Assembly: GCA_036733285.1 (NCBI GenBank)
Contig: DAINAU010000001.1
Coordinates: forward strand, 18,954 to 82,953
Reading direction: 5' to 3'
Length of the DNA stretch: 64,000 nucleotides
DNA from: a bacterium
GTDB lineage: Bacteria; JAGOBX01
The notes under the pieces were generated by a model. That model did no database searches and was not told the DNA's origin. It saw only the letters and a program-made list of their open reading frames with translations. Positions 1 through 64,000 of the stretch are shown in pieces (the stretch's first letter is position 1; the number at the start of each line of letters is the position of its first letter). Position numbers and translations under genes: made by a program.

Positions 1-3000
1 ACACTCGGCAAAACTCTGTATGAACCCGGATTATAATTAATCATTGAATATCTTATGTCATTAATTTTTTGATTTGATTTATAAAAAAACGTAATTTTCG
101 GACCTTCGATTTTATAAAATGAAAAATTACCCGTTATAGTTTTTTCAAGTATTTTAGCGCCAGCCGGAATGAATTCTTCTATTATTGTAGAAGGGTATCT
201 GTATTCATTATCGATATCAATATAAACATCGCAATAATCTCCGAATTCAATTTCGTTGGTTATAAAAGAGCTTTGAGTTAATATTTTCCCTTTATATTTC
301 AAAGGAGAATGATAATAATTTTTAGAGCCAATAGAAAGCGCATCCGATTGATCCGAATTTATAAAATTATTTGAGAACCCTTCGAGAATAGCCGAATACG
401 TGAATTCGCCTATGCCGTTAAAATCAAAATAAATCTTATTTTCTCCTTGTTTTAAAAATGATTGAGGACAATCAATATAAACGCAGTCTTCAATTTGTTT
501 TGAATTAACAGTTTTTATTTTCTTATCGTTCGCATAAATATCAATGTAATAATTATTTTTTATATTAGCGAAATTGCCGAAATATTCGGACAAAGCAGCC
601 GCAACAGGTCCGACTGCTTTAGAAGGATAGTATCTCGAATAATATTTTCTGTTAAGCAAAAATTCCGCAGCTTTGCTTATATTCGGATTATCCGGAAGTA
701 TCTTTTGCAAAGCAAGCATTGAAAGAGCCGTTATTTCAACTTCGCTTGAAAACCAATTGTAAAGATAACCCTTGTGTTTCCAATAAGTCTCGTTTCCTTT
801 AATTGCGGCTTTTTCAGCAAGTAAAAGAGCTATATCTTTAGCGTAATCGAATCGTTGAAGATTATGAAACGTAAGTGCCGCAAAAGCAAGCGCGGCAGGA
901 GGAAGTTCTGAACGATCGCGGTAAAGACGGTTCGCATAACTGTAATCTGCGTCGCCGGAACAAGAAAGCGCAAACAGCAAAACCGATTTTATCAAATGAT
1001 TTTCCGGACTCGAGCGCCTGAAAGCTTGCTCAATATAAATTTTCGCTTTCGGCAATATTTGCCTGTCAATTTCTATGCCCGCGTTTTTAGCTGAAATCAA
1101 AGCCCAATACATAACCGCGATATTTATTTCTCCGCCTTCCCAGCTTCCGTCGTTTCTTTGAACTGAAGACGCTTGAGAAATAAGCCGTTTTGTATTTTCA
1201 AGAATCTCGTTTTTTTGTGTTTCATTTCCCCTGCTTTTCAAATATTTTAAAACCGAAGCCGATGCGAGAATTTGGGATTCAACGCTGTAAAAATCAGGAA
1301 TATTAACATATCTGCCTCTTAAATAAACCGGAAGATTTTCCTGTAAAACAAGCGAAATCAAATCATTGTTTATTCCGCTATTGATTTTAATCGACATCCA
1401 TTGAGAATTATATTTTATTGAATTATTAAGTTTTAAAAACAAAGTTTTTTTGTCGGATGATTTTCCGCTTTTTACTTCGTAATAATTCATTCCCCATGGT
1501 CTTACGACAATATCTTTAATTAATTTATCAAAAAGTTTTGAATTTTCCATCTCGGCGGAAATTTCCATAGAAACGTAAGACGCGCAAGGAACTAAAAATT
1601 CTTCAAAACAGTATTCGGCAGATTGACGGCTCTCTACTTTTAGCGAAGCCGTAAAAGTTTTTCCGTCAAAATTTTCCGTTTTAAAAGAAACTGACATTTT
1701 TACGATTCCCGCCGTATCTGTCAAATTATGAATTTTCACAAACGGTCTTGTTTTATCGCCTTCGTATAAAACGTCCGGAATCCTGCATTCAATAAAAAAA
1801 TTTTTTTGAACGGAAATATTTTTATTTGCCTGTCCCGCAAGCGTTTCTTTTGAAATTCCTTTTGCCGTAAATCTGTATTCCGAAAGATTTTCAGGCATTT
1901 TAATTTCAACCGTTGTTTCGCCTGTCCCGTCAATTTTTATTTTCGCAATCCACGCAGACGCGGAATCCAATTCTTTTCGCGAAACATATAATTCTACGTT
2001 CTCGTCGGAATCTTCGGCTTCGAATACTGTTCCGCTAATGGTTAAAGTTTTTTGTTGTTTGCTAAGTTTATAATTTTCTTCTTTTGTTTCGCTAAAATCC
2101 ATAGATTGCGGAGCGCTTAAATTGTCAACGGCTCCATAAGAAAAATCAGAATATGAATTTAAATTTTTTTTTGCTTTTCCGCTTCTCCGCAATTCGCCAG
2201 CCATTGCCGGTTTTGCCGAAAAACTATCTTTATATTTATCGCTTATACCTCCGGCTATTTGTTCTCTTCTTTCGCGTTCGGATTCTTCGATTATATCTTT
2301 GACTGTTTTCTTTGTTATTCCGGAATAACTAAACGATATGCTCGATGACAATCTTAACCCGCTTACACGTTCGGCGTCTTTTGAAAAATAATCGGATATA
2401 TTCATACTGTTGTCTTCAAACAAAGCAAATAACGCCTCATTAACGAGCGCTAACGAAAACTCAGCGGACGCAGGCTTATCAAGATGATTTAAAGATTTGA
2501 TTTTAATTTTCGCGGTTTCTCCGGGAAAATATTTTTCTTTGTCAGGCAGTATCGAAACTTTTAATTCTCTATCGACTTTAAAAGATAAATTTGAACTGTA
2601 TAATTTTGCCTTATTCATTGTTAGCGCCGATATTGTGAAATTCGGAAAAAATTCATTTTTAACGTTAAAATCTATCGTATATGAATTCAATTTCTGTCTT
2701 GGTTCTATTAAAATATAATCGATTATTTCTTCTCCTTCAAACGTTAATAAAACTTGAGATTTTTTTATTCCGCTAATCAATTCTATCTTATGGTTTTCTC
2801 CCTCTTTTAATTCCTTCAAATTCGACGCAAGCCTGAAATTATTGTAATCGGCGTCTTCCGAAACGTTTAATTTAATTTCATTAGAAATATTATTTCCAAA
2901 AATATCAACTCCTGAAATTCTAATTATATATTTTCCCGCCTCCGAAATGATGAGATTTTCAGAAGCCCCGCCTTTTTCCGAAGTTATGACCGGTCTTGTC

Positions 3001-6000
3001 TCAACGGTAATTTCAGTATATGCGTTTTTATTGTAATCTTTAAACCATTCGACTCTTGAAATTACAGGTTCGATTTTTGTCGTCTGAGTTTTTATTATCG
3101 ACATTATAATTTTTTTAGAAACCGGCTTTTGATTAGCTCCGTTTGTTTTTATAAAAACTCCTGCGTTTTCTCCGGTAAAAATCGAATCCGAACTTATGGA
3201 AACATCTATTGAAAATTCGTCCACCGCAAGAAATACGGAATTGGAAAATCTGAAATTGTCTTCAGGCAGAAATACTGAAAAACCAAGCGCCTGTTCGGAA
3301 GTCTGCGAAACTGTATTGAATTCAAAATTAAATTTACCCGAAGAATCCGTTCTGCCTTCAAGCTCTCGCCCGTCCGGCAAAGTATAATAAATTAATTTAT
3401 CCTGAACCGGAGAGCCGTAATAATAAAGGACTGACGCCTCCGCCTTGACAGTTTCGCCTCTGTAATAAACCTCTTTATCAAAAACTATCGAACCCTTGAT
3501 TTTTTCAAGTTTAAAATCAGATACTTTAAAATTAAAAGAATCCAATGTTTTGTTTTTTTCAGTTAAAACTATTATATTATAATCCCCTGTTTCGGCGTTC
3601 TCAGGTATGTCAAATTTCGTTGAGACGGTTCCGTAATCGCTGATTATTACTGTATCCTGTTTCATAAGTCTGTTTGACGGATTATAAATATTCATTAAAT
3701 AGACTGTAGCTTCCGGAACCGTATAAACGCCGTCTTTCACATCTCGTATCACCGCTTTAATATTTGCGGTTTCTCCTTGTTTATACGCCGGTTTATCCGT
3801 ATATATATAAGTTTTCTGAGTTAATCCGGAACTTACTTGAAGTCCGGTTAACATAAGATTATCCGAAGCCGCTGAATTATTATGAATAGCGAAAAAATTT
3901 ATGTTATCAGAACTTTTCAGATTATCATGTTTTATAACGGCTATACCGTCTTTATTAGTTTTTCCCTCCGCAAAAATCGATGTTCCGTCGCTTATAATAA
4001 CTTCTGCGTCCGGCTGCGGTTTTCCAGTCAGCATATTCTGAATATATACAAACGCTTGTTTTCTTGAAGCTTTTAAAATACCCTCTATGTCGCTCCTTAT
4101 CACAAGAGTAGCGGCTTCATAATCGTCTTCCGAAACCGTTACCGCGTAAACGCCTGCGTTTTCCATTGAAATATTGATTTTCATATCGTATAGTTTAAAC
4201 TTTTTGTAATCGTCTAAATTATAAACAAAAAAAGTATCCGGTTCGATTAATTGCAAATCAAGGGATTCGATGCCCTGAATGGATTTATATTTTTTGAAAT
4301 ACGCCGATAAATCAAGTTTATACAATTTGACCGTGAATTTTTCAATATTCCTGATTTTCAACGAAATATAAGGGTTTTCATTTGTTCTGAAAGTTCTATC
4401 TGTTTTTAGCGTCAATGATTTTTCAGTTAATTCATTTAATTTATTAAAAGCCGCCGGATTATTTCTGATTTTTTTCAATTCATCAACGGCGTCAGCGTAT
4501 CGTTCGAGATTATTTTCAAGTATTTCTGTAATCCGCAACCCCGCTTTGTTAGCTTGAGGAGACGCCGGATATTTTGAAATAAGTTGATTAAACAAATCAA
4601 TGGATTTTTCAAAACGCTTGTAAGCTGAATTCTTATTATTTTTTTCAAGTTCTAATTCGCCTTTTCTGAATTCCATTTCAGCGAAAACAAACATAATTAG
4701 AGGAGCTCTGGCGTCAAGCGGATATTTTTTTAAAAACAATTTCCATTGTTCTTCAGCCGCTTCATAATTTCCGTTTTCAAGAAAATCCATTCCTATTTTA
4801 AAATCAATATCTATTTTTTTTGCCTGCGCCGCAGACCATTCCCGTCCGTTGGGAAATTGATTTATATATTGCTCAAAATAAATCGCGGCCGTATCGTAAT
4901 TTTTTCTATTGAAATATAATTCGCCGGTTTGATATACCGCGCTTTGATTCAATCTTTCGAATTCTTTCATAGGTTCTTCTGAAACCTTTATCCCTTCCGG
5001 CGCCGGATTGATTTTAAAATTAGAACGGTTGATGAATTTTTTTAATTCTTCAAGCGCGCTTTCGATTCTGTTCATTCCAATATAAGCCGAACAAATTTCA
5101 TAATCAACTGAAACGGTTCTGTAATCGTCCGGACATTTTTCTAAAAAGGTTCTCGCCGACTTGATGAACAATTCAAACTCTCCGTCAGAATTATATTTCA
5201 AAAAATCATGTATTCTTGTCAAATTATAATACGCATCGTTTCTTATTAAAACTACAGTATCGTTTAAATAATTATTTTTCTCTACCAAACTTATTAAATT
5301 TTCAGTTAGTCTTTTTGATTCGGACAAATTATTGGATTCAAAATATTTTGAGGCGAGTCCAGACCTGCATTCAAGAACATATTTCCCCGCAAATTCTATT
5401 TTTTTTTCTACGCCTGATTTTTCAAAAGACCAATTAGAGTCAAACTCTTTCAGATAATTTTCAAATTCCTTTATCGCGAGATATTTATCGTTTGTCTTAG
5501 ACGCGTAAATCGCAGACATAAACGCCGAATAATCCTTGTTTTTCAATGGCAAATCAAATACAAGCGTTTTTTTCATTAAATTAAACGATTTGAAATAATA
5601 TTCGTTTTTAAGATTCTTATTATCTGAAACCGCCGCTTTTTCCGCAAAAGTTTTCGCTAAAGAATAATATATCTCAAGTATTTTATTTTTACGCTCTTCG
5701 CTCAATAAATTTTTGGAAACCAAATCGAATAATTCCGCGGCGCTCTTATAATTTTTTTGTTTTAAAAAAATATCGGTTTTCAGGTAAAGAGCTTTATTCG
5801 CCCATTCCTGATTTCCTGATTCCATTATTTTCTCAATCGTTTCAAGCGATTCGGAATATTTCTCAAGTTTGAATAGGCAAACAGATTTTAAATATTGCGG
5901 ATAACTTCCGCTATATTTTTTTAAGTCAAGATTATTCAGAGCGTTCAGAGCCGCTTCATAATTTCTTTGCCCCATCGCCAATTCAATAGATAAAATTTCT

Positions 6001-6083
6001 TTATCGGGTTTTTCAATAAGCGAACTAAACGCAACGCTTCTAATCAAAATCAATGTTAAAATGACTATTATTGTTTGTTTCAT
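1..6083 (-). CDS. Alpha-2-macroglobulin family protein (MG/A2M-type domains) with an N-terminal TPR-like region and a lipoprotein-like signal peptide. Partial: the 3' end runs past the window start.
   Basis: One minus-strand frame is open from the ATG at 6083-6081 (GGAGG 8 nt upstream) to position 1. It is absent from the ORF track only because no stop falls inside the window. My translation begins MKQTIIVILTLILIRSVAFSS. It contains TPR-like helical repeats, MG-domain-like segments (for example GETVKAEASVLYYYGSPV) and an alpha/alpha-toroid-like segment (GGEINIAVMYWALISAKNAGIEID). I saw no CGEQ thioester motif. The short plus-strand ORFs in 1736-5437 are antisense artefacts. Confidence 0.55.
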   Translation of the reverse strand, partial: MKQTIIVILTLILIRSVAFSSLIEKPDKEILSIELAMGQRNYEAALNALNNLDLKKYSGSYPQYLKSVCLFKLEKYSESLETIEKIMESGNQEWANKALYLKTDIFLKQKNYKSAAELFDLVSKNLLSEERKNKILEIYYSLAKTFAEKAAVSDNKNLKNEYYFKSFNLMKKTLVFDLPLKNKDYSAFMSAIYASKTNDKYLAIKEFENYLKEFDSNWSFEKSGVEKKIEFAGKYVLECRSGLASKYFESNNLSESKRLTENLISLVEKNNYLNDTVVLIRNDAYYNLTRIHDFLKYNSDGEFELFIKSARTFLEKCPDDYRTVSVDYEICSAYIGMNRIESALEELKKFINRSNFKINPAPEGIKVSEEPMKEFERLNQSAVYQTGELYFNRKNYDTAAIYFEQYINQFPNGREWSAAQAKKIDIDFKIGMDFLENGNYEAAEEQWKLFLKKYPLDARAPLIMFVFAEMEFRKGELELEKNNKNSAYKRFEKSIDLFNQLISKYPASPQANKAGLRITEILENNLERYADAVDELKKIRNNPAAFNKLNELTEKSLTLKTDRTFRTNENPYISLKIRNIEKFTVKLYKLDLSAYFKKYKSIQGIESLDLQLIEPDTFFVYNLDDYKKFKLYDMKINISMENAGVYAVTVSEDDYEAATLVIRSDIEGILKASRKQAFVYIQNMLTGKPQPDAEVIISDGTSIFAEGKTNKDGIAVIKHDNLKSSDNINFFAIHNNSAASDNLMLTGLQVSSGLTQKTYIYTDKPAYKQGETANIKAVIRDVKDGVYTVPEATVYLMNIYNPSNRLMKQDTVIISDYGTVSTKFDIPENAETGDYNIIVLTEKNKTLDSFNFKVSDFKLEKIKGSIVFDKEVYYRGETVKAEASVLYYYGSPVQDKLIYYTLPDGRELEGRTDSSGKFNFEFNTVSQTSEQALGFSVFLPEDNFRFSNSVFLAVDEFSIDVSISSDSIFTGENAGVFIKTNGANQKPVSKKIIMSIIKTQTTKIEPVISRVEWFKDYNKNAYTEITVETRPVITSEKGGASENLIISEAGKYIIRISGVDIFGNNISNEIKLNVSEDADYNNFRLASNLKELKEGENHKIELISGIKKSQVLLTFEGEEIIDYILIEPRQKLNSYTIDFNVKNEFFPNFTISALTMNKAKLYSSNLSFKVDRELKVSILPDKEKYFPGETAKIKIKSLNHLDKPASAEFSLALVNEALFALFEDNSMNISDYFSKDAERVSGLRLSSSISFSYSGITKKTVKDIIEESERERREQIAGGISDKYKDSFSAKPAMAGELRRSGKAKKNLNSYSDFSYGAVDNLSAPQSMDFSETKEENYKLSKQQKTLTISGTVFEAEDSDENVELYVSRKELDSASAWIAKIKIDGTGETTVEIKMPENLSEYRFTAKGISKETLAGQANKNISVQKNFFIECRIPDVLYEGDKTRPFVKIHNLTDTAGIVKMSVSFKTENFDGKTFTASLKVESRQSAEYCFEEFLVPCASYVSMEISAEMENSKLFDKLIKDIVVRPWGMNYYEVKSGKSSDKKTLFLKLNNSIKYNSQWMSIKINSGINNDLISLVLQENLPVYLRGRYVNIPDFYSVESQILASASVLKYLKSRGNETQKNEILENTKRLISQASSVQRNDGSWEGGEINIAVMYWALISAKNAGIEIDRQILPKAKIYIEQAFRRSSPENHLIKSVLLFALSCSGDADYSYANRLYRDRSELPPAALAFAALTFHNLQRFDYAKDIALLLAEKAAIKGNETYWKHKGYLYNWFSSEVEITALSMLALQKILPDNPNISKAAEFLLNRKYYSRYYPSKAVGPVAAALSEYFGNFANIKNNYYIDIYANDKKIKTVNSKQIEDCVYIDCPQSFLKQGENKIYFDFNGIGEFTYSAILEGFSNNFINSDQSDALSIGSKNYYHSPLKYKGKILTQSSFITNEIEFGDYCDVYIDIDNEYRYPSTIIEEFIPAGAKILEKTITGNFSFYKIEGPKITFFYKSNQKINDIRYSMINYNPGSYRVLPS

Positions 6084-6289
6084 TCAAAACGCCTCCGGTT
6101 TTATTACTACATATTTGAGTTAGACGCAATTTCACAAAAAATGTTCGTATGTTTTTTCGGATGATATGTTATCTTTTATTCTCATATGCCCCGCCATAAT
6201 ATATAGTTTACCGATTATACGGTTGCATTTAAACCCAAATAACTTTTTATTAGGGTTTAAATATAACATCTTTAACAGATAGACTTATA

Positions 6290-6320
6290 CTCGCGATACG
6301 CCGCGCTAAAGACGCGAGTT
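6290..6320 (-). terminator. GC-rich hairpin (ACTCGCG...CGCGAGT, 7-bp stem) between the 3' end of the endonuclease gene and the promoter region of the A2M gene. Possible terminator or insulator.
   Basis: The inverted repeat is seen directly. No clear U-tract follows on either strand, so confidence is low. Confidence 0.25.
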
Positions 6321-6352
6321 ATAAAATCAAATTTCCGGCTGCGAGACTTTCT

Positions 6353-7414
6353 TTATTCTTTGCTTGCTACAATAAAAAAATCTTTAGGCAAAGGAATTTG
6401 TAATTTCTTATTAATGACTTTCCCTTCAAATCTTGGAAAACGATCAAAAAACTTTTCTCCTGTTGTCAAATACATATTTGTCAATTTCACAGTATTATTA
6501 TTTATTTCAGCATAAAACACTAAATATCGGACATCGGAATGTCTTATTACAATATCATTTACGGCTGGAATTGGCAGCGGCGCGCGACTTGATGGAGCAA
6601 CAAGACCTAAATCAATTGTTGGCGACGACTGTAATTTCACTTCAATTAATTGATGTAATATATCAGGAAATCGCCCTGTATCTGAATAATCCTTATATCC
6701 CAAAGCACGACAAACTAATTTATATAAAACATCGCCCCGCGTACGTTCTCGCTCTTTTCCTGTATCTTCAAAACTTGTTCCAATTAAAGTTTTCATTTTT
6801 TCAAAAAGAAATGTTATAGGAATAATTTTGTTTATATCGGGAATCTCAGTTGGTTTATTATTTGTTAAATCTAAAATGATCAAAGTATTATGTACCAAAG
6901 TTAAAATATTATCAGTATCACTATTGGTAATTAATTCAGATTGTAAATCAGAGGCGCGGATTGTCGCTTGATATTTTTGTGTCAATGTTCCAGTCGTGTC
7001 AAGCTTGGCTAAAATATCGCCGGTTACTACTTTAACGCTCTCTATGATATTTTTCGATGACACTTTCATAATTACATATCTGCGGTTTACTGCAATATCT
7101 TCATTCCAAATTTGTAAATTATTAGATTTTTGAATATAGGTATCAAAATCTTGTCCAATAAATCGCGGATGAGTTTTTTTAAAAGTTTTTGGCAATGGAT
7201 ACCCTAATGTTTCACAAATTTTTTCTTTAACAACTTTCGATCGTGTTCTTAACGGCAAATCATTCAGGGATAAATTTTTTAATGTCCGATTTAAAATATA
7301 TTCTAATTGTTCAGATGCGTACCAACACTCAAAATGTCCATTTCTTATTTTATCGTAAATGGACAATTTATGTTTGTGAATGTTTTCTTTTACTTTTTCA
7401 ATTTCTTTTTCAAT
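6353..7414 (-). CDS. Putative Type II restriction endonuclease with a PD-(D/E)xK fold.
   Basis: The ORF-track frame 6353..7498 has a 5' extension that overlaps the upstream gene. The likely start is the internal ATG at 7414 (MDIEKEIEK...), which is preceded by AGAGGA. The motif GRFPDILHQLIEVKLQ matches PD...E-x-K. The gene lies immediately downstream of a methyltransferase gene. Confidence 0.5.
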   Translation of the reverse strand: MEKEIEKVKENIHKHKLSIYDKIRNGHFECWYASEQLEYILNRTLKNLSLNDLPLRTRSKVVKEKICETLGYPLPKTFKKTHPRFIGQDFDTYIQKSNNLQIWNEDIAVNRRYVIMKVSSKNIIESVKVVTGDILAKLDTTGTLTQKYQATIRASDLQSELITNSDTDNILTLVHNTLIILDLTNNKPTEIPDINKIIPITFLFEKMKTLIGTSFEDTGKERERTRGDVLYKLVCRALGYKDYSDTGRFPDILHQLIEVKLQSSPTIDLGLVAPSSRAPLPIPAVNDIVIRHSDVRYLVFYAEINNNTVKLTNMYLTTGEKFFDRFPRFEGKVINKKLQIPLPKDFFIVASKE

Positions 7415-7433
7415 ATCCATAATAGTCCTCTCG

Positions 7434-8420
7434 CTAAATACCATATACTTTGTATGCCAAAGCATTAATACGATTTTCAGTTTTGATTTTGTCGGCATTA
7501 TTATTAATTAACTCTTTTACTAATTTGATTATTTCTTTACATTCATTTTTACTTATATCGGGCAACGGATATTTTGCTACATATTGTGTAAAATATCGCC
7601 TTCTGCCTGAATATAATTTATTATTAAAACATAAGTCATGAAATTTTGTTAAAACTTCAGAATTCGACAAACCTAAAATTAAAAATAATAAATTTTCATC
7701 ATATTTATCATTGATAGTAATCCAATAACAATTCCCGTCAACAATAGAATTATTATTATCGAAAAAAAATTTTGGTTCGGGACTTATATCAGGAAAAATA
7801 ATTTTGGGTTCTTTCCAAGCATTAGGATTTTGAGGCACCCATATTTCATACCATTGCCGATTAGCTTGTATCAAATACGTTCTTTCTTCAAGTTTTTCTC
7901 GATACTGTTCTAAATATTTTTTTGCCTTTGGAAAATTTGATAATTCAATTGGCGTTCTTTTTCCGTTTTTATTGATATGAGTATATAATACATAACGTTT
8001 ATTCAATTTATTGGATTTACTTAACCACTTATTAGATTCATAACTTGACAAAATCGGTTTTAATAATTCCCTTTCGGGTCTAATTTCAGGCGGCAATTCA
8101 TCCCAATCATTTCTTATAAATACCGTATCTGCATTTGTCTTAATTCCTACTCTGACTTTTGCAACATCTGCAATTGTTTTGTTTGAATTATTTGTTATGG
8201 TTTCAATAAAATCATTTTCATTTTTTGTAACCAATTTCCAAGGTTCTTTGGATTTTGTTGATATATGAAAATGACCTGAATTAGCAACGTATATTGTTTG
8301 TCCAACTTGAAAACAACCTGTTTTTTCATTATGAATTATATCATAAATAGTATTTTCTTTTTCATATTTGGTAATGTTATTATCGCTATTTTTTTCATAT
8401 ATTCTATAAAAACGGGGCAT
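7434..8420 (-). CDS. C-terminal target-recognition part (TaqI_C-like TRD) of an N6-adenine DNA methyltransferase. It is encoded as a separate ORF from the catalytic part.
   Basis: The 328-aa product has TRD-like segments (VRVGIKTNADTVFI, GNCYWI) typical of M.TaqI/Eco57I-family C-terminal domains and no MTase catalytic motifs. It is 23 bp from the stop of the catalytic-domain ORF. The frame is restored by a 1-nt change in the A10 tract. Confidence 0.5.
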   Translation of the reverse strand: MPRFYRIYEKNSDNNITKYEKENTIYDIIHNEKTGCFQVGQTIYVANSGHFHISTKSKEPWKLVTKNENDFIETITNNSNKTIADVAKVRVGIKTNADTVFIRNDWDELPPEIRPERELLKPILSSYESNKWLSKSNKLNKRYVLYTHINKNGKRTPIELSNFPKAKKYLEQYREKLEERTYLIQANRQWYEIWVPQNPNAWKEPKIIFPDISPEPKFFFDNNNSIVDGNCYWITINDKYDENLLFLILGLSNSEVLTKFHDLCFNNKLYSGRRRYFTQYVAKYPLPDISKNECKEIIKLVKELINNNADKIKTENRINALAYKVYGI

Positions 8421-8443
8421 CTGTTTATCTTGTGTTTTATTTT

Positions 8444-9163
8444 TTAATATTTTTTTTTTCGGCCAAAAAAAATTGCCGGCAAAACTGCCGCTTCAAATAA
8501 TTTTGTATCGCCTAAATCAATAAGTTTAATAATTTCATAATTTGATTGCAAATAATTGCGTATGTTTTCACCGGCTCTGTTTGATATAAAACGATTAGAT
8601 GTGATAACACCGAGTAAACCATCATCTGATAAAATAGAAGTCATTGCAACTAAAAAAGCATGATACAAATCGACCCGGCCGGCAAGGTTAAATTTTTTAG
8701 ACAATTTCTGCGCTTTTTCAGAACCTAAAATTTGAGTTCTTACATATGGAGGATTTGCAATTATAACATCAATTTTATTTAAAATATCTAAATCAGAAGT
8801 TGTTTCTAAATCAAATAAACACGGCTGATTTTTTAATTTCCATTCGGGAATCATCTCCAAAAAATCAGCCGTGTTTAAATATAATTCTTTCAATTTAAAT
8901 TGTTTTAGCCGTTCGTTTGTTTTTTTTAGCGAATCTAAATCAAATTCAATTCCATAAATAGAAATATTTTTGTGAAATTTAACCGGAATATTATTTATAA
9001 ATGCAAGCAGTAATTCGCCATCGCCGCAAGAAGGGTCAAGAACATTTATTGTTTTATTACTATTTAATTCAATTTGATTTATAAGATTAATTGCAACATA
9101 ATTTGCTAATTGATTGGGAGTGAAATGAGCGCCTGACGTTTTTTGAGCAGAATATTTTTTCAT
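8444..9163 (-). CDS. Gamma-class N6-adenine DNA methyltransferase, catalytic domain (239 aa).
   Basis: GAHFTP (motif X), VLDPSCGDGELLL (motif I, AdoMet binding) and IIANPPYV (motif IV). The product ends ...AAVLPAIFFGRKKKY immediately before the A10 tract. Confidence 0.8.
   Translation of the reverse strand: MKKYSAQKTSGAHFTPNQLANYVAINLINQIELNSNKTINVLDPSCGDGELLLAFINNIPVKFHKNISIYGIEFDLDSLKKTNERLKQFKLKELYLNTADFLEMIPEWKLKNQPCLFDLETTSDLDILNKIDVIIANPPYVRTQILGSEKAQKLSKKFNLAGRVDLYHAFLVAMTSILSDDGLLGVITSNRFISNRAGENIRNYLQSNYEIIKLIDLGDTKLFEAAVLPAIFFGRKKKY
8450..8459. repeat. Homopolymeric T10 tract (A10 on the coding strand) at the junction of the two methyltransferase ORFs.
   Basis: Plus-strand positions 8450-8459 are ten consecutive T. 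They encode the KKK of the ...FFGRKKKY* C-terminus of the catalytic ORF. Confidence 0.9.
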
Positions 9164-9366
9164 AACTAAATAATAATATATAATATCATAATTAGCAAGT
9201 TAAAACCAATTATTGAAATCGGAGCGCCTATTTTTGTTAAGCCGCATTGAAAGTAACTGATATATATTTGTCAACTTTTCAATGACGATAAATATAGTTC
9301 TTTCGCCAATGATTCTACGCTTTTTATTTTACGCATTTTATGTTTTATTATTAGCGACAATTCTTT

Positions 9367-10908
9367 TTATTCTTTTATTCTTTTTACCGATACCATTAAA
9401 ATATCGTCGGATTGTTCAAAATCATTCACAAACTCTTTAACGTTATTATTAATATTTTCTATCAATTCTTGAGCCGTTGTATTATCGCCCGCATTTCTTA
9501 TAACTCTATGCAATCTATCAAATTCAAACATTTCTTTTTTTGCGTTAAACGCTTCTGTTACTCCGTCCGTATATTGAATTAGAATATCTCCGGCATTCAA
9601 AAAAATTTCGTTTTCTATTAATTTTTTATTAAAAATATTTTCGTTTAATATTCCAAGCGGAGATCCTTTGGTTTCATATATATCAATGTCTTTCAAATTT
9701 TTTCTATAGACAATTAACGGATTATGTCCGGCGTTCGCGTATCTAATATTCCCGCTGCGAATATCGAGTATTCCATACCACAGTGTTACAAACATCCCTT
9801 TTTTCATATCTTTTTTAAGAAGAGAATTTACCTTCTTTAAAAGTTCAGCCGGAGAAAGAATATTTGCCGCATACGACCTTAACACGCTTCTTGTAATAGC
9901 CATAACAAAAGCGCCCGGCACTCCCTTGCCGGAAACGTCCGCGCATACTATTCCAATATGATTTTCATCTACCGTAATCCAATCAAAATAATCTCCGCCC
10001 ACTTCCTTTGCCGAATAATATATGCTTCCGAATTCAAACTTTTCCATTTTGGGAGTCGATTCCGGCAGCAATGTCTGCTGAATTTGTTCGGCTATTCTTA
10101 GTTCCTGTTCAAACCTCTCGTTTTCAAGTTTCATTGATTCCGCTTCTTTCAGACTCTCAGCCATTTTATTTATGTCTCCGGACAAATCCACAAGTTCGTC
10201 TCTCAACGTCGCCTTTATTTTAATTCTGTGTAGAAAATCTCCCGAACCTATTATCTGCGCCGCAGATTTTATTATTTCAATTTTTTTGCTTACCTTTTCG
10301 CTGAAAAGAAATCCGAATAATACGCTTAATACGCTTATTCCGCTTCCAATCAATAAAAACCTTTCTTTTAAATCCTGAATTACTTTGTTTACAAAATTTT
10401 TTGAAATGGTCATAAAAATTTTGCGTTTAAAAGTTTCCTGTTTATAAACAAAATTAAAAACATAATAAATTTCGATAGAATCGGCGCTATTTTTCAAGAA
10501 TAATCTGCCATATCCAGAATTTTCATCTTCGGCAAAATCAAGTTTATCCTGCTTGAACGAATGTAAAAAATACGAGTGCTTTTTATTAATCTCCTCCGAA
10601 AAATTGCTTACCAGTATTTTATCCTCTGCGTCAGTAATTCTGAACGAAGTTATATTATTATAATAATTTACCTTTCTTGCGCTGTTGGCTAAAATTATAT
10701 CGTCGTCGAGTTTGACCGATAATATTATCATATCCTTGAAATTTGGTATCACGTATTGTTTTATATCCGATATGACAAGATTTATCAATCTTAATTCGAC
10801 AACTCGCTGAAGAATAGTTTGCGATAAAAGGATAGTTCCTACTCCTAATATAAAAAAAACTATCATCATCTGGTATTTGAATCTGAAATTGATTTGAACC
10901 TTTTTCAT
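9367..10908 (-). CDS. Membrane-anchored HAMP-domain PP2C-family serine phosphatase (SpoIIE/RsbU-like).
   Basis: N-terminal TM segment, HAMP-like linker, then a PP2C/SpoIIE core (GGDYFDWI...GIVCADVSGKGVPGAFVM...YTDGVTEA). Confidence 0.8.
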   Translation of the reverse strand: MKKVQINFRFKYQMMIVFFILGVGTILLSQTILQRVVELRLINLVISDIKQYVIPNFKDMIILSVKLDDDIILANSARKVNYYNNITSFRITDAEDKILVSNFSEEINKKHSYFLHSFKQDKLDFAEDENSGYGRLFLKNSADSIEIYYVFNFVYKQETFKRKIFMTISKNFVNKVIQDLKERFLLIGSGISVLSVLFGFLFSEKVSKKIEIIKSAAQIIGSGDFLHRIKIKATLRDELVDLSGDINKMAESLKEAESMKLENERFEQELRIAEQIQQTLLPESTPKMEKFEFGSIYYSAKEVGGDYFDWITVDENHIGIVCADVSGKGVPGAFVMAITRSVLRSYAANILSPAELLKKVNSLLKKDMKKGMFVTLWYGILDIRSGNIRYANAGHNPLIVYRKNLKDIDIYETKGSPLGILNENIFNKKLIENEIFLNAGDILIQYTDGVTEAFNAKKEMFEFDRLHRVIRNAGDNTTAQELIENINNNVKEFVNDFEQSDDILMVSVKRIKE

Positions 10909-11225
10909 TTTTTTAAATCCGCTGATTTTTGAACAATCGAATAAAAATCATTTTTTGAAATGCCGGTTATTTTAACTATTTTTATAGGATTAGCCGCGCC
11001 GCTCATAATTTCAACCGAATTTTTTTTTAATCCGGTTTTCTCCGCTAAAAAATCTATCAGTTCCTTGTTCGCTTTATTGTCAACCGCCGGAGATTTAATC
11101 TTTATTTTTAAAATCTCAGAATCAATAAATCCTATTATCAGATTTTTGTTTGCGTTCGCCTGAACCTTGATTTTTACCGTCGTCTGATTCGATTTGTTTT
11201 CCGGAAAAATTTTATGCGGTTTCAT
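10905..11225 (-). CDS. YggU/DUF167-family small protein.
   Basis: The 106-aa product has a KANKELIDFLAEKTG motif typical of UPF0235. Its start and stop overlap the neighbouring genes by 4 bp. Confidence 0.5.
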   Translation of the reverse strand: MKPHKIFPENKSNQTTVKIKVQANANKNLIIGFIDSEILKIKIKSPAVDNKANKELIDFLAEKTGLKKNSVEIMSGAANPIKIVKITGISKNDFYSIVQKSADLKK

Positions 11226-11692
11226 AATGCGTTATTGTTGGATTCAGTTTTTTCAAAAGCCTGAATTACTCCGGTTTCTTCCTGCAGTAAAAACTTGATT
11301 TTAGCTATGATTTTTCCTTTTTCAAGAAGCAGGTCGTTATATTCTTTTTTTAATTCTCCGACTCTTTTTTCAGCCTCTTTTATCATAACGTTGCACTGAA
11401 GCTTGGTTTCCGTAAGGAATTGTTCGGCGTCTTTTTTTGCCGACTCCTGAACCGATTGTTTAAAATCCCTTATTATCATTAAAGTGTCCTGAAGTTTATT
11501 TTCCATATCCCTGTAATCCCGTTGAACCTTCTGCAATTCGGCGATTTTATCTTTAAACTGGGAATTTTCTTTTATTATTCCGGCAATATCCTGAGAAATT
11601 TCATTGAGAAATCCGCGAACCTGTTTTTTATCGTATCCGAACAAAGAATTTTTAAATTCAATTTTTTCAATTTCAATCGGCGTAATTTTCAT
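11222..11692 (-). CDS. DivIVA-domain cell-division protein.
   Basis: Sequence from the internal start MKITPIEIEKIEFKNSLFGYDKKQV (DivIVA N-terminal signature) followed by a coiled coil. The ATG at 11692 overlaps the thiE stop as ATGA. The longer ORF-track frame 11222..11779 overlaps thiE and I reject it. Confidence 0.7.
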   Translation of the reverse strand: MKITPIEIEKIEFKNSLFGYDKKQVRGFLNEISQDIAGIIKENSQFKDKIAELQKVQRDYRDMENKLQDTLMIIRDFKQSVQESAKKDAEQFLTETKLQCNVMIKEAEKRVGELKKEYNDLLLEKGKIIAKIKFLLQEETGVIQAFEKTESNNNAL

Positions 11693-12333
11693 TTGAAGTC
11701 TCCAATAATTTTTTTTAAGGTTTTCACAGAACAGGAAATATTCTCCGAACACACTATATCCGACACAACGGCGAAACAATCTACGTTTAATCCCGCAAAC
11801 AATCCTATGTTCTTTGAATTTATTCCTCCGATAGCCGCCGTGAATTTTTTTTTGAACTTGAGTATTTCCGGAATCTTTTCTATTGAAACGACCGGAGCCG
11901 GATTTTCTTTAGTGGACGTCGCGAACACCGGACCTATCGCCGTATAATCGGCGCATCCGTTCTGTCCTTCGATATACTGACTTTCATTATGCGTCGATAA
12001 TCCGATTATTTTATCCTCGCCAAGAAGTTCGCGGCAGAGTTTCGCGTCAAGATCGTCCTGTCCAATATGAACGCCGTCGGCTCCGGAAAATTTCGCTATC
12101 GCAGGGTCGTCGTTGACTATGAATAATTTTCCGTATTTCAAAGTCAATTTTTTTATTTCCAGCGCAAGCGAATATTTTTCTTTGTCGCTCATATTCTTTT
12201 CGCGAAGCTGTATAATGTCGATTCCCGCTTTCAATTGCATTTCCACCACATCGAGAATTTTCCTGTTTTTCAAATATTTATCCGGCGTGAATCCGTATAA
12301 TTTGCTCGTTAATAATTGTTGCCTTGCGTTCAT
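11689..12333 (-). CDS. thiE: Thiamine-phosphate synthase.
   Basis: The 214-aa product has GADGVHIGQDD, GLSTH and AIGGI motifs typical of ThiE. Confidence 0.85.
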   Translation of the reverse strand: MNARQQLLTSKLYGFTPDKYLKNRKILDVVEMQLKAGIDIIQLREKNMSDKEKYSLALEIKKLTLKYGKLFIVNDDPAIAKFSGADGVHIGQDDLDAKLCRELLGEDKIIGLSTHNESQYIEGQNGCADYTAIGPVFATSTKENPAPVVSIEKIPEILKFKKKFTAAIGGINSKNIGLFAGLNVDCFAVVSDIVCSENISCSVKTLKKIIGDFK

Positions 12334-12335
12334 AT

Positions 12336-14114
12336 TTAAATAAATTCAGAAATCCTGTTTCTTCCATTTTCTTTTGACTGATACAAAGCTACGTCCGCGT
12401 TTTTAATTAGTTGAACCTGCGTCAATCCTTGTTTATACTCGGCTAAACCAAGACTAACCGTTACTCGCAAGGGTTTATCTTGCCCCGGAAATTCGTATTC
12501 CTGAACGTTCGCTCTTATTCTCTCAGCCACGGCTTTGGCTCCTTTTATATCCGTAAGCGGAAGTATTACGGCAAATTCTTCGCCTCCGTATCTTGCGACT
12601 ATATCCGAACGCCTGTCGCTTAACCGAAAATCGATTATTCTCGTTGAATTATGAAGTATTTTAGCAAGATGCTGTAAAACAATATCTCCTTGTTGATGTC
12701 CGTATTGGTCGTTAAACGTTTTGAAATGATCAATATCCAGCATTATTAAACATAATTTGCCGTTATTATTTTTATGATACTCTATTTCTTCCGCGAGTTT
12801 TTGCTGAAAATATCTGTGTATATATATTTTCGTCAATCCGTCGGTTATCGCAAGTTCGTATAAATTTGAATTTTCAATGGCTATCGCTGCGGATGAAGCC
12901 AGCGTTTGATATAATATTATTTCCGAAGAAGAATATTTGGAATCTCCCTCTTTGCCGGCTAAACATATAACGCCGGTCAGCTTGTCTTTTACAACCAGCG
13001 GAAGCGCGAGCATCTGTTTGTTTTCAATCTGAGTCAGTTCGTTAGGTTTGTAAAAAAGCAGATACTCGGGATATTCAGTAATGTTTTCCACGATTTTATA
13101 ATTGCATGATACTGCCGCCGCTCCAGCCGCGCCTTCCCCGAATTTGATGTTATATTTGACTGTGTTCAAATTATATCCTGACGCTAATTCAAGCGAATGT
13201 TTATCGTCGCTTGCAAGCAATAAAGCGCATTTCCCGCATTTCGCGTTTGTCGTATAAATCTTTATTATGTTTTGCAGCAAATCTTTTTTATTTAATTCCG
13301 AACTTATTTCCATTCCAAGTATCTGAATTGTCTGTAAATCTTTTATTCGTTCCTGAAGATTTTGCGTCATCAAATTAAACGCGTCGACTAAAACTCCGAC
13401 CTCATTGTTCACCTTGATGCTTATTATCTCCGGAGTCGTTTCTCCTTTTGAAATTTTATCCGCGGCTCCTATTAGTTTCTGAATTGGATTGACCACGTAG
13501 TTCACAGCGTAAGAAATAGCGAACAAAGAAATTATTATCAAAATTACCGCGAGTAAAATTGTGAAAAATACGCTCGACAGAACAATCTTGTTGAAATATT
13601 TGTTTGAAAATCCCATCTGCATATAGCCCGACAAAACAGTTTTATCCGCAAGGCGGTGTTTTACGTTCACGGTTTTTATCGTAAGTCCTCTGTGTGTTAT
13701 TATTTTTCCGTAAACAGACATATTTCTTATAACGTCTGGCTTTAAAACCGGCGGTTTGATTTTTGAACCCGAAAAATTTGCGAACCTTAAAATTTCAGAC
13801 GTCGACGAATTATAAAAAATTATATGATGTATGTAGTTGTCGTTTTTAAACATATTTTTGATATTTTGTGATAATTCATTTATCAATTTGTCTTCAAGAA
13901 TTCCGGTTTGATAATAATTTTTAAAAAGCTCGGATGAATAATTGGTTATAATCGACAAATCTTTCGTTATCAGCATATTCTTATAATTTTCGGCGTTTTT
14001 ATGGATTTGAACTATAATATAGCCGGAAGTTATTATCAGCGATAATGTATATACAAATATAAACGAAAAATTTATTATGAATTTTATACTTTGATATTTC
14101 ACTTTTAGTTTCAT
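12336..14114 (-). CDS. Membrane sensor diguanylate cyclase (HAMP-GAF-GGDEF).
   Basis: N-terminal TM segment, periplasmic region, second TM segment, HAMP, GAF-like region, then a C-terminal GGDEF domain (RYGGEEFAVILP). Confidence 0.8.
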   Translation of the reverse strand: MKLKVKYQSIKFIINFSFIFVYTLSLIITSGYIIVQIHKNAENYKNMLITKDLSIITNYSSELFKNYYQTGILEDKLINELSQNIKNMFKNDNYIHHIIFYNSSTSEILRFANFSGSKIKPPVLKPDVIRNMSVYGKIITHRGLTIKTVNVKHRLADKTVLSGYMQMGFSNKYFNKIVLSSVFFTILLAVILIIISLFAISYAVNYVVNPIQKLIGAADKISKGETTPEIISIKVNNEVGVLVDAFNLMTQNLQERIKDLQTIQILGMEISSELNKKDLLQNIIKIYTTNAKCGKCALLLASDDKHSLELASGYNLNTVKYNIKFGEGAAGAAAVSCNYKIVENITEYPEYLLFYKPNELTQIENKQMLALPLVVKDKLTGVICLAGKEGDSKYSSSEIILYQTLASSAAIAIENSNLYELAITDGLTKIYIHRYFQQKLAEEIEYHKNNNGKLCLIMLDIDHFKTFNDQYGHQQGDIVLQHLAKILHNSTRIIDFRLSDRRSDIVARYGGEEFAVILPLTDIKGAKAVAERIRANVQEYEFPGQDKPLRVTVSLGLAEYKQGLTQVQLIKNADVALYQSKENGRNRISEFI

Positions 14115-16342
14115 TTGCTCGTAGCGCTTTCAATATATTTTTTCTGACTGAACTTATAATTGAATCCGTCTATTTCTGTAATAACTACTTTTATCAAATC
14201 TCCTATCTTTACTAATTCTTCGGGTTTGGTGCGGCATCCGTTTCCGAGTTCCGATAAATATACAGGACCTTTCGCGCCGAATTCCGATTCCACAAAAATT
14301 CCGAAAGGCACAAGTTTTACAACCGTCGCCTCTACAATATCCCCGATTTTATAATCGCTTTGTTCAGACGGTTGTTTTGAATCTTTTTTCAATCTCGAAA
14401 ACATACTTTTGATTTTCCCTTCGACTTTTTCCGTTTCGTATCTTTCCGCTTTGGTTGAAATCTCAAGTATTCTTGTTTTTGCGGATTCTATGTTGCTGAA
14501 TTTATTCTTTGAACTTATTACTATTACTCCATCGTCTTCAATTACTATATCGCATGATGTGTTTTTCTTGATTTCATTTATATTGACAAAATTTTTTCCG
14601 GCAATTAATCCTATTTTATTCGGATTAACCTGCAATATCCTTGTCTCCGGAATTTTGGGATTTAAATTCGGATTTGGTTCCGGAAAAAATTCTTTTATTT
14701 TATTTATAACAAATGAAAGCGACTCGGTTTGCCTGTCAAGAATAGTTTCAAGCTGATTTACGGTTAATCCCCTTTTCCTCGATTTAAAAAGAATTCCGAT
14801 TATCCCTTTTGCGCTCGCCGTAATATTTATCTCCGCGTCGGCGCATACTCTCTCAAGCATTAAAGAATCGGTTAAAGAAAAAAAATCGTTTGATTTTCGA
14901 GAATAATATAACGCGCTGTCAACGCTTGCAAATTCTGATTTCGCCTTTATCCCCGCGTCTTTTAAAGCGAGATTGGCGCTGTTGACCGCCGCGGAAATCG
15001 TCCCTCCGTCAGTTGATATGATTTCATAGATTATTCTCTTTAAATATGGAAGTTCAGATAATCCGGGAATGATGTTTTTTAAAACGTTGTCGAGATAAAT
15101 ATTTATCGCGTCTTCAAATCTGTTGAATTTTATGGAGGAATCTATTTTTCCAACGCTGAACGGATATACGTAGACATTGTTTAAAAAAGTTTGACGCTTA
15201 TATCCGTCTATTCCAAACAACCATCTTGATTTATTGACGGTTCCAAGCGTAACTACTCCCATTACCTTTGTTTTGCCGAACCTGAAAATTCCGGAGCCAT
15301 GAGCCGACGGCAGCATTCCAGCCGAGCATTCTATTTCTCTGAATTCGTTAAATTGCCGCTTGTCAAGTCTTATGTGTTTCTCAATCAGATTTTCTTTTAT
15401 ATATTCGCCTATCGCCTCATAAAAATACTTTTTTAATATATAAGGCGATACCGTTCCTATCGCGTTTTTTACAGAAATAGTTTTATACAAATCGTCTTTT
15501 AATTCATTAATTTTTAATTCGGATTTTCCATCTGAATTCAATAAATTCTCGATTTCATTCTTGTTGTTTTCGTTAAACGCCGCTATTATCTCCGAATTAA
15601 AATCAGAGTATTCGATTTTTTGCTGCGGTTTTGTTATATCTTCAAGATTTTTCCAGAGTTCTATTGCTTTCTTCTGGAAATCTATTAATGGCTCAATCGT
15701 TGATTTTAAATAACCTACGGCTCCAATTATATAAGTCGGCGAAGCGTCTTTTACAGAACAAAACATATTTATTATCAATTCTTTTGATGACGCTATCAGC
15801 AAATCGAGATTGCTGAACTGTATAATGTCCATATCCGGATTTTTAATATATCTTCCCTCGACTTCTCCAAGTCTTAATGCCGCAAAGCTATCCGAATTGA
15901 AACAGGATAAAAATGAAATCAATAAAGACAATCCTATCGATGCGGGAAGTTCCGGCGAGCATCCTTCTTCGTAAGACGTCAGAAGAATGGAAATAATTAT
16001 TTCGTTGTCTATCGCCTTATTCAAAGATGTTATTGCGCACTCGGTAAAAAAATCCGTAAGTTGAATTTCGCGAGGCGTTCTCGATTCTTCTCTTTTATGA
16101 AAATTTGACGGAATCTCTCCAAAAGAATAAAAACGCTCGGAATAAAAAAGTTTTATCGGCGAATTTATGTATTCCCCGGCGTCTAATAATCTGCGCCCTA
16201 TTATCAGATTGCAATTAACAAGGGTTTTTCCATACGATGCCTCTATGATGTAATCTGACGTTCCATTATAATCGACTAATCTTGCTTTCAACGGCTTTCC
16301 GTCGTATATTGTTTCGAATATTCTATCGTTTTTACTTTTCAT
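14111..16342 (-). CDS. pnp: Polyribonucleotide nucleotidyltransferase (PNPase), highly divergent.
   Basis: The first PH domain has FYSFGEIPSNFHKREESRTPREI (compare ...AAGRIPGSFFRREGRPSE). The second PH domain has RLDKRQFNEFREIECSAGMLPSAHGSGIFRFGKTKVMGVVTLG. KH and S1 domains follow (GDIVEATVVKLVPFGIFVE). Confidence 0.75.
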   Translation of the reverse strand: MKSKNDRIFETIYDGKPLKARLVDYNGTSDYIIEASYGKTLVNCNLIIGRRLLDAGEYINSPIKLFYSERFYSFGEIPSNFHKREESRTPREIQLTDFFTECAITSLNKAIDNEIIISILLTSYEEGCSPELPASIGLSLLISFLSCFNSDSFAALRLGEVEGRYIKNPDMDIIQFSNLDLLIASSKELIINMFCSVKDASPTYIIGAVGYLKSTIEPLIDFQKKAIELWKNLEDITKPQQKIEYSDFNSEIIAAFNENNKNEIENLLNSDGKSELKINELKDDLYKTISVKNAIGTVSPYILKKYFYEAIGEYIKENLIEKHIRLDKRQFNEFREIECSAGMLPSAHGSGIFRFGKTKVMGVVTLGTVNKSRWLFGIDGYKRQTFLNNVYVYPFSVGKIDSSIKFNRFEDAINIYLDNVLKNIIPGLSELPYLKRIIYEIISTDGGTISAAVNSANLALKDAGIKAKSEFASVDSALYYSRKSNDFFSLTDSLMLERVCADAEINITASAKGIIGILFKSRKRGLTVNQLETILDRQTESLSFVINKIKEFFPEPNPNLNPKIPETRILQVNPNKIGLIAGKNFVNINEIKKNTSCDIVIEDDGVIVISSKNKFSNIESAKTRILEISTKAERYETEKVEGKIKSMFSRLKKDSKQPSEQSDYKIGDIVEATVVKLVPFGIFVESEFGAKGPVYLSELGNGCRTKPEELVKIGDLIKVVITEIDGFNYKFSQKKYIESATSK

Positions 16343-16346
16343 AATT

Positions 16347-18107
16347 TTAAAACCTGACGCTGAAGTTTAAATTATTTCTATTCTTGTTAACGCCGGATAT
16401 TAATGTCCTTAAAAAATTTTTTAAAATGGTTTTGCATTCTTTTATTGCTTTAATTAATTTGCCTGTTTCTACGCCCTGACAGTTTGATATGATATTCAGA
16501 TATTTTATATTGCGTTCGTCTCCGATTATGCATATCCGCAAATCCGCCGCCGCTTCTTCTATGAACACGGGCTCCAATATTAAATAATTCTGTTCTATCA
16601 AATATGCGAATTCAAGACATCCGGCATCCTCGTAAAACACGTTGTTAAAAGTCTCTTCAGGATGAAAATATTTCAAAATATTTATCGCGTTGATCGGAAC
16701 GCTTATTTCCGAACCGTCGCTCGATATGTATTCGGTTACCATTCTATGCGCGCTGTTTTGTTCCAATAATTTATTAAAATTTATTATCTTGTTCAACGCG
16801 GTTTCAATCTGACCTGACCTTAACGGCTTGTATTCGTCGGATAAAATTCTGTCTCCAAGAAGAACATTAATGTTGTTTCCAAAAAAATTCGATATATTGT
16901 AAAATTTAGATTCGCTTCTGAAATCAACGTCGTCATTAATCTTTACAAATTTTTCTATCTTATTTTTTGTTCTTTTTACCTGTTGTCCTTCTTCCGAATT
17001 TTCTTCTTTTTGTCGTAATGATGTTACTGAAACAATTGCGTCCGTAACTTTCCTGTTAATTCTGCAAACCGACGTATTCTTGTTTTTCGTTATTTCAATC
17101 TCAATATCTGTTATTTTATTGGCGTAATCGTCGTATAACCGCTTTTTCTGATTAAGATTTTCTTTCACAATATTTAATAAAATCCGGTAAAAACTATAAA
17201 AATAATAGTTCTTAAATTCATCGAAGTTTTTAATATTAATGTCGGTTGACAATTCGGCATTTTTTAACAGTATCGAAGAAAGCTTGGTTAATTCTTCGAT
17301 TCTTGTTTTATAAGAATCGTAAACATATATCCCTTCAATTAACTCTTTGTTTGCAAGAATTATATTTTCGATTGAACGCTTAATATCAAAATCCGCGTCT
17401 TCCGATAAAACGCCGTTCAATTTCAAATCTATTCCGGATTCATTTTTCAAATCTTTTAAAAATTCGAAATATCCGGATTGCCCAGTTTCTATTATTCGTT
17501 TGATATTTTCAATTTGATATTCGCTGAATTCTCTTCCGGACGCTTCCAGAAAAATTAATTTCTCTGAAGTCCAGCTTATTAAAACGGAAAATTTGGATCT
17601 GTTTATTTCTTTAAATCCCGGTTCTATCTGAATTCCGGATTGACCGGAGCAAAATCTCCCCGTATAATATGGAAAATCAATTATTCCCGAAATATAACTT
17701 AGTATCATTGCGCAGTTCATAGCGAGCGAGTCGGAAGGATAACCGGAATTGCCGGATTCCAGAAGCAGATTTAATTCTATGTCCATATTGAATTTGTTCA
17801 GTTTTAACAGCGGTGAAATCTGACGCGTTATTTTTTTTTCTATTATTGAATTCTTTTGCGAATGAACGTTTTCTTCAAGATTTGACGACCCCGGCAATTG
17901 ACCGGCCGCCGAATGCCGTTCAATATACTTTATTATTATTTTGGAATCCCTTAAATTTTTTATTTTGCCGGCGTTCAAAAAACCGAATATCACCGCGTTA
18001 TTTGATTTTAATTTTATTCCAAATAGCGAGGTAATATTATCTAAAATTTCTATTTCCAATCCGTCTTTAAATAATATTGCGTCTGTAAATTTTTTTTTTA
18101 TTTTCAT
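16347..18107 (-). CDS. PNPase-like paralogue with two degenerate RNase PH-like domains and no KH or S1 domains.
   Basis: The 586-aa product has IKYIERHSAAGQLPGSSNLEEN, which aligns to the PNPase motif YAAGRIPGGFFRREG. DSLAMNCAMILSYISGI and SKFSVLISWTSEKLIFLEASGREFSE align to the PNPase first PH domain. The C-terminus lacks an S1 domain. Confidence 0.5.
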   Translation of the reverse strand: MKIKKKFTDAILFKDGLEIEILDNITSLFGIKLKSNNAVIFGFLNAGKIKNLRDSKIIIKYIERHSAAGQLPGSSNLEENVHSQKNSIIEKKITRQISPLLKLNKFNMDIELNLLLESGNSGYPSDSLAMNCAMILSYISGIIDFPYYTGRFCSGQSGIQIEPGFKEINRSKFSVLISWTSEKLIFLEASGREFSEYQIENIKRIIETGQSGYFEFLKDLKNESGIDLKLNGVLSEDADFDIKRSIENIILANKELIEGIYVYDSYKTRIEELTKLSSILLKNAELSTDINIKNFDEFKNYYFYSFYRILLNIVKENLNQKKRLYDDYANKITDIEIEITKNKNTSVCRINRKVTDAIVSVTSLRQKEENSEEGQQVKRTKNKIEKFVKINDDVDFRSESKFYNISNFFGNNINVLLGDRILSDEYKPLRSGQIETALNKIINFNKLLEQNSAHRMVTEYISSDGSEISVPINAINILKYFHPEETFNNVFYEDAGCLEFAYLIEQNYLILEPVFIEEAAADLRICIIGDERNIKYLNIISNCQGVETGKLIKAIKECKTILKNFLRTLISGVNKNRNNLNFSVRF

Positions 18108-20195
18108 TTATGATTTATACACAAACCTCTTATCAACCGGCAATTCCACCGAAAATTTCACTCCGTTTTTTTCGTTTTTAAAATTAATTTTCCCGTTATG
18201 TTCTTCCATTATTTTTTGAGAGATTGTCAGACCAAGCCCGATTCCAGTGGATTTTGTCGTAAAAAAAGGATTGAAAATCTTGCTCTTTAAAGTCTCGTCG
18301 ATGTTTCCGCCGTTATTGAAAATTTCCACTATGCAAACCGTGTATTCGTTAGCCGTAAGATTATTGTCCTTAATCCTGACGTTTATTTCTATAAACGGAT
18401 CGCTTATTTCTTTCAAAGCGTCAACCGCGTTTAATAAAATATTTAAAAATACCCTGTTCAATTTATCCTCGTCGTAATTAACCAAAATTTTGTGCGCGCA
18501 ATATTTTCTTTCTAACTTAATGTTGTTGTCTTCCATTGATTTTCGAACGTATAACAGAGATTTTTCCAGCGTTTCAATTAAATTTTTGTTCTGTTTTTTT
18601 AATTGTATTTTATTAGTAAAATTCAAAAATTCCGTGACTATCTTATTTAAATCGTTAACTCCCTCGACTATTTTCGAGGCAATCTTGCTTTTTTCGGAAT
18701 CCGCCGAATCTGATAAATCTTTTTCAAGCAGAGACGCAAATCCCTCTATTGAACCGAGCGGATTGCGTATCTCGTGAGCGAGTCCGGCCGCCATTTCTCC
18801 TAACGAAGCGAGTTTGTCCCTGCGGTTCAATTCTTCTTCCATCTCCTTCATTTCAGTTATATCGTTGAATGACGCTATCATTCCTTTAATCAAACCGTAT
18901 TCGGTCTTAAGTTTTACAGTCGTCAATTCTATTTGCTTCACTTCAAGATTTTTTGCCACAAGCTGCGTCCTGTGATAAAACATATATTCTTCATTTTCTA
19001 TTTTTGTCTGTATCTGTTTATCGGGAAAAATATATATGTCCTGTCCGAGAGTTTTATCTAATAATTCGTTTTCATTATCGAATTTTAATAAAAGCAGAGC
19101 TTGCGTGTTTATGAATTTAATCTTTAATTCTTTGTCGAGAATCATAATTCCCAGCGGCAAATTTTTGAAAGTAAAATATAAATAATCTTTTATGCTTTCT
19201 ATTCTTTTATATAACGCCCTGTTTTTAAAAAGCAATTCAAGATATACTTTTACCGTTTTTATCAATTCGACGTCGCTAACGTTAAATGAATTTTTTTCAT
19301 AAAGTTTTGTCAAATAAATTATTAAATAACGTTCGTTTTCTATATGAACGTTTACCTTTAAAATATTCCTGATTTTTTTTAAATCCGCCGTTGATACCGC
19401 TTTATCCTTCGGACCAAACAATTCCGGTTCCTGAGATACTCTTATTATCCCTTTATTCAGCGCCGGAATATCTAAATCCTTTTCGTATTTATCGATTATT
19501 TCTCCCGTCATATTATCGTATACTATTCCGGCTCCGGCGTTGCAATTCATAATCTTAACTATTGAATTTGTCGTTACTTTTAATATTGATACAAGTTCGT
19601 AATCGAGTTTTAAACTATTTTTTATTTCATTTAATGTTACTATTTTTGACATCCTCTCGTATGCTCTTTGTTCCGCTTTCCTGTTTTCTTCGCTTGAAAA
19701 ACCGAGCATTATCGCGATTATCAATAAAGCTATAAATCTCGGCAGATGAGCTTGAACCTGCGGTCCGAATAAAATCACGTTTCTGGTTACCGGGTCAGGA
19801 CTTAAGTTATAAAGAATAAATATGAAAAGCGTGGTGCCGACGCTTCCGCGTATCCCGAAACTCATTGCTCCAGATATAATAGGTATGAAATATAAAAAGA
19901 AAAACGAAATGCTGTTATCGCCGGAATAGGTAACAGTAAAATGAACAAAAAAAACATAAATTTCAAGCAATAAAAGATTCGCTTTCGCGGATGGCAAAAT
20001 CGTTTTTAAAAACGGATCTATTATAAAAAATAAAAGCGCTATGATTAAAAACAAATAAAAATATTGAGTCGATAATCCGGTAAAAAAATTTAAAATTATA
20101 TAGAGAAGTATTACCGTCGCAAAAAGCGATATAAATAAAAATAAACCGCTTACTTCGCGGTTTTTCTTTAATATCCATTCTAAATATTTTTTCAT
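18108..20195 (-). CDS. Polytopic membrane sensor histidine kinase (PAS-HisKA-HATPase_c).
   Basis: Multiple N-terminal TM helices, a PAS-like region, an H-box (HEIRNPLGSIEGF), and N and G boxes (NAVDAL, GIGLGL). Confidence 0.8.
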   Translation of the reverse strand: MKKYLEWILKKNREVSGLFLFISLFATVILLYIILNFFTGLSTQYFYLFLIIALLFFIIDPFLKTILPSAKANLLLLEIYVFFVHFTVTYSGDNSISFFFLYFIPIISGAMSFGIRGSVGTTLFIFILYNLSPDPVTRNVILFGPQVQAHLPRFIALLIIAIMLGFSSEENRKAEQRAYERMSKIVTLNEIKNSLKLDYELVSILKVTTNSIVKIMNCNAGAGIVYDNMTGEIIDKYEKDLDIPALNKGIIRVSQEPELFGPKDKAVSTADLKKIRNILKVNVHIENERYLIIYLTKLYEKNSFNVSDVELIKTVKVYLELLFKNRALYKRIESIKDYLYFTFKNLPLGIMILDKELKIKFINTQALLLLKFDNENELLDKTLGQDIYIFPDKQIQTKIENEEYMFYHRTQLVAKNLEVKQIELTTVKLKTEYGLIKGMIASFNDITEMKEMEEELNRRDKLASLGEMAAGLAHEIRNPLGSIEGFASLLEKDLSDSADSEKSKIASKIVEGVNDLNKIVTEFLNFTNKIQLKKQNKNLIETLEKSLLYVRKSMEDNNIKLERKYCAHKILVNYDEDKLNRVFLNILLNAVDALKEISDPFIEINVRIKDNNLTANEYTVCIVEIFNNGGNIDETLKSKIFNPFFTTKSTGIGLGLTISQKIMEEHNGKINFKNEKNGVKFSVELPVDKRFVYKS

Positions 20196-21127
20196 TTGAA
20201 ATGTTTGTTAATCAAATCGATTTTCTCGCGCATTATATTATAATCGGAATCCTCCGCCGGGGCGTAACCTTCAAGTCCGCCCGCAAGCGAATTCAAAATA
20301 TTAGAGTTTTTCAAATTAATAAATGCGTCAAGCAATTTTTTTTTCAAATCCTTATTGTCTATAATATTTTTCCCTATCGCTATCGGGTCGCCGGGAATAT
20401 CGTCCGTTTCCTGTAATACCACTATATTTTTGACTTTATCGGGCGATAAATATTTTTCTACCGCGCCTTGATAACAAGCTCCTATTTCCGCGCCTTTCGA
20501 TGATATTATTTTCACAACGTTATCGTGTCCCTTTACAAATTTTACGCTTAAATTTTTTTCAATATCCGCCCCTGATTTGATTATGTCCGCAGCCGGAAAT
20601 AAAAAACCCGACGTCGAATATCTGTCCGTAAAAACCGTTTTAATTTTCTCTCTCTTCTTCAAATCCTCCAGTGATTTTATTCCAGAATCTTTATGCGTGA
20701 TTATTATTCCCTTATAAGAAGGTTTCCCGTTTCGTATTGATTTAACCAGCGGAAGCGTGTTGTTTTTTTTATGCGATTCCACGTATGAATAAGCCCCCAT
20801 TGACGCCAAATCATATTCGATTCCGGTTTTATCAACTATATTTTCGTAATTCGACGCAAATTTTAATATCACCGGCATTTCAATCTGAGCGTGAAGATAA
20901 CTGATTAATGGTTTCATTATGTTTTGTAAATCCATTGCGTTGCTCGAAGGAACAACGGCAAAATTAAGTTTCTGAATCCCCGTGTCGCTTTCAATTTGCT
21001 CCGTTGATTTTTTCGATGCGCCTACTGCGTCTGTTACGTTGTTATCGCCAACATTTCCCGAACAACCCCAAAAAAACAACATAGACAAAATTAACATATT
21101 TTTTTTTATATTTGATATGCCGGACAT
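20192..21127 (-). CDS. Lipoprotein of the PhnD/SsuA-like phosphonate/phosphate-binding family (periplasmic substrate-binding domain).
   Basis: Lipobox ...FFWGCSG. The TVFTDRYSTSGFLFP segment resembles the PhnD binding family. The stop overlaps the histidine-kinase start by 4 bp. Confidence 0.55.
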   Translation of the reverse strand: MSGISNIKKNMLILSMLFFWGCSGNVGDNNVTDAVGASKKSTEQIESDTGIQKLNFAVVPSSNAMDLQNIMKPLISYLHAQIEMPVILKFASNYENIVDKTGIEYDLASMGAYSYVESHKKNNTLPLVKSIRNGKPSYKGIIITHKDSGIKSLEDLKKREKIKTVFTDRYSTSGFLFPAADIIKSGADIEKNLSVKFVKGHDNVVKIISSKGAEIGACYQGAVEKYLSPDKVKNIVVLQETDDIPGDPIAIGKNIIDNKDLKKKLLDAFINLKNSNILNSLAGGLEGYAPAEDSDYNIMREKIDLINKHFK

Positions 21128-21455
21128 ATAATCGCCTCCGAATTAATTTTCTTTGATTATCTCAAATTTCAGTTCTTTTGTCAATATAATTTATCCCTTA
21201 GCCGAATTTCAAGCTCGGCCAGAAATTGTTTCAAAAATTTTAATAAACTTTTCTGGCGCCATTTCAGTTATTTATGTGGAAAGGAAATTTTAACATTAAC
21301 TTACAACGCTTTTTTTTAATGTAAAATATATAAAATTCAGATACCGTCGCTGAAAGTTGAATCAAGTTGCAAAGAGCGTCGAATTTCTCATTGCCGTAGA
21401 TAAAATCTATGGAAACAAAATGAAATAACGACGATTCGGAAAACAAACCTGAAAG

Positions 21456-21665
21456 GTTTGAATTTCACATAACCGTAGGTGAACTGCGCGCAGCGCAGGA
21501 AAACCTACGGAACGAAAAACACAAAATCGCTCGACCCTGAATAAGGGTCGAATTTCAAATTGTCTTAAAATTCAACCCCTTCAGGGTTGATAGATTTGGT
21601 TGGTTTTCTTCCCGCAGGTTGAATGCGCTCCGCGCAGGCTACCTGCGGTTATGTAAAATTCAACC
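21456..21665. repeat. Roughly 210-bp GC-rich imperfect palindromic (foldback, MITE-like) element with about 55-bp inverted arms and two internal mirrored hairpins.
   Basis: The left arm is ggtttgaatttcacataaccgtaggtgaactgcgcgcagcgcagg. The right arm reverse complement is ggttgaattttacataaccgcaggtagcctgcgcggagcgca, about 80% identical. Each arm folds on itself (CCGTAGGT...ACCTACGG and CCGCAGGT...ACCTGCGG). The inner hairpins CGACCCtgaataaGGGTCG and TCAACCCcttcAGGGTTGA are inverted copies of each other. Confidence 0.5.
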
Positions 21666-22004
21666 GCTTTCGCGGTTACAGATTATTAAAACTTTTTGTT
21701 TTTAAGCTCTCGGAAATTGTTTCAATAATTTTAATTTATTAGAACAATTTCTGACTGCGTCCCCGCGACTTGTTTTTGTCGTCTGAATTTGATTGACTTC
21801 TTGCCTTAATTAATATAACTTTTTATCAATTAGCTTTTATAAAAAATATATTAACAGTTTAATTTGATTATAATTAATCCCGAATAATTCATTAGAGGCA
21901 GCGAGAAGTTTCTTAAAAATTAAAATGTTATATTGCGATTGAAATTCGCAATTTATATGAAAACTTCAATTGCATTTTTTAGATTAATACAACAGGAAAA
22001 AAAT

Positions 22005-24227
22005 ATGAATACTAACAAACTAAAACCTTATATTAAATTCGACGATGATAAAAAAAATATTTTTTATATCGCGCAAAATAAAAAATACCGGTATGCCGAC
22101 CCTGAAGAACAAATACGAAGCAAGGCGTATCTTGAATTAATCAATTACGGTTACGAGCCGAAACGCATTGATTTTGAAGTCGGTATTCCGCATAGAACTC
22201 CGAATATACTTGCGGATATTGTCGTTTATAACGATGATGATTTGAAAGACCCGCATATTGTCGTTGAATGTAAAAAACCGGAAGTATCCGAAGGCGAATT
22301 CAAGCAGGCGGTTGAACAGGGATTCGGAAACGCAAATTCGCTCAAAGCAAATTATCTTTGGATTACTTCGGGAATCAAAAACGAATATTTTAACGTAAAA
22401 GATTTTCCGTCAATGGAACGCGATGCAAACCGTTTATCGGATATCCCGCGTTTTGGTCAAAAAAAAATCGATAAAGCGCAGTTTTACAAAGGCGGAATAA
22501 ACGATAAAAGCGAACAGCGTAAAGATTTAACGACTTTAAACGAAAACGAATTAACCCGAATTTTTAAGCAGGCGCACGATGCGCTTTGGGCTGGCGGCAA
22601 ACGCAATCCTTCGGAAGCGTTCGACGAATTCGATAAACTTATTTTTTGTAAAATTTGGGATGAAAAAAAATTGCGTAAAAACGGAGAACCCTACGATTTT
22701 CAGGTTTTTAGCGGCGAGAAAAACGAACTGCTTTTGAAACGCATTCAAACAATTTACGACAAAGGCAAGGAAAGGGACCCTGAAGTTTTTAAAGATAATA
22801 TCCGGCTGAATCCATACGAACTTGAAACAGTAGTAAGTTATCTTGCCGGAATAAATTTAAGCGATACCGACCTTGACAGCAAAGGCAGGGCGTTTGAAAC
22901 ATTTATGGGAAGTTTTTTCCGCGGCGATTTTGGCGCTTTTTTTACGCCGCGTCCTATTGTAAAGTTTATTATTGAAAGTTTGCCGGTAACTAACGAAGAT
23001 ATTGTTTTGGATCCGTCCTGCGGCAGCGGCGGCTTTTTGCTATACGCGCTTGATAAAGTCCGGCGCGCCGCTGATAAAATGTCTGATGACGGCTATTTTA
23101 AAAAAGACAGCTCTAAACACTATAATTTTTGGCATAATTTTGCCGAATCAAATTTATTTGGAATTGAAATTTCCGAAAGCATTGCCCGCACCGCTAAAAT
23201 GAATATGATAATTCACGACGACGGACATACAAATGTCGTATCGCACGATGGACTTGACAGTATTTACTGGATGCGCGAAAAAACAAAAAATAAGGGTTTT
23301 GCGAAAAATAAATTTGATTATATTATCACAAATCCGCCTTTTGGTTCGTCGATTCAGTCGTCGGCTAAAGCGTATGTTAAAGAATACGATTTGGGCAAAA
23401 AAAATTATGAATGGATAGAGTTAAAATTAAAAAATAAAAATCCGAATAAAGACGAAGTTCGGGAGAGGCAAAGCTCTGAAGTTTTGTTTATCGAGCAGTG
23501 CTATAATTTTCTTAAACCGGGCGGAATACTCGCAATGGTAATACCCGACGGCATTTTGACAAATTCAAGTTTACAGTATGTCCGCGGCTGGATTGAAGAG
23601 CATTACAGGATTATTGCGGTTGTGTCAATGCCCCAGTCAGCTTTTCAGGCGACTGGCGCGGGCGTTAAAAGCTCGGTTATTTTTCTTGAAAAATATGAAG
23701 AATCCGAGACCGCGGCTATCCAAAAAATAAAAATTGAATTGCAGGATAAACTATTTGAAAACAAAAAATACGGTCCCTCGATTGAAAAAATTGAACGCGA
23801 AAAAAAAGATACGCTGAAAAATAATTTTGCGAAAATTAAAGAAATTAACGAATCGCTTGATAATCATTTAAAAGCCCTTGAAAATCAAGGAAATATTGAT
23901 AAATCTAAAAAATGCGGACTCGAAAAAAATGCAAAAGATAAAATCAAACAAATTGAAAAATCTGAAGAATACGCCGATTGGCGATGCCGCATTACAGACG
24001 AATTCAACGAGCGGATAAACGCTATTAAAGAAAATCTTCAGGAAGAATTTATCGAATCCGTGAAAAAGAAAATTACGGATTATCCTGTGTTTATGGCGAT
24101 TGCGGAAGACATCGGCTATGACGCGGCAGGCAGACCGACAAATAAAAACGAACTCGAAGATATTGCTAAAGAACTTTTAGCTTTTATCGAATCTGTAAAA
24201 AAAGGAACTGATTCTTTTTTCGCATAA
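22005..24227 (+). CDS. Fused restriction endonuclease and N6-adenine DNA methyltransferase (HsdR_N/Mrr-like PD-(D/E)xK domain plus gamma-class MTase plus coiled-coil C-terminal extension). BcgI-A-like Type IIB/IIG R-M subunit.
   Basis: The likely start is the ATG at 22005 (AGGAAA upstream); the ORF-track frame begins at 21933. The N-terminus has ADIVVYNDD...HIVVECKKP (D...E-x-K). The MTase motif I is LDPSCGSGGFLLYA and motif IV is IITNPPFGSS. An approximately 170-aa Lys/Glu-rich helical tail follows. Confidence 0.7.
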   Translation: MNTNKLKPYIKFDDDKKNIFYIAQNKKYRYADPEEQIRSKAYLELINYGYEPKRIDFEVGIPHRTPNILADIVVYNDDDLKDPHIVVECKKPEVSEGEFKQAVEQGFGNANSLKANYLWITSGIKNEYFNVKDFPSMERDANRLSDIPRFGQKKIDKAQFYKGGINDKSEQRKDLTTLNENELTRIFKQAHDALWAGGKRNPSEAFDEFDKLIFCKIWDEKKLRKNGEPYDFQVFSGEKNELLLKRIQTIYDKGKERDPEVFKDNIRLNPYELETVVSYLAGINLSDTDLDSKGRAFETFMGSFFRGDFGAFFTPRPIVKFIIESLPVTNEDIVLDPSCGSGGFLLYALDKVRRAADKMSDDGYFKKDSSKHYNFWHNFAESNLFGIEISESIARTAKMNMIIHDDGHTNVVSHDGLDSIYWMREKTKNKGFAKNKFDYIITNPPFGSSIQSSAKAYVKEYDLGKKNYEWIELKLKNKNPNKDEVRERQSSEVLFIEQCYNFLKPGGILAMVIPDGILTNSSLQYVRGWIEEHYRIIAVVSMPQSAFQATGAGVKSSVIFLEKYEESETAAIQKIKIELQDKLFENKKYGPSIEKIEREKKDTLKNNFAKIKEINESLDNHLKALENQGNIDKSKKCGLEKNAKDKIKQIEKSEEYADWRCRITDEFNERINAIKENLQEEFIESVKKKITDYPVFMAIAEDIGYDAAGRPTNKNELEDIAKELLAFIESVKKGTDSFFA

Positions 24228-24274
24228 GCTCCGGGGCAGATAAAAATAAGATTTTTACCGCGAACCGGAGCGAA

Positions 24275-25654
24275 ATGAAAGATAGGTTTGATCCGCTGTT
24301 TTATTCCGGCTGGCTTCTTGGTTTTTTTAAAAAATTAAAATTTAAGACTGTCAAGTTAAAAGACTTGACATTGTATCTTAAAAATGGATTTGCGGCTGGA
24401 CATAATGATCAGTCTTTTAACGAAAACGATATTATTCAGATAAGACCAACTAACATTAATTCCGACAATATGCTTGTATTTGATAAAAATATTTATATCA
24501 GCCGTAAAACTTTAAATTTAAAAAAATCTGATGTTTTGATTAAAAATGAAATTTTATTTAATAATACAAACAGTCAAGAATTAGTTGGAAAAACTTCTTT
24601 TTTTGATTTTGATAGTATTAATTTTTGTTCAAATCATATTACGAGGATAATGTGCGGCAATAAAATATTGCCCAAATATCTTTGGATAATTTTAAATTTT
24701 TATCAAAAAAATAAAATATTTTTCAATCTATGCACTAACTGGAATAATCAATCCGGCGTTAATATTAATGTCCTTGCGAATCTTCTTATACCTTTACCGG
24801 AAAAAAACACGCAAGAAAAAATCATATCCATATTTGAGAAATCTATTATCAATAAACAATCCAAAGAATCAAAAGCCCAAAAAATGCTCGATGGAATTGA
24901 CGATTATCTTCTTTCTGAATTGGGAATAAAACTTCCTAAAGAAAAACCAAATATTTTAAAAAACCGTATTTTTAAAACAAGCGTTAAAAATATTTCTGGC
25001 GGCAGGTTCGATCCTATTTATAACGATATATATTACTTAAAATTTGAAGAAAGTATCAAACAATCAAAATATAAATTGAAAAAAATTTTTGAATTATGTT
25101 ATGGGAAATCAGGAGTTGTTTATTCGGTCAACGATGAAGCGAAAGATGGAAAAGGAATATTACGCGCAAATAACATTGATTTATCAACTAATGAACTAAA
25201 TTTGTCAGATATAAAATTTATTTCAAACAATATATTTATTAGCTCTGATTTATTATTAAAAAAAAATGATATTTTGATGTGTTCGGCAAGCGGTAGTAAA
25301 GAACATGTTGGAAAGGTAGCTTATATTTGCGAGGATTTGAATCTATATTTTGGCGGATTTATGATGGTTTTACGCGGAAAAACAAGTATGTTGTTATCTA
25401 AATATTTGTTTGAATTTTTACGGAGCCTTTTTTTTAGAAAATATTTATTTCGTCAATTAGGCGGAACAAATATTAATAATTTAAATTTTCATATGATTTC
25501 CAACTTATTCATTCCCCTGCCTCCAATAGATGTTCAAAATAAAATAGCTGAAGCGATAAAAAAAATACGCGAAGAAGCGAAACGCCTGCGATTTGAGGCG
25601 TCGTCGGAATTAGAAAATGCAAAAAAAGAAATAGAGCGAATGCTTTTAAAATAG
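24275..25654 (+). CDS. hsdS: Restriction-modification specificity (S) subunit with two target-recognition domains.
   Basis: The 459-aa product has an N-terminal RFDPLFY motif, two TRD-like halves separated by a conserved central helix, and a C-terminal conserved helix (IAEAIKKIREEAKRL). Confidence 0.8.
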   Translation: MKDRFDPLFYSGWLLGFFKKLKFKTVKLKDLTLYLKNGFAAGHNDQSFNENDIIQIRPTNINSDNMLVFDKNIYISRKTLNLKKSDVLIKNEILFNNTNSQELVGKTSFFDFDSINFCSNHITRIMCGNKILPKYLWIILNFYQKNKIFFNLCTNWNNQSGVNINVLANLLIPLPEKNTQEKIISIFEKSIINKQSKESKAQKMLDGIDDYLLSELGIKLPKEKPNILKNRIFKTSVKNISGGRFDPIYNDIYYLKFEESIKQSKYKLKKIFELCYGKSGVVYSVNDEAKDGKGILRANNIDLSTNELNLSDIKFISNNIFISSDLLLKKNDILMCSASGSKEHVGKVAYICEDLNLYFGGFMMVLRGKTSMLLSKYLFEFLRSLFFRKYLFRQLGGTNINNLNFHMISNLFIPLPPIDVQNKIAEAIKKIREEAKRLRFEASSELENAKKEIERMLLK

Positions 25655-25696
25655 ACCGCAGATTATGCGGATTTCACAATACGCAGATTTATAAAA

Positions 25697-27151
25697 ATGA
25701 AAAAAAAATCAAAAGCTATTATGTTTGTAGGAACGGGGTCGGATACCGGGAAAAGCATTATAACCGCCGCATTCTGCAGAATTTTAAAAAGACGCGGATT
25801 GAAAGTGGCGCCGTTCAAAGCGCAAAATATGGCGTTAAATTCGTATGTCTGCGATGGCGGCTATGAGATTGGCAGAGCTCAGGCTTATCAGGCGTTCGCA
25901 GCCGGAATTAAACCCGACTCGCGGATGAATCCGGTCTTATTAAAACCTTCAAGCGACTCTATGTCGCAGGTCATAATTAATGGCAAACCCCTTGATAACT
26001 TTACCGCTTCAAATTATTATAAACGCAGAAAAATTTTTAGAAACGCAAGCCGCGCAGCTTTTGATTCTTTGAGCGACGAATATGATTTTATTGTTATCGA
26101 GGGAGCCGGCAGTCCCGCCGAAATTAATTTGATGAAATACGATATTGTGAATATGTCAATGGCGGAATATGCCCAAGCTGACACTTATTTAATCGGCGAT
26201 ATTGATAAAGGCGGAGTATTTGCATCTTTGAAAGGAACAATTGATTTGCTTCCTGAAAAACACAAAAAATTGTTGAAAGGAATTATAATAAACAAATTCC
26301 GCGGAGATATGAATTTACTTATTCCGGCGTTTAAAATGTTCAGAAAATATTCTAAAATCCCTATAACCGGAGTTCTGCCTTATATTCATAACTTGACGGT
26401 TGACGAAGAGGATTCTCTGATGCGGGCAAACATCTCCGTAAATTCAGAAATTAATTCCGAAAACAAAATATGCGTCGGAATACTCGCATTGCCTCATACG
26501 TCGAATTTCACGGATTTCGACCCGTTTATTTATGAATCTGACGTTTTATTGAAATATATTTATAATCCTGAACATATTCAAGATTTTGATTGCGTTATCA
26601 TACCCGGCAGCAAATCGGTGGCTGCGGATTATCTTTTTTTGAAAGAAAGAAATTCTATTAAAACGCTCAGAAAATTTGCGGAAAATAAAAAAAAATTTCT
26701 ATTTGGCGTTTGCGGCGGTCTGCAAATGCTCGGTTCTAACATTACGGATTCCGACAATATCGAAGGTTCAATCAAAAAAACAAGGTTGTTAAATTTTTTT
26801 AATTTTAACACCGAACTGAAAAAAAATAAAATTTTAAGACAGGTTGATGATGCGATTAATTTCTGTAACCGTAAATTTAAAATTACCGGTTATGAGATTC
26901 ACAACGGGGTTAGCGATATAACGCAGGCGGATAAAAATTTTATGATGCGCGATAATATTGCGGCTTCGTATATTCACGGTTTATTTGACAACGATTCATT
27001 CAGACGCGCTTTTTTAAATCATCTTCGTTCAATTAAAGGATTAAAACCGGTCTGCAAAATAACAAATATAACTAAAATCAAAGAAAAAAACATTGATTGC
27101 CTTGCCCATATTGTTGAAACTAATCTTTCCTCGTTATCCCGAAAACTCTAA
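25697..27151 (+). CDS. cobQ: Cobyric acid synthase-like protein (CobQ/CbiP: ATPase domain plus class-I glutamine amidotransferase domain).
   Basis: GTGSDTGKS P-loop variant, MNP motif, and GATase catalytic FGVCGGLQMLG. The 484-aa length is typical of CobQ. I see no other cob/cbi genes in the window. Confidence 0.75.
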   Translation: MKKKSKAIMFVGTGSDTGKSIITAAFCRILKRRGLKVAPFKAQNMALNSYVCDGGYEIGRAQAYQAFAAGIKPDSRMNPVLLKPSSDSMSQVIINGKPLDNFTASNYYKRRKIFRNASRAAFDSLSDEYDFIVIEGAGSPAEINLMKYDIVNMSMAEYAQADTYLIGDIDKGGVFASLKGTIDLLPEKHKKLLKGIIINKFRGDMNLLIPAFKMFRKYSKIPITGVLPYIHNLTVDEEDSLMRANISVNSEINSENKICVGILALPHTSNFTDFDPFIYESDVLLKYIYNPEHIQDFDCVIIPGSKSVAADYLFLKERNSIKTLRKFAENKKKFLFGVCGGLQMLGSNITDSDNIEGSIKKTRLLNFFNFNTELKKNKILRQVDDAINFCNRKFKITGYEIHNGVSDITQADKNFMMRDNIAASYIHGLFDNDSFRRAFLNHLRSIKGLKPVCKITNITKIKEKNIDCLAHIVETNLSSLSRKL

Positions 27152-27209
27152 CTTTTTTGAAAATCTAAGCCGAATTTGACAAGATACCAAAAAAAACGCA
27201 AAGCTTTTT

Positions 27210-28505
27210 TTATTTTTTTCCGAGAAGTCTGAACATATTTTTTTTATAAGCTTCCACCCCGGGCTGGTCGAAGGGATTAACGTTCAGCAAATAACCGCTC
27301 AACGCGCACGCGCGCTCAAAGAAATATAATAATTGCCCGATATAATACTCGTTAAGCTGCGGCATACTTATTTTCAGATTCGGAACTTTTCCGGAAATAT
27401 GAGCTTCGATAGTTCCCTGCATTGCCTTTGAATTAACAAAATCAGTTTGTTTGCCCGCGATATAATTTAATTCGTCAAGGTCTTCATTTTCTTTTGGAAT
27501 AGGACAATTTACGTTCGCGTTTTCAATTTCCAGAACGGTTTCAAAAATATTTCTGACTCCGTCCTGAATCCATTGGCCCATTGAATGAAGGTCGGTTGTA
27601 AAATCGCATGACGCCGGAAATAGAGCTTTTCCGTTTTTCCCTTCGCTCTCTCCGTATAATTGTTTCCACCATTCTGAAATGTAATGAAGTTCCGGATTGT
27701 AATTGACAAGCAATTCTATATTTTTATTGTATTTTGAATACATAAGAAATCTTACAGCGGCGTATTGCATGGCTATGTTATTTTCTATTTTAAGATTTGT
27801 ATCAAGGATTTTTTTCATATCGCGGCTGCCCTGAATCAATTTTCTTATATCTATGCCTGCCGCCGCTATCGGCAGTAAGCCCACCGGAGTTAAAACTGAA
27901 AATCTTCCGCCTACGTCTTCGGGTATTACGAAAGACTGCCAACCTGCGGAATCCGCCATTTTTCTTAAAGCTCCTTTTGATTTGTCCGTTGTGGCAATGA
28001 TATGATTTTTAGAATTTTTTTTATATTTTTTCTCAAGAAGATTTTTTATAAATCTGAACGCTATCGCCGGCTCGGTTGTAGTTCCGGATTTTGATATTAC
28101 GTTCGCATAAATCTGTTTTTTTGATTCCAGTATTGTTAATAATTCAGTTAAATATCTGCCCGAAATATTATTGCCCGCAAAAAATATCTGCGGCTTTAAT
28201 TTCAATATGTTAAATGTTCCCGCTATCGCTTCAATTACCGCTTTCGCGCCAAGATAAGAACCTCCAATGCCTATCGATACAAACGCGTCGCCGTTTTTAC
28301 GTATTTTCGCCGCCAATGATTCTATTGAATCCAAATCTTTTTTTGTAACAGTATCGGGCAAATCCGTCCATCCGAGAAATTCCGAACCCGCGCCGGTTTT
28401 GGTCTTGACGGATTTTTCGATTTTAACGAGTTGTCCTGAAATTTTTTTTAAATCTCCGCTCTTTGCCAACAATGAATTTGAATAATCGAATTTTATTGAT
28501 TTCAT
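27210..28505 (-). CDS. pgi: Glucose-6-phosphate isomerase.
   Basis: The start is the internal ATG at 28505 (MKSIKFDYSN, GGAGG 8 nt upstream). GGRFSVLTPVGLLPIAAAGIDI and GESEGK motifs are present. Confidence 0.88.
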   Translation of the reverse strand: MKSIKFDYSNSLLAKSGDLKKISGQLVKIEKSVKTKTGAGSEFLGWTDLPDTVTKKDLDSIESLAAKIRKNGDAFVSIGIGGSYLGAKAVIEAIAGTFNILKLKPQIFFAGNNISGRYLTELLTILESKKQIYANVISKSGTTTEPAIAFRFIKNLLEKKYKKNSKNHIIATTDKSKGALRKMADSAGWQSFVIPEDVGGRFSVLTPVGLLPIAAAGIDIRKLIQGSRDMKKILDTNLKIENNIAMQYAAVRFLMYSKYNKNIELLVNYNPELHYISEWWKQLYGESEGKNGKALFPASCDFTTDLHSMGQWIQDGVRNIFETVLEIENANVNCPIPKENEDLDELNYIAGKQTDFVNSKAMQGTIEAHISGKVPNLKISMPQLNEYYIGQLLYFFERACALSGYLLNVNPFDQPGVEAYKKNMFRLLGKK

Positions 28506-28608
28506 TATTTTTACCTCCAAAGCGTTTTTTATATGCAATCCTGATTTCAGAAAAAAATAATTTTTTAGTAAAAACTATATTTCCTTTTCCGAAAAAATCC
28601 GGCTTAAG

Positions 28609-29247
28609 TTATTCTTCCTGAATATAAAAATGCGGAATAATGCCTTTTGATTCGAGACGTCTCGCTTCATAAACCGCATCGCGTCTTAATTTGAATTTAC
28701 CTATTCTTACTTTATACATATTGCCTGATTTTACAGCGTAAGCGTCGCAACCGCGGGTTTTTAAAATATCCCGGAAAGATTCCGCTTCTTTTGAAGTTTT
28801 ATACGAATAAACTTCAATTAAATAAGTTTTATTTTTTTTTGATGGTTTTGTTTTGAGATTATTTTTTTTCCCCGCCGGTTGTTTATTGTTTGGGTTTGCG
28901 GCGGCGTCAACATTTTTTGGAGGTTCTTCGGTTTTAGCGCCGCTTTTATTCTCGGCGTTTTCCGCGGCGGTTTGAGAATCGTTTCCCTTATTTGCGGCGG
29001 TCTGCTGTTTTCCTGAATCGGCAATTTGAAACGTTCCGTTTAATATCGATGTGTCCGGCTGCGTAATTTTATAAAGAACATTACTCTGATTTTCAACTCG
29101 CGAGTTTTTGAAAGATACGGTTTTTCCGGTAAAATATCCGGCGCCGAAAACAACCGCTAATATCGCCAAACATATAAAAATTATTATCTTTACGGCTTTT
29201 TGTTCAATATTTAAAATATATTTTTTTCCGCCGGAATCGTTTTTCAT
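28609..29247 (-). CDS. SPOR-domain membrane protein (cell-division-associated peptidoglycan binding).
   Basis: One TM helix, a low-complexity Lys/Asn/Pro-rich linker, and a C-terminal SPOR-like fold (YLIEVYSYKTSKEAESFRDILK...YKVRIGKF). Confidence 0.6.
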   Translation of the reverse strand: MKNDSGGKKYILNIEQKAVKIIIFICLAILAVVFGAGYFTGKTVSFKNSRVENQSNVLYKITQPDTSILNGTFQIADSGKQQTAANKGNDSQTAAENAENKSGAKTEEPPKNVDAAANPNNKQPAGKKNNLKTKPSKKNKTYLIEVYSYKTSKEAESFRDILKTRGCDAYAVKSGNMYKVRIGKFKLRRDAVYEARRLESKGIIPHFYIQEE

Positions 29248-29873
29248 TTATACAAATCCCCCGATTTTATATTTTCTTTATCATCATATATTTTTTTTAT
29301 GATATTGTCAATTTGTTTATGCAAATAAAGAAAATTTTTTTTATTATAAACCGTAAAATCCGAACGCTCGATTTTGTATTTCATCGGCAATTGCGAATTG
29401 ATTCGTTTCAACGCCTCGCTTTTTGAAAGATTGTTTCGTTTCATAAGTCTTTTTAACTGCAAGTATTTTGGACAGACGACTGTTATTATCATATCGGTTT
29501 CAGATTCAAGTCCGGTTTCAAATAATAATGGAATATCAATAAATATAATCGGATTATTCTTCAACGCTTTAATCTTTAAATTGATTTCTTTAATGATATG
29601 CGGATGCGTTATAGAATTTAATTTTTGCAATTTGCTTTTGTCGCTAAAAACAATAGCTCCCAATTGTTTTCTGTCAACGGTTCCGTTTTTTGAGGTTAGT
29701 TTAAATGCGGTCATTATTTTACGGTTTAACGCTTGGCGCGTATTCAATAAATGATGATATATCGCGTCGGAACAAATTACGGGAAAATTTTTCTTTCGCA
29801 AATATTCAAGCGTCTCGGATTTGCCTGAAGCTATGCCTCCGGTAATTCCTATTCTCAATGGTTTGACTTTCAT
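29244..29873 (-). CDS. coaE: Dephospho-CoA kinase.
   Basis: IGITGGIASGKSE P-loop and a 209-aa CoaE-like layout. Confidence 0.85.
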   Translation of the reverse strand: MKVKPLRIGITGGIASGKSETLEYLRKKNFPVICSDAIYHHLLNTRQALNRKIMTAFKLTSKNGTVDRKQLGAIVFSDKSKLQKLNSITHPHIIKEINLKIKALKNNPIIFIDIPLLFETGLESETDMIITVVCPKYLQLKRLMKRNNLSKSEALKRINSQLPMKYKIERSDFTVYNKKNFLYLHKQIDNIIKKIYDDKENIKSGDLYK

Positions 29874-31927
29874 ATTTCGATTTCTATAACAAATGGTTCT
29901 TTTCCTATTCCGAACACGCCGCTTTTCCCTTTTTTTATGACGCTATATTTTAATTTTGATTTTTCAACTTTATATTTCTGATATGCTTTTTTAACGCAAT
30001 CATCAAGCGTATCGCCAGAAATTTTTATTTTCTTCGATTCGTTGATTTCAGTTAAAACCGCATTGCGTTTAACAGGCAGCAGTTTGGATATTAATTCTAT
30101 TTTATCCTCTCCTTCTTTTAATTGCGCGGCGAATATTCTGCATTTGGTTTTTGATTCGCATAGTTTTTCGACAGCGCATTTTTCTTCTCCCGAATCAAGA
30201 AATCTCATAGCCGTTTCTACAGCTTTTTTTTCAATGCTTCCTTCAATAATTATTGATTTTCTGATATTTAACGGATCGATTTGCTCGCTTGTCGCCGAAC
30301 TTGTTTTTATATTCGCCGACGTTTCTCCGGTTATTTTTCCGGAACTGAATCTTGATACGGTTATTCCTGATTTTGTATAAATTACTGAAACGTCGGTCAG
30401 TTCTTCATTGATTTCTTTTGGCAAACCGTTGAACTTAATCATAACTTTAGGCGATATTTTTTTTCTCGCAGAAACTCTCATAGTTCCGGCGTCAGCCGAT
30501 TTGAACTTATCGAGTTCTTCAATCTTACCGTTTATGTAATCTATATTTTTTTCAAGTTTTATCCTGAACTGAATACAATTCTTGATTTTTAAATCAAGTT
30601 CTTTTGAGGTGTCGCCAATATCTCTTTTTTCCGTAAGTTCTTTAAACGTCTGATTTATTTTTTTCAGTTCGCGGTCGGCTTCGTTTTTTGAATTGATTAA
30701 TTTTGATTTTTCGATGTTCTCTTTTGAAACTGTTTTCAATGAAATTTCAGTCTGCGTTTCTCCGTCTCCGATTATTCCGCATACCACGCTTTTCCCTGAT
30801 TCTATCAATCCGCCGCAAATTAGTTGTTTGTTTCCGTCGAGTATTATATCGCCCGTTGCGGAAATGGAACTTGAAATTATTTCTTCCGAAACAAGTATAT
30901 TGGATTCCGAGGTCAGTTTGGAATTATATATTCCCGAAGTTATAATATTTCCGGTTACTATAAACGGTTTGGAATCGCAATTTGAAATTTTTCCGGAAAC
31001 GTATAAATCGCCTTTCACGCTCACTCCGGTATTTACAAGATCTCCAATTATATATAAATCTTTCCCGGTCTTTAAATATCCGCAGTTTGAAACCGAACCG
31101 TTCACAATCAACGAGTTTTCGCATATAATATCTTTCGGATAATTTGACACGGATTTATCTATGCTTTGAATTGCGGAAACTTCCAATTTTTCATCAATCC
31201 ATCTTACCCTTCCGTTAATCTTTGAAAAATAAGAATTACGGTTTTTGGATATTAAAATATTTTCTCCGGGTTCCAAACTTTTAAATTGCTTGCTTTTCAA
31301 TACGGGCAGCAAAGTAGCGGAGATTATTTGTCCGGGTATTACTCTTCTGTAATAATATAAGTTCGATAATATTTCCGACGAATTAGCGTCAAATAAAAAA
31401 CGGTCAAAACAATAAAAATTTAATTTGTCAATGTTTCTTAACTGATTTATTATTTTTTCGGCTTCAGCGGGATTTAACCCTACAAACGAATCGTCTATTG
31501 TTTCGCTTGATTTTACTTCGGAAGATTTTATATCTTTAAGAACCCCCGACAATTGACTGTCGAACTCTTCGTCAATAACATAAAGATATTTTGATAAAGT
31601 AAGTTTTTTAGTTGATTCGTCGTAGCCGATTTTTCCGATGTGTTTTTTTAAAACCGCAAATTGCTCTTTTTTGGTTTTTAGATATTCGGGCGGAATATTC
31701 GATAATTCCACGATTACGGTCGTATTGTCGATTTTACAAACGCCCGGAACCTGAGTTTTATCGTCGATTATATCGTAAAGAATATTATCCGTAAAATAAT
31801 ATAATCCGGCTACAAGTTCGGATATGTCGCCCGCTTGACTGGCGTTCTTTATATTTTTTACCGCATACGCCGTGATCTGTTCAATAAACGAATAATCGAG
31901 TTCAGCCGAAAATCTGATTTCATTCAT
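29870..31927 (-). CDS. FapA/DUF342-family protein (beta-solenoid repeats plus coiled coil).
   Basis: Repetitive GD/GN-rich beta-helix segment (GDLYIIGDLVNTGVSVKGDLYVSGKISN...ATGDIILDG), then a coiled coil and a C-terminal small domain. Confidence 0.45.
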   Translation of the reverse strand: MNEIRFSAELDYSFIEQITAYAVKNIKNASQAGDISELVAGLYYFTDNILYDIIDDKTQVPGVCKIDNTTVIVELSNIPPEYLKTKKEQFAVLKKHIGKIGYDESTKKLTLSKYLYVIDEEFDSQLSGVLKDIKSSEVKSSETIDDSFVGLNPAEAEKIINQLRNIDKLNFYCFDRFLFDANSSEILSNLYYYRRVIPGQIISATLLPVLKSKQFKSLEPGENILISKNRNSYFSKINGRVRWIDEKLEVSAIQSIDKSVSNYPKDIICENSLIVNGSVSNCGYLKTGKDLYIIGDLVNTGVSVKGDLYVSGKISNCDSKPFIVTGNIITSGIYNSKLTSESNILVSEEIISSSISATGDIILDGNKQLICGGLIESGKSVVCGIIGDGETQTEISLKTVSKENIEKSKLINSKNEADRELKKINQTFKELTEKRDIGDTSKELDLKIKNCIQFRIKLEKNIDYINGKIEELDKFKSADAGTMRVSARKKISPKVMIKFNGLPKEINEELTDVSVIYTKSGITVSRFSSGKITGETSANIKTSSATSEQIDPLNIRKSIIIEGSIEKKAVETAMRFLDSGEEKCAVEKLCESKTKCRIFAAQLKEGEDKIELISKLLPVKRNAVLTEINESKKIKISGDTLDDCVKKAYQKYKVEKSKLKYSVIKKGKSGVFGIGKEPFVIEIEI

Positions 31928-31954
31928 TTTGATGATTTATCCCGAATTTCAAAG

Positions 31955-33013
31955 TTATTCAGCGGCGACTTCGTCTTTAGCGTTTAAATCGAAATTCTGA
32001 AAAATTTTATTTTTTATTTCTTCAAGCAATTCCGGATTTTCAGCAAGCGTCTGTTTTGCCATTTCTTTTCCCTGTCCGAGTTTGGTTTCATTATATGAAA
32101 ACCACGCGCCGCTTTTATTTATGATTTTTAAATCTATCGCCGAGTCCACTATGCATCCAATTTTTGAAATTCCTTCAGAATATATTAAATCAAACTCCGC
32201 GCTTTTAAACGGCGACGCCATCTTGTTTTTCACAATTTTAACGCGCGATTTTATTCCTATCATTTCGTCGCCTTTTTTCAAGGTTTCGGCTTTTCTTATT
32301 TCCATACGCATTGAAGCGTAAAATTTTAATGCGTTGCCGCCAGTGGTTGTTTCCGGATTTCCATACATTACTCCGATTTTCATTCTGACCTGATTGATGA
32401 ATATCATTGTCGTATTCGATTTGCTTAAAACGCCGGTTAATTTTCTGAGCGCTTGAGACATTAAACGGGCTTGAAGTCCCATATGCGAATCGCCCATTTC
32501 CCCTTCAATCTCCGCCCTCGGAGTTAACGCCGCAACCGAATCCACAACTATAACGTCGAGCGCGCCCGACCTTACAAGTTGTTCCGCTATTTCAAGCGCC
32601 TGCTCTCCGTCGTCCGGCTGCGAGATATATAAATCAGAAGTGTTCACGCCAAGCAATTCCGCGTATGTCGGATCAAACGCGTGTTCTGCGTCTATAAACG
32701 CGGCTATGCCTCCCTGTTTCTGAGCTTCGGCTATTATGCTTAAAGTTAATGTCGTTTTTCCGGAGGATTCCGGTCCGTAGATTTCTATTATTCTGCCGCG
32801 CGGAACTCCGCCTATTCCCGTAGCTACGTCAAGCGTTAGTATTCCGCTTGGTATAACGGGCAATTTCTGATGCTCTGAATCGCCAAGTTTCATTATTGCG
32901 CCTTTGCCGTATTTCTTTTCTATCCCTGAAATCGCGCTGTCCAGCACCTTTAATTTATCTTTGTTTGAATCTGCCGCTGGTTTTGTCTCTTGTTCCGGTT
33001 TTGCTTTTGCCAT
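31955..33013 (-). CDS. recA: Recombinase A.
   Basis: [13 protein letters not shown] Walker [27 protein letters not shown]. The 352-aa product has an AGGAGA RBS. Confidence 0.97.
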
Positions 33014-33325
33014 TTTTTTGTCTCCTGTTTTTTTATTTTTTTTACGCGAAAATAATCTTTCCGATTTTTCCGCTCCTTTATTTTTAATACAATTTTATGA
33101 ATAAATATATTTTAAATCTTTTATATGAAAAATGCAATAAACTTTTTAACGTTTAATTTTTGTGAGGTCGAGTTCACAAAAATGGAAAACCCGACTTCGA
33201 ACAACAAATAACAAAATTAATAAAAAATTAAAAATCTGCGCAAATCTGTTAAATCTGTAATCAATCAGTGTTAAAAAAAATCTTAACACATATGTAGACT
33301 GATTAAACTGATTTAACGGATGCGG

Positions 33326-34306
33326 TTATTTTATATTTTCAATTAATTCTTTAAAAATAACGCTATTAACGACATATTTGGAAGTATTATTCGGCTCCTT
33401 AACATCGGAATAAATCGCTTCCCAATGTCTGCCGGTTCTAATTTCCGAATAAGTATCATAAATAATAACATATAATATTTTTTCAATATTAAATTTTTTC
33501 TTTAATAAATTTTCATCGGCAGTTTCTTTTAACATAAAAATTCTTTTAGCGTCTATTGCTTGGTTATCCTGCCCGCCGCCAGCCATATTCTGTTCTTTAT
33601 GCGCGCCAATAATTAATGTATTTTTAATTTTACATATTACATCGGGATATTTTAATTCGGTAACGCCCAAAATATTAAGTATTCCGTCAATTTTTTTTAC
33701 TTCTTTTTCGTCAATAAGCCAATCCCCGCTATTTGATATTTCTTTTTGTAATAAAAGTTTTTTGGAAAGCAAATCAAAAACAATTTTATCAAACATTCCC
33801 TTTCTTCGAGTAGGCGATTTAAGAATATATTTTGATTCTAAATTACTTAACATTATAGCAAAAAAATGATAATCAATATTTTTTATTATTTCAAATAATT
33901 GTAATGATTTTAACTGGGTTAATAATAATTCTTCATCTTTAAGCAATGAGTCTATTTGATTTAAACCTGAAATATTTAAAAGTAACCAACAAAATGATTC
34001 GATACCATTAACATTATTTCTTTTTTCTTTTATTTCTTTTAAAACAAGTTTTATATTTTCAATTGCAATATTTAATATTTTCTCGTCAATATTATCAATT
34101 GATAATTCATCTTTTTTTTTCAAATCATATAAATAAACGATATAATTTTTTATTTTATTTATTGCGTTTTTGTATTCTTCGCTGTAACGAAATTCAAATC
34201 CCATATCTTTAAAAATTTCTTGATAAACTGGATTTAGAAAAGCAATATTATTTATTCTATATTGTTTATTATTAAATTTATCAAAACATTCTTGCGGCAG
34301 TAGCAT
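33326..34306 (-). CDS. Hypothetical protein. Candidate restriction endonuclease of the two-MTase R-M module.
   Basis: The 326-aa product has no motif I recognise. It lies 10 bp downstream of, and in the same orientation as, two DNA MTase genes. Confidence 0.3.
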   Translation of the reverse strand: MLLPQECFDKFNNKQYRINNIAFLNPVYQEIFKDMGFEFRYSEEYKNAINKIKNYIVYLYDLKKKDELSIDNIDEKILNIAIENIKLVLKEIKEKRNNVNGIESFCWLLLNISGLNQIDSLLKDEELLLTQLKSLQLFEIIKNIDYHFFAIMLSNLESKYILKSPTRRKGMFDKIVFDLLSKKLLLQKEISNSGDWLIDEKEVKKIDGILNILGVTELKYPDVICKIKNTLIIGAHKEQNMAGGGQDNQAIDAKRIFMLKETADENLLKKKFNIEKILYVIIYDTYSEIRTGRHWEAIYSDVKEPNNTSKYVVNSVIFKELIENIK

Positions 34307-34316
34307 AAGGACACCT

Positions 34317-35768
34317 CTAATTAAAACTTAACTCTAATTGATTTGATTTTTCACCAATACAGTTTGTATTTAAAAAGTCTAAAACTTTATTTGCATTTTT
34401 TTCTGTTATTAGTTTAGAAAATCGAACTTTCATTTTTGGGGATAATTTTATCGGATATGTTTCTAATATTTTTTTAGCCTGCGTTAATCCTAAATATTTT
34501 CTCACATATTCGCTATTAGAATATTTATATGAAGTCATAAATTCACTGTCCGTAATTTCACGAAGATATTCTAAAATCAAATTAAAATAATCTTTAATTA
34601 TTTTTTGCTCGTCGATTAAAATATTTTCTTCAAAAAATATCTGAATTGGGTGAGTTCTAAATTTGCTTTTAGTTACTAAAATTCCATCGCAATCAAAAAT
34701 CTGTTTTGTAATATACAATCCAGCGCGTCCATCTTGAGAACCGGTATCGACAGTTCTAATAAATAAAATATTATTTTTGATTGTATTATAAATCAAATCA
34801 TTTACTTTTCTTTCTGTCTTTACATATTGTCCATTTTCAAATTTATTAGCGTCTAATAAATCAATAATTTTATTGCCGTTTATTATTGTTTTTTCTTCAA
34901 GATAAAACGAAAATTTAATTTTTTCGTTTTGAGTATATAAATCTAAAAAATCTGACAGTTCGTTACCTGCCCTATATGAATTTTTATATTTTAAAATATA
35001 TTTCTTTTCTACAGTTTTACAGTTAATTTTAACGCCATTAAAAATAATATCTTTTTTGTTTGTTTCATTTTTTCGTGTAAAATTACAAACCACAACATTT
35101 GTTCCAGTAAATTCAAAAATTTCTTTTTCAAATATTATTGCTTTATTCATAGTATAATACTGAAAGAAATCTTTCCGTATTTTATTTGAAACAGATGCGC
35201 CAAATAAAAAATTTGATGGAATTATATAAATCATTTTATATATTTTATTCCTTAAATCATTAATTAAAGCCAATTGATATAAATCTTGATATCCTTCATT
35301 AGATTTATCATTAAAATATTCAAAATTGGTTTTGAATCTTTCTTTGTTTTTTACAATATATCCTAAATATAAATATGGTGGATTTGTTATATGAAAAACC
35401 GGCTTCTGGAATTTTTTTAAAAATTTAATTGGATAATTTTTGATAGTATCATTTAAAAAAATATTTTTTTTTGCAATATCTTCCGGTATTCCTTTCGCCA
35501 TAGTATTTAATAATAGTTTATCAAAATTTTCTTTTTGAATTTCAAACATATAAATATTGTTTTTGAAAAATTCTATTTTTTTTTCAGGTTCTATATAATC
35601 TAAAATTGGCAGTATGAGATTTCCTTCTCCGGCATAAAGATCAATCCATACATACTCATTTATATTATCTTTTATCCAAGGAAAAATATATTCTTTAAAT
35701 AATTCAATTGGAGTAAAGTGTTCTCCATAAAATCGTTTGGTTTCTTTATTATTTAAAATTTCGTTCAT
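34317..35768 (-). CDS. Gamma-class N6-adenine DNA methyltransferase with a C-terminal recognition region.
   Basis: GEHFTP (motif X), IDLYAGEGNL (motif I) and HITNPPYL (motif IV). The 483-aa product overlaps the upstream MTase stop as ATGA. Confidence 0.75.
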   Translation of the reverse strand: MNEILNNKETKRFYGEHFTPIELFKEYIFPWIKDNINEYVWIDLYAGEGNLILPILDYIEPEKKIEFFKNNIYMFEIQKENFDKLLLNTMAKGIPEDIAKKNIFLNDTIKNYPIKFLKKFQKPVFHITNPPYLYLGYIVKNKERFKTNFEYFNDKSNEGYQDLYQLALINDLRNKIYKMIYIIPSNFLFGASVSNKIRKDFFQYYTMNKAIIFEKEIFEFTGTNVVVCNFTRKNETNKKDIIFNGVKINCKTVEKKYILKYKNSYRAGNELSDFLDLYTQNEKIKFSFYLEEKTIINGNKIIDLLDANKFENGQYVKTERKVNDLIYNTIKNNILFIRTVDTGSQDGRAGLYITKQIFDCDGILVTKSKFRTHPIQIFFEENILIDEQKIIKDYFNLILEYLREITDSEFMTSYKYSNSEYVRKYLGLTQAKKILETYPIKLSPKMKVRFSKLITEKNANKVLDFLNTNCIGEKSNQLELSFN

Positions 35769-36454
35769 TTTATTTCTTTTAAGCGTATTTTCGTTATTTT
35801 ACAAAAATCTGAATCAATTTCAATCCCGATATACTTTCTGTTTAATTTTTTACAAGCGACAAGCGTTGTTCCGACTCCGGCAAAACAATCCAATACATTA
35901 TTGTTTTCTTGTGAAGCAATTTGTATGATATTTTCAATTAATTTAATTGGTTTTTGAGTAATATGCTGTTTCTTATCTTTTTTAAAATTTGATTGCGGTT
36001 GCGCAAATTCCCAAACATCGTTATATAATAATTTTTCTGAATTATTTTGTTCCCAAATGTTTAATTTGTTTTTTCCTTTTGCAAACATCAACAATCCTTC
36101 CCAATTATTTCTTAATCTGTCAAAAGGAGTAAATTTGTAATAATTTTTTTTATACCATACAATAAAATTTTTGTAGGCAAAACAATTTTTTTCTCCAATA
36201 TCTATGATATAACTGCTTAGTCTTACATCGCAAAAGCAAAAAAAAAATCCTTTATGAATTTTTTCTGAAAGTATAGCAAAGATATCAGATAACCAATTAA
36301 TATAATCATTTAGTGTTTTCCATTGATTATCCCATTTTATTGATTTTAGGTTGTTATAATACGGTGGATCAATTATAATTAAGTCAATAGAATTATCGTC
36401 AATTTTTTTTAACAATTTCTGGCAATCGCCGCAATACAAAATATTTGTTTTCAT
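35765..36454 (-). CDS. Beta-class DNA methyltransferase (N4-cytosine or N6-adenine; the DPPY motif precedes the FxGxG motif).
   Basis: LIIIDPPYY (motif IV) lies N-terminal and LDCFAGVGTTLVA (motif I) lies C-terminal, which is the beta-class permutation. The product is 229 aa. Confidence 0.8.
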   Translation of the reverse strand: MKTNILYCGDCQKLLKKIDDNSIDLIIIDPPYYNNLKSIKWDNQWKTLNDYINWLSDIFAILSEKIHKGFFFCFCDVRLSSYIIDIGEKNCFAYKNFIVWYKKNYYKFTPFDRLRNNWEGLLMFAKGKNKLNIWEQNNSEKLLYNDVWEFAQPQSNFKKDKKQHITQKPIKLIENIIQIASQENNNVLDCFAGVGTTLVACKKLNRKYIGIEIDSDFCKITKIRLKEIK

Positions 36455-36530
36455 ATACTATCAAATTATAAATTTTATTACGATTAAAGAATTCGTTTTA
36501 TACCTGCTTCTCTTTTCAGGATCAATTATT

Positions 36531-37118
36531 TTATTCCGCTTTTTTTGATAAGAATTTTAATCTGCGGAATTTTTTGAATTTAAGATTTTTTTTATATTTA
36601 ATAAACCATCTTTCAATAAGAATTACGCATTTATATGAAACTATCGCGCCAATGATTCCAATAATAAATCCGCCTATTTCAGTTGCCCAGAAAAAACCTT
36701 TTATGCGGTTCCAAAAATGTAAAAAGCCTTCTTGAGTGGTAAAATAATAAAGAGAAAGATTAACCGGGTCTCCGGCAAATTTCACTAAAAATCGCGTTAT
36801 TTCATTATAACTTATCGGATTGACCGGCAAGTCAAATATTTGAAAAAGCTGTTTGCCGAAAATATAAGAAACATAATACCAAAACGGAGTTGTTATGAAA
36901 GGTCCCACTACCCACGCCCCGATAATTGCGGCTAGTATATTGCCGCCGAACAATGGCGCTAAAAATGAAAGCAGCGTATTGAAAGGATAAGAAGGAAATA
37001 TCGCTAAAAAAGTTCCCCACGCGAATCCTCTGGCTATACGCTCCAGTTTATCCTGAATGCGCATTAACTTAATGAATTTTAATTTTATTATCCTTTGCAG
37101 TCGATTAATTGAAATCAT
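36531..37118 (-). CDS. DUF2062-family membrane protein.
   Basis: ARGFAWGTFLAIFPSYPFNTLLSFLAPLFGGN signature. The true start may be the internal Met (MRIQDKLERIARG). Confidence 0.5.
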   Translation of the reverse strand: MISINRLQRIIKLKFIKLMRIQDKLERIARGFAWGTFLAIFPSYPFNTLLSFLAPLFGGNILAAIIGAWVVGPFITTPFWYYVSYIFGKQLFQIFDLPVNPISYNEITRFLVKFAGDPVNLSLYYFTTQEGFLHFWNRIKGFFWATEIGGFIIGIIGAIVSYKCVILIERWFIKYKKNLKFKKFRRLKFLSKKAE

Positions 37119-37132
37119 ATTTGTTTGGAAGT

Positions 37133-38371
37133 TTAATTTTGTTTTTCAATAAAATCAATGATTTTTTTTAAAATTACATTTCTACGATTGTTTTTCTGTT
37201 GTAGAAAAATTATTATTTTCAGCTCTCCGAATCTTGGCGAATCATAATATCCCGCTATTGAATATACGCCGGACAATGTTCCGGTTTTAAAATTTCCTTC
37301 GTTTTTGGTTCTCATCAGATTTTTGTATTTTTGAAATAAATTCAATATAAAATTCATTTCTAAACAGTTTATTTTGTTTTCTCTCGATAATCCCGACGCT
37401 TCTTTAATTTTTATTTCGGAAACGCCGGTAAAATATTTAATAAAATTATTGAAGGATTCCACGCTTTTATCAAGCGTAGCCGGCTCTCCGAAATCCCTCG
37501 CTCCTATGTGCAGAAAAATCTGGTTTATCATAAAATTATTTGAAGAAATCATAATTTTATTTATAATATCGGCAAGATTCGTCCGGTTATAATGTCTGAA
37601 TAAAAAGTTTTGATTTATCGCCTTTTTTTTCCAGACTCTTCCCTTTACTTCTACGCCGGTTTCTTTTAAAAAATAACTTAGTAAAGAACCAAAATATTTT
37701 TCAGGAAGATCCGCGGAACCTTTAAGATTTATTCTCGACGAACCTCTAAATTTTATTTTTTTTAAATATTCGGCTGAAAAATCAGTTATTGGAGTTTCGC
37801 GTTCTATCGATTGATATATTTTTTTTCGGTTGTTGTATTTTGCGGCGATAGTGTTAAAGTTGGCGCTTAAAGCTCCGTTGGGACTATCGTAAGGATTTAA
37901 TGTTTTACCTTTTCCCGGGATTATAAGTCTGTCTTCAAAATATGAATCGTCAACGTAAATATTTCTTACGGTTTTTATTTGATTGCCGATTTGTTCAGCC
38001 ATGCTTTTTATTTCTTCTGATACAAGAAAAGGATCTCCGTATCCTTTTACGTATAAATCATTATTTACGGAATCAAAAAAAACATCCGTGTAAAATCTGT
38101 AATTTTCTCCGAGTTTGGATAGCGCAAAATACGAAGTTATAATTTTAATTGTCGACGCGGGAGTAAATGGTTCGTTTTCATTGTATTTCAATAAAATATT
38201 ATCGTATCTATCCGTAACAAGAACCGCGCCGTTTTGAATTAAGCTCAAAATTGCATCCGGCAATTCAAAAGCGGCTTTGTTTGAAATCAAAGGTATTCCG
38301 GCAAGTTTTAATTCGAATATTATTAATAATAAAGTAATCGCTGAAAATTTTTTTAGAAATAGATTGAGCAT
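37133..38371 (-). CDS. dacB: D-alanyl-D-alanine carboxypeptidase/endopeptidase (PBP4/DacB family, peptidase S13).
   Basis: Signal peptide, SxxK motif FTPASTIKIITSYFAL, and a PBP4-like length (412 aa). Confidence 0.65.
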   Translation of the reverse strand: MLNLFLKKFSAITLLLIIFELKLAGIPLISNKAAFELPDAILSLIQNGAVLVTDRYDNILLKYNENEPFTPASTIKIITSYFALSKLGENYRFYTDVFFDSVNNDLYVKGYGDPFLVSEEIKSMAEQIGNQIKTVRNIYVDDSYFEDRLIIPGKGKTLNPYDSPNGALSANFNTIAAKYNNRKKIYQSIERETPITDFSAEYLKKIKFRGSSRINLKGSADLPEKYFGSLLSYFLKETGVEVKGRVWKKKAINQNFLFRHYNRTNLADIINKIMISSNNFMINQIFLHIGARDFGEPATLDKSVESFNNFIKYFTGVSEIKIKEASGLSRENKINCLEMNFILNLFQKYKNLMRTKNEGNFKTGTLSGVYSIAGYYDSPRFGELKIIIFLQQKNNRRNVILKKIIDFIEKQN

Positions 38372-38526
38372 AAATCAAAACAAATCATAATCGTAACAAT
38401 ATTTTTGAAAGCGGTTTAAGAATAAACTCCTCCCGCGAAAGCGATAGAATTTCAAAAAATAATCTCGTTTTATTGTTCAGATGTTGTAATCAAACTGTTA
38501 AAACGGTTTGAAAAAGGCGTATTTTT

Positions 38527-38550
38527 TTATTAACCCCGCAATTGATTGCG
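38527..38550. promoter_or_regulatory. Perfect GC-rich 11-bp inverted repeat (AACCCCGCAAT tg ATTGCGGGGTT) in the AT-rich intergenic region upstream of dacB. Candidate operator or structural hairpin.
   Basis: The palindrome is seen directly. No U-tract follows on either strand, so I do not call it a terminator. Confidence 0.3.
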
Positions 38551-38621
38551 GGGTTAATGATAGAATATCCATAAAATAAACCGTTTTAACGGTTTTAAAA
38601 ATGTTCCTGAATAGTAACGTT

Positions 38622-39020
38622 TTATTCCGCATTATTCCGAACAACTTTTATTCCCGGACAATCGTTCGTTACATAATCAAGATACTCGCTGTCCTCAAGA
38701 ATTTTTTTCCAGTAAGGATAAGTTATGCATTGGCTTGGTCGGCGCTCGTAAATTTCGCATCTGTTGTCATTCTTTAAAAACACGCATCTGAAATCCTCAT
38801 AGGATTTTTTAATTTCTTTCAATGAAATTTTACCGTTGACTTTTCTGGCGAATTTTTTTATGAAAACGTTTAACGGTATTTTTAAAAATTCCGCGATTCT
38901 TATTTGCTCTTCTTTTGTCAGCCATACGTATCCGGTAACGCCGGAACAGCAATTTCCGCATTGAACGCACTTGAAAATTATTTTGTCGCTCTCTATAGAT
39001 TCGATGATTTCTTTTTTCAT
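38622..39020 (-). CDS. YkgJ/UPF0153-family Cys-rich Fe-S or Zn protein.
   Basis: CVQCGNCC CxxCxxCC motif plus additional Cys residues. The product is 132 aa. Confidence 0.6.
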   Translation of the reverse strand: MKKEIIESIESDKIIFKCVQCGNCCSGVTGYVWLTKEEQIRIAEFLKIPLNVFIKKFARKVNGKISLKEIKKSYEDFRCVFLKNDNRCEIYERRPSQCITYPYWKKILEDSEYLDYVTNDCPGIKVVRNNAE

Positions 39021-39055
39021 AATATATTATAACGATACAATGTTATCCTTAAAAT

Positions 39056-40030
39056 TCATCTTATTATCGTATCGGCTTTATTCATTACCGATTCCGGAAA
39101 AGATATGTTTTGTTCCTTGCAGCTTTTTTCATTAATTGCAAGCCGATAAGCGTTATAAGAAATAAGTGTTCCGTTTTTTTTGTTTCCCGACAAAATATCA
39201 GCGGCTAATTTTCCGCTTTGAAAACCCCAGTCATAATAATCGATTCCGTAACCTATTGACGCTCCGTTTTTCACTATTGACGGGTCGGTCACAAATATTG
39301 GAATATTAAACTCTTTTGCTATTCTCATAAGACCCGTGATTCCTGCATATACGGTATTATCAGCCGCTACGACAAAAGCGTCGATTTTATTCATTGCAAG
39401 CGCTTGCGCCGCGTTCGGAATATCGTTTATGGAAATTATTGGAGATTCAAAAACCTCAATATTATTTTCTTTGCAGATGATTTTTATTTTACCGGCTGCA
39501 AACTGAGCGTTCACTTCGGCGGAATTATAGGGAAGCCCGATTTTTTTTATTGCAGGGATACATTCCTGCATAAGGGAAACAAAACTCGTTAAATCGTAAG
39601 GATCGTAATAACCTGATAAATTTGAAGGCGGATTAGCTAAGCCTATGTCTTGAGGCGAAAAAGAAACCGTGAAAACCACTGGAATTTTTTTAATTAATTT
39701 TGCAGCCGCAGCCATACAGGGAGTAGTGTTTGTTATTATCAAATCAATATTTTCAGATTCAAATGTTTTTAGAATTAAAGAAATATTAGCTAAATCTCCT
39801 TGAGCGTTTTTTTTTATTATTTTAATGTTTTGCCCGTCAACAAAACCCGACTGTTTTAACCCTTCGAATACGCCTGACGCCGCAATATCCAATTGTTCTT
39901 CTTCAATTAGTTGTATAAAACCCACTTTAAAAATTTTTGTTTCTTTGCTGTTGCAAGATACAATAAAAAATAGCGAGAATGCTAAAATTGCAACAGACCT
40001 CAAAAATAATTTAAAAAACATTTTAATCAT
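39056..40030 (-). CDS. ABC-transporter substrate-binding lipoprotein (ABC_sub_bind/BMP-like family). Orphan, with no permease or ATPase nearby.
   Basis: Lipobox FIVSCNS and an overall periplasmic binding-protein-like pattern (VGFIQL...DLIITNTTP...GIDYYDWG). Confidence 0.5.
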   Translation of the reverse strand: MIKMFFKLFLRSVAILAFSLFFIVSCNSKETKIFKVGFIQLIEEEQLDIAASGVFEGLKQSGFVDGQNIKIIKKNAQGDLANISLILKTFESENIDLIITNTTPCMAAAAKLIKKIPVVFTVSFSPQDIGLANPPSNLSGYYDPYDLTSFVSLMQECIPAIKKIGLPYNSAEVNAQFAAGKIKIICKENNIEVFESPIISINDIPNAAQALAMNKIDAFVVAADNTVYAGITGLMRIAKEFNIPIFVTDPSIVKNGASIGYGIDYYDWGFQSGKLAADILSGNKKNGTLISYNAYRLAINEKSCKEQNISFPESVMNKADTIIR

Positions 40031-40123
40031 ACTCCTTTAAAATTTTGCGTCTTATCAAAAATATTCTTGGAGTTTCAGCAAGAATATTTTTGATAAGATT
40101 AATAGCTTTTCCGCAAATGCGGC

Positions 40124-41425
40124 TTATGTTTTTAATTTTTTTTGTTTAGCCGCAGGAAACAGTATATTGTTAAGAATTAATCTGTATCCCTGCGAATTTT
40201 TGTGAAAACTAAGATTCGTATGCTCGGCTCCGACTCTATGCGCGTAGTCTTCCGGGTCGTGTCCGCCCAAATAAGTTATAGTTCCTTTCCCGAATTTTCT
40301 ATGGAGATATTTAACGCATTTATTTCCTATTGTTTTTCCCATTATGATACATTCTTTTTTTATTTTTTCTTCGCGGAACGCTGTTGTCAATCCGAAAAAT
40401 CCTTTTACTATTCTATTATGATTTTGAGTGAGCATAGTCGGAACCTGGTCGAATTTTGCCGAAAAATCAAATAACTCAAAAGGCTGATCTTCGATTCTTT
40501 TCGGAGTATTGACCCAATTGTAATCTATATCTGATTTGGGATTAAAATTAGGATCGCTTATAACCGTAAAATTTTCAAAAACAAGACATTTTGAATAATC
40601 GATTTTTTTCATATAATCCGGATCGAATGGAGTGCCGTCGATTTCCTGCGCTATATAATCCGTTCCTTCGAGCGACAACGCTATGTCAAGAGCTTCCGGC
40701 GCCGAACACATTGCAAATAAAAATCCTCCGTTTGAAACGTAATTTTTTATCGCTTTTGAAACCGAAGTTTTTTCTTCGCAAACAGAATTGAACCCTTGCG
40801 TTATCGCAAATTTTCTGTATTCCGCTACGCGCGTCATATACCATGGAGAGTTTTGAAATGATCTGTAGAACTTATCGTATTGTCCGGTAAAATCCTCGTG
40901 ATGCAGATGAAGCCAGTCATAATCGCTTAGACCCGACTTCAATATCTTGTCATCCCATATTTTATCGTAAGGAACTTCCGCATACGTAAGCGCGAGAGTA
41001 ACCGCGTCATCCCACGGATTATTAGTCGAAGGAGCATAGACCGCGATTTTCGGAGCTTTTTCAAGCTCAATCTTATCCATATTTTCTTCTTGAATCGTCA
41101 ATTCGATTTGATTCAATTGTTTGTCGTCGATTATTTCGTAATATACGCCTGATATTTTAAGGTTTTTTACGGCTTCATCGGAATACGGCAGAAGAAACGA
41201 ACCGTCTCTGTAATTCAAAAGCCAGTAAATTTTTCCGGCGGAATTTTTTTCCGCTAATGATTTATACGCGGCTCCGTATGCTTTCAAATGATCCGTTTGT
41301 TTTTCGTCCATCGGAACAAGTATGTTGTTTGAAAAAACAATCGAATTATATAAGAATAAAAATACCGCCGAAAATATTGTTTTTATCAGAATCTTTTTTT
41401 TTTCTATTAACATTAATATTAACAT
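40124..41425 (-). CDS. Secreted hypothetical protein, possibly with a class-I glutamine-amidotransferase-like fold.
   Basis: N-terminal hydrophobic segment. The GGFLFAMCSAPEALD segment is reminiscent of a GATase1/DJ-1 nucleophile elbow. The match is weak. Confidence 0.35.
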   Translation of the reverse strand: MLILMLIEKKKILIKTIFSAVFLFLYNSIVFSNNILVPMDEKQTDHLKAYGAAYKSLAEKNSAGKIYWLLNYRDGSFLLPYSDEAVKNLKISGVYYEIIDDKQLNQIELTIQEENMDKIELEKAPKIAVYAPSTNNPWDDAVTLALTYAEVPYDKIWDDKILKSGLSDYDWLHLHHEDFTGQYDKFYRSFQNSPWYMTRVAEYRKFAITQGFNSVCEEKTSVSKAIKNYVSNGGFLFAMCSAPEALDIALSLEGTDYIAQEIDGTPFDPDYMKKIDYSKCLVFENFTVISDPNFNPKSDIDYNWVNTPKRIEDQPFELFDFSAKFDQVPTMLTQNHNRIVKGFFGLTTAFREEKIKKECIIMGKTIGNKCVKYLHRKFGKGTITYLGGHDPEDYAHRVGAEHTNLSFHKNSQGYRLILNNILFPAAKQKKLKT

Positions 41426-41439
41426 TATGCGGTTATATT

Positions 41440-42930
41440 TTATTTATGCGCTCCGGTGCCTTTAATCTCTTTCGCGGTTTTTCTGTATGCTACCATCAAT
41501 TCCGATAATTCCAGCGCTTCTTCTTTTATTTTTTTAGCGTTTAATGTTTTGAAACTATAGTTTTCTTTCAAGATTTTTCCGTTTGCAACAACATCGCTTA
41601 CTTCGCTTCCGTCCGCAGCCCAGATTATATTATCAATTACGTTGTCTTTTCTTGTCGGAACCATATTAGGTCTTTCAAGGTCGATTAAAATAACGTCGGC
41701 GTCTTTGCCTGATTCTATCGAACCCGTATTCATTCGCAAAAATTTCGCCGGTTCGATTGTTATCATTTCAAGAGTTTTTTGCGCCGGCAACAGAGTCGCG
41801 TCTTGATGAAGCGCCTTTTGATATTGAGATGCAAGACGGGCCGCGTTTATAATTGATTGATTATCCGCGCTGCCTGAACCGTCGGTCGATATTACTACGG
41901 GGATTCCCATTTCCATCATTTTTATTACAGGCGGCATTCCCGAACCGAGTATTGTATTAGCAAGCGGATTATGAACGACTTTCGCTTTTGTTTTTTTTAG
42001 GATTTTTAAATCGTTTTCCGTACAGTTGACCTGATGCGCAAGTATGGTGTTCTCATCAAGAAATTTTATCGAGTTGAATAATTCAACCGGAGTCATTTTA
42101 TTATTTTTTGTGAACCACTTTGTAGTGTTCGGTTCTTCCGAACTATGAATGTGAATCAGCGTTTTGTGAGAATTAGCCCAGTTTTTAAGTTTTTTTAATA
42201 ATTCGGGCGTATTGGAAAAATCCTGGTCGGGTCCCGGAATAATTTGAGTTCGTTCCGCGTTTCCATATAATTTTATATAATCGTCCAGTCTTTTTACAGC
42301 TATGCCCGCAGGAATATCAAGTATCCTCGGATCATAATGCTGGTCTTGACTTCCTACCGCCACTATCATTTTTGTTCCGGCGTCGATATTCGCTTTAACA
42401 ATTTCGCCAACCCTGTATTTGTTGTGGTTGCAGTGATGAACCATTGAAGCTGTTATACCGTAATGTATATCGTCGAGTCGGGCTTTTATATAAGTTACAT
42501 AATTTGGAGATTTCCCGAATCTTTTTTCCAGCATACCGCGTTTTTCATTCATAAATCCCGTAAATAAATTTACCGCCTTGTCAAGCCACGGAGTTAACGG
42601 CATATCTTTGGCTATCCCAATTATCGGAGATTCGTGGTCGTGTCCGTGAGCTTTTACAAACCCAGGCAGAATTATTTTGTTCAAACATTTAATATCGCTT
42701 GATTTAAAACCCGATTTTTTTGAACATCCTAATATCTTCAAATTATTTCTGTATTTCTCAATTATTGATTTGCCTAATGATTCGCCGTATTTTCCAGAGC
42801 GTAATATTTTCCCGTCTTTTATCAATACGTAACCGTCTTCTATTACCGCGTTCCTTCCGAGTTTATCGCTAATCGGAACTAAAAATTTTCCCCTGATAAA
42901 AATATTTTTTTCCGTTTTTGTTTCACTCAT
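41440..42930 (-). CDS. Metal-dependent amidohydrolase-family protein (cytosine/guanine/MTA deaminase-like superfamily).
   Basis: The start is the ATG at 42930 (MSETK, GGAGG 9 nt upstream). HGHDHESP and HIHSSEE metal-binding motifs are present. Confidence 0.7.
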   Translation of the reverse strand: MSETKTEKNIFIRGKFLVPISDKLGRNAVIEDGYVLIKDGKILRSGKYGESLGKSIIEKYRNNLKILGCSKKSGFKSSDIKCLNKIILPGFVKAHGHDHESPIIGIAKDMPLTPWLDKAVNLFTGFMNEKRGMLEKRFGKSPNYVTYIKARLDDIHYGITASMVHHCNHNKYRVGEIVKANIDAGTKMIVAVGSQDQHYDPRILDIPAGIAVKRLDDYIKLYGNAERTQIIPGPDQDFSNTPELLKKLKNWANSHKTLIHIHSSEEPNTTKWFTKNNKMTPVELFNSIKFLDENTILAHQVNCTENDLKILKKTKAKVVHNPLANTILGSGMPPVIKMMEMGIPVVISTDGSGSADNQSIINAARLASQYQKALHQDATLLPAQKTLEMITIEPAKFLRMNTGSIESGKDADVILIDLERPNMVPTRKDNVIDNIIWAADGSEVSDVVANGKILKENYSFKTLNAKKIKEEALELSELMVAYRKTAKEIKGTGAHK

Positions 42931-43140
42931 TTCAATCCGCCTCCGCGTTTGCAATTTTTAAAGTTTAATATTTTTAGGCGATATTATATTACAAAAATTT
43001 GAAAAATGCAAATGTTATATTGAAAGGCAAAAAAAAGAGAGCGTTCAGAAATTGTTCCAACAATACTAAATCCGGATAACGCGTTATTAAACTCGGATAC
43101 TGCATTCGATGTAAAGTGAAGTTTTTCAAAACATAGATGA

Positions 43141-45057
43141 TTAAAACTTATTGTTATTAACTTTTCCGCTCTCGATTTTATATATAGTATTTCCTCTGAA
43201 TTTTTTTATTGCTGAAATCTTTTTTTCATTTTCCAGCCGAAGAATCAATTCGGAAATATTATAACAAAACCGTCTTGCGTATTTTTCAGAATAAAAAATA
43301 TAAGAAACGCCGTTTTCTTTTAGTTTTTCAATCAAATCATCCGCGGATTTTACAGAATCATTATTTATTGGACTTAAAGTCGTATTCGGCGAATATCCAA
43401 GCAAAAATTCGCGGGTAAAATAAAAAGACTGCTGATGCGTAATATAAATTTTTTTAGAAGAATCAATATGTTCGTTCGACCATTTTACAGCTTTATAAAA
43501 TTCTCCGTCCGCATAAAACCGTTCTTCGAGATATTCGTCAACGGATTGAATTCCGGCAAGCGTCTTGTATCTATTGATATGTTGCGCTGCGAGCAGCGGA
43601 TAATTTATTAAAACCATTCCTATAAATATAAACAAATTAAAATTAACAAACGCCTTCCATTTGCCGTTCATCAAATACAATTTGTAAAAAAAATAAGTTC
43701 CTGTTATACACAAAACCGGATACGCAGGAAGTATATATCTCGACCTCGGCGCGTTAAAATATATGAGATATATAAAAATTACGGAATAAAGCGCGGCGTA
43801 TAAAATTTTATGCGCTTCGTTTTTTTTTAAAAAAAATATCATAATCCATAAACAACAATAAAAAATAAAAAACATCGGCGAAATCGAGTATTTCCAAAAA
43901 TCATACGTCTGAAATTTAATTGAAACTTGATACGGAAATTTAAGAAAATTTATTGCCGGATTATGATTCAATTTTGTTTCTTTAAAATGACGCACCATAT
44001 TTTTAGTGTTTGTTTGAAAATGTTCGCCGGAGGAAACATTTTTGTCCCCGGCTTGTTTTATTTTAAAAATTTCGGTTAAAAAAGGATACGCGGGATTTCC
44101 TATGTAAATATAATTGCGAATATAAAAAGGCGAACTCAAAATTATGAATACTCCGAAAAAAATAATAAATTTAAAAATTTGCGAATATCTTCTTGAAATT
44201 ATGAAATATAAAGCAAATAGAAAAATTATTATGATGGAATTGATTATTCCGTGATATTTAATGTTGTTTGAAACCGCGCAGAAAACAAGCGAAATCGCCA
44301 TCCATTTATTATTATTTTCCAAAACATATTTATAAAAAAAATATAACGACGCGATAAAATAGAATATCATAAAAAATTCGTTTTTAGTATAACCCGTAAG
44401 ACGGTTGATTGCAGGCGCCGCTGAAAAAAATAATGCGGGCAATAGAGCGAAAAAATCGTTTTCAATGAATATTTTCGAGGTTTTACAAATCATAAGTAAA
44501 GTCAAAAAATAAAAATACCAGTGGAATAACTGCGAAAAAACCGCATTGTCAAAATATATTCCATACATAAAAAAAATCTCGGCAAACTGCGGAAAAAAAG
44601 AATAAAATAAAAAGTTTATTATTGATATTTTCCCCGTCTCAAAATATATTTTTGACAAAGGAAGGTGATATGTCAGTCCGTCTAGTCCGGCTACGGGCGC
44701 CAATGAACCGGGCAAATGCAAAATCAGATTTATAATAATCAGAGCTAATACTATTTTGCTTCCTATGCCGATTCGCAATATTTTTCCTATTAAATATTCA
44801 AATAGTAATGCTGTGTTCGAAACGTTTATTAAACAGAACAATATCTGAATTGAAACGAGCGATATAAAAAAATTTTTCGACAAACAACCCGCAAACCCGA
44901 AAATAAGAATAACGTAAAATATTAATCCGAATCCGGCGGCAGTATGAAAAATATAATCTTCTGCCGGCGATGCAATTCGGATTTTTTTTAATAATACTTT
45001 TGAAACCGAATAAAAAGAGATGGATACGAACATTAAAAAAAATATTGCAGAAATCAT
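43141..45057 (-). CDS. Large polytopic membrane protein, possibly a GT-C-type glycosyltransferase.
   Basis: About 14 hydrophobic helices over 450 aa, then a roughly 150-aa soluble C-terminal domain. The functional assignment is weak. Confidence 0.4.
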   Translation of the reverse strand: MISAIFFLMFVSISFYSVSKVLLKKIRIASPAEDYIFHTAAGFGLIFYVILIFGFAGCLSKNFFISLVSIQILFCLINVSNTALLFEYLIGKILRIGIGSKIVLALIIINLILHLPGSLAPVAGLDGLTYHLPLSKIYFETGKISIINFLFYSFFPQFAEIFFMYGIYFDNAVFSQLFHWYFYFLTLLMICKTSKIFIENDFFALLPALFFSAAPAINRLTGYTKNEFFMIFYFIASLYFFYKYVLENNNKWMAISLVFCAVSNNIKYHGIINSIIIIFLFALYFIISRRYSQIFKFIIFFGVFIILSSPFYIRNYIYIGNPAYPFLTEIFKIKQAGDKNVSSGEHFQTNTKNMVRHFKETKLNHNPAINFLKFPYQVSIKFQTYDFWKYSISPMFFIFYCCLWIMIFFLKKNEAHKILYAALYSVIFIYLIYFNAPRSRYILPAYPVLCITGTYFFYKLYLMNGKWKAFVNFNLFIFIGMVLINYPLLAAQHINRYKTLAGIQSVDEYLEERFYADGEFYKAVKWSNEHIDSSKKIYITHQQSFYFTREFLLGYSPNTTLSPINNDSVKSADDLIEKLKENGVSYIFYSEKYARRFCYNISELILRLENEKKISAIKKFRGNTIYKIESGKVNNNKF

Positions 45058-45284
45058 TTTATAAACAAACCTATTTTAGATAAAACCGCATTGATTCCGG
45101 TTTTGTTTTCATAAAGGAAAGATTTAAAAAAAGTCGAATAAAAAATAATTGAACTTGAAATAATAATAATTTGTAATATAATCAACGCTAATATTTTTAA
45201 ATTTTTCATTTAGTTCAATTATACTTTTATTTTAATAAAATTCAATTTGTTTATTTTATGTTTTATTAGGGAGACGATTTTGTT

Positions 45285-46052
45285 ATGAAAGAAAAAAATA
45301 ATGTTAAAACAGTTATAGCGGGCGGATTATTTTTTTTATTGAGTATTTCCATTATTATAGGCGCTGCGGTTCTGATTGTTTCAGCGTTCGCCAATATGAA
45401 TTCCGCTTCCCTTGAAAGCGTAGGAAAACTTTTTTTAGGAAACGAATATTCTATAAAAATTTTAGCTGTAAAATTTGTCGGATTAGTCTTTATCCCTATT
45501 TTAATAGCGTCTATAATATCGTATTATGCGGCTTATTATTATGTTTTTTGCGGAAATATTATTTGTTTCAGTTCGAGTCTTATGAAAATTATCAATGATT
45601 TTCTTACAAGATTTCCGGCTTTGCTTATCGGCGTGCTCGGTTTCTTTATTTTTATTTTTCAGTTGAACGTTGCATGGAATTTTTATTCGCAATGCGGATT
45701 GCTTGTTATAATGCTGCTTCCGTCGCTCTTTGACGCTTTTATTATAGCGATGAAAAACAATAACAGCATTATAGACGGAATTATTTTAAGCGCAATTCGC
45801 GTTTGGCTTGAAATCATTATTCTCATCTATTCTTTGATTTTTATAACCGCGTCCATATCTCTTGAAATTCTTTCCAAATCTTCTAATATTTCGGAGTTTA
45901 TTTCGCAAATTATGGAGAATGGTCTTTCAATGAGTTCAAACTCAAATATTCCGAATATTATTATTCTGCTTTTGATTATAAGCGTTCTTAACGCAATAAT
46001 TAACTGGTTTTATAAAAATTACGCGTTAAGACAATTTAAAAAAAATAAATAA
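45285..46052 (+). CDS. Hypothetical polytopic membrane protein.
   Basis: The 255-aa product has about 6 TM helices. Confidence 0.5.
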   Translation: MKEKNNVKTVIAGGLFFLLSISIIIGAAVLIVSAFANMNSASLESVGKLFLGNEYSIKILAVKFVGLVFIPILIASIISYYAAYYYVFCGNIICFSSSLMKIINDFLTRFPALLIGVLGFFIFIFQLNVAWNFYSQCGLLVIMLLPSLFDAFIIAMKNNNSIIDGIILSAIRVWLEIIILIYSLIFITASISLEILSKSSNISEFISQIMENGLSMSSNSNIPNIIILLLIISVLNAIINWFYKNYALRQFKKNK

Positions 46053-46091
46053 CCGTATTTCAATCTAATATCAGCGGTCAGTCTAATAATT

Positions 46092-46835
46092 GTGAAAAAA
46101 AATATCATTTCGAATGATTTGCAATGTAAAAGCATCGGAGTTCAAAAAGAACGGTCGCTTCACTGCTCGATTAAAAAAGCATACTTCAAATCCGGCGATT
46201 TGATTGAACATAAAATCGGAAAATATATAACAGATATTTTTAGAAACGGATTGATTATAGAAATTCAAACTGCCGGTTTTTCCTCTTTGAAAAAAAAACT
46301 TGCCGATTTATTGCCTGATTATAAAATTAAAATCGTTTATCCTATGGCTTCCCATAAATCCATAGTTAAAATTTCAGAATCCGGAGAAATCTTGTCTTCC
46401 CGAAAATCTCCTAAAAAATTTTCGTTATATGACGCGTTTGACGAATTGATTAATATAAGAAAATTTTTGAATCATCCGAATCTGTCCGTGGAATTTCTTG
46501 TGTTTTCAGAAGAACAAATTAGAAAAAACGACGGCAAAGGCAGTTGGCGCAGAAAAGGCGTTAGCATCGTAGATAGAAAACTGGTCAAAATAAATAAGAA
46601 AATTTTATTATCATCTCTAAAAGATTATATTTGTTTCATTCCTAAAACCTTGAAATTTCCTTATTCAAACAAAACATTCGCAAAAAAATCCGGCGTTTCA
46701 ATTTATAAAAGCAGAAAAATAAATTACGTTTTAAAATCCATAGGTTTGATTAAAGTCGAAAGTAAAAACGGAAAGGAATTTTTATTTGGATTAAATTCTT
46801 TTTTTAACCCGTTTAAATGCAGCAAAAAAAATTAA
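46092..46835 (+). CDS. Hypothetical soluble protein with a possible PD-(D/E)xK-like nuclease core.
   Basis: ERSLHCSIKK...YITDIFRNGLIIEIQTAGF reads as E...D...E-x-Q, which resembles CoiA/NERD-type nuclease motifs. The match is weak. Confidence 0.35.
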   Translation: MKKNIISNDLQCKSIGVQKERSLHCSIKKAYFKSGDLIEHKIGKYITDIFRNGLIIEIQTAGFSSLKKKLADLLPDYKIKIVYPMASHKSIVKISESGEILSSRKSPKKFSLYDAFDELINIRKFLNHPNLSVEFLVFSEEQIRKNDGKGSWRRKGVSIVDRKLVKINKKILLSSLKDYICFIPKTLKFPYSNKTFAKKSGVSIYKSRKINYVLKSIGLIKVESKNGKEFLFGLNSFFNPFKCSKKN

Positions 46836-47157
46836 AGTTTTCCAAAACAAAGCAAATTCAACGCCGCAATGAAAAGTAACCATAACTTAAACGTTGAATA
46901 TCTCGCTTCTTAGTATCTTATCAAAAAAATTCTTGCAATTTAAACAAGAAATTATTTATTAAAACTCAGATTCGGTATGATAAAAAATTCTTTAATCTTT
47001 TGAGCTGTTGCGATAACTTGTCTGCCTAAAGCAGTTAAGTAATATTAATATGTTTCCGGTATTTTTCTAACAATCCCATGAATGAGCAATCGTTTTATCA
47101 TACGAGATATTTGGCCAGAATTTTTATCTGACAGAATCTTGCGCAAAATGAACTACC

Positions 47158-47215
47158 TCGCAGCAAGCTGCGAGGTATCAAAGAAATTAAGAAATATGGA
47201 ATCGAAGCAAGCTTC
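47158..47215. repeat. Two adjacent palindromic hairpins that share an AGCAAGCT core (CCTCGCAGCaaGCTGCGAGG and CGAAGCaaGCTTCG) within a 530-bp noncoding gap between convergent genes.
   Basis: Seen directly. The first hairpin is followed on the minus strand by a modestly U-rich stretch (UAGUUCAUUUUGCG). It may be a distal terminator for the ATPase gene. Confidence 0.4.
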
Positions 47216-47364
47216 GGGGAATTAACCCTAATCTCTTATTGAAAATAACTCGTATTTTCTTTAGAAAACTAAAAAATCAGCTTTCTGTTTTTCATTGACC
47301 GTTCCGTCTGATTGTTCCTTAAAAAAGTGGAACTTTTTGAAAGCGCGCTCTACTAATCCGAATT

Positions 47365-49992
47365 TCAAACTTTAGTTTTAGCGTCAATTATTCTTACGAA
47401 TAATTTATATATCTCGGATAAAATAAAAATAATAACCGCTATAGCCAAAGCAGAAAATAATTGAATTGGAGACAGCGGAACGGTTTTAAAAACCGCGTTT
47501 AACGGAGCGATATATACTACGGCGAGTTGGAGAGCCACCGTTATTATAACCGCGTAAATCAAAGGCATATTTGAAAAAAATTTTATTCCAAAAATACTAT
47601 TTTTTAAAGACCGCGCCGCAATCGTAACAGCCATTCTGCCAAAAATAAAAGCTGTAAAAACAATAGTTATGCTCTGATTTTTTGGGATAGAAAAATATTT
47701 TTCTGACAGCCATTGAAAAATAATCATTACGATTCCGATTATAAAACCGAACGAAAGAATAAAACCTCCTACCCCGTTTGAAAATATAGTTTCATCTGTT
47801 TTTCTCGGCGGTCTGCTCATAATATTTTTTTCCGCTGGTTCGGAAGTAAGGGATAATCCCGGAAGTCCGTCGCATAAAAGATTCATCCAAAGAATCTGAA
47901 CCGGTTTTAGAATATCAAGTCCTATAAAAGGCGCTATAAACACAGCCCATAAAGTTCCTGCGTTGCATGTCATTGTATAAGCGATATATTTTATTATGTT
48001 ATCGTAAATTTTTCTTCCTTCTTTAACAGCTTTGACTATAGTCGCAAAGTTATCGTCAAGCAGAATTATATGAGCCGCTTCTTTAGACACGGCGGTTCCC
48101 GTTATGCCCATAGCCACGCCGATATTAGAATTTTTTAAAGCTGGCGCATCGTTCACGCCATCGCCGGTCATAGCGGCAAAATGATTTTTTTCTTGAAGGG
48201 CTTTAACAATTTTCAGTTTTTGTTCAGGCGCCACGCGCGCGTAAATTTGAATGGATTCGACTTTATTTTTGAATTCCGATTCGGAAAATTTGTCAAGCTC
48301 TATTCCTGTTACCGCGTCTTCAAAATTCCCGTCCAGCATATTTAAACTTTTCGCGATAGTTTTCGCTGTCAAAGGATGGTCGCCCGTTATCATTACAGGT
48401 TTTATACCGGCGGTTTTGCATAAGGCAATAGCGTCTTTTACTTCCGCTCTCGCGGGATCTATCAAAGCCGTCAAACCAATAAAAACAAGGTTTCTTTCAA
48501 AAACTTCTGATTCTATTTTCAAAGGCGTTTCATCAATAAATTTCATAGCAAAACATATAGTTCTTTTTCCTTCGCCTGCAAATTTATCGTTGATTCTGGA
48601 AAGTTCTTTTATATCGATATCTTCAATCTTTCCGTTCTTATAAATTTTTGTAAGATGATCGGACATCACGTCAAAAGCGCCTTTTGTGAATGAAATATAA
48701 GCGTTATCCGAAACAGATTGATGGACGGTAGTCATACATTTTCTATCGGAATCAAAAGGAAGCTCAAATTTTCTCGGATACTTTTTTTCAATATTATTTT
48801 TATCGAAGCTATGAATTAAAGCGAAATTATTCAATCCGATTTCAGTTGCTTCTCCAATCATTTCGCCGCCCGCGCCAGTTTTGACGTCATTGTTCAAAGC
48901 GACCGCATTAAAAAACATTTCAGAATCGGATTTGTCTGTTTCTTCCGCGTTATAAAATTTTCCGTTGGTGTAATAATCGGTTACTGTCATTTTGTTCACG
49001 GTCAAAGTGCCGGTCTTATCCGAACAAATATAGGTTACGGAACCGAGAGTTTCCACGGCGGATAATTTGCGTATCAAAACGTTTTTCTTAACGAGTTGTT
49101 TTGCGCCGAGAGCAAGCGAAATAGTGATGACTGCGGGAAGCGCTTCCGGAATCGCGGCGACAGCCAAACTTACGGCGGTAAGAAACATATCTTTAAGATT
49201 TTCGCCGCGGACCGCGCCAGCGATAAAAAAAACAATGCAGATAACGAATATGGCTACGGATAATTTTTTTCCAAACGAAGTCAAACGAATCTGAAGCGGC
49301 GTTTTTATTTCATCTCCTGATTGAATCATTGAAGCGATTTTCCCGAGTTCCGTATTCATACCGGTATTAACGACAATGCCGGTTCCCCTGCCGTAAGTTA
49401 CAGCCGAACCGGCGTATATCATATTTTTACGGTCTCCGAGAGGAATATCAGTTTCATTAATTTTTTTGGAAAACTTCAATATTTCTTCCGATTCGCCTGT
49501 CAAGGCGGATTCGTTGGATTTCAAATTAAATGATTCGATTATCCTTATATCGGCGGGAGCTATGTTTCCGGCTTCCAAAACTACGATATCGCCCGGAACA
49601 AGGTCTTCGGCGCTTATATTAGTATGCGTTCCGTTTCTTATTGCGGCGCAAGAAGGCGTAGCCATTTTTTTTAGCGCTTCCATAGCTTTTTCAGCTCTGT
49701 ATTCCTGAATAAAACCTATTATCGCATTTATAACCACAATAATAACAATAGGCAATGAATCGTTTAATTCGCCAATAACCGCGGAAATTACTGCGGAAAT
49801 AATAAGTATGATAATCAAAAAATCAGTAAATTGATTTAAAAATAATACGACGGGATGTTTACGTTTTTTTTCGATTAAAATGTTTTTCCCGAATTTTTCA
49901 GTTTGAGTTTCAACCGAAATATCGTCAAGACCGTTTGACGAACTGTTAAATTTTGCGTAAATTTCTTCTATATCAAGATTATGCCATATCAT
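47365..49992 (-). CDS. Calcium-transporting P-type ATPase (P2-type).
   Basis: ICSDKTGTLT phosphorylation motif, TGDGVNDAPAL hinge motif, 10 TM helices, 875 aa. Confidence 0.9.
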   Translation of the reverse strand: MIWHNLDIEEIYAKFNSSSNGLDDISVETQTEKFGKNILIEKKRKHPVVLFLNQFTDFLIIILIISAVISAVIGELNDSLPIVIIVVINAIIGFIQEYRAEKAMEALKKMATPSCAAIRNGTHTNISAEDLVPGDIVVLEAGNIAPADIRIIESFNLKSNESALTGESEEILKFSKKINETDIPLGDRKNMIYAGSAVTYGRGTGIVVNTGMNTELGKIASMIQSGDEIKTPLQIRLTSFGKKLSVAIFVICIVFFIAGAVRGENLKDMFLTAVSLAVAAIPEALPAVITISLALGAKQLVKKNVLIRKLSAVETLGSVTYICSDKTGTLTVNKMTVTDYYTNGKFYNAEETDKSDSEMFFNAVALNNDVKTGAGGEMIGEATEIGLNNFALIHSFDKNNIEKKYPRKFELPFDSDRKCMTTVHQSVSDNAYISFTKGAFDVMSDHLTKIYKNGKIEDIDIKELSRINDKFAGEGKRTICFAMKFIDETPLKIESEVFERNLVFIGLTALIDPARAEVKDAIALCKTAGIKPVMITGDHPLTAKTIAKSLNMLDGNFEDAVTGIELDKFSESEFKNKVESIQIYARVAPEQKLKIVKALQEKNHFAAMTGDGVNDAPALKNSNIGVAMGITGTAVSKEAAHIILLDDNFATIVKAVKEGRKIYDNIIKYIAYTMTCNAGTLWAVFIAPFIGLDILKPVQILWMNLLCDGLPGLSLTSEPAEKNIMSRPPRKTDETIFSNGVGGFILSFGFIIGIVMIIFQWLSEKYFSIPKNQSITIVFTAFIFGRMAVTIAARSLKNSIFGIKFFSNMPLIYAVIITVALQLAVVYIAPLNAVFKTVPLSPIQLFSALAIAVIIFILSEIYKLFVRIIDAKTKV

Positions 49993-50025
49993 AAAATGTT
50001 AAACCTTCTTATTATTAAAATTTTT

Positions 50026-50691
50026 TTAATCTATATATTCAATATCATTTTCAAATTTTTTTATCAGGTAAGGAACTCCGAGTTCTTTGCGGGTCGATAA
50101 GAAATACTTTTTATACTTGATGGAAAATGAAACCGGATGCGACGGTTTATTGTTTTTTTGTTTAATAACAATTCCTTTCGAACTTGACGCGGCTTTTTGA
50201 GCCGTTTCAATCAAATCAGATTTCAATGTTATTCTTGATAAAAACGTTAAAACGAAAAAATCTTCGTTTAATAATCCGCTCATAGCCCGTTTAATAGAGG
50301 TTATAAGCGGAAGATTATATTTTTCATTTTCAACGGCATAGACGAAATCGCAATTTATCTTTGATAAATAATCTTCGGTTTTTTCTCCGTAGACAAAGAT
50401 AATTTTAGAATACGGATTTTCAACTGAAGCTATGACGTCATTGATTTCTCTTAGCGCCTTTAGCGCGGTTCGGTTGTCGCATTCTTTAGCCGCGACAATA
50501 ATCAAAGCCGAATTGCGGCGAATATTTATTTTTCTGTTCAAAAATATATTTTTTTCAAAATCGCCGATACTCGAAACAACCGCGACAGGCGAATTGTCTT
50601 TAGTCAAAATAATATTCTCGCCTTTTTTCAAATTTTCCGTTATTTTCAATAATTCTTTTCGCGCAAAAGTGATATTTAATATTTTTTTCAT
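50026..50691 (-). CDS. Hypothetical protein whose N-terminus resembles Phd/YefM antitoxins, fused to a roughly 170-aa unknown domain.
   Basis: ITFARKELLKITENLKKGENIILTKDNSPVAVVSSI resembles the Phd/YefM N-terminal fold. It is the last gene of the chemosensory-like operon. Confidence 0.4.
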   Translation of the reverse strand: MKKILNITFARKELLKITENLKKGENIILTKDNSPVAVVSSIGDFEKNIFLNRKINIRRNSALIIVAAKECDNRTALKALREINDVIASVENPYSKIIFVYGEKTEDYLSKINCDFVYAVENEKYNLPLITSIKRAMSGLLNEDFFVLTFLSRITLKSDLIETAQKAASSSKGIVIKQKNNKPSHPVSFSIKYKKYFLSTRKELGVPYLIKKFENDIEYID

Positions 50692-50786
50692 ATAAAGAAT
50701 TTAAAAACTTTATTACTATACATTGTTATACGCCGTTGCATTTAAATGGGCTGAATAGTAAGGAAACTTTGCCTTTTTTATCCGTG

Positions 50787-51983
50787 TCAAGATTCAAATT
50801 TCAATTTAATTATCTCAGACTGCAAATCCTCGACTGTTTTCGATAATGTGTTCAACTTCAAGTTTATATTTTTTATATTTTCATTTCCGCCGTTTATTCT
50901 GTCGAAAACTTTTGACAATTGCAGAGAATCCCGTTGCATTGTGTTTCTTATATTGTCGTCGATTTCAAAAAACCCGGATATAAACGCCGGAATCTGAATC
51001 AAATAAGAGTTCAATTGTTTAAAAATATCGGCGTTTTTTTCAAATTCAGTTTCAAAAGTTTTCGATGATTCAAACACAACCATCAGCGTATTCTTAATCT
51101 GCATTACTTCGTTTTTAATCGAATCGTTCATATTCTTTATGTTTTGCAAATTTTCTTCCCGCTCAAATTCGGAAGAATGTTCCGCCCCTTCCGCAGCGAT
51201 GTTTTCCTGATTGGAAAAAATATATGCGTTTAAAATATTAATCGACTGCCGTTCAAGATTGGTTATGATATTTGTGATTTTAGCTATTACTGATTCTTCC
51301 TTAGATTTGAAATCATTTTCAAAACTAACTATGTTGTCAAATATTTTATCAAAATCTTTTGAAATCAAAATTAATTTATTTAAATGTTCGGACAATTTGG
51401 TTTTATTTTTAAATTTACTTTCAATATGATTGTTAGAATTAGTAAAATTAATCTGAATCGTTTTTAAAATCGTCTCGGTCTCAAATAAAAAATCAGCCAC
51501 TTCTCCTGCTTTTTTCAGAATAAAACCGTTGTTGGTTTGACCGTTTTTCAAATCAGTGACTGATGCAACCTTAAATGATTCGAGTTCGGCTCTGAAGTCG
51601 TTTGCCGTTTTATCAAATTCTTTAAGCTTTTGTTCGGCGGTAGAATTTTCGGATTTTATTTTTTTTATATCCGAATACATTTGATTTAGAAGCATATTGA
51701 AATCCCGGGAATCAACAATATTAATATTATCATTTTTTTTAAGAGAATAATTTTTAACATAATCGTCTGAAATATCCTGAAATTTTAATTTCAAACATTT
51801 TTCATAAACATAATCAAAACTTAACGAACACGCTAACACCGTAATAACAGGCGAAATAATGATAAACAAATTCAGAAACGGCGAATAATTCAAGGAAATA
51901 TAATAATAGCAACCGAAATTAATTCCTAAAGATACGACGGCAAGAACTAAAAATAAATATAATTTTATGCGTTTATTAATCAT
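50787..51983 (-). CDS. Membrane-anchored coiled-coil protein.
   Basis: Two N-terminal TM helices, then about 330 aa that are heavily helical and coiled-coil-rich. Confidence 0.45.
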   Translation of the reverse strand: MINKRIKLYLFLVLAVVSLGINFGCYYYISLNYSPFLNLFIIISPVITVLACSLSFDYVYEKCLKLKFQDISDDYVKNYSLKKNDNINIVDSRDFNMLLNQMYSDIKKIKSENSTAEQKLKEFDKTANDFRAELESFKVASVTDLKNGQTNNGFILKKAGEVADFLFETETILKTIQINFTNSNNHIESKFKNKTKLSEHLNKLILISKDFDKIFDNIVSFENDFKSKEESVIAKITNIITNLERQSINILNAYIFSNQENIAAEGAEHSSEFEREENLQNIKNMNDSIKNEVMQIKNTLMVVFESSKTFETEFEKNADIFKQLNSYLIQIPAFISGFFEIDDNIRNTMQRDSLQLSKVFDRINGGNENIKNINLKLNTLSKTVEDLQSEIIKLKFES

Positions 51984-52010
51984 AATAATTTCAAAAAACC
52001 TCCGAAAAAA

Positions 52011-53603
52011 TCAAGCGCTGAAATCAGGTTCCAGAACCGGAGTCAATTCGTCGTCGAATATGGTATAACCAATAAAATAATCCGGCATCTTATTTTTCAA
52101 GTCGCGGACCGCGAAATTTTTTACAATAGCGTCTGTTTGCTCGATTATTTCATATACAGGCATAGCCAATTTCGCCGAACTGTTTGAAAATAAAATCGCC
52201 CTTTTGTATTCGTTTAAATTCTCGTATTTATGACCAAGACACTGCCAGATTGGAATTTTATCGTTTTTATTATTAAAAAACAATTTATTATTTTCGGATA
52301 TTTCAAAATTATCCGATTTTCCGCTCTCATAATAAATAATATCTTCAATATAATCAAGCGTGAACGCAAGCAGACTTCCGTTTTTGCAGAGTCTCGCGAA
52401 CACAAGCTGAGTCAAAATAATCTGAAACGGTATTCTGATAATAACGGTAGTTCCTTTGCCGGATTCGGATTTTAAAGCTAAAGTCCCTCCGATTTTTTCA
52501 ATATTGTTTTTTACGGCGTCCATACCTACGCCGCGTCCGGACGTATCGCTTACTTTTTCGGCGGTGCTGAATCCGGGCATAAATATCAGAGCGTAAATTT
52601 CTTCCTGACTCATTTTGCCCGCGTCAGACTCTTCGATAATTTTTTTTTCCAACGCCTTTTTCAGTATTTTTTCCGAATCAAGTCCTTTCCCGTCGTCAAT
52701 CATTTTTATAACGACATAATTTCCCGTTTGCTGAGCGCGAATCTCTATATTTCCAGTCTCGTTTTTATTTTTTGATTTTCTTATATCCGGCTCTTCTATG
52801 CCGTGATCGACTGAATTTTTTATCAAATGAATAAAAACCTCTCCTACGGTATCGGCTATTTTTTTGTCGATAACGACATTGTTGTCGTTTATAGTAAATA
52901 CGATTTTTTTTCCGAGTTTTGCCGCAAGGTCTCCGACTATGGAAGGAAATCTGTTAAATACCTGTATTAAAGGCATAAATGTAATTTTTGACAAACTGCC
53001 GTTTATCCGGTTGACTATATTGCTGATATTTCCAGAAATTTCCGTAAGCGAATCGTCAAGACCGCTTTTTTCTGAAAGCTTCAGAAGTTTATTTTTGTTT
53101 ATTGAAAGTTCGGTTATAATAGCCGCAAGCTGGTCGATTATGGCGCTGTCGATTTTGATAAACTCATTTATTTTTTTTTGTTTTGCAATAATGAAATCCT
53201 TATTTTTTTGGATTGACAAAATAAATCTTCTTAAATTAGAATAAGCCGGAGAAGAAATTTTTTCCGAATATTTATCAGCTTCTTCAATAAATTCAATTTC
53301 AGAATATATTACCCAGTTATTAGGTTCGACTCCATTGGCAAGATTAATTTCAGCGGCTAAATCCTGAAATAACAGCGAAAGCGAATCGAAATCAGAATCG
53401 CTTGAAATTCCGTTTTCCAGTAAAGAAACGAGAAGATGAATTTTATTTAACGCGCGCGAAGCTCCTGATTTGATTGAATCCGGAAATCTCAACAATGATT
53501 TATAAATATTCTCTTCTTTCTGAAAATATTCCGGCAGCGTAACGGAAGCGTCTAAATTATTTATAAACGAAGAATTTACAATCCGTTCCAGTTTTTTATT
53601 CAT
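52011..53603 (-). CDS. cheA: CheA-type histidine kinase core lacking the Hpt domain (P3 dimerisation, P4 HATPase_c and P5 CheW-like domains).
   Basis: HLIKNSVDHGIEEPDIRK...FMPGFSTAEKVSDTSGRGVGMDAVK...GKGTTVIIRIPF (CheA N, G1, F and G2 boxes). The segment just before it, ITFMPLIQVFNRFPSIVGDLA, resembles the region upstream of the CheA ATP lid. A CheW-like C-terminal domain follows. No HTIKG-containing Hpt domain is present. Confidence 0.8.
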   Translation of the reverse strand: MNKKLERIVNSSFINNLDASVTLPEYFQKEENIYKSLLRFPDSIKSGASRALNKIHLLVSLLENGISSDSDFDSLSLLFQDLAAEINLANGVEPNNWVIYSEIEFIEEADKYSEKISSPAYSNLRRFILSIQKNKDFIIAKQKKINEFIKIDSAIIDQLAAIITELSINKNKLLKLSEKSGLDDSLTEISGNISNIVNRINGSLSKITFMPLIQVFNRFPSIVGDLAAKLGKKIVFTINDNNVVIDKKIADTVGEVFIHLIKNSVDHGIEEPDIRKSKNKNETGNIEIRAQQTGNYVVIKMIDDGKGLDSEKILKKALEKKIIEESDAGKMSQEEIYALIFMPGFSTAEKVSDTSGRGVGMDAVKNNIEKIGGTLALKSESGKGTTVIIRIPFQIILTQLVFARLCKNGSLLAFTLDYIEDIIYYESGKSDNFEISENNKLFFNNKNDKIPIWQCLGHKYENLNEYKRAILFSNSSAKLAMPVYEIIEQTDAIVKNFAVRDLKNKMPDYFIGYTIFDDELTPVLEPDFSA

Positions 53604-55605
53604 TTATGGTAAAATCCTGCATTTTGATTCTTAACGAATCAGCAATATCCTTTAATTTATTAACTGAAATATTCAATTGTTTTATAGTTTCGCGCTCTTC
53701 ATAAATCGCTTTAGCGGTAGACGTGATTAAATTCGACATTTGCGAAGTAACCTGACTGATATTTTCCGTAGAAGCGAAAATCGTTTTACTTTCCTTATCG
53801 ATATCTGAAATCATATTCGATATATCATTAATCATAACCTTATCCGTATTAACCTTCTCGACGATTTCATTCATCGAGTTCATTAAAATATTCGAAGTCA
53901 TTATTCCGGATTCGATATTTTTCAAACCGGCTTTTGTGGAATTGAATATTTTCTCAATTAACACGTTGTTGTTATCCATCAGTTTCATTATATTGGACGA
54001 ATAATCGGATATGAATTTGCTTAAATTGCGGACCTCGACCGCTATGTTTGTAATTGATTTATCCTGTTGTCCGCCTTTTTGGGCTATGACGTTTACGCTG
54101 TAAGCGAGCATCCGCGTTCTTGTGGCTATGTCTTCAATAACCTTTATAATATCCTTGATTTCAAAAGAAAACTTATTCAATTCGGTAACTAACGCGTCGG
54201 TCTGTTTAAATCCGTCTTCGATATTTTCCATTTTTGACAATAAATTATTGAACGAGTCTTTTCCTTCGGTAGTCACATTCTCGGTCGTTTTCGCGTTTTG
54301 ATTCAAGGTAACCACGTTTTGAGTCATTTGTCCAAGCGTATCGACAAAACGTTTCAATCTGTCAGCGGTAGCGTTGACGTCCATAGAATTATTTAAAACT
54401 CCGACTTCGATTTCATTTATGTTTCCGGAAATCGTGTCTATCGTAGTGGTGGTGTGCCTTGAAAAATTCAACAAATTATGATTTTCATTTGTGATGGATT
54501 TTATTATTCCGTTTATTGTCGAAATAATATTGTTGAGTTCGTCCACCATTGTGTCGATTCCATCGCCGAGAATCTTAATTTCATCGTTTCTACGCATTTT
54601 TATTTTCTCGGTCAAAATTCCTTTGGAAATCTTTTGGAGAGCCGGAACCATTGAAATAATAGGTTTGGCAATATTTTTTCCGAATAAAAAAGCGAGTATT
54701 AAACCAGGTATTGAGAATCCGATAAAATAATAGTAAGCGTTTTCCTTTACGTCGTTTTTTATGTTTTTCTGAATTACTATAAGATTTTGTTTGATTTTGT
54801 CTATTTCTTCGGTTTTCTGTTTTATTGATTCCTCTTGAAGCCGGTTTTTTTCAAGAACTATTTTCTGTTTAAAATTCGCCTGCATTGTATCTATTTCTTT
54901 ATATAAATTTTCAAGCGAAAATCCTAAAACAACAACGCCCCATAATTCGTTGTTTATTACAATAGGTTGAACTATTTTATAAATATTTATTTTAAACTTC
55001 GCGTCTAAATAATCTTCGCCCTGGATTTTTTTTGTTTTAAAAGATTTATCCACTAACCCGTCGGATATGTTCTTGCCTTCAAATTCGGAATTTTTATAAT
55101 AAGTCTCATCGCCGGATTTTTTCTTTTTTTCCGTAAAATAAATCGACGTTTTATAAAACATAGCGCTCTTCTGATTATCAATCAAAGCCGCGTATACGAC
55201 CGTATTGTCGTTTTTAAAAATTTCGTTGAACGCGGTAACTCCGAAACCGAAATCATAATTTGAAATCGCATTTCCAAGCTGTCCGGAAAGATTTGTTATT
55301 ATGGCTTTTCCTTTTTCCATAGTGGCTTGAGTCAAATTATTTTTTAAAAGCTCGGTTGTCTCCGTGAACTGTTTGTTTAACAGCGTGTCGATTTGATCAA
55401 TAGTGTATTTGAAATTCTTGTTGATTAAATTTTCGCTGTTTCCAATAAAAGATTTATTTTGATTATTTACAATATTCATGCTGCCGCGGAAATTAAACCA
55501 GATAAGCAGCGAAATAATTATCATTACAAGACCGAGAATAAATATGGTAAATTTTCCGGCTAATGTGCGCGTTAAAAAAGTGAAAAATTTCTTAAATATT
55601 TTCAT
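53596..55605 (-). CDS. Methyl-accepting chemotaxis protein (two TM helices, periplasmic sensor, HAMP, MCP signalling domain).
   Basis: TM1, a roughly 260-aa periplasmic region, TM2, HAMP, then a signalling domain with a degenerate highly-conserved-domain motif (RMLAYSVNVIAQKGGQQDKSITNIAVEVRNLSKF). Confidence 0.8.
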   Translation of the reverse strand: MKIFKKFFTFLTRTLAGKFTIFILGLVMIIISLLIWFNFRGSMNIVNNQNKSFIGNSENLINKNFKYTIDQIDTLLNKQFTETTELLKNNLTQATMEKGKAIITNLSGQLGNAISNYDFGFGVTAFNEIFKNDNTVVYAALIDNQKSAMFYKTSIYFTEKKKKSGDETYYKNSEFEGKNISDGLVDKSFKTKKIQGEDYLDAKFKINIYKIVQPIVINNELWGVVVLGFSLENLYKEIDTMQANFKQKIVLEKNRLQEESIKQKTEEIDKIKQNLIVIQKNIKNDVKENAYYYFIGFSIPGLILAFLFGKNIAKPIISMVPALQKISKGILTEKIKMRRNDEIKILGDGIDTMVDELNNIISTINGIIKSITNENHNLLNFSRHTTTTIDTISGNINEIEVGVLNNSMDVNATADRLKRFVDTLGQMTQNVVTLNQNAKTTENVTTEGKDSFNNLLSKMENIEDGFKQTDALVTELNKFSFEIKDIIKVIEDIATRTRMLAYSVNVIAQKGGQQDKSITNIAVEVRNLSKFISDYSSNIMKLMDNNNVLIEKIFNSTKAGLKNIESGIMTSNILMNSMNEIVEKVNTDKVMINDISNMISDIDKESKTIFASTENISQVTSQMSNLITSTAKAIYEERETIKQLNISVNKLKDIADSLRIKMQDFTINE

Positions 55606-56791
55606 AATTTATCAAATTGTTTCCGTCGATGATTTTAATTTTTTCCGATTTATACAAATATACCATATCCTTAACCGTTAAATCAAGAAAAATATCGTCC
55701 GGATTAATTTTTTTAATTTCAATAATCTCGTCGATAAACAAACCAGCGATTCCATTTGCCGTGTTCAACAAAAGAATCTTATTCTGATTATCGCAATGTT
55801 TTGATATTTTTACTACTGGCGCGGCTCTGTCAAGATATCTTATCAATCCAATGTTGCGTTTAAACGGATGCCAGAAAATTTTCTCGCTTAATTCGACTAT
55901 TTTAATGATATTAAGACAAACTACGGCGAATAATTCTCCGCTTTTTTTTACAACCACGGATAAAAGATATTTTTCCGGCAATGTGACGGCGTCGGTCTTT
56001 TTCTTTTTTTCGGAATAATCGCGCAAATCTACGTTATCAACCCTGTAATCCTGAACCGCGTCAATATTCAATTCTATGGCTTTTTTCAAAGCCGTTTCTG
56101 TCTGTTTGTCGGAATCCAAAAAGAATTCGAGTTTATAATCGCATAGTTCCGCGGTAAAATCCTCTTTGCCAAGATAATCCCTGTCCGGTATCATTCTGAT
56201 AATTTGAACGCCGGATTGGTCGATAGACATAAGAAACTGAAACATTTTTATATCCGCGAACATATTGGTCTTATCAAAAATAACCGCGACTTTTCTACAA
56301 GTGAAATTTTTAAATTTCTTTTTATACTCGTCTATTTCCTTTTCGGTAAAAACAATTTTATCCGGAATTTTATATTTGGATTTTTGAACGCCGGATTTAC
56401 CCTCGATGATTTCAGTCAATCTGGTTTTGTAATCGTCAAAATTAAATGTTTCATCAATATCCGGGTCCGCTTTAATTTTTTCTATGCTTTCCGCGACAAG
56501 ATAAATTCCCTCGTTCAAACATTGTTTTAATTTATCCTCGAAAGATATTTTCCCGTCCCTCAAAGCTCCGAACGCGTTTTCCAAAGAATGAGTCAGCTTT
56601 GACAGATTGGTCAAACCGCATGACCCCGAATTTCCTTTTATCGTATGAACGTATCTGAAAATCGTATGTATCGGCTCGATATTCGAACTGTCGCTTTCGT
56701 ATTCTTTCATACAGGCGGCGGTTCCGGCAAGCTGGTCTTCAACCTCGTTAAGAAATATTGATAAATACTGTTTTCTTTTCGCGGGATCCAT
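55592..56791 (-). CDS. Hpt (CheA P1) domain protein fused to a middle domain and a C-terminal CheW-like domain (CheA3-like).
   Basis: IHTIFRYVHTIKGNSGSCGL (phospho-accepting His in HTIKG) and a C-terminal CheW-like region (YLLSVVVKKSGELFAV...GLFIDEIIEI). Its stop overlaps the MCP start. Confidence 0.75.
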   Translation of the reverse strand: MDPAKRKQYLSIFLNEVEDQLAGTAACMKEYESDSSNIEPIHTIFRYVHTIKGNSGSCGLTNLSKLTHSLENAFGALRDGKISFEDKLKQCLNEGIYLVAESIEKIKADPDIDETFNFDDYKTRLTEIIEGKSGVQKSKYKIPDKIVFTEKEIDEYKKKFKNFTCRKVAVIFDKTNMFADIKMFQFLMSIDQSGVQIIRMIPDRDYLGKEDFTAELCDYKLEFFLDSDKQTETALKKAIELNIDAVQDYRVDNVDLRDYSEKKKKTDAVTLPEKYLLSVVVKKSGELFAVVCLNIIKIVELSEKIFWHPFKRNIGLIRYLDRAAPVVKISKHCDNQNKILLLNTANGIAGLFIDEIIEIKKINPDDIFLDLTVKDMVYLYKSEKIKIIDGNNLINYENI

Positions 56792-56902
56792 AATTTGTTA
56801 TTCTATAAAATATTTATTAAAAAATCAATTAAAAGGTTATATTTTAAAAATCCGAAAAAAGAAATGAAAAAATATTTTTTTGAAAATTTAAAATTTAAAC
56901 TT

Positions 56903-56930
56903 GACTTATCGGATTTTTTTTATATAATTG
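56903..56930 (+). promoter_or_regulatory. Sigma70-like promoter for acpP (TTGACT, 16-bp spacer, TATAAT).
   Basis: TTGACT at 56903-56908 and TATAAT at 56925-56930. An AGGAGG RBS precedes the acpP ATG. Confidence 0.45.
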
Positions 56931-56973
56931 CGCTTGAATTAAAAAAAATGTTTTTTTTAGCAGGAGGTTAATA

Positions 56974-57210
56974 ATGAGCGAAATCGCTGATAAAGTTAAA
57001 AAAATTATTCAAGAACAATTAGACGTAGAAGAATCTCAAATCACCGAAGAAGCTTCTTTTATTGAAGATTTAGGCGCGGACTCGCTTGATCAGGCTGAAC
57101 TTATAATGGCTCTTGAAGAAGAACTCGATATCGATATTCCGGATGAAGAAGCCGAAAAACTTACCACAGTCGGCTCTGCAATCAAATATATCGAAGAAAA
57201 ATTAGCGTAA
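56974..57210 (+). CDS. acpP: Acyl carrier protein.
   Basis: The 78-aa product has [18 protein letters not shown], including the phosphopantetheine-attachment Ser. Confidence 0.92.
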
Positions 57211-57271
57211 AACATTTTTTCATTTTTTGAAAATCGTAGATTTTTGAAAACATTTTAAATTACCATAATAA

Positions 57272-57334
57272 GCGGAAGGCAATCAAATATAAATCAAACA
57301 GATTATATTGATTTAACTTCCGCTTTTATTTTTT
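57272..57334 (+). terminator. Rho-independent terminator after acpP.
   Basis: GCGGAAG...CTTCCGC outer stem with an extended AU-rich inner stem, then TTTTATTTTTT. Confidence 0.55.
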
Positions 57335-57351
57335 AAGGGAGTTTTGAAAAA

Positions 57352-58647
57352 ATGCGGGATTTCTTTAACGGTTCATTATTGAGTTTTACAGTAAAAGATT
57401 TAATCATAGCTTTTTCCATTATCGTAATTTCTGCGGTATTATCAAAAATTTTCAGATATTTGATGATTCATAAATTCGCCAAATTAGCCGATTTCACTGA
57501 AACCGATTTTGACAATCAATTAATAGAACGTCTTGAAAAACCTTTAGGAAACTATATCGTATTATTCGGAATTACTTTTGCCAAAACTTTTATCGTATTT
57601 CCGGTATCATACGACTCTTTTATAGCTAATGCCATAACATCTCTCTTAATAGCGAACACTGCGTATCTTTTAATAAAAATTTGCGGATTATTCTCGCGGC
57701 TGCTTATCCCGATAGTCAATAAAACAAAAATTAAACTCGACGACGATATTTTACAATTCGTCGACAAATCAATTAAAACATTCATAATAATAATAACCTG
57801 CCTGATTGTCATTAATAATTTTTTCATTTTTTCAGATAAAACAAACGATGTTTTGAATAAAATCGTTATTATGTTCATCACTTTAAACGTCATTTATATT
57901 TTATTCAAATTAACCGACGTTCTGATAAAACTGATGATTCCGCTTGTGGAAAAAACTCATTCAAAACTTGACGACCAGCTTCTGCCGGTTTTAAGCAAAA
58001 TTATAAAAACTTCGATTATTATTCTCGGAGTATTAACGATTTTAAAAAATTTCGGATACGATATTTCAGCTCTGCTCGCGGGACTCGGCATCGGCGGTCT
58101 CGCTTTTGCTCTCGCGGCTAAAGATACGCTTGCGAATTTTTTTGGTTCGATAGTCGTTTTTACTGACCAGCCCTTTCAAATCGGAGACAGAATTTCTATT
58201 AATAATAACGACGGAGAAGTGCTCGACGTAGGATTGCGCAGCACTAAATTAAAAACGGCGAAAGGAACCGAGATTACTATACCAAACAACGAAATTGCGA
58301 ATTCAAGCATTGAAAATTATTCAAGAAACTCGTCGAGAAAAATCACGCTAAAAATTGGAGTTACATACTCTACTTCTACGGAAAAAATTGACAAAGCAAT
58401 AGAAATTATTAAAACAATTCTCGGCGAAAATTCTAAAATCGATCCGGGGTTTGCGGTATATTTTTCCGAATTCGGAGATTTTTCTTTAAACATTGCCGTT
58501 ATTTACTGGTGTTTGGAACCCGATTTCAAATTATACTCGGAAACTCTGACGTCAATAAATCGCCTGATAAAAATTAAATTTGAAGAAAATAGAATTGATT
58601 TCGCGTTTCCAACTCAAACTCTTTATGTGGAAAAAAATAAGCTTTAA
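57352..58647 (+). CDS. MscS-family mechanosensitive channel.
   Basis: Several TM helices, then the conserved MscS core (LAGLGIGGLAFALAAKDTLANFFG...FQIGDRI). Confidence 0.85.
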   Translation: MRDFFNGSLLSFTVKDLIIAFSIIVISAVLSKIFRYLMIHKFAKLADFTETDFDNQLIERLEKPLGNYIVLFGITFAKTFIVFPVSYDSFIANAITSLLIANTAYLLIKICGLFSRLLIPIVNKTKIKLDDDILQFVDKSIKTFIIIITCLIVINNFFIFSDKTNDVLNKIVIMFITLNVIYILFKLTDVLIKLMIPLVEKTHSKLDDQLLPVLSKIIKTSIIILGVLTILKNFGYDISALLAGLGIGGLAFALAAKDTLANFFGSIVVFTDQPFQIGDRISINNNDGEVLDVGLRSTKLKTAKGTEITIPNNEIANSSIENYSRNSSRKITLKIGVTYSTSTEKIDKAIEIIKTILGENSKIDPGFAVYFSEFGDFSLNIAVIYWCLEPDFKLYSETLTSINRLIKIKFEENRIDFAFPTQTLYVEKNKL

Positions 58648-58695
58648 ATTATTTGCCTATTAATAATAAGTTGATTTTTGCAGGCTTGGTGATAT

Positions 58696-59817
58696 ATGAC
58701 AGCCAAAGATGAAAAATTTATGCGCATTGCGCTTAAAGCCGCCTCGGACTTAAAAGGATTAACCTATCCCAATCCGGCGGTCGGCGCCGTAATAGTCAAA
58801 AACGGGAAAATTCTGTCAATCGGAGCTCACAAAAAAGCGGGATTGCCGCACGCCGAAGTCGAAGCTATAAAATCTTTAAACTTTAAAATTCCGAAAAATT
58901 CCGATATTTATGTGACTTTAGAGCCTTGCAGCCATTTTGGTAAAACGCCGCCCTGCGCCGATTTGTTAACTAAATATAAATTTAAAAGAGCAATAATTGG
59001 AATTCTCGACCCTAACCCGCTTGTCAATGGAAACGGAAAAAAAATATTGGAAAAATCAGGCGTCAGGGTTTTATCAGGAATACTCGAACCGGAATGTTTC
59101 AGTCTTAACGAGGATTTTTTTTATTCCATAAAAAATAAGACTCCTTTCGTTACAGTCAAATGCGCGGTTACGCTCGACGGAAAAATCGCTTCTGCGACAG
59201 GCGATTCAAAATGGATTTCAAATGAAAAAAGCAGAGAGTTCGCTCATTATTTAAGAAAAATTAATTCTGCGGTTATGGCGGGAATCAATACAGTTAAAAT
59301 AGATAACCCGTCTTTAAACGTCAGATTATATAAAAATAAATTCAAACTTAATTCCAACGTTATAATAATCGACCCGAATTTTGAAACTCCGGAAAATTGC
59401 AACATTATAAAAAATAATCCCCCCGATAATATTTATATTATTATTAACGAATCGTCTAAACATAATAAAAAAATCAAATTATTTTCGTCAAAAAATATCA
59501 ATATTCTAAAATTTCCTGTAAAATCCGATAAACGATTCGATATGAAAACGGTCTTAAAAAAATTATATGATATAGGTTTAAACTCGATTCTTGTCGAAGG
59601 CGGAGGAAAATTAATACATTCGTTTTTTAAATCAAAACTTGTCAATAAAATTCATTTTATCTACGCTCCAAAAATTCTCGGGACGGGAATCCAATGCGTT
59701 GACGGTCAACTTTCCAAAACTATCGAGTCAAGCGTAAGAGTCGACGGTTTATCGTTAAAAAAATTCGACGAAAACTTAATGATTACCGGTTATCCGGTTT
59801 TTAAGGAAGGCGATTAG
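58696..59817 (+). CDS. ribD: Riboflavin biosynthesis bifunctional deaminase/reductase.
   Basis: HAEVEAI and EPCSHFGKTPPCAD deaminase zinc motifs, plus a C-terminal reductase domain (EGGGKL). Confidence 0.9.
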   Translation: MTAKDEKFMRIALKAASDLKGLTYPNPAVGAVIVKNGKILSIGAHKKAGLPHAEVEAIKSLNFKIPKNSDIYVTLEPCSHFGKTPPCADLLTKYKFKRAIIGILDPNPLVNGNGKKILEKSGVRVLSGILEPECFSLNEDFFYSIKNKTPFVTVKCAVTLDGKIASATGDSKWISNEKSREFAHYLRKINSAVMAGINTVKIDNPSLNVRLYKNKFKLNSNVIIIDPNFETPENCNIIKNNPPDNIYIIINESSKHNKKIKLFSSKNINILKFPVKSDKRFDMKTVLKKLYDIGLNSILVEGGGKLIHSFFKSKLVNKIHFIYAPKILGTGIQCVDGQLSKTIESSVRVDGLSLKKFDENLMITGYPVFKEGD

Positions 59818-59818
59818 T

Positions 59819-60187
59819 ATGTATTTAATAACTAAAATTTTTAAATTCGATTCCGCTCATAATTTAACCGATTATAAAGGTTTGTGCGAAAATTTGCACG
59901 GACACACTTATACCCTTGAAGTAACGCTTGAAGGAGAAAAAAAATCAAACGGAATGGCGATAGATTTCAACATAATAAAAAAAATAGTTCAAACTGAAAT
60001 AATCGAAATCATCGATCACAAATATATAAATAATATTCTGCCGGTTTCAACCGCCGAGAACATAGCCGAATGGATATGGAATAAATTGTCGTCGAAATTC
60101 GACGAATACGGAGTAAGACTATTTGAAATAAAAATTCACGAAGGGATTAATTCGAAAATTTCTTATAGAGGCGGAAACGTTTTTTGA
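59819..60187 (+). CDS. queD: 6-carboxy-5,6,7,8-tetrahydropterin synthase.
   Basis: CENLHGHTY motif, 122 aa. Confidence 0.85.
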   Translation: MYLITKIFKFDSAHNLTDYKGLCENLHGHTYTLEVTLEGEKKSNGMAIDFNIIKKIVQTEIIEIIDHKYINNILPVSTAENIAEWIWNKLSSKFDEYGVRLFEIKIHEGINSKISYRGGNVF

Positions 60188-60939
60188 CTATGAACCCGGA
60201 TTTGAACAATTCCTCATACGCTTACATTTCGGAAATTTTTTTCTCGATTCAAGGCGAAGGTTTATTCGCCGGACTTCCGCAATTATTCGCGAGATTCTGC
60301 GGTTGCAATCTTAGTTGTTCATACTGCGATACGAAAAAACGATTTTCGAATTTTTGTAAAATATCGCGTTTTGATTTTAAAAAAAATTCCGGCCGCGATA
60401 AAATTGAAAATCCGGTTTCAATTAATGCTCTGCTAAAAATAATCGACGATTTCAACCTCGCGAAATATCATTCGATTTCTTTAACCGGAAACGAACCGCT
60501 TATGTCCGCGGAGTTCCTGAAAAATTTTCTTCCAAAACTTAAATCAAAAAAAATTTTTCTTGAAACTAACGGAACTCTGCCAGGTCAACTCGAAAAGATA
60601 ATAGAATACATCGATATAATATCTATGGATTTTAAACCGAATTCCGTAACCAAAAATAATATTGATTATTCCGTTTATAAAGAATTTATAAAAATTTCCA
60701 AAACCATATTTTTATACGTTAAAATTGTAATTGACAATAATTTTTCAGAATACGATTATAACGAATTTCTAAAATTAAATATTAAAAAAAATATTCCTAT
60801 AATCTTACAGCCGGTTTGGCATGACGGTTTAAAAGATATTGAACTATCAATTTTGCTGAAATTACAATCGCGACTGCTCGACCGTTTTTCCGACGTTAGA
60901 ATAATTCCGCAAATTCATAAATTTCTAAAACTCAAATAA
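60184..60939 (+). CDS. queE: 7-carboxy-7-deazaguanine synthase (radical SAM).
   Basis: CGCNLSCSYCDT radical-SAM cluster motif. The start overlaps the queD stop. Confidence 0.85.
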   Translation: MTMNPDLNNSSYAYISEIFFSIQGEGLFAGLPQLFARFCGCNLSCSYCDTKKRFSNFCKISRFDFKKNSGRDKIENPVSINALLKIIDDFNLAKYHSISLTGNEPLMSAEFLKNFLPKLKSKKIFLETNGTLPGQLEKIIEYIDIISMDFKPNSVTKNNIDYSVYKEFIKISKTIFLYVKIVIDNNFSEYDYNEFLKLNIKKNIPIILQPVWHDGLKDIELSILLKLQSRLLDRFSDVRIIPQIHKFLKLK

Positions 60940-60987
60940 AATTTTTCTTGATTTTTTTTATAAGTTTAATTTGTTATACGATAATTA

Positions 60988-61458
60988 ATGTTTGAAAAAT
61001 TTTTGAATCTTCAAAAATTTTTTATTTGTTTTTCATCATTTGTTTTGCTTATAATAATTGATAATACGCTTACGAAAAAAAATTACGTATTTTCGGAAAA
61101 CTTAAATATTTCAATTTTTTTAGCTTTAAATAACGCAAGAAATTCGCCTGAAATTCTTGCGCTTCAAAATAGCAAAGGTAATCTTGAAAATATTATCGCC
61201 GGAATTGAATCTGATTTTGGATTAAAAAAAGTATTAGACGTAGAACCGTTTTACATTCAAGGAAATAAAATGAATATATACGGAAAATACGACGATGCTT
61301 ATTTTTGCAGGGAAGATTTGCGGCGGTCCGGATTTTATAGCCGAATGTATCTTGAAAAAAATTATTTGAATAATTTTTCAATTGCCGCAGGTTCGGGTTT
61401 TAAAAAATCCGCAGTTTCTCCAATTTATAATTCCGCCCTCAAGATATCTAATATTTGA
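60988..61458 (+). CDS. Hypothetical secreted or membrane-anchored protein.
   Basis: The 156-aa product has an N-terminal hydrophobic helix. Its 3' end overlaps the convergent rhodanese gene by about 80 bp, which lowers my confidence. Confidence 0.3.
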   Translation: MFEKFLNLQKFFICFSSFVLLIIIDNTLTKKNYVFSENLNISIFLALNNARNSPEILALQNSKGNLENIIAGIESDFGLKKVLDVEPFYIQGNKMNIYGKYDDAYFCREDLRRSGFYSRMYLEKNYLNNFSIAAGSGFKKSAVSPIYNSALKISNI

Positions 61459-62184
61459 AACGTCAAATCCTTTAACCAACAGATATTTAACCGCTAAAAC
61501 AGCGTTTTTTGAATTCAGATAATATAAGACTATTTCCTTATCGCGGGGCAATTCATTGTATCTAAAATAGAATTCATTTATCGGCATAGAAATGCAATTA
61601 GGAATAGTTCCTATTTCTGTGTCGTCTATTAAGTTCACTAAAAAAACTTTATCTAAAATTTTATTTAAATCTCCCGGTTTAATGGAATTAATTGCCGGTT
61701 CTTTTTCTAATTTCCCAATAATCCCTTTTTCTATTCTGCAATTATTTTTTTTCCAGCCCGCAAAACCTTCAGAATAAATCGAAACGTCGAAATAACCCGC
61801 GTCGAGAGCTATTTGGGAAACCATTTCAGCATCCGGACAATATTGAGTTGAACAATAAAAAATCAGCCGTTTTTTTTTATCATTAACTTTATCTTCAAGT
61901 ATTTTCTTCGAGTTTTTACAGGGAATACAAAGGGAATAAGGCAGCCGTTCATTTTCGTATTCAAGATAATTTCTAACGTCAATAATATTGATTTTTTCTT
62001 TTAATTTAGGCGTTTTATCAATTGCATTTATTATTTTAAGCATTTCCCTCGATTTTATTCGTTTGATTTTTATTTCATTGGTTTTTCCAAATAATTCGCG
62101 GGAATACGCGAGCATTAAAAAATAAATAAAAACAAATACAAATACAAATGATACCTTTTTAAATACTGAAAAATAATATTTCAT
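61378..62184 (-). CDS. Tandem rhodanese-domain sulfurtransferase-like protein with a signal peptide or membrane anchor.
   Basis: Two rhodanese-like halves (IIDVRNYLEYENERLP...CSTQYC, and ...YYLNSKNAVLAVKYL...GGIINW). Confidence 0.6.
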   Translation of the reverse strand: MKYYFSVFKKVSFVFVFVFIYFLMLAYSRELFGKTNEIKIKRIKSREMLKIINAIDKTPKLKEKINIIDVRNYLEYENERLPYSLCIPCKNSKKILEDKVNDKKKRLIFYCSTQYCPDAEMVSQIALDAGYFDVSIYSEGFAGWKKNNCRIEKGIIGKLEKEPAINSIKPGDLNKILDKVFLVNLIDDTEIGTIPNCISMPINEFYFRYNELPRDKEIVLYYLNSKNAVLAVKYLLVKGFDVSNIRYLEGGIINWRNCGFFKTRTCGN

Positions 62185-62187
62185 CTT

Positions 62188-63027
62188 CTACTCGTCATTT
62201 ATTTTTTTTAATAAAGCAATTGCATTCAAATGATTCGGATCTTCTTCTTCGGGAGTTTCAACTATGCCCGGGAGCCCTGAAAAATATTTACATTTAATTA
62301 TATTCGTCAAACCTTTTATGCCGATTTTACCCCTGTCTATATAAAAATGCCTATCCACATTACTGCCAAGATTTACAGTAGTATCGTTAAGATGAAACGC
62401 TTTCACAAAACTTATATCGAAATTTGATTTTAATTCTTTCAGCATTTTATCAAGATTAGTTTTGTTGGAAAAATCATAACCCGCTCCAAACAAATGCGCA
62501 GTATCAAGACATATTCCGCATCTTTTTTTATTTTTAATCCTGTCAAGCATAGCGCCAAGTTGAAAAAAAGTGAACCCGAGTTCGCTTCCCTGACCAGCCG
62601 TGTTTTCAATTAAAACCGGAATCCGTTTAGTGTTTGATATGAGAATATTAACGGCGTCAGCTACTCTTTTAATAGCTTTATCAGTATCAGAACCCATTGA
62701 TTTACCGGGATGAATTATATAAAAATCAGCGCCGATTGATTCCGCGGCGTCGATATTTTTTTTTAAATGCGCAATGGATTTTCTGTAAACAATTTTTTCA
62801 GGCGAAGCCGTATTCGGAAGATACGGCATATGAACCGCTACGCCGCATATAGCCGAAGTTTTTTTTTTCTCTATAAAAAGTTCCGCTTCTTCTTCAGAAA
62901 TTTTAGCGTCAGCCCAAGCGCGCGGATTGCTTATAAAAATTTGAACATATTCAGCTCCGGCTTTTTCAGCTAAATTAATAGAATTTGAAATTCCGCCGGA
63001 AATAGAAAAATGAGCTCCGATTTTCAT
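62188..63027 (-). CDS. nfo: Endonuclease IV (AP endonuclease, TIM barrel).
   Basis: GAHFSISGG, HMPYLPN, IHPG, ENTAGQG and LDTAHLFGAGYD metal-binding motifs. Confidence 0.88.
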   Translation of the reverse strand: MKIGAHFSISGGISNSINLAEKAGAEYVQIFISNPRAWADAKISEEEAELFIEKKKTSAICGVAVHMPYLPNTASPEKIVYRKSIAHLKKNIDAAESIGADFYIIHPGKSMGSDTDKAIKRVADAVNILISNTKRIPVLIENTAGQGSELGFTFFQLGAMLDRIKNKKRCGICLDTAHLFGAGYDFSNKTNLDKMLKELKSNFDISFVKAFHLNDTTVNLGSNVDRHFYIDRGKIGIKGLTNIIKCKYFSGLPGIVETPEEEDPNHLNAIALLKKINDE

Positions 63028-63028
63028 T

Positions 63029-64000
63029 TCACTTTTTAAGTTTATCCAAAGTTTCCGTAAATTCTTTTATAACTTTTTCAAACTCTTCTTTTTTTCTTGT
63101 TTCTTTTTCAATAACCTGTTTCGGCGCTTTGGAAACAAAATCCTGATTATCAAGTTTTTTCAATGTTTTTTCAAGTTCAATCTTATTTTTTTCAATAAGT
63201 TTAGAAATACGCTCGATTTCCGATTTAACGTCAATATTGGATTTTACTTCAACATAAATCATAATATAAGGAAGAACCACCGAGCCATAATTATCCGCAT
63301 TATCAATATTAATTTTATTTGACGAATCGAATATCTCAAGCTTTCCGGTTTTGGCAAGCAAAGAAATATAATTTTCATAATTCTCCAATAGCTTTTTGAT
63401 TTCAGCATTATCAGTAAAAAATTTAACGTCGACTTTCTGCGACGGAGGAATATTGTTTTGACTGCATATATTTCTTACATTAGTAACAATCTCAATAATA
63501 TAATCCATATTTTCGCAACTTTGATCATTAATGATTTCATCGTCGCTTATTGGCCAATCGGAAATCATAATATGATTTGCGGTTCTGTATTTTTCAGGAA
63601 GCTTCTGCCAAATTTCTTCGGTTATGAAAGGTATTATAGGATGTAATAATTTCAATACGCCGTTCAAAACATCAAAAAGCAAAGTGATTTTGAGGTTTTT
63701 AGTTTCTTGAGTTCCTTTAAACAAATCAGGTTTGACAATTTCAATATACCAGTCGCAGAATTTTTTCCAGATAAAATCATAAAGACAAGCGGCCGCGTCG
63801 TTAAATCTATACTTGTCAAAATTATCAGTAACATTTTTTATAGTCAAATTCAATTCTTTAAGAATCCATTTGTCCGCAAGCTGCAATTCACTGTAATCAA
63901 ATTTTTCTAAAATTTTTGTTTCGCCGGAATAATTCATAAAAATAAACCGCGTTGCATTCCATATTTTATTCAAAAAATGCTTATATCCTTCAAGTCGGTT
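63029..64000 (-). CDS. valS: Valyl-tRNA synthetase, C-terminal anticodon-binding and coiled-coil part. Partial: the 5' end lies beyond the window end.
   Basis: KIWNATRF, DKWILKELN and FCDWYIE motifs, plus a terminal coiled coil. The frame stays open to position 64000. Confidence 0.85.
   Translation of the reverse strand, partial: NRLEGYKHFLNKIWNATRFIFMNYSGETKILEKFDYSELQLADKWILKELNLTIKNVTDNFDKYRFNDAAACLYDFIWKKFCDWYIEIVKPDLFKGTQETKNLKITLLFDVLNGVLKLLHPIIPFITEEIWQKLPEKYRTANHIMISDWPISDDEIINDQSCENMDYIIEIVTNVRNICSQNNIPPSQKVDVKFFTDNAEIKKLLENYENYISLLAKTGKLEIFDSSNKINIDNADNYGSVVLPYIMIYVEVKSNIDVKSEIERISKLIEKNKIELEKTLKKLDNQDFVSKAPKQVIEKETRKKEEFEKVIKEFTETLDKLKK

Follow-up and report, generated by a model that had tools for sequence, protein, structure and literature searches.

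A divergent, probable PD-(D/E)XK nuclease remotely related to Tsp45I, encoded with two DNA methyltransferases of different classes beside recA

The window analysed here, a 64,000-nucleotide stretch of bacterial DNA, carries between recA and a DUF2062 gene a cassette of three open reading frames, which encode a beta-class DNA methyltransferase (MTase), a gamma-class DNA MTase and a 326-aa protein that we assign below as the restriction endonuclease (R); an S13 D-Ala-D-Ala carboxypeptidase gene lies beyond the DUF2062 gene (Table 1). The earlier note on this DNA had described the region 33326-36454 as a restriction-modification (R-M) module of two MTases of different classes and one candidate nuclease, flanked by recA and dacB/DUF2062. 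All three frames are present at the positions it gave, all on the minus strand; two DNA MTases of different classes and a nuclease candidate were confirmed, and the flanks are borne out by Pfam matches. The beta and gamma MTase genes are joined by an ATGA overlap, and the R gene starts 10 nt past the stop codon of the gamma MTase gene, with a Shine-Dalgarno-like GAGGTG upstream; the three genes would form a minus-strand operon, with the beta MTase gene first, the gamma MTase gene second and the endonuclease gene last. In the cassette spacers no controller (C) protein, small RNA or tRNA attachment site was found, and scans for promoters and terminators stayed at background level.

Table 1. Coordinates, within the window, of the cassette, its flanks and the features assigned to its products
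Feature	Position	Strand	Size or basis
recA, one flank	31955..33013		PF00154 3.5e-137
Low-GC island (three genes and both flanking spacers, recA to DUF2062 gene)	33014..36530	.	GC
Inferred restriction endonuclease (R) gene, very rare family	33326..34306	-	326 aa
C-terminal PD-(D/E)XK nuclease domain of R, about residues 186-326	33329..33751	-	AF2/DSSP, hhalign
Putative active-site block of R: D222 (PD), C225-K226, A235-H236-K237-E238, G243-G244, Q246-D247-N248-Q249, D252	33551..33643	-	
All-helical N-terminal domain of R, about residues 1-185	33752..34306	-	DSSP on AF2 model
Gamma MTase gene	34317..35768	-	483 aa
NPPY motif IV of gamma MTase, residues 129-132	35373..35384	-	translation
AdoMet motif YAGEG of gamma MTase, residues 45-49	35622..35636	-	translation
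Beta MTase gene	35765..36454	-	229 aa
AdoMet motif FAGVG of beta MTase, residues 191-195	35870..35884	-	translation
DPPY motif IV of beta MTase, residues 29-32	36359..36370	-	translation
DUF2062 gene, other flank	36531..37118		
S13 D-Ala-D-Ala carboxypeptidase gene, beyond the DUF2062 gene	37133..38371		

The order of the motifs assigns both MTases to their classes. In the 229-aa protein, motif IV (DPPY) comes before motif I (FAGVG), which places it in the beta class, and it matches PF01555 N6_N4_Mtase (2e-42) and PADLOC MTase_II (7e-50). In the 483-aa protein, motif I comes before motif IV (NPPY) and there is no space for a TRD between them, which makes it gamma class; it matches PF02384 N6_Mtase (1.5e-12, the match ending at residue 298 of 483) and PADLOC MTase_I (3e-8), and a C-terminal region of ~200 aa after the core is its target-recognition region. 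The beta DPPY and gamma NPPY assignments made earlier are thus upheld by motif order and Pfam family alike. The closest solved relatives of the beta MTase are M1.HpyAVI (5hek/5hfj, E 1.3e-21, full length) and M.MboIIA (1g60, E 8.8e-21), and the PDB record of the nearest carries the label 'DpnA'; the gamma MTase gave no match among PDB sequences. The best NCBIfam matches of the beta MTase are adenine-MTase models, all far under the curated cutoffs. Because of the DPPY/NPPY motifs and the best database matches, the two sequences point to adenine methylation by both enzymes, and the m4C that had also been considered is not favoured.

The 326-aa protein, in which no recognisable motif had been seen, likewise gave no match in Pfam, NCBIfam, PADLOC or PHROGs, nor any in the PDB when searched by sequence, as a single sequence and with profiles. 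Its nature emerged from structure and remote homology (AF2 model, Foldseek, hhalign), a route of the kind that the earlier note had suggested. The AF2 model has two domains. The helical N-terminal domain, with the invariant residues P4, N20, Y28, R96, N100, W107, F148, P165 and K169 and the motifs RxNxNG and PTRRKG, probably serves in DNA recognition and/or dimerisation. The C-terminal domain runs, by DSSP, b196-199, b223-227, b230-238, a245-262, b276-284 and b310-313, and has the core alpha/beta fold of the PD-(D/E)XK superfamily, a mixed sheet with helices on its flanks, with restriction enzymes as structural neighbours. Its nearest solved structures are BstEII, BsoBI and NgoMIV, and the best full-length structural match of the protein is the Type IIP enzyme BstEII; FokI and N.BspD6I are weak to marginal Foldseek matches (E 0.03-0.08).

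At profile level, hhalign aligned the family of the 326-aa protein with two groups of Tsp45I-like proteins, A2 (98.0%, E 1.8e-13, 168 columns) and A3 (98.4%, E 7.8e-15), which have the C-terminal catalytic domain in common with it and different N-terminal regions. Group A2 includes P0026, which scores 26.3 bits on the Tsp45I family PF06300 (Pfam gathering threshold 25 bits), and six of the nine members of A3 match PF06300; in direct searches the window's protein gave nothing on PF06300 even at E<=10, and just two of 11 family members matched, at E 6e-4. The idea that the protein might represent an undescribed cleavage-domain family is therefore not sustained: its C-terminal domain is PD-(D/E)XK, tied to Tsp45I via intermediate sequences.

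The putative active site lies in the C-terminal domain (Table 1). Residues D222, H236, K237, E238, G243, G244, Q246-Q249 and D252 are invariant in all 11 family members, and C225 and K226 are kept in at least 90% of them. D222 stands just before strand 223-227 and K237 inside strand 230-238, the Asp/Lys placement of the superfamily. The (D/E)-x-K signature is absent, position 235 being A, S or T in all 11 members; where Tsp45I-like relatives have the canonical E-H-K, hhalign sets K237 over the K and A235 over the E. This 'xHK' variant also occurs in the independent group A3. Catalysis would depend on D222 and K237; the helix that follows would contribute an acid, D247 or D252, to replace the missing ExK glutamate, and the predicted active site would be a 'PD-xxK-acid' variant in the style of Cfr10I and NgoMIV. 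Cfr10I is an active enzyme with a migrated acidic residue (PMC3424549).

About a dozen members of the family were found in public data, with identities down to 26%. A gamma MTase gene adjoins the R gene in the window and at loci L001-L006 and L008-L010, and the two co-diverge (69/46/29% identity for the gamma MTase across loci); a nuclease gene beside an MTase gene, kept across relatives, is the linkage expected of a Type II R-M system. One gamma MTase plus R is the core of the family: the distant, fully visible loci L001 and L003 have a single MTase, and in clade 3 R is paired with a ~380-aa TaqI/Eco57I-type gamma MTase, without a beta MTase. Within the closest clade the beta+gamma tandem is kept in three lineages (the window, L004 and L098), where its genes have diverged to 64-78% identity and the 4-nt overlap is found in two. 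Of the three genes, that of the beta MTase is the best conserved, its product sharing 74-78% identity with those at L004 and L098, and no close homolog outside the beta-gamma-R context was found at E<=1e-40, a strict threshold with remoter contexts beyond its reach. The contigs of L005 and L006 are short, and the two-MTase tally covers the window, L004, L098, L001 and L003. At L005, a second, Tsp45I-like nuclease gene abuts the family member, so that paralogous nuclease genes stand side by side; P0040 is a single chain with two nuclease domains. A heterodimeric nuclease made of R and a Tsp45I-like paralog, as L005 hinted, was rejected for the window and for L006, neither of which has a paralog.

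Among characterised enzymes, the Tsp45I family is tied to the 326-aa protein by profile-level homology between the ~170 C-terminal residues of the latter and proteins at or near the PF06300 threshold. Both carry K-x-PD ... x-H-K ... GG-x-QD[NK]Q-xx-[DE] as a signature and are similar in overall size (~330 aa) and in the layout of a helical N-terminal and a catalytic C-terminal part; they differ in that the N-terminal ~150 residues cannot be aligned, that the 326-aa protein and its relatives have A, S or T in place of the E in E-H-K and that the window's clade has a second, beta-class MTase. Tsp45I itself is classed as PD-(D/E)XK (PMC3424549). BstEII (9ibq, deposited with a DNA substrate) and BsoBI (1dc1) have no detectable sequence similarity to the protein, and their structural alignments (11-14% identity, TM-score only 0.35-0.39, large global rmsd) indicate kinship at the level of the fold only and say nothing on the site, which for BstEII is GGTNACC. 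Cfr10I, NgoMIV and Bse634I are also without sequence homology to it, and there is no sign here of CCGG-type recognition or tetramerisation.

Base composition sets the cassette apart from its surroundings. The island has a GC content of 0.240, against 0.337 +/- 0.019 (minimum 0.289) in 534 windows of the same size elsewhere in the 64 kb (z = -5.2), and GC3 is 0.16-0.22 in the cassette genes and 0.29-0.42 in their neighbours. No flanking repeats of note, tRNA, integrase or Rfam match were found at the island. Among annotated plasmids and phages tblastn found nothing, and the nuclease family profile brought up no relative when run over IMG/VR viral contigs; thus there is no sign of phage or plasmid origin. 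The deviant composition supports the earlier view of an insertion into a conserved neighbourhood; synteny does not. Contigs of the same species (99.8-99.9% nt identity) have the cassette too, and relatives at ~58%, found through DUF2062, show dacB-DUF2062 followed by unrelated genes and no recA. Searching by recA gave no close relative, the best 80 genome loci being only 60-68% identical and from mixed phyla. A conserved recA-DUF2062-dacB neighbourhood was dropped as unproven, the ~58% relatives having an unrelated gene after DUF2062. That the cassette was gained by horizontal transfer we consider highly likely.

Because of the fold, the remote homology and the conserved linkage to an MTase, the 326-aa protein, already a nuclease candidate in the earlier note, is very probably a restriction endonuclease, and the cassette is probably a horizontally acquired Type II R-M operon working as follows. 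With AdoMet, both MTases would methylate adenine at N6 within the sequence that the system recognises in host DNA; the endonuclease would bind that sequence too, as a dimer like its structural neighbours, and with Mg2+ would cut unmethylated incoming DNA inside or right beside the site. On an asymmetric or quasi-palindromic site, for example one with an odd-length asymmetric centre, each monomeric MTase would guard one strand or one site variant. Such a site is the leading reading for the closest clade because the beta+gamma tandem is found in three lineages, and it is most likely the reason why the second MTase was kept there; the chance that each MTase has its own strand or variant of it we judge to be about even. 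Cleavage within or adjacent to the site is somewhat favoured over a FokI-style shifted cut. Word avoidance in 60 kb of host DNA does not allow the recognition site to be inferred, as the strongest depletions are generic 4-bp palindromes; GTSAC, the site of Tsp45I, occurs 6 times against 14-24 expected, which is not significant after multiple testing.

These assignments have to be weighed against other explanations. The 326-aa protein could be no nuclease at all but a DNA-binding regulator, a specificity factor or a dead PD-(D/E)XK relic, leaving the MTases without cognate restriction, as the absence of the canonical ExK glutamate and of a direct Pfam match would allow. However, D222, H236, K237 and GGxQDNQxxD are invariant down to 26% identity, which shows that purifying selection acts on the region of the active site, the 'xHK' variant recurs in the independent A3 group, and the protein is strictly MTase-linked; enzymes with a migrated acid, such as Cfr10I, are active (PMC3424549). 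We regard this explanation as extremely improbable. Hardly more probable is a beta MTase functionally independent of the R/gamma pair, either an orphan or what is left of another R-M system in the same island. Its absence from clade-3 loci fits this, as do the frequent clustering of R-M genes and the second, Tsp45I-like nuclease gene at L005, but the same tandem recurs in three lineages at 64-78% identity, twice with the 4-nt overlap, and no close homolog outside the tandem context was found at E<=1e-40.

A more serious competitor, albeit an unlikely one, is modelled on the DpnII cassette dpnM-dpnA-dpnB, in which two adenine MTases of different classes, the alpha-class DpnM and then the small beta-class DpnA, precede a nuclease of ~290 aa. 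Here the site would be palindromic, the gamma MTase alone would protect double-stranded host DNA, and the beta MTase would be an accessory with identical or overlapping specificity, perhaps for single-stranded or incoming DNA or for faster establishment after transfer. In L001 and L003 the core pair gets by with a single MTase, the nuclease is similar to homodimeric Type IIP enzymes, the M-M-R gene order is the same, and the nearest solved beta relative is labelled 'DpnA'; in place of the alpha-class DpnM, however, a gamma-class MTase is found, and the Pfam search of the 326-aa protein gave no match to PF04556, the DpnII nuclease family. Against an accessory role, the beta MTase is the best conserved product (74-78%), is encoded upstream of the gamma MTase with translational coupling and belongs to a lineage as rare as that of the nuclease, which suggests an obligatory partner. 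The remaining explanation, improbable in our view, is a classical Type IIS system, of which the earlier note had taken two MTases to be the hallmark: the helical N-terminal domain alone would read an asymmetric site, each MTase would modify one strand, and the C-terminal PD-(D/E)XK module, non-specific and transiently dimerising, would cut beyond the site at a constant distance. Two MTases of different classes in three lineages, a two-domain R whose catalytic domain is common to A2 and A3 despite different N-terminal regions, a beta MTase whose nearest solved relatives, M1.HpyAVI and M.MboIIA, belong to asymmetric-site systems, and the weak Foldseek matches to N.BspD6I and FokI all speak for it. 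M1.HpyAVI, from a system of two MTases and a putative REase, methylates the asymmetric GAGG (PMC5173035). The likeness to these small beta-class adenine MTases is moderate and no guide to specificity; the partner MTase here is a gamma-class adenine MTase, and no kinship links the nuclease with MboII or MnlI-type enzymes. The tandem does hold in the closest clade, but L001 and L003 have one MTase, and R is compact and Type IIP-like over most of its length; Type IIS enzymes are larger, with a recognition-linker-cleavage layout, and cut at a fixed distance outside their site (PMC4081073).

The 326-aa protein is, then, a divergent new member of the familiar PD-(D/E)XK restriction nucleases, Tsp45I/BstEII-like, and the system is ordinary in kind, conceptually a routine defence island. 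A function is thereby given to a family without a name in Pfam, NCBIfam, PADLOC or PHROGs, that of a divergent PD-(D/E)XK endonuclease tied to a gamma-class adenine MTase, which is a candidate source of new restriction specificity and, with its lost ExK glutamate, a further case of active-site plasticity. The sole feature out of the routine is the clade-specific second MTase, usable to study the evolution of recognition symmetry. There is a small chance that the step from one MTase (clade 3) to two records how a BstEII/Tsp45I-like enzyme with a non-canonical D...A-H-K...D active site exchanged palindromic recognition for an asymmetric or quasi-palindromic sequence. Such a switch would offer a new specificity of the commercial type and a rare natural series on how a dimeric Type IIP scaffold gains asymmetric recognition, in which the tandem nucleases of L005 and the two-domain chain P0040 would be intermediate solutions to the same problem.

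All three open reading frames reported in the earlier note are real: on the minus strand, at the coordinates tabulated here, lie genes for a beta-class (DPPY) and a gamma-class (NPPY) methyltransferase (MTase) and for a 326-aa protein, R, the nuclease candidate. In translation, DPPY comes before FAGVG in the 229-aa protein, as in the beta class, and YAGEG before NPPY in the 483-aa protein, as in the gamma class, and the C-terminal region of the latter extends past the Pfam match; R gave no match in Pfam, NCBIfam, PADLOC or PHROGs. Because an ATGA overlap joins both MTase genes and the R gene starts 10 nt past the gamma MTase stop codon, with a GAGGTG ribosome-binding sequence ahead, the three genes look like a single operon. 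This island is flanked by recA on one side and by a DUF2062 gene and an S13 carboxypeptidase (dacB-like) gene on the other.

Features of the window and of loci (L) that carry relatives of R
Feature	Location	Strand	Evidence or remark
685-aa protein	window 29870..31927	-	FapA beta-solenoid (PF03961, 1.2e-22) and C-terminal Jag_N (PF14804, 9.8e-13)
recA	window 31955..33013		locally GC-richest gene (0.43)
Imperfect hairpin	window 33160..33215		GAGGTCGAG, about 20 nt, CCCGACTTC
326-aa protein R (nuclease candidate)	window 33326..34306	-	ORF; no profile-library match
Gamma-class MTase, 483 aa	window 34317..35768	-	PF02384 N6_Mtase 1.5e-12; YAGEG residues 45-49, NPPY 129-132
Beta-class MTase, 229 aa	window 35765..36454	-	PF01555 N6_N4 MTase 2e-42; DPPY residues 29-32, FAGVG 191-195
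433-aa ORF	window 40124..41425	-	predicted N-terminal hydrophobic segment; no Pfam match at E<=1e-3
Truncated Tsp45I-like nuclease gene	L005 2..526	+	canonical motif IPD...IEAK...GGAQ
P0006, member of the R family	L005 531..1523		
LexA-like gene, GCA_030601865.1	L001 5015..5662	+	PF01726 DNA-binding domain, PF00717 S24 peptidase
LexA-like gene, GCA_030601865.1	L002 3151..3798	+	PF01726 DNA-binding domain, PF00717 S24 peptidase

The family of R is extraordinarily rare: a search of 5.8 billion clustered proteins returned 11 homologs, 26-53% identical, and one 100% identical fragment, and when 1.84 billion representatives were searched exhaustively with a HMMER profile, just 11 matches reached E<=1e-30. 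Their alignment holds an invariant block, K219-x-P-D222-x-x-C-K226 ... H236-K237-E238-Q239 ... G243-G244-x-Q246-D247-N248-Q249-x-x-D252. The structure prediction that the earlier note had suggested, an AlphaFold2 model built from the family alignment, is confident (pLDDT 88.9, pTM 0.70) and has an all-helical N-terminal part (~1-185) and an alpha/beta C-terminal domain, with BstEII and BsoBI as the nearest structures. In the model D222 lies directly ahead of strand 223-227, A235-H236-K237 fall within the next strand (230-238) and helix 245-262 starts with the GGxQDNQxxD segment.

The weaker matches of the exhaustive search cover the C-terminal domain only and form two groups. In group A2 (K-[IFY]-PD...FI[IV]E[HQ]K.MKE.GGGQDKQ) one member exceeds the Pfam Tsp45I threshold (26.3 bits vs 25) and others come near; in group A3 (K-S-I-D-F...[AT]HKYTK..GG.QDNQ) six of nine members match Tsp45I, at best with 4.5e-7. 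Steczkiewicz et al. (PMC3424549) counted Tsp45I among the PD-(D/E)XK superfamily. Judged by these ties, R is a divergent branch of this known superfamily, and the earlier proposal of an undescribed cleavage-domain family was wrong. The only peculiarity of R is its active site. In the alignment, K237 takes the place of the Lys in the canonical E-H-K of Tsp45I-like proteins, but at the Glu position every member of the R family has A, S or T, as group A3 does too. In Cfr10I the glutamate has moved to the adjacent helix ('PD-XXK-E'; PMC3424549); on this model the metal site of R would be completed by D247 or D252. Since direct membership of Pfam Tsp45I (PF06300) failed and the canonical ExK glutamate is absent, we file the nuclease as a new, rare family-level branch of a known type; it is distantly related to Tsp45I-type enzymes and would work in the same way, and the R-M island is ordinary Type II in kind.

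The product of the truncated L005 gene, which ends 4 nt ahead of P0006, shares homology with the C-terminal domain of R-family proteins (hhalign 79%, E 1.6e-5) and could supply a heterodimeric enzyme with its second subunit or belong to a neighbouring R-M system; no such gene lies upstream of the homolog P0004 in L006. P0040 (544 aa, from the exhaustive search) carries two tandem K-S-[IL]-D...AAKYT[KE]E.GGGQDNQ nuclease domains in one chain and, by its sequence, is a single-chain pseudo-dimer of the wider superfamily.

A gamma-class MTase adjoins R in every relative with usable context. The order in L004 (R 52% identical) is that of the window, with a 229-aa beta and a 480-aa gamma MTase; L005 and L006 (41-43%) have a convergent gamma MTase of ~490 aa; in L001/L002 and L003 (26-32%) just one gamma MTase, of 381 aa and Eco57I/TaqI type, lies immediately upstream, and 5-16 kb of context holds no second MTase; in L008-L010 the C-terminus of an MTase of that type lies upstream. 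Because of this linkage and the parallel drop in identity (gamma MTase 69/46/29%, R 52/42/32%), gamma MTase and R are the conserved, co-evolving core. The LexA-like gene of L001/L002 stops 14 nt ahead of the MTase-R pair and may be the host's own lexA or encode a repressor tied to the R-M operon. The beta MTase, also of a rare lineage (three proteins at E<=1e-40), is restricted to the closest clade yet kept there: in the window, L004 (74%) and L098/L099 (78%), where a gamma MTase (66.5%) follows.

We propose that the island is a Type II R-M system whose nuclease, like its structural neighbours, is most likely dimeric and most likely cuts unmodified DNA at or beside its site. The earlier assignment as R-M module and nuclease candidate holds, given the Tsp45I-like remote homology and the gamma MTase linkage, and a non-nuclease role for R is highly improbable. 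That a tightly coupled second MTase was retained in three diverged lineages suggests that in this clade one monomeric MTase would not suffice to protect both strands, and there is about an even chance that the site is asymmetric or quasi-palindromic. A serious, if less probable, rival is a DpnII-like arrangement, with the beta MTase as an accessory on a palindromic site; that it acts independently of the R/gamma pair, with which it shares the apparent operon, is very unlikely. The earlier claim that two MTases are the hallmark of Type IIS is unproven: the beta-gamma pair kept in the closest clade speaks for it, but a classical Type IIS enzyme, with a FokI-like non-specific cleavage module and shifted cutting, seems unlikely, since R is a small protein of 326 aa, Type IIP enzymes match it best and align with it past the catalytic core, and L001/L002 and L003 get by with one MTase.

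The nearest solved relatives of the beta MTase are M.MboIIA and M1.HpyAVI; the latter, the adenine MTase of a two-MTase system, modifies the asymmetric target GAGG (PMC5173035). From the DPPY and NPPY motifs and adenine-specific best matches, both MTases most likely methylate adenine N6; DPPY is compatible with N4-cytosine as well, which is less likely. Word-avoidance analysis of 60 kb of host DNA yielded no recognition sequence for the island's system. In that DNA (window 1..33013 and 36531..64000; strands pooled, maximal-order Markov expectation) 4-bp palindromes are very strongly avoided: GTAC 8 observed vs 100 expected, GATC 78 vs 366, GGCC 24 vs 173, CATG 38 vs 131 and CTAG 4 vs 66. This suggests a lineage long exposed to 4-cutter R-M systems and cannot be attributed to the island's own.

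The island's foreign origin is strongly supported by composition (GC 0.240 vs 0.337 +/- 0.019, minimum 0.289, in same-size windows, z -5.2; GC3 0.16-0.22 vs 0.29-0.42 in neighbours). Of the earlier idea of an insertion into a conserved neighbourhood this part stands, while synteny gave no confirmation: same-species contigs (99.8-99.9% nucleotide identity) likewise have dacB-DUF2062-beta-gamma, relatives at ~58% DUF2062 identity have dacB-DUF2062 and then a convergent GH53/Endonuclease_1 gene, one further relative has a wholly different context, and the closest locus in a recA-anchored genome scan reached 68% among the best 80 of 599. Searches around the block found neither an integrase nor a tRNA, and no flanking repeats, Rfam element or ORF for a C protein.

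Those recA loci came from one genome per species (185,579 species); the matches, at <=68%, are spread across Bacteroidota, Fibrobacter, Bacillota and further groups, which suggests that the host's lineage has been poorly sampled. The recA-nuclease gene spacer is unusually long (312 nt), has no Rfam match, tRNA or convincing ORF, and contains the imperfect hairpin, which could be the R-M operon terminator or part of recA regulation.

Follow-up and report, generated by a model that had tools for sequence, protein, structure and literature searches.

A compact chemosensory gene cluster in which CheA appears divided between a P1-CheW-like protein and a P3-P4-P5 kinase

Five minus-strand ORFs in the 64-kb window (the whole stretch of DNA analysed here, which comes from an uncultured bacterium) raise the question of whether a receptor and two partial CheA proteins could make up a chemosensory pathway and what its output would be. 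Based on sequence comparisons, we consider the cluster to be a chemosensory module that is self-contained and insulated and has a bipartite CheA at its core, with a probability of roughly 0.6. The ORFs lie where a preliminary description of this DNA had placed them (Table 1), and the receptor gene is placed between the two CheA halves. The MCP gene shares 14 nt with the Hpt gene and 8 nt with the kinase gene, and these overlaps point to translational coupling in the window; the gaps following the kinase gene are, in order, 27 nt (to the 398-aa gene), 95 nt (to the 221-aa gene) and 33 nt.

Table 1. Genes, domains and motifs of the cluster (positions in the window).
Feature	Position	Strand	Basis or remark
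P1(Hpt)-P2-like-CheW-like protein, 399 aa	55592..56791	-	phospho-accepting CheA half plus CheW-type coupling domain
P1 sub-region	56396-56791	-	Hpt
His49 codon, HTIKGNS, predicted phosphorylation site	56645..56647	-	family alignment
P2-like sub-region	55988-56395	-	399-aa protein
CheW-like sub-region	55595-55987	-	399-aa protein
Transmembrane HAMP chemoreceptor, 669 aa	53596..55605	-	Pfam HAMP and MCPsignal
HAMP	54532-54684	-	Pfam E 9e-7
Diverged receptor hairpin tip (IATRTRMLAYSVNVIAQKGGQQDKSITNIAVEVRNLS)	54013..54126	-	comparison with family receptors
Kinase half of split CheA, 530 aa	52011..53603	-	NCBIfam CheA, PDB 1b3q
Orphan N-domain	53184-53603	-	530-aa kinase
P3-P4	52404-53183	-	530-aa kinase
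P5-like	52014-52403	-	530-aa kinase
Two-TM helical protein, 398 aa	50787..51983	-	conserved fourth component
Invariant block N[LV]ERQSINILNAYIFSN ... EENLQNIK.MN	51126-51260	-	flanks variable turn in 398-aa protein
"Phd-like" protein, 221 aa	50026-50691	-	not conserved with module

Domain composition of the CheA halves and the receptor

The 399-aa protein begins with an Hpt domain (Pfam E 9e-12) that contains an HTIKGNS motif with His49. This histidine is invariant in all five aligned family members together with K52, H68 and E71, and the Hpt-family profile matched the T. maritima CheA P1 structures in the PDB with an E of 2.5e-15. The AF2 model gave pLDDT values of 85-94 over residues 1-130, corresponding to P1. 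Alignment of the Hpt-family protein to CheA by hhalign gave 99.6% for P1, 82% for the P2 region (E 1e-5) and 40% for P5. The Pfam match to P2 is weak (E 0.0019, under threshold) and is shared by two of the five family members, and an HMM of the P2 region reached a best E of only 0.015; we regard the P2 assignment of the middle region as weak. The Pfam match to CheW is also under threshold in the 399-aa protein (E 0.0013), with matches in four of the five members. An HMM of the family's C-domain, run among 5777 background ORFs, retrieved bona fide CheW proteins (best E 7e-6); 15 of its 18 matches at E<1e-3 were CheW-sized ORFs, and all seven that were checked are Pfam CheW proteins (E 1e-28 to 5e-97). 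Pfam detected no HATPase region in the 399-aa protein, and the interval of about 135 aa from P1 to the CheW-like domain is P2-like only.

The 530-aa kinase matched NCBIfam CheA over residues 140-406 (E 2e-68) and Pfam HATPase_c (E 4e-17). Its profile aligned in one stretch (profile positions 147-496) with the P3-P4-P5 structure of T. maritima CheA (1b3q, E 3.5e-78), extending about 100 residues into P5, and hhalign to CheA residues 292-549 gave 100%. The ATP-binding boxes are all intact, and the N, G1, F and G2 boxes (HLIKNSxDHG, DxGxGL, PGFST and GRGVGMD) are invariant in the family. Pfam matches to H-kinase_dim and CheW were weak, the latter under threshold at E 0.039. The P5-like domain was colinear with P5 in hhalign at only 19.5%, and the isolated domain had no match at E<1e-3; in profile comparison, the two CheW-like domains of the 399-aa protein and the kinase did not detect each other. 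The orphan N-domain of the kinase matched nothing in profile searches. The preliminary description had proposed a CheA split into an Hpt(HTIKG)-middle domain-CheW protein and a P3-P4-P5 kinase with the MCP gene in between. The domain searches confirm this division, in which P1 and P3-P4 are firm, P5 on the kinase is a tentative assignment, the CheW-like domain is recognised through the C-domain HMM and the middle region resembles CheA P2 in the hhalign comparison.

Hydropathy of the 669-aa receptor places TM1 at around residues 11-43 and TM2 at around 290-320, with about 250 aa of periplasmic domain in between; HAMP follows, and then a signalling hairpin whose arms measure about 153 and 158 aa. 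Both HAMP and MCPsignal (E 6e-15) score above the Pfam threshold, and an HMM from 37 canonical MCPs aligned with residues 339-658 (about 320 aa, E 7e-23). The periplasmic domain had no family match. The hairpin tip is strongly diverged. In the related loci L011, L013 and L098, the family receptors share this diverged form; in L099, by contrast, a canonical tip is seen in a neighbouring NIT-MCP. Such a tip fits an insulated extra pathway.

Conservation of the module and its two neighbours

The Hpt-MCP-kinase(-398) gene order is kept across lineages that share only 31-95% identity (L013, L094, L096 with L003, L010-12 with L005, L098, L099 and L101). The family is very small, as 1.84 billion representatives contain only about five of its clusters at 50% identity, and its nearest full-length relatives are Thermotoga, archaeal and clostridial CheAs. 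The nearest genome with a name carries the label Candidatus Dependentiae; members of this group are reduced, non-flagellated endosymbionts. This label and the sub-threshold Pfam scores of the CheW, P2 and P5 domains would suit a decaying remnant or an assembly artefact, that is, a che operon that rearrangement or frameshift had disrupted, and left non-functional, in a reduced genome. However, independent assemblies show the identical architecture, as do lineages with as little as 31% identity. The catalytic motifs are invariant, and all four module genes have a dN far lower than their dS, which is saturated. The CheA halves are also separated by a whole receptor gene, not by a frameshift, and the window carries many sensory and biosynthetic genes, unlike a reduced genome. 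Decay or artefact is largely refuted by this conservation and appears very improbable.

The 398-aa gene lies directly after the kinase gene in four of the four lineages with a readable junction (the window, L096, L010-12 and L094/95), which argues that its product is a genuine fourth component. The protein is 41% identical to its L010 copy and falls into only five clusters in 5.8 billion proteins. Two N-terminal TM helices (residues 5-29 and 33-59) are followed by an all-helical body; the AF2 model, of low confidence, is likewise all-helical with a break at residues 259-269. Neither a catalytic nor an output domain was detectable in Pfam and profile searches. One explanation is that the protein acts as a second, sensor-less transducer, a diverged MCP-like helical hairpin co-assembling with the 669-aa receptor in the array. 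Its topology, with two TM helices, a minimal loop and then about 340 aa of helix interrupted at the break, would agree with this, as would the conservation, which is strongest around the turn as in MCP tips; by our own reading of the sequence, the N-arm exceeds the C-arm by about 70 aa, a surplus that could accommodate a HAMP-like segment. Yet the canonical MCP HMM fails to match the protein, hhalign against the family's own receptor gave 0.3%, Pfam at E up to 10 returned generic coiled-coil noise without MCPsignal or HAMP, and Foldseek with the low-confidence model found nothing below E 0.1. We consider such a transducer rather unlikely.

The 221-aa gene is flanked by the 398-aa gene and a P-type ATPase gene, and its Phd-like/MocA-like product is absent beside the module in relatives. 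It scores 22 bits for Phd_YefM (cut-off 29.8) over residues 3-47 only, and the rest resembles a MocA-like NTP transferase (TIGR03310, E 6e-9). Assignment as a Phd/YefM antitoxin was rejected, given the sub-threshold score and the lack of an adjoining toxin gene.

Response regulator and output

A domain search of all window ORFs of at least 100 aa (64 kb) identified no receiver domain, CheW, CheR or CheB, tblastn with two receiver types gave nothing in the window, and the 10 kb beyond its right end contain no receiver domain and no cheW, cheR or cheB. Downstream of the module, where a conventional che set would have counted against the preliminary description, a P-type ATPase is encoded and no che genes are present. 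Among the related loci, none has a separate cheW, cheR or cheB with the kinase, and CheR, CheB, CheC and CheD are absent from every locus of the family. Regulators do occur in some of them: L013 and L101 carry a 121-aa cheY directly upstream of the Hpt gene, its product matching T. maritima and archaeal CheY (about E 1e-33), and L005-L009 have a divergent receiver-HTH_17 gene beside the module, linked to it by adjacency only. No adjacent regulator is found in L003, L098 and L099. Because relatives carry the upstream cheY or the divergent receiver-HTH gene, the output most likely still runs through a response regulator, whose gene would lie elsewhere in this genome.

The alternative is an output independent of any regulator, with the 398-aa protein as an effector that the split kinase controls through binding or phosphorylation. 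The lack of a receiver domain within 74 kb, the three related loci similarly devoid of an adjacent regulator, and the 398-aa protein being the only non-Che component always present, with an invariant polar motif, are compatible with this idea. Against it, neither His49 nor the P1 catalytic residues around it vary, the P2-like docking region is retained, two sublineages place a cheY or receiver-HTH gene beside the module, and the 398-aa protein shows none of the domains expected of an effector in the searches above. Orphan regulators encoded elsewhere are, moreover, common for Che systems; Myxococcus xanthus Che3, for example, is reported to be a Che-like system that has no cheY in its operon and acts through the transcription factor CrdA (PMC3147164). 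A regulator-independent output is distinctly unlikely in our view. The preliminary description was right that cheY, cheB and cheR are missing in cis, and had paired two uncharacterised proteins with the module in place of a response regulator. This pairing stands for the 398-aa protein, conserved after the kinase gene, and not for the 221-aa protein; the substitution itself is probably incorrect, given the regulators of relatives, the invariant P1 histidine and the retained P2-like docking. The non-motility output that it suggested is conjectural on the DNA available.

It is doubtful that the cluster represents a new chemosensory class of exactly four proteins, in which a P1-P2-capturing CheW would replace both the coupling protein and the substrate arm, a redesigned tip would provide insulation, and the 398-aa protein and the kinase N-domain would form a new input/output branch. 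A regulator-independent output and a sensor-less co-receptor are examples of what this branch could be.

Proposed mechanism and comparison with known systems

In the bipartite CheA module that we favour, the transmembrane receptor would sense an extracytoplasmic ligand and control the kinase, which would dimerise via P3 and dock via its P5-like domain. The CheW-like domain of the 399-aa protein may stand in for free CheW, adjoining P5 at the tip of the receptor. None of the loci has a cheW gene with the module; a free CheW could also be encoded elsewhere in the genome. The position of the CheW-like domain at the tip would keep P1-P2 beside the P4 ATP site, and P4 is expected to phosphorylate His49 in trans, by analogy with the phosphorylation of CheA3 by CheA4 (PMC3591291, PMC10542144). 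The P2-like region would dock a response regulator that takes the phosphoryl group, presumably the CheY encoded at the operon head or the divergently encoded receiver-HTH regulator in sister lineages; the regulator of this genome would have to lie outside the 74 kb examined. More speculatively, the 398-aa membrane helical protein may be an obligatory partner, most plausibly binding the orphan N-domain of the kinase and serving as a membrane anchor, an array organiser or a second input. AF2 models are of low confidence for everything except P1, and the P5/CheW pairing and the 398-aa/N-domain contact are proposals drawn from sequence.

The comparison with CheA3/CheA4 of Rhodobacter (Cereibacter) sphaeroides, encoded in cheOp3, was made in the preliminary description and is apt, as the rare partition is the same: one protein has P1 and a C-terminal CheW-like domain and no working kinase, the other comprises P3-P4-P5 without P1 or P2, and both halves and a dedicated receptor share one operon. 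The R. sphaeroides operon also encodes CheW4, CheR3, CheB2 and CheY6, whereas the present cluster has no cheW, cheR or cheB, and both its kinase N-domain and its 398-aa protein are orphan elements. CheA3 is very large; it keeps remnants of Hpt, P2, dimerisation and HATPase domains in degenerate form and has CheY6-P phosphatase activity, and the R. sphaeroides array is cytoplasmic (PMC10542144); here the counterpart has 399 aa with only a P2-like region, and the receptor is transmembrane. A recent survey of CheA architectures described the CheA3/CheA4 partition as unique, with orthologues reported only in Rhodobacteraceae (PMC10542144). Orthology was rejected in view of the short P2-like interval between P1 and CheW and the Thermotoga/archaeal nearest relatives. 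From the confinement of CheA3/CheA4 to Rhodobacteraceae and the Thermotoga, archaeal and clostridial affinities found here, we infer an independent variant of split CheA with CheA3/CheA4 as its closest analogue. The present cluster looks like a second split of this kind, independent of the first and much more compact, which makes the division of CheA between a bare kinase and a combined substrate and coupling protein seem a recurrent solution.

Modelling has suggested that ultrasensitive or bistable responses become possible when a kinase is split (PMC3591291). The 399-aa P1-P2-CheW protein would be a natural experiment in combining P1 delivery with array coupling, and the cluster, with four proteins and no CheW, CheR or CheB, may be a tractable minimal system for reconstitution. 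Chemosensory arrays may also gain two candidate components from it, namely the 398-aa membrane protein and the N-domain of the kinase, which are co-conserved orphans.

Partial similarities extend to other systems. The same survey lists a two-protein CheA in which a stand-alone Hpt gene and a P3-P4-P5 kinase share one operon (PMC10542144); P1 is likewise separate from the kinase here, but the Hpt protein also has a P2-like and a CheW-like domain, and the halves are separated by the receptor gene. The best matches of P1, P3-P4 and the relatives' CheY are T. maritima and archaeal proteins, as for a Thermotoga/Bacillus/archaeal-type core (CheA-CheW-long MCP-CheY). With arms of about 22 heptads each, similar to the long receptors of that core, we infer that the receptor belongs to this long class. 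Unlike that core, the cluster has a split CheA, no free CheW, no CheR, CheB, CheC or CheD, and a strongly diverged tip. M. xanthus Che3 has an unsplit CheA together with CheW, CheB and CheR. Its reported DNA-binding output through CrdA (PMC3147164) parallels the divergent receiver-HTH_17 gene of L005-L009. In the L005-L009 regulator, the HTH_17 domain is N-terminal to the receiver and the protein is not of the NtrC type, unlike that of the Che3 system.

Domain division of the Hpt protein and the kinase

The 399-aa protein encoded by the first gene of the module contains an Hpt domain (E 9e-12) and gave sub-threshold matches to P2 (E 0.0019) and CheW (E 0.0013) in Pfam/NCBIfam searches. Its P1 domain is well defined: the Hpt family profile matched T. 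maritima CheA P1 structures with E about 1e-15, residues 1-130 were modelled by AF2 as a confident helical bundle (pLDDT 85-94), and H49 (the predicted phospho-accepting histidine), K52, H68 and E71 were invariant in the family alignment. The rest of the protein was placed by profile-profile comparison against 60 full-length CheAs, in which residues 133-268 fell on the P2 region (82%, E 1e-5) and residues 269-399 on P5 (40%, E 3e-4). An HMM of this C-terminal domain, constructed from eight family members, was further searched against 5777 ORFs of 159 unrelated che loci and gave 18 matches with E<1e-3 (best 7e-6). Because 15 of the 18 were CheW-sized ORFs and all seven matches checked were bona fide CheW (Pfam E 1e-28 to 5e-97), the C-terminal domain is CheW-like in sequence, and it appears nearer to free CheW than to the P5 of CheA. 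In AF2 models made from five-sequence alignments, pLDDT was below 50 for the P2-like and CheW-like parts; such alignments are too shallow to support structural inference beyond P1, and AF2 models outside P1 were therefore not used as evidence.

CheA models matched residues 140-406 of the 530-aa kinase (E 2e-68; HATPase_c, E 4e-17), together with weak matches to the dimerisation and CheW domains. In the comparison with the 60 full-length CheAs, the kinase core corresponded to P3-P4 (100%) and the C-terminus was colinear with P5 (19.5%, E 1.2e-3). T. maritima CheA P3-P4-P5 (1b3q) gave one unbroken alignment to the kinase profile that continued for ~100 residues into P5 (E 3.5e-78); the isolated P5-like domain is too diverged to score in an HMM search. 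The N, G1, F and G2 boxes are invariant. Residues 1-140, the orphan N-domain, had no family match in Pfam/NCBIfam. A degenerate P1 or P2 was considered for this segment and rejected, as it resembled no CheA region and no Hpt-protein domain, and had no PDB match.

Between these two proteins lies the 669-aa MCP receptor, with HAMP and MCPsignal domains above the Pfam threshold. The canonical MCP model aligned ~320 of its residues (E 7e-23), and its two arms measure ~153 and ~158 residues. The receptor tip is IATRTRMLAYSVNVIAQKGGQQDKSITNIAVEVRNLS, where canonical receptors carry a different 32-letter sequence; the periplasmic domain was without a Pfam or PDB match. In the related locus L099, a 778-aa NIT-HAMP-MCP is encoded 3 kb from the split module, adjoining hybrid-cluster protein and glutamate synthase genes. 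Since the tip of this neighbouring MCP is fully canonical, a conventional Che pathway is suggested to be present as well, at least in the L099 lineage, and the split module, whose receptor tip is diverged, to be a separate, insulated pathway.

Gene order, relatives and conservation

The locus consists of five successive minus-strand ORFs with coordinates identical to those in the preliminary description. The start/stop overlaps reported there among the first three genes were also recovered, at 14 nt for Hpt/MCP and 8 nt for MCP/kinase; these three genes are translationally coupled. Terminator and promoter scans were uninformative, with counts close to shuffled expectation.

Positions and spacing of the module genes and of other features (window coordinates, or coordinates of the related locus named)
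Feature	Position	Strand	Gap
ORF >2027 aa, runs off window start	3-6083	-	
Restriction-modification locus: Eco57I-like methylase, TaqI_C pieces	7434-9163	-	
SpoIIE-type PP2C phosphatase	9367-10908	-	
GAF-GGDEF cyclase	12336-14114	-	
PAS-HisKA kinase and phosphonate-binding-protein gene	18108-21127		
Restriction-modification locus: Type I-like methylase, specificity subunit	21933-25654	+	
685-aa protein: FapA beta-solenoid, C-terminal Jag_N domain	29870-31927	-	
N6_Mtase gene, N4/N6 DNA methylase gene, unassigned 326-aa ORF	33326-36454	-	
Five successive ORFs including the module	50026-56791	-	
221-aa gene	50026-50691	-	
Kinase gene to 398-aa gene		-	27 nt
398-aa gene to 221-aa gene		-	95 nt
221-aa gene to P-type ATPase gene			33 nt
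L097 (past window's right end): IS66 transposase fragment, BipA, 200-aa N_methyl protein, CreD-like membrane protein	55-3599		
L005: divergent neighbours of Hpt gene	377-4118		
L008: divergent neighbours of Hpt gene	1-1759		
L098: 1324-aa NACHT-domain protein	238-4212	-	
L099: NIT-HAMP-MCP	4463-6799	-	

Relatives are few. The Hpt protein had four close clusters, the kinase three, followed by ordinary CheAs, and the 398-aa protein four. When 1.84 billion representatives were searched exhaustively with a profile, about five clusters had the Hpt protein at full length, and every other match came from the P1 domain of a CheA of the ordinary or multi-Hpt type; two metagenome contig scans yielded no further members. 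The order Hpt-MCP-kinase was observed in every related locus with a visible neighbourhood (L013, L094, L098, L099, L101, L003+L096 and L005+L010-12). For all four module genes, dN is far below a saturated dS; this, together with the invariant catalytic residues, excludes a decaying remnant.

Among 185,579 species-representative genomes, a full-length relative was present in only one, labelled Candidatus Dependentiae bacterium. The label is treated with caution, because the window gene content, which includes sensor kinases, a GGDEF protein, a SpoIIE phosphatase and cofactor biosynthesis genes, looks free-living in character and not like that of a reduced endosymbiont. Searches of the window and of four related loci for rRNA and other Rfam families gave no match.

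The 398-aa protein and the response regulator

Two uncharacterised proteins had been paired with the module in the preliminary description, and one of them keeps this place. The 398-aa gene directly follows the kinase gene in all four lineages with the junction on a contig (the window, L096, L010-12 and L094/95), at 36-90% protein identity. The second, the 221-aa protein, is not counted in the module because no counterpart occurs downstream in L010 or L096; its residues 3-47 match Phd below threshold, and residues 84-221 match a MocA-like NTP transferase (TIGR03310, E 6e-9), the usual N-terminal nucleotide-binding part of which is missing.

The 398-aa protein, without a family match in Pfam/NCBIfam, has two TM helices and an all-helical body, the latter taken from an AF2 model below pLDDT 50 (five-sequence alignments). 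An invariant block, ERQSINILNAYIFSN / EENLQNIK, stands on either side of a variable turn. A diverged MCP was not supported: the canonical MCP HMM gave no match, hhalign to the family receptor returned 0.3%, Pfam at E up to 10 returned nothing but coiled-coil noise, the PDB profile search found nothing and Foldseek gave no hit below E 0.1. Nor was a CheZ/CheC-type phosphatase supported, as inspection by eye found no fitting DxxxQ or ExxN among the invariant residues and Pfam gave no CheZ match. The 398-aa protein is a predicted obligatory partner in the module, and since the two orphan elements co-occur, we suspect that it interacts with the orphan N-domain of the kinase.

The absence of a CheY in cis, claimed at the outset, held: no receiver domain was found in window ORFs of at least 100 aa, by tblastn of the window with two receiver types, or in the 10 kb past its right end. 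Regulators do adjoin the module in sister lineages. In L013 and L101, the Hpt gene is immediately preceded by a 121-aa gene whose product most closely matches CheY of archaea and T. maritima (E about 1e-33) and also matches the NCBIfam CheY model. In L005-L009, a receiver gene is transcribed divergently, its product carrying HTH_17 at the N-terminus, and no regulator adjoins the module in L003, L098 or L099. Because His49 is invariant, the P2-like region is kept and regulators lie beside the module in sister lineages, these sequences are most economically read as a pathway that continues to end in a response regulator, whose gene would have moved around and, in the window's genome, would lie elsewhere.

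In two related lineages, L005 and L008, the divergent neighbours of the Hpt gene form a conserved set of three: the regulator, whose HTH_17 lies N-terminal to the receiver, an unusual order; a single-TM protein of 171-174 aa; and a TPR protein of 878 aa, the last present in L005.

Proposed working, known split CheAs and surrounding genes

In the scheme proposed as most likely, ligand binding at the periplasmic domain of the receptor would control the P3-dimerised kinase, docked via its P5-like domain. The place of free CheW beside P5 would be taken by the 399-aa protein through its CheW-like domain (no cheW lies alongside the module in any locus), an arrangement that would tether P1-P2 at the ATP site. 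His49 would then be phosphorylated in trans by P4, and a regulator docking at the P2-like region would be phosphorylated in turn. Such a trans-reaction has a precedent in R. sphaeroides, where CheA4 phosphorylates CheA3 (PMC3591291; PMC10542144).

Split CheAs are known but rare; they made up 11 of 481 CheAs in complete genomes in one study, as cited in PMC3591291. A later survey reports CheAs whose operon encodes the Hpt domain in a gene of its own, and describes CheA3/CheA4 as a unique case confined to Rhodobacteraceae, CheA3 keeping degenerate versions of the Hpt, P2, dimerisation and kinase domains (PMC10542144). The likeness to R. sphaeroides CheA3/CheA4 drawn in the preliminary description is borne out by the common division into a P1...CheW protein and a P3-P4-P5 protein. 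Unlike CheA3/CheA4, the module is compact and without kinase remnants, is akin to Thermotoga- and archaeal-type proteins, has a transmembrane receptor, lacks CheW, CheR and CheB, and has two extra orphan elements. On this likeness in logic and these differences, we filed the module as one that would work like CheA3/CheA4 while lying outside that orthologous group.

Several surrounding genes were also noted. The ORF at the window start encodes TPR/YfiO-like repeats and, after them, the MG2, bait-region and A2M domains of a bacterial alpha-2-macroglobulin. The SpoIIE-type phosphatase and the GAF-GGDEF cyclase carry HAMP at an equal position (residues about 205-255), which suggests paralogous transmembrane sensor modules with two different outputs. 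At 34-36 kb, GC content drops to 23% from about 33% in the rest of the window; because this dip spans the methylase genes and the unassigned 326-aa ORF, the segment is probably an acquired restriction-modification island. A shorter FapA gene, with STAS and GGDEF genes, lies immediately upstream of the Hpt gene in L003, and the NACHT-domain protein adjoins the module in a distant relative, L098. Past the right end of the window, the N_methyl (prepilin-type) protein is encoded beside the CreD-like membrane protein; nothing else near the module hints at a pilus or pseudopilus.
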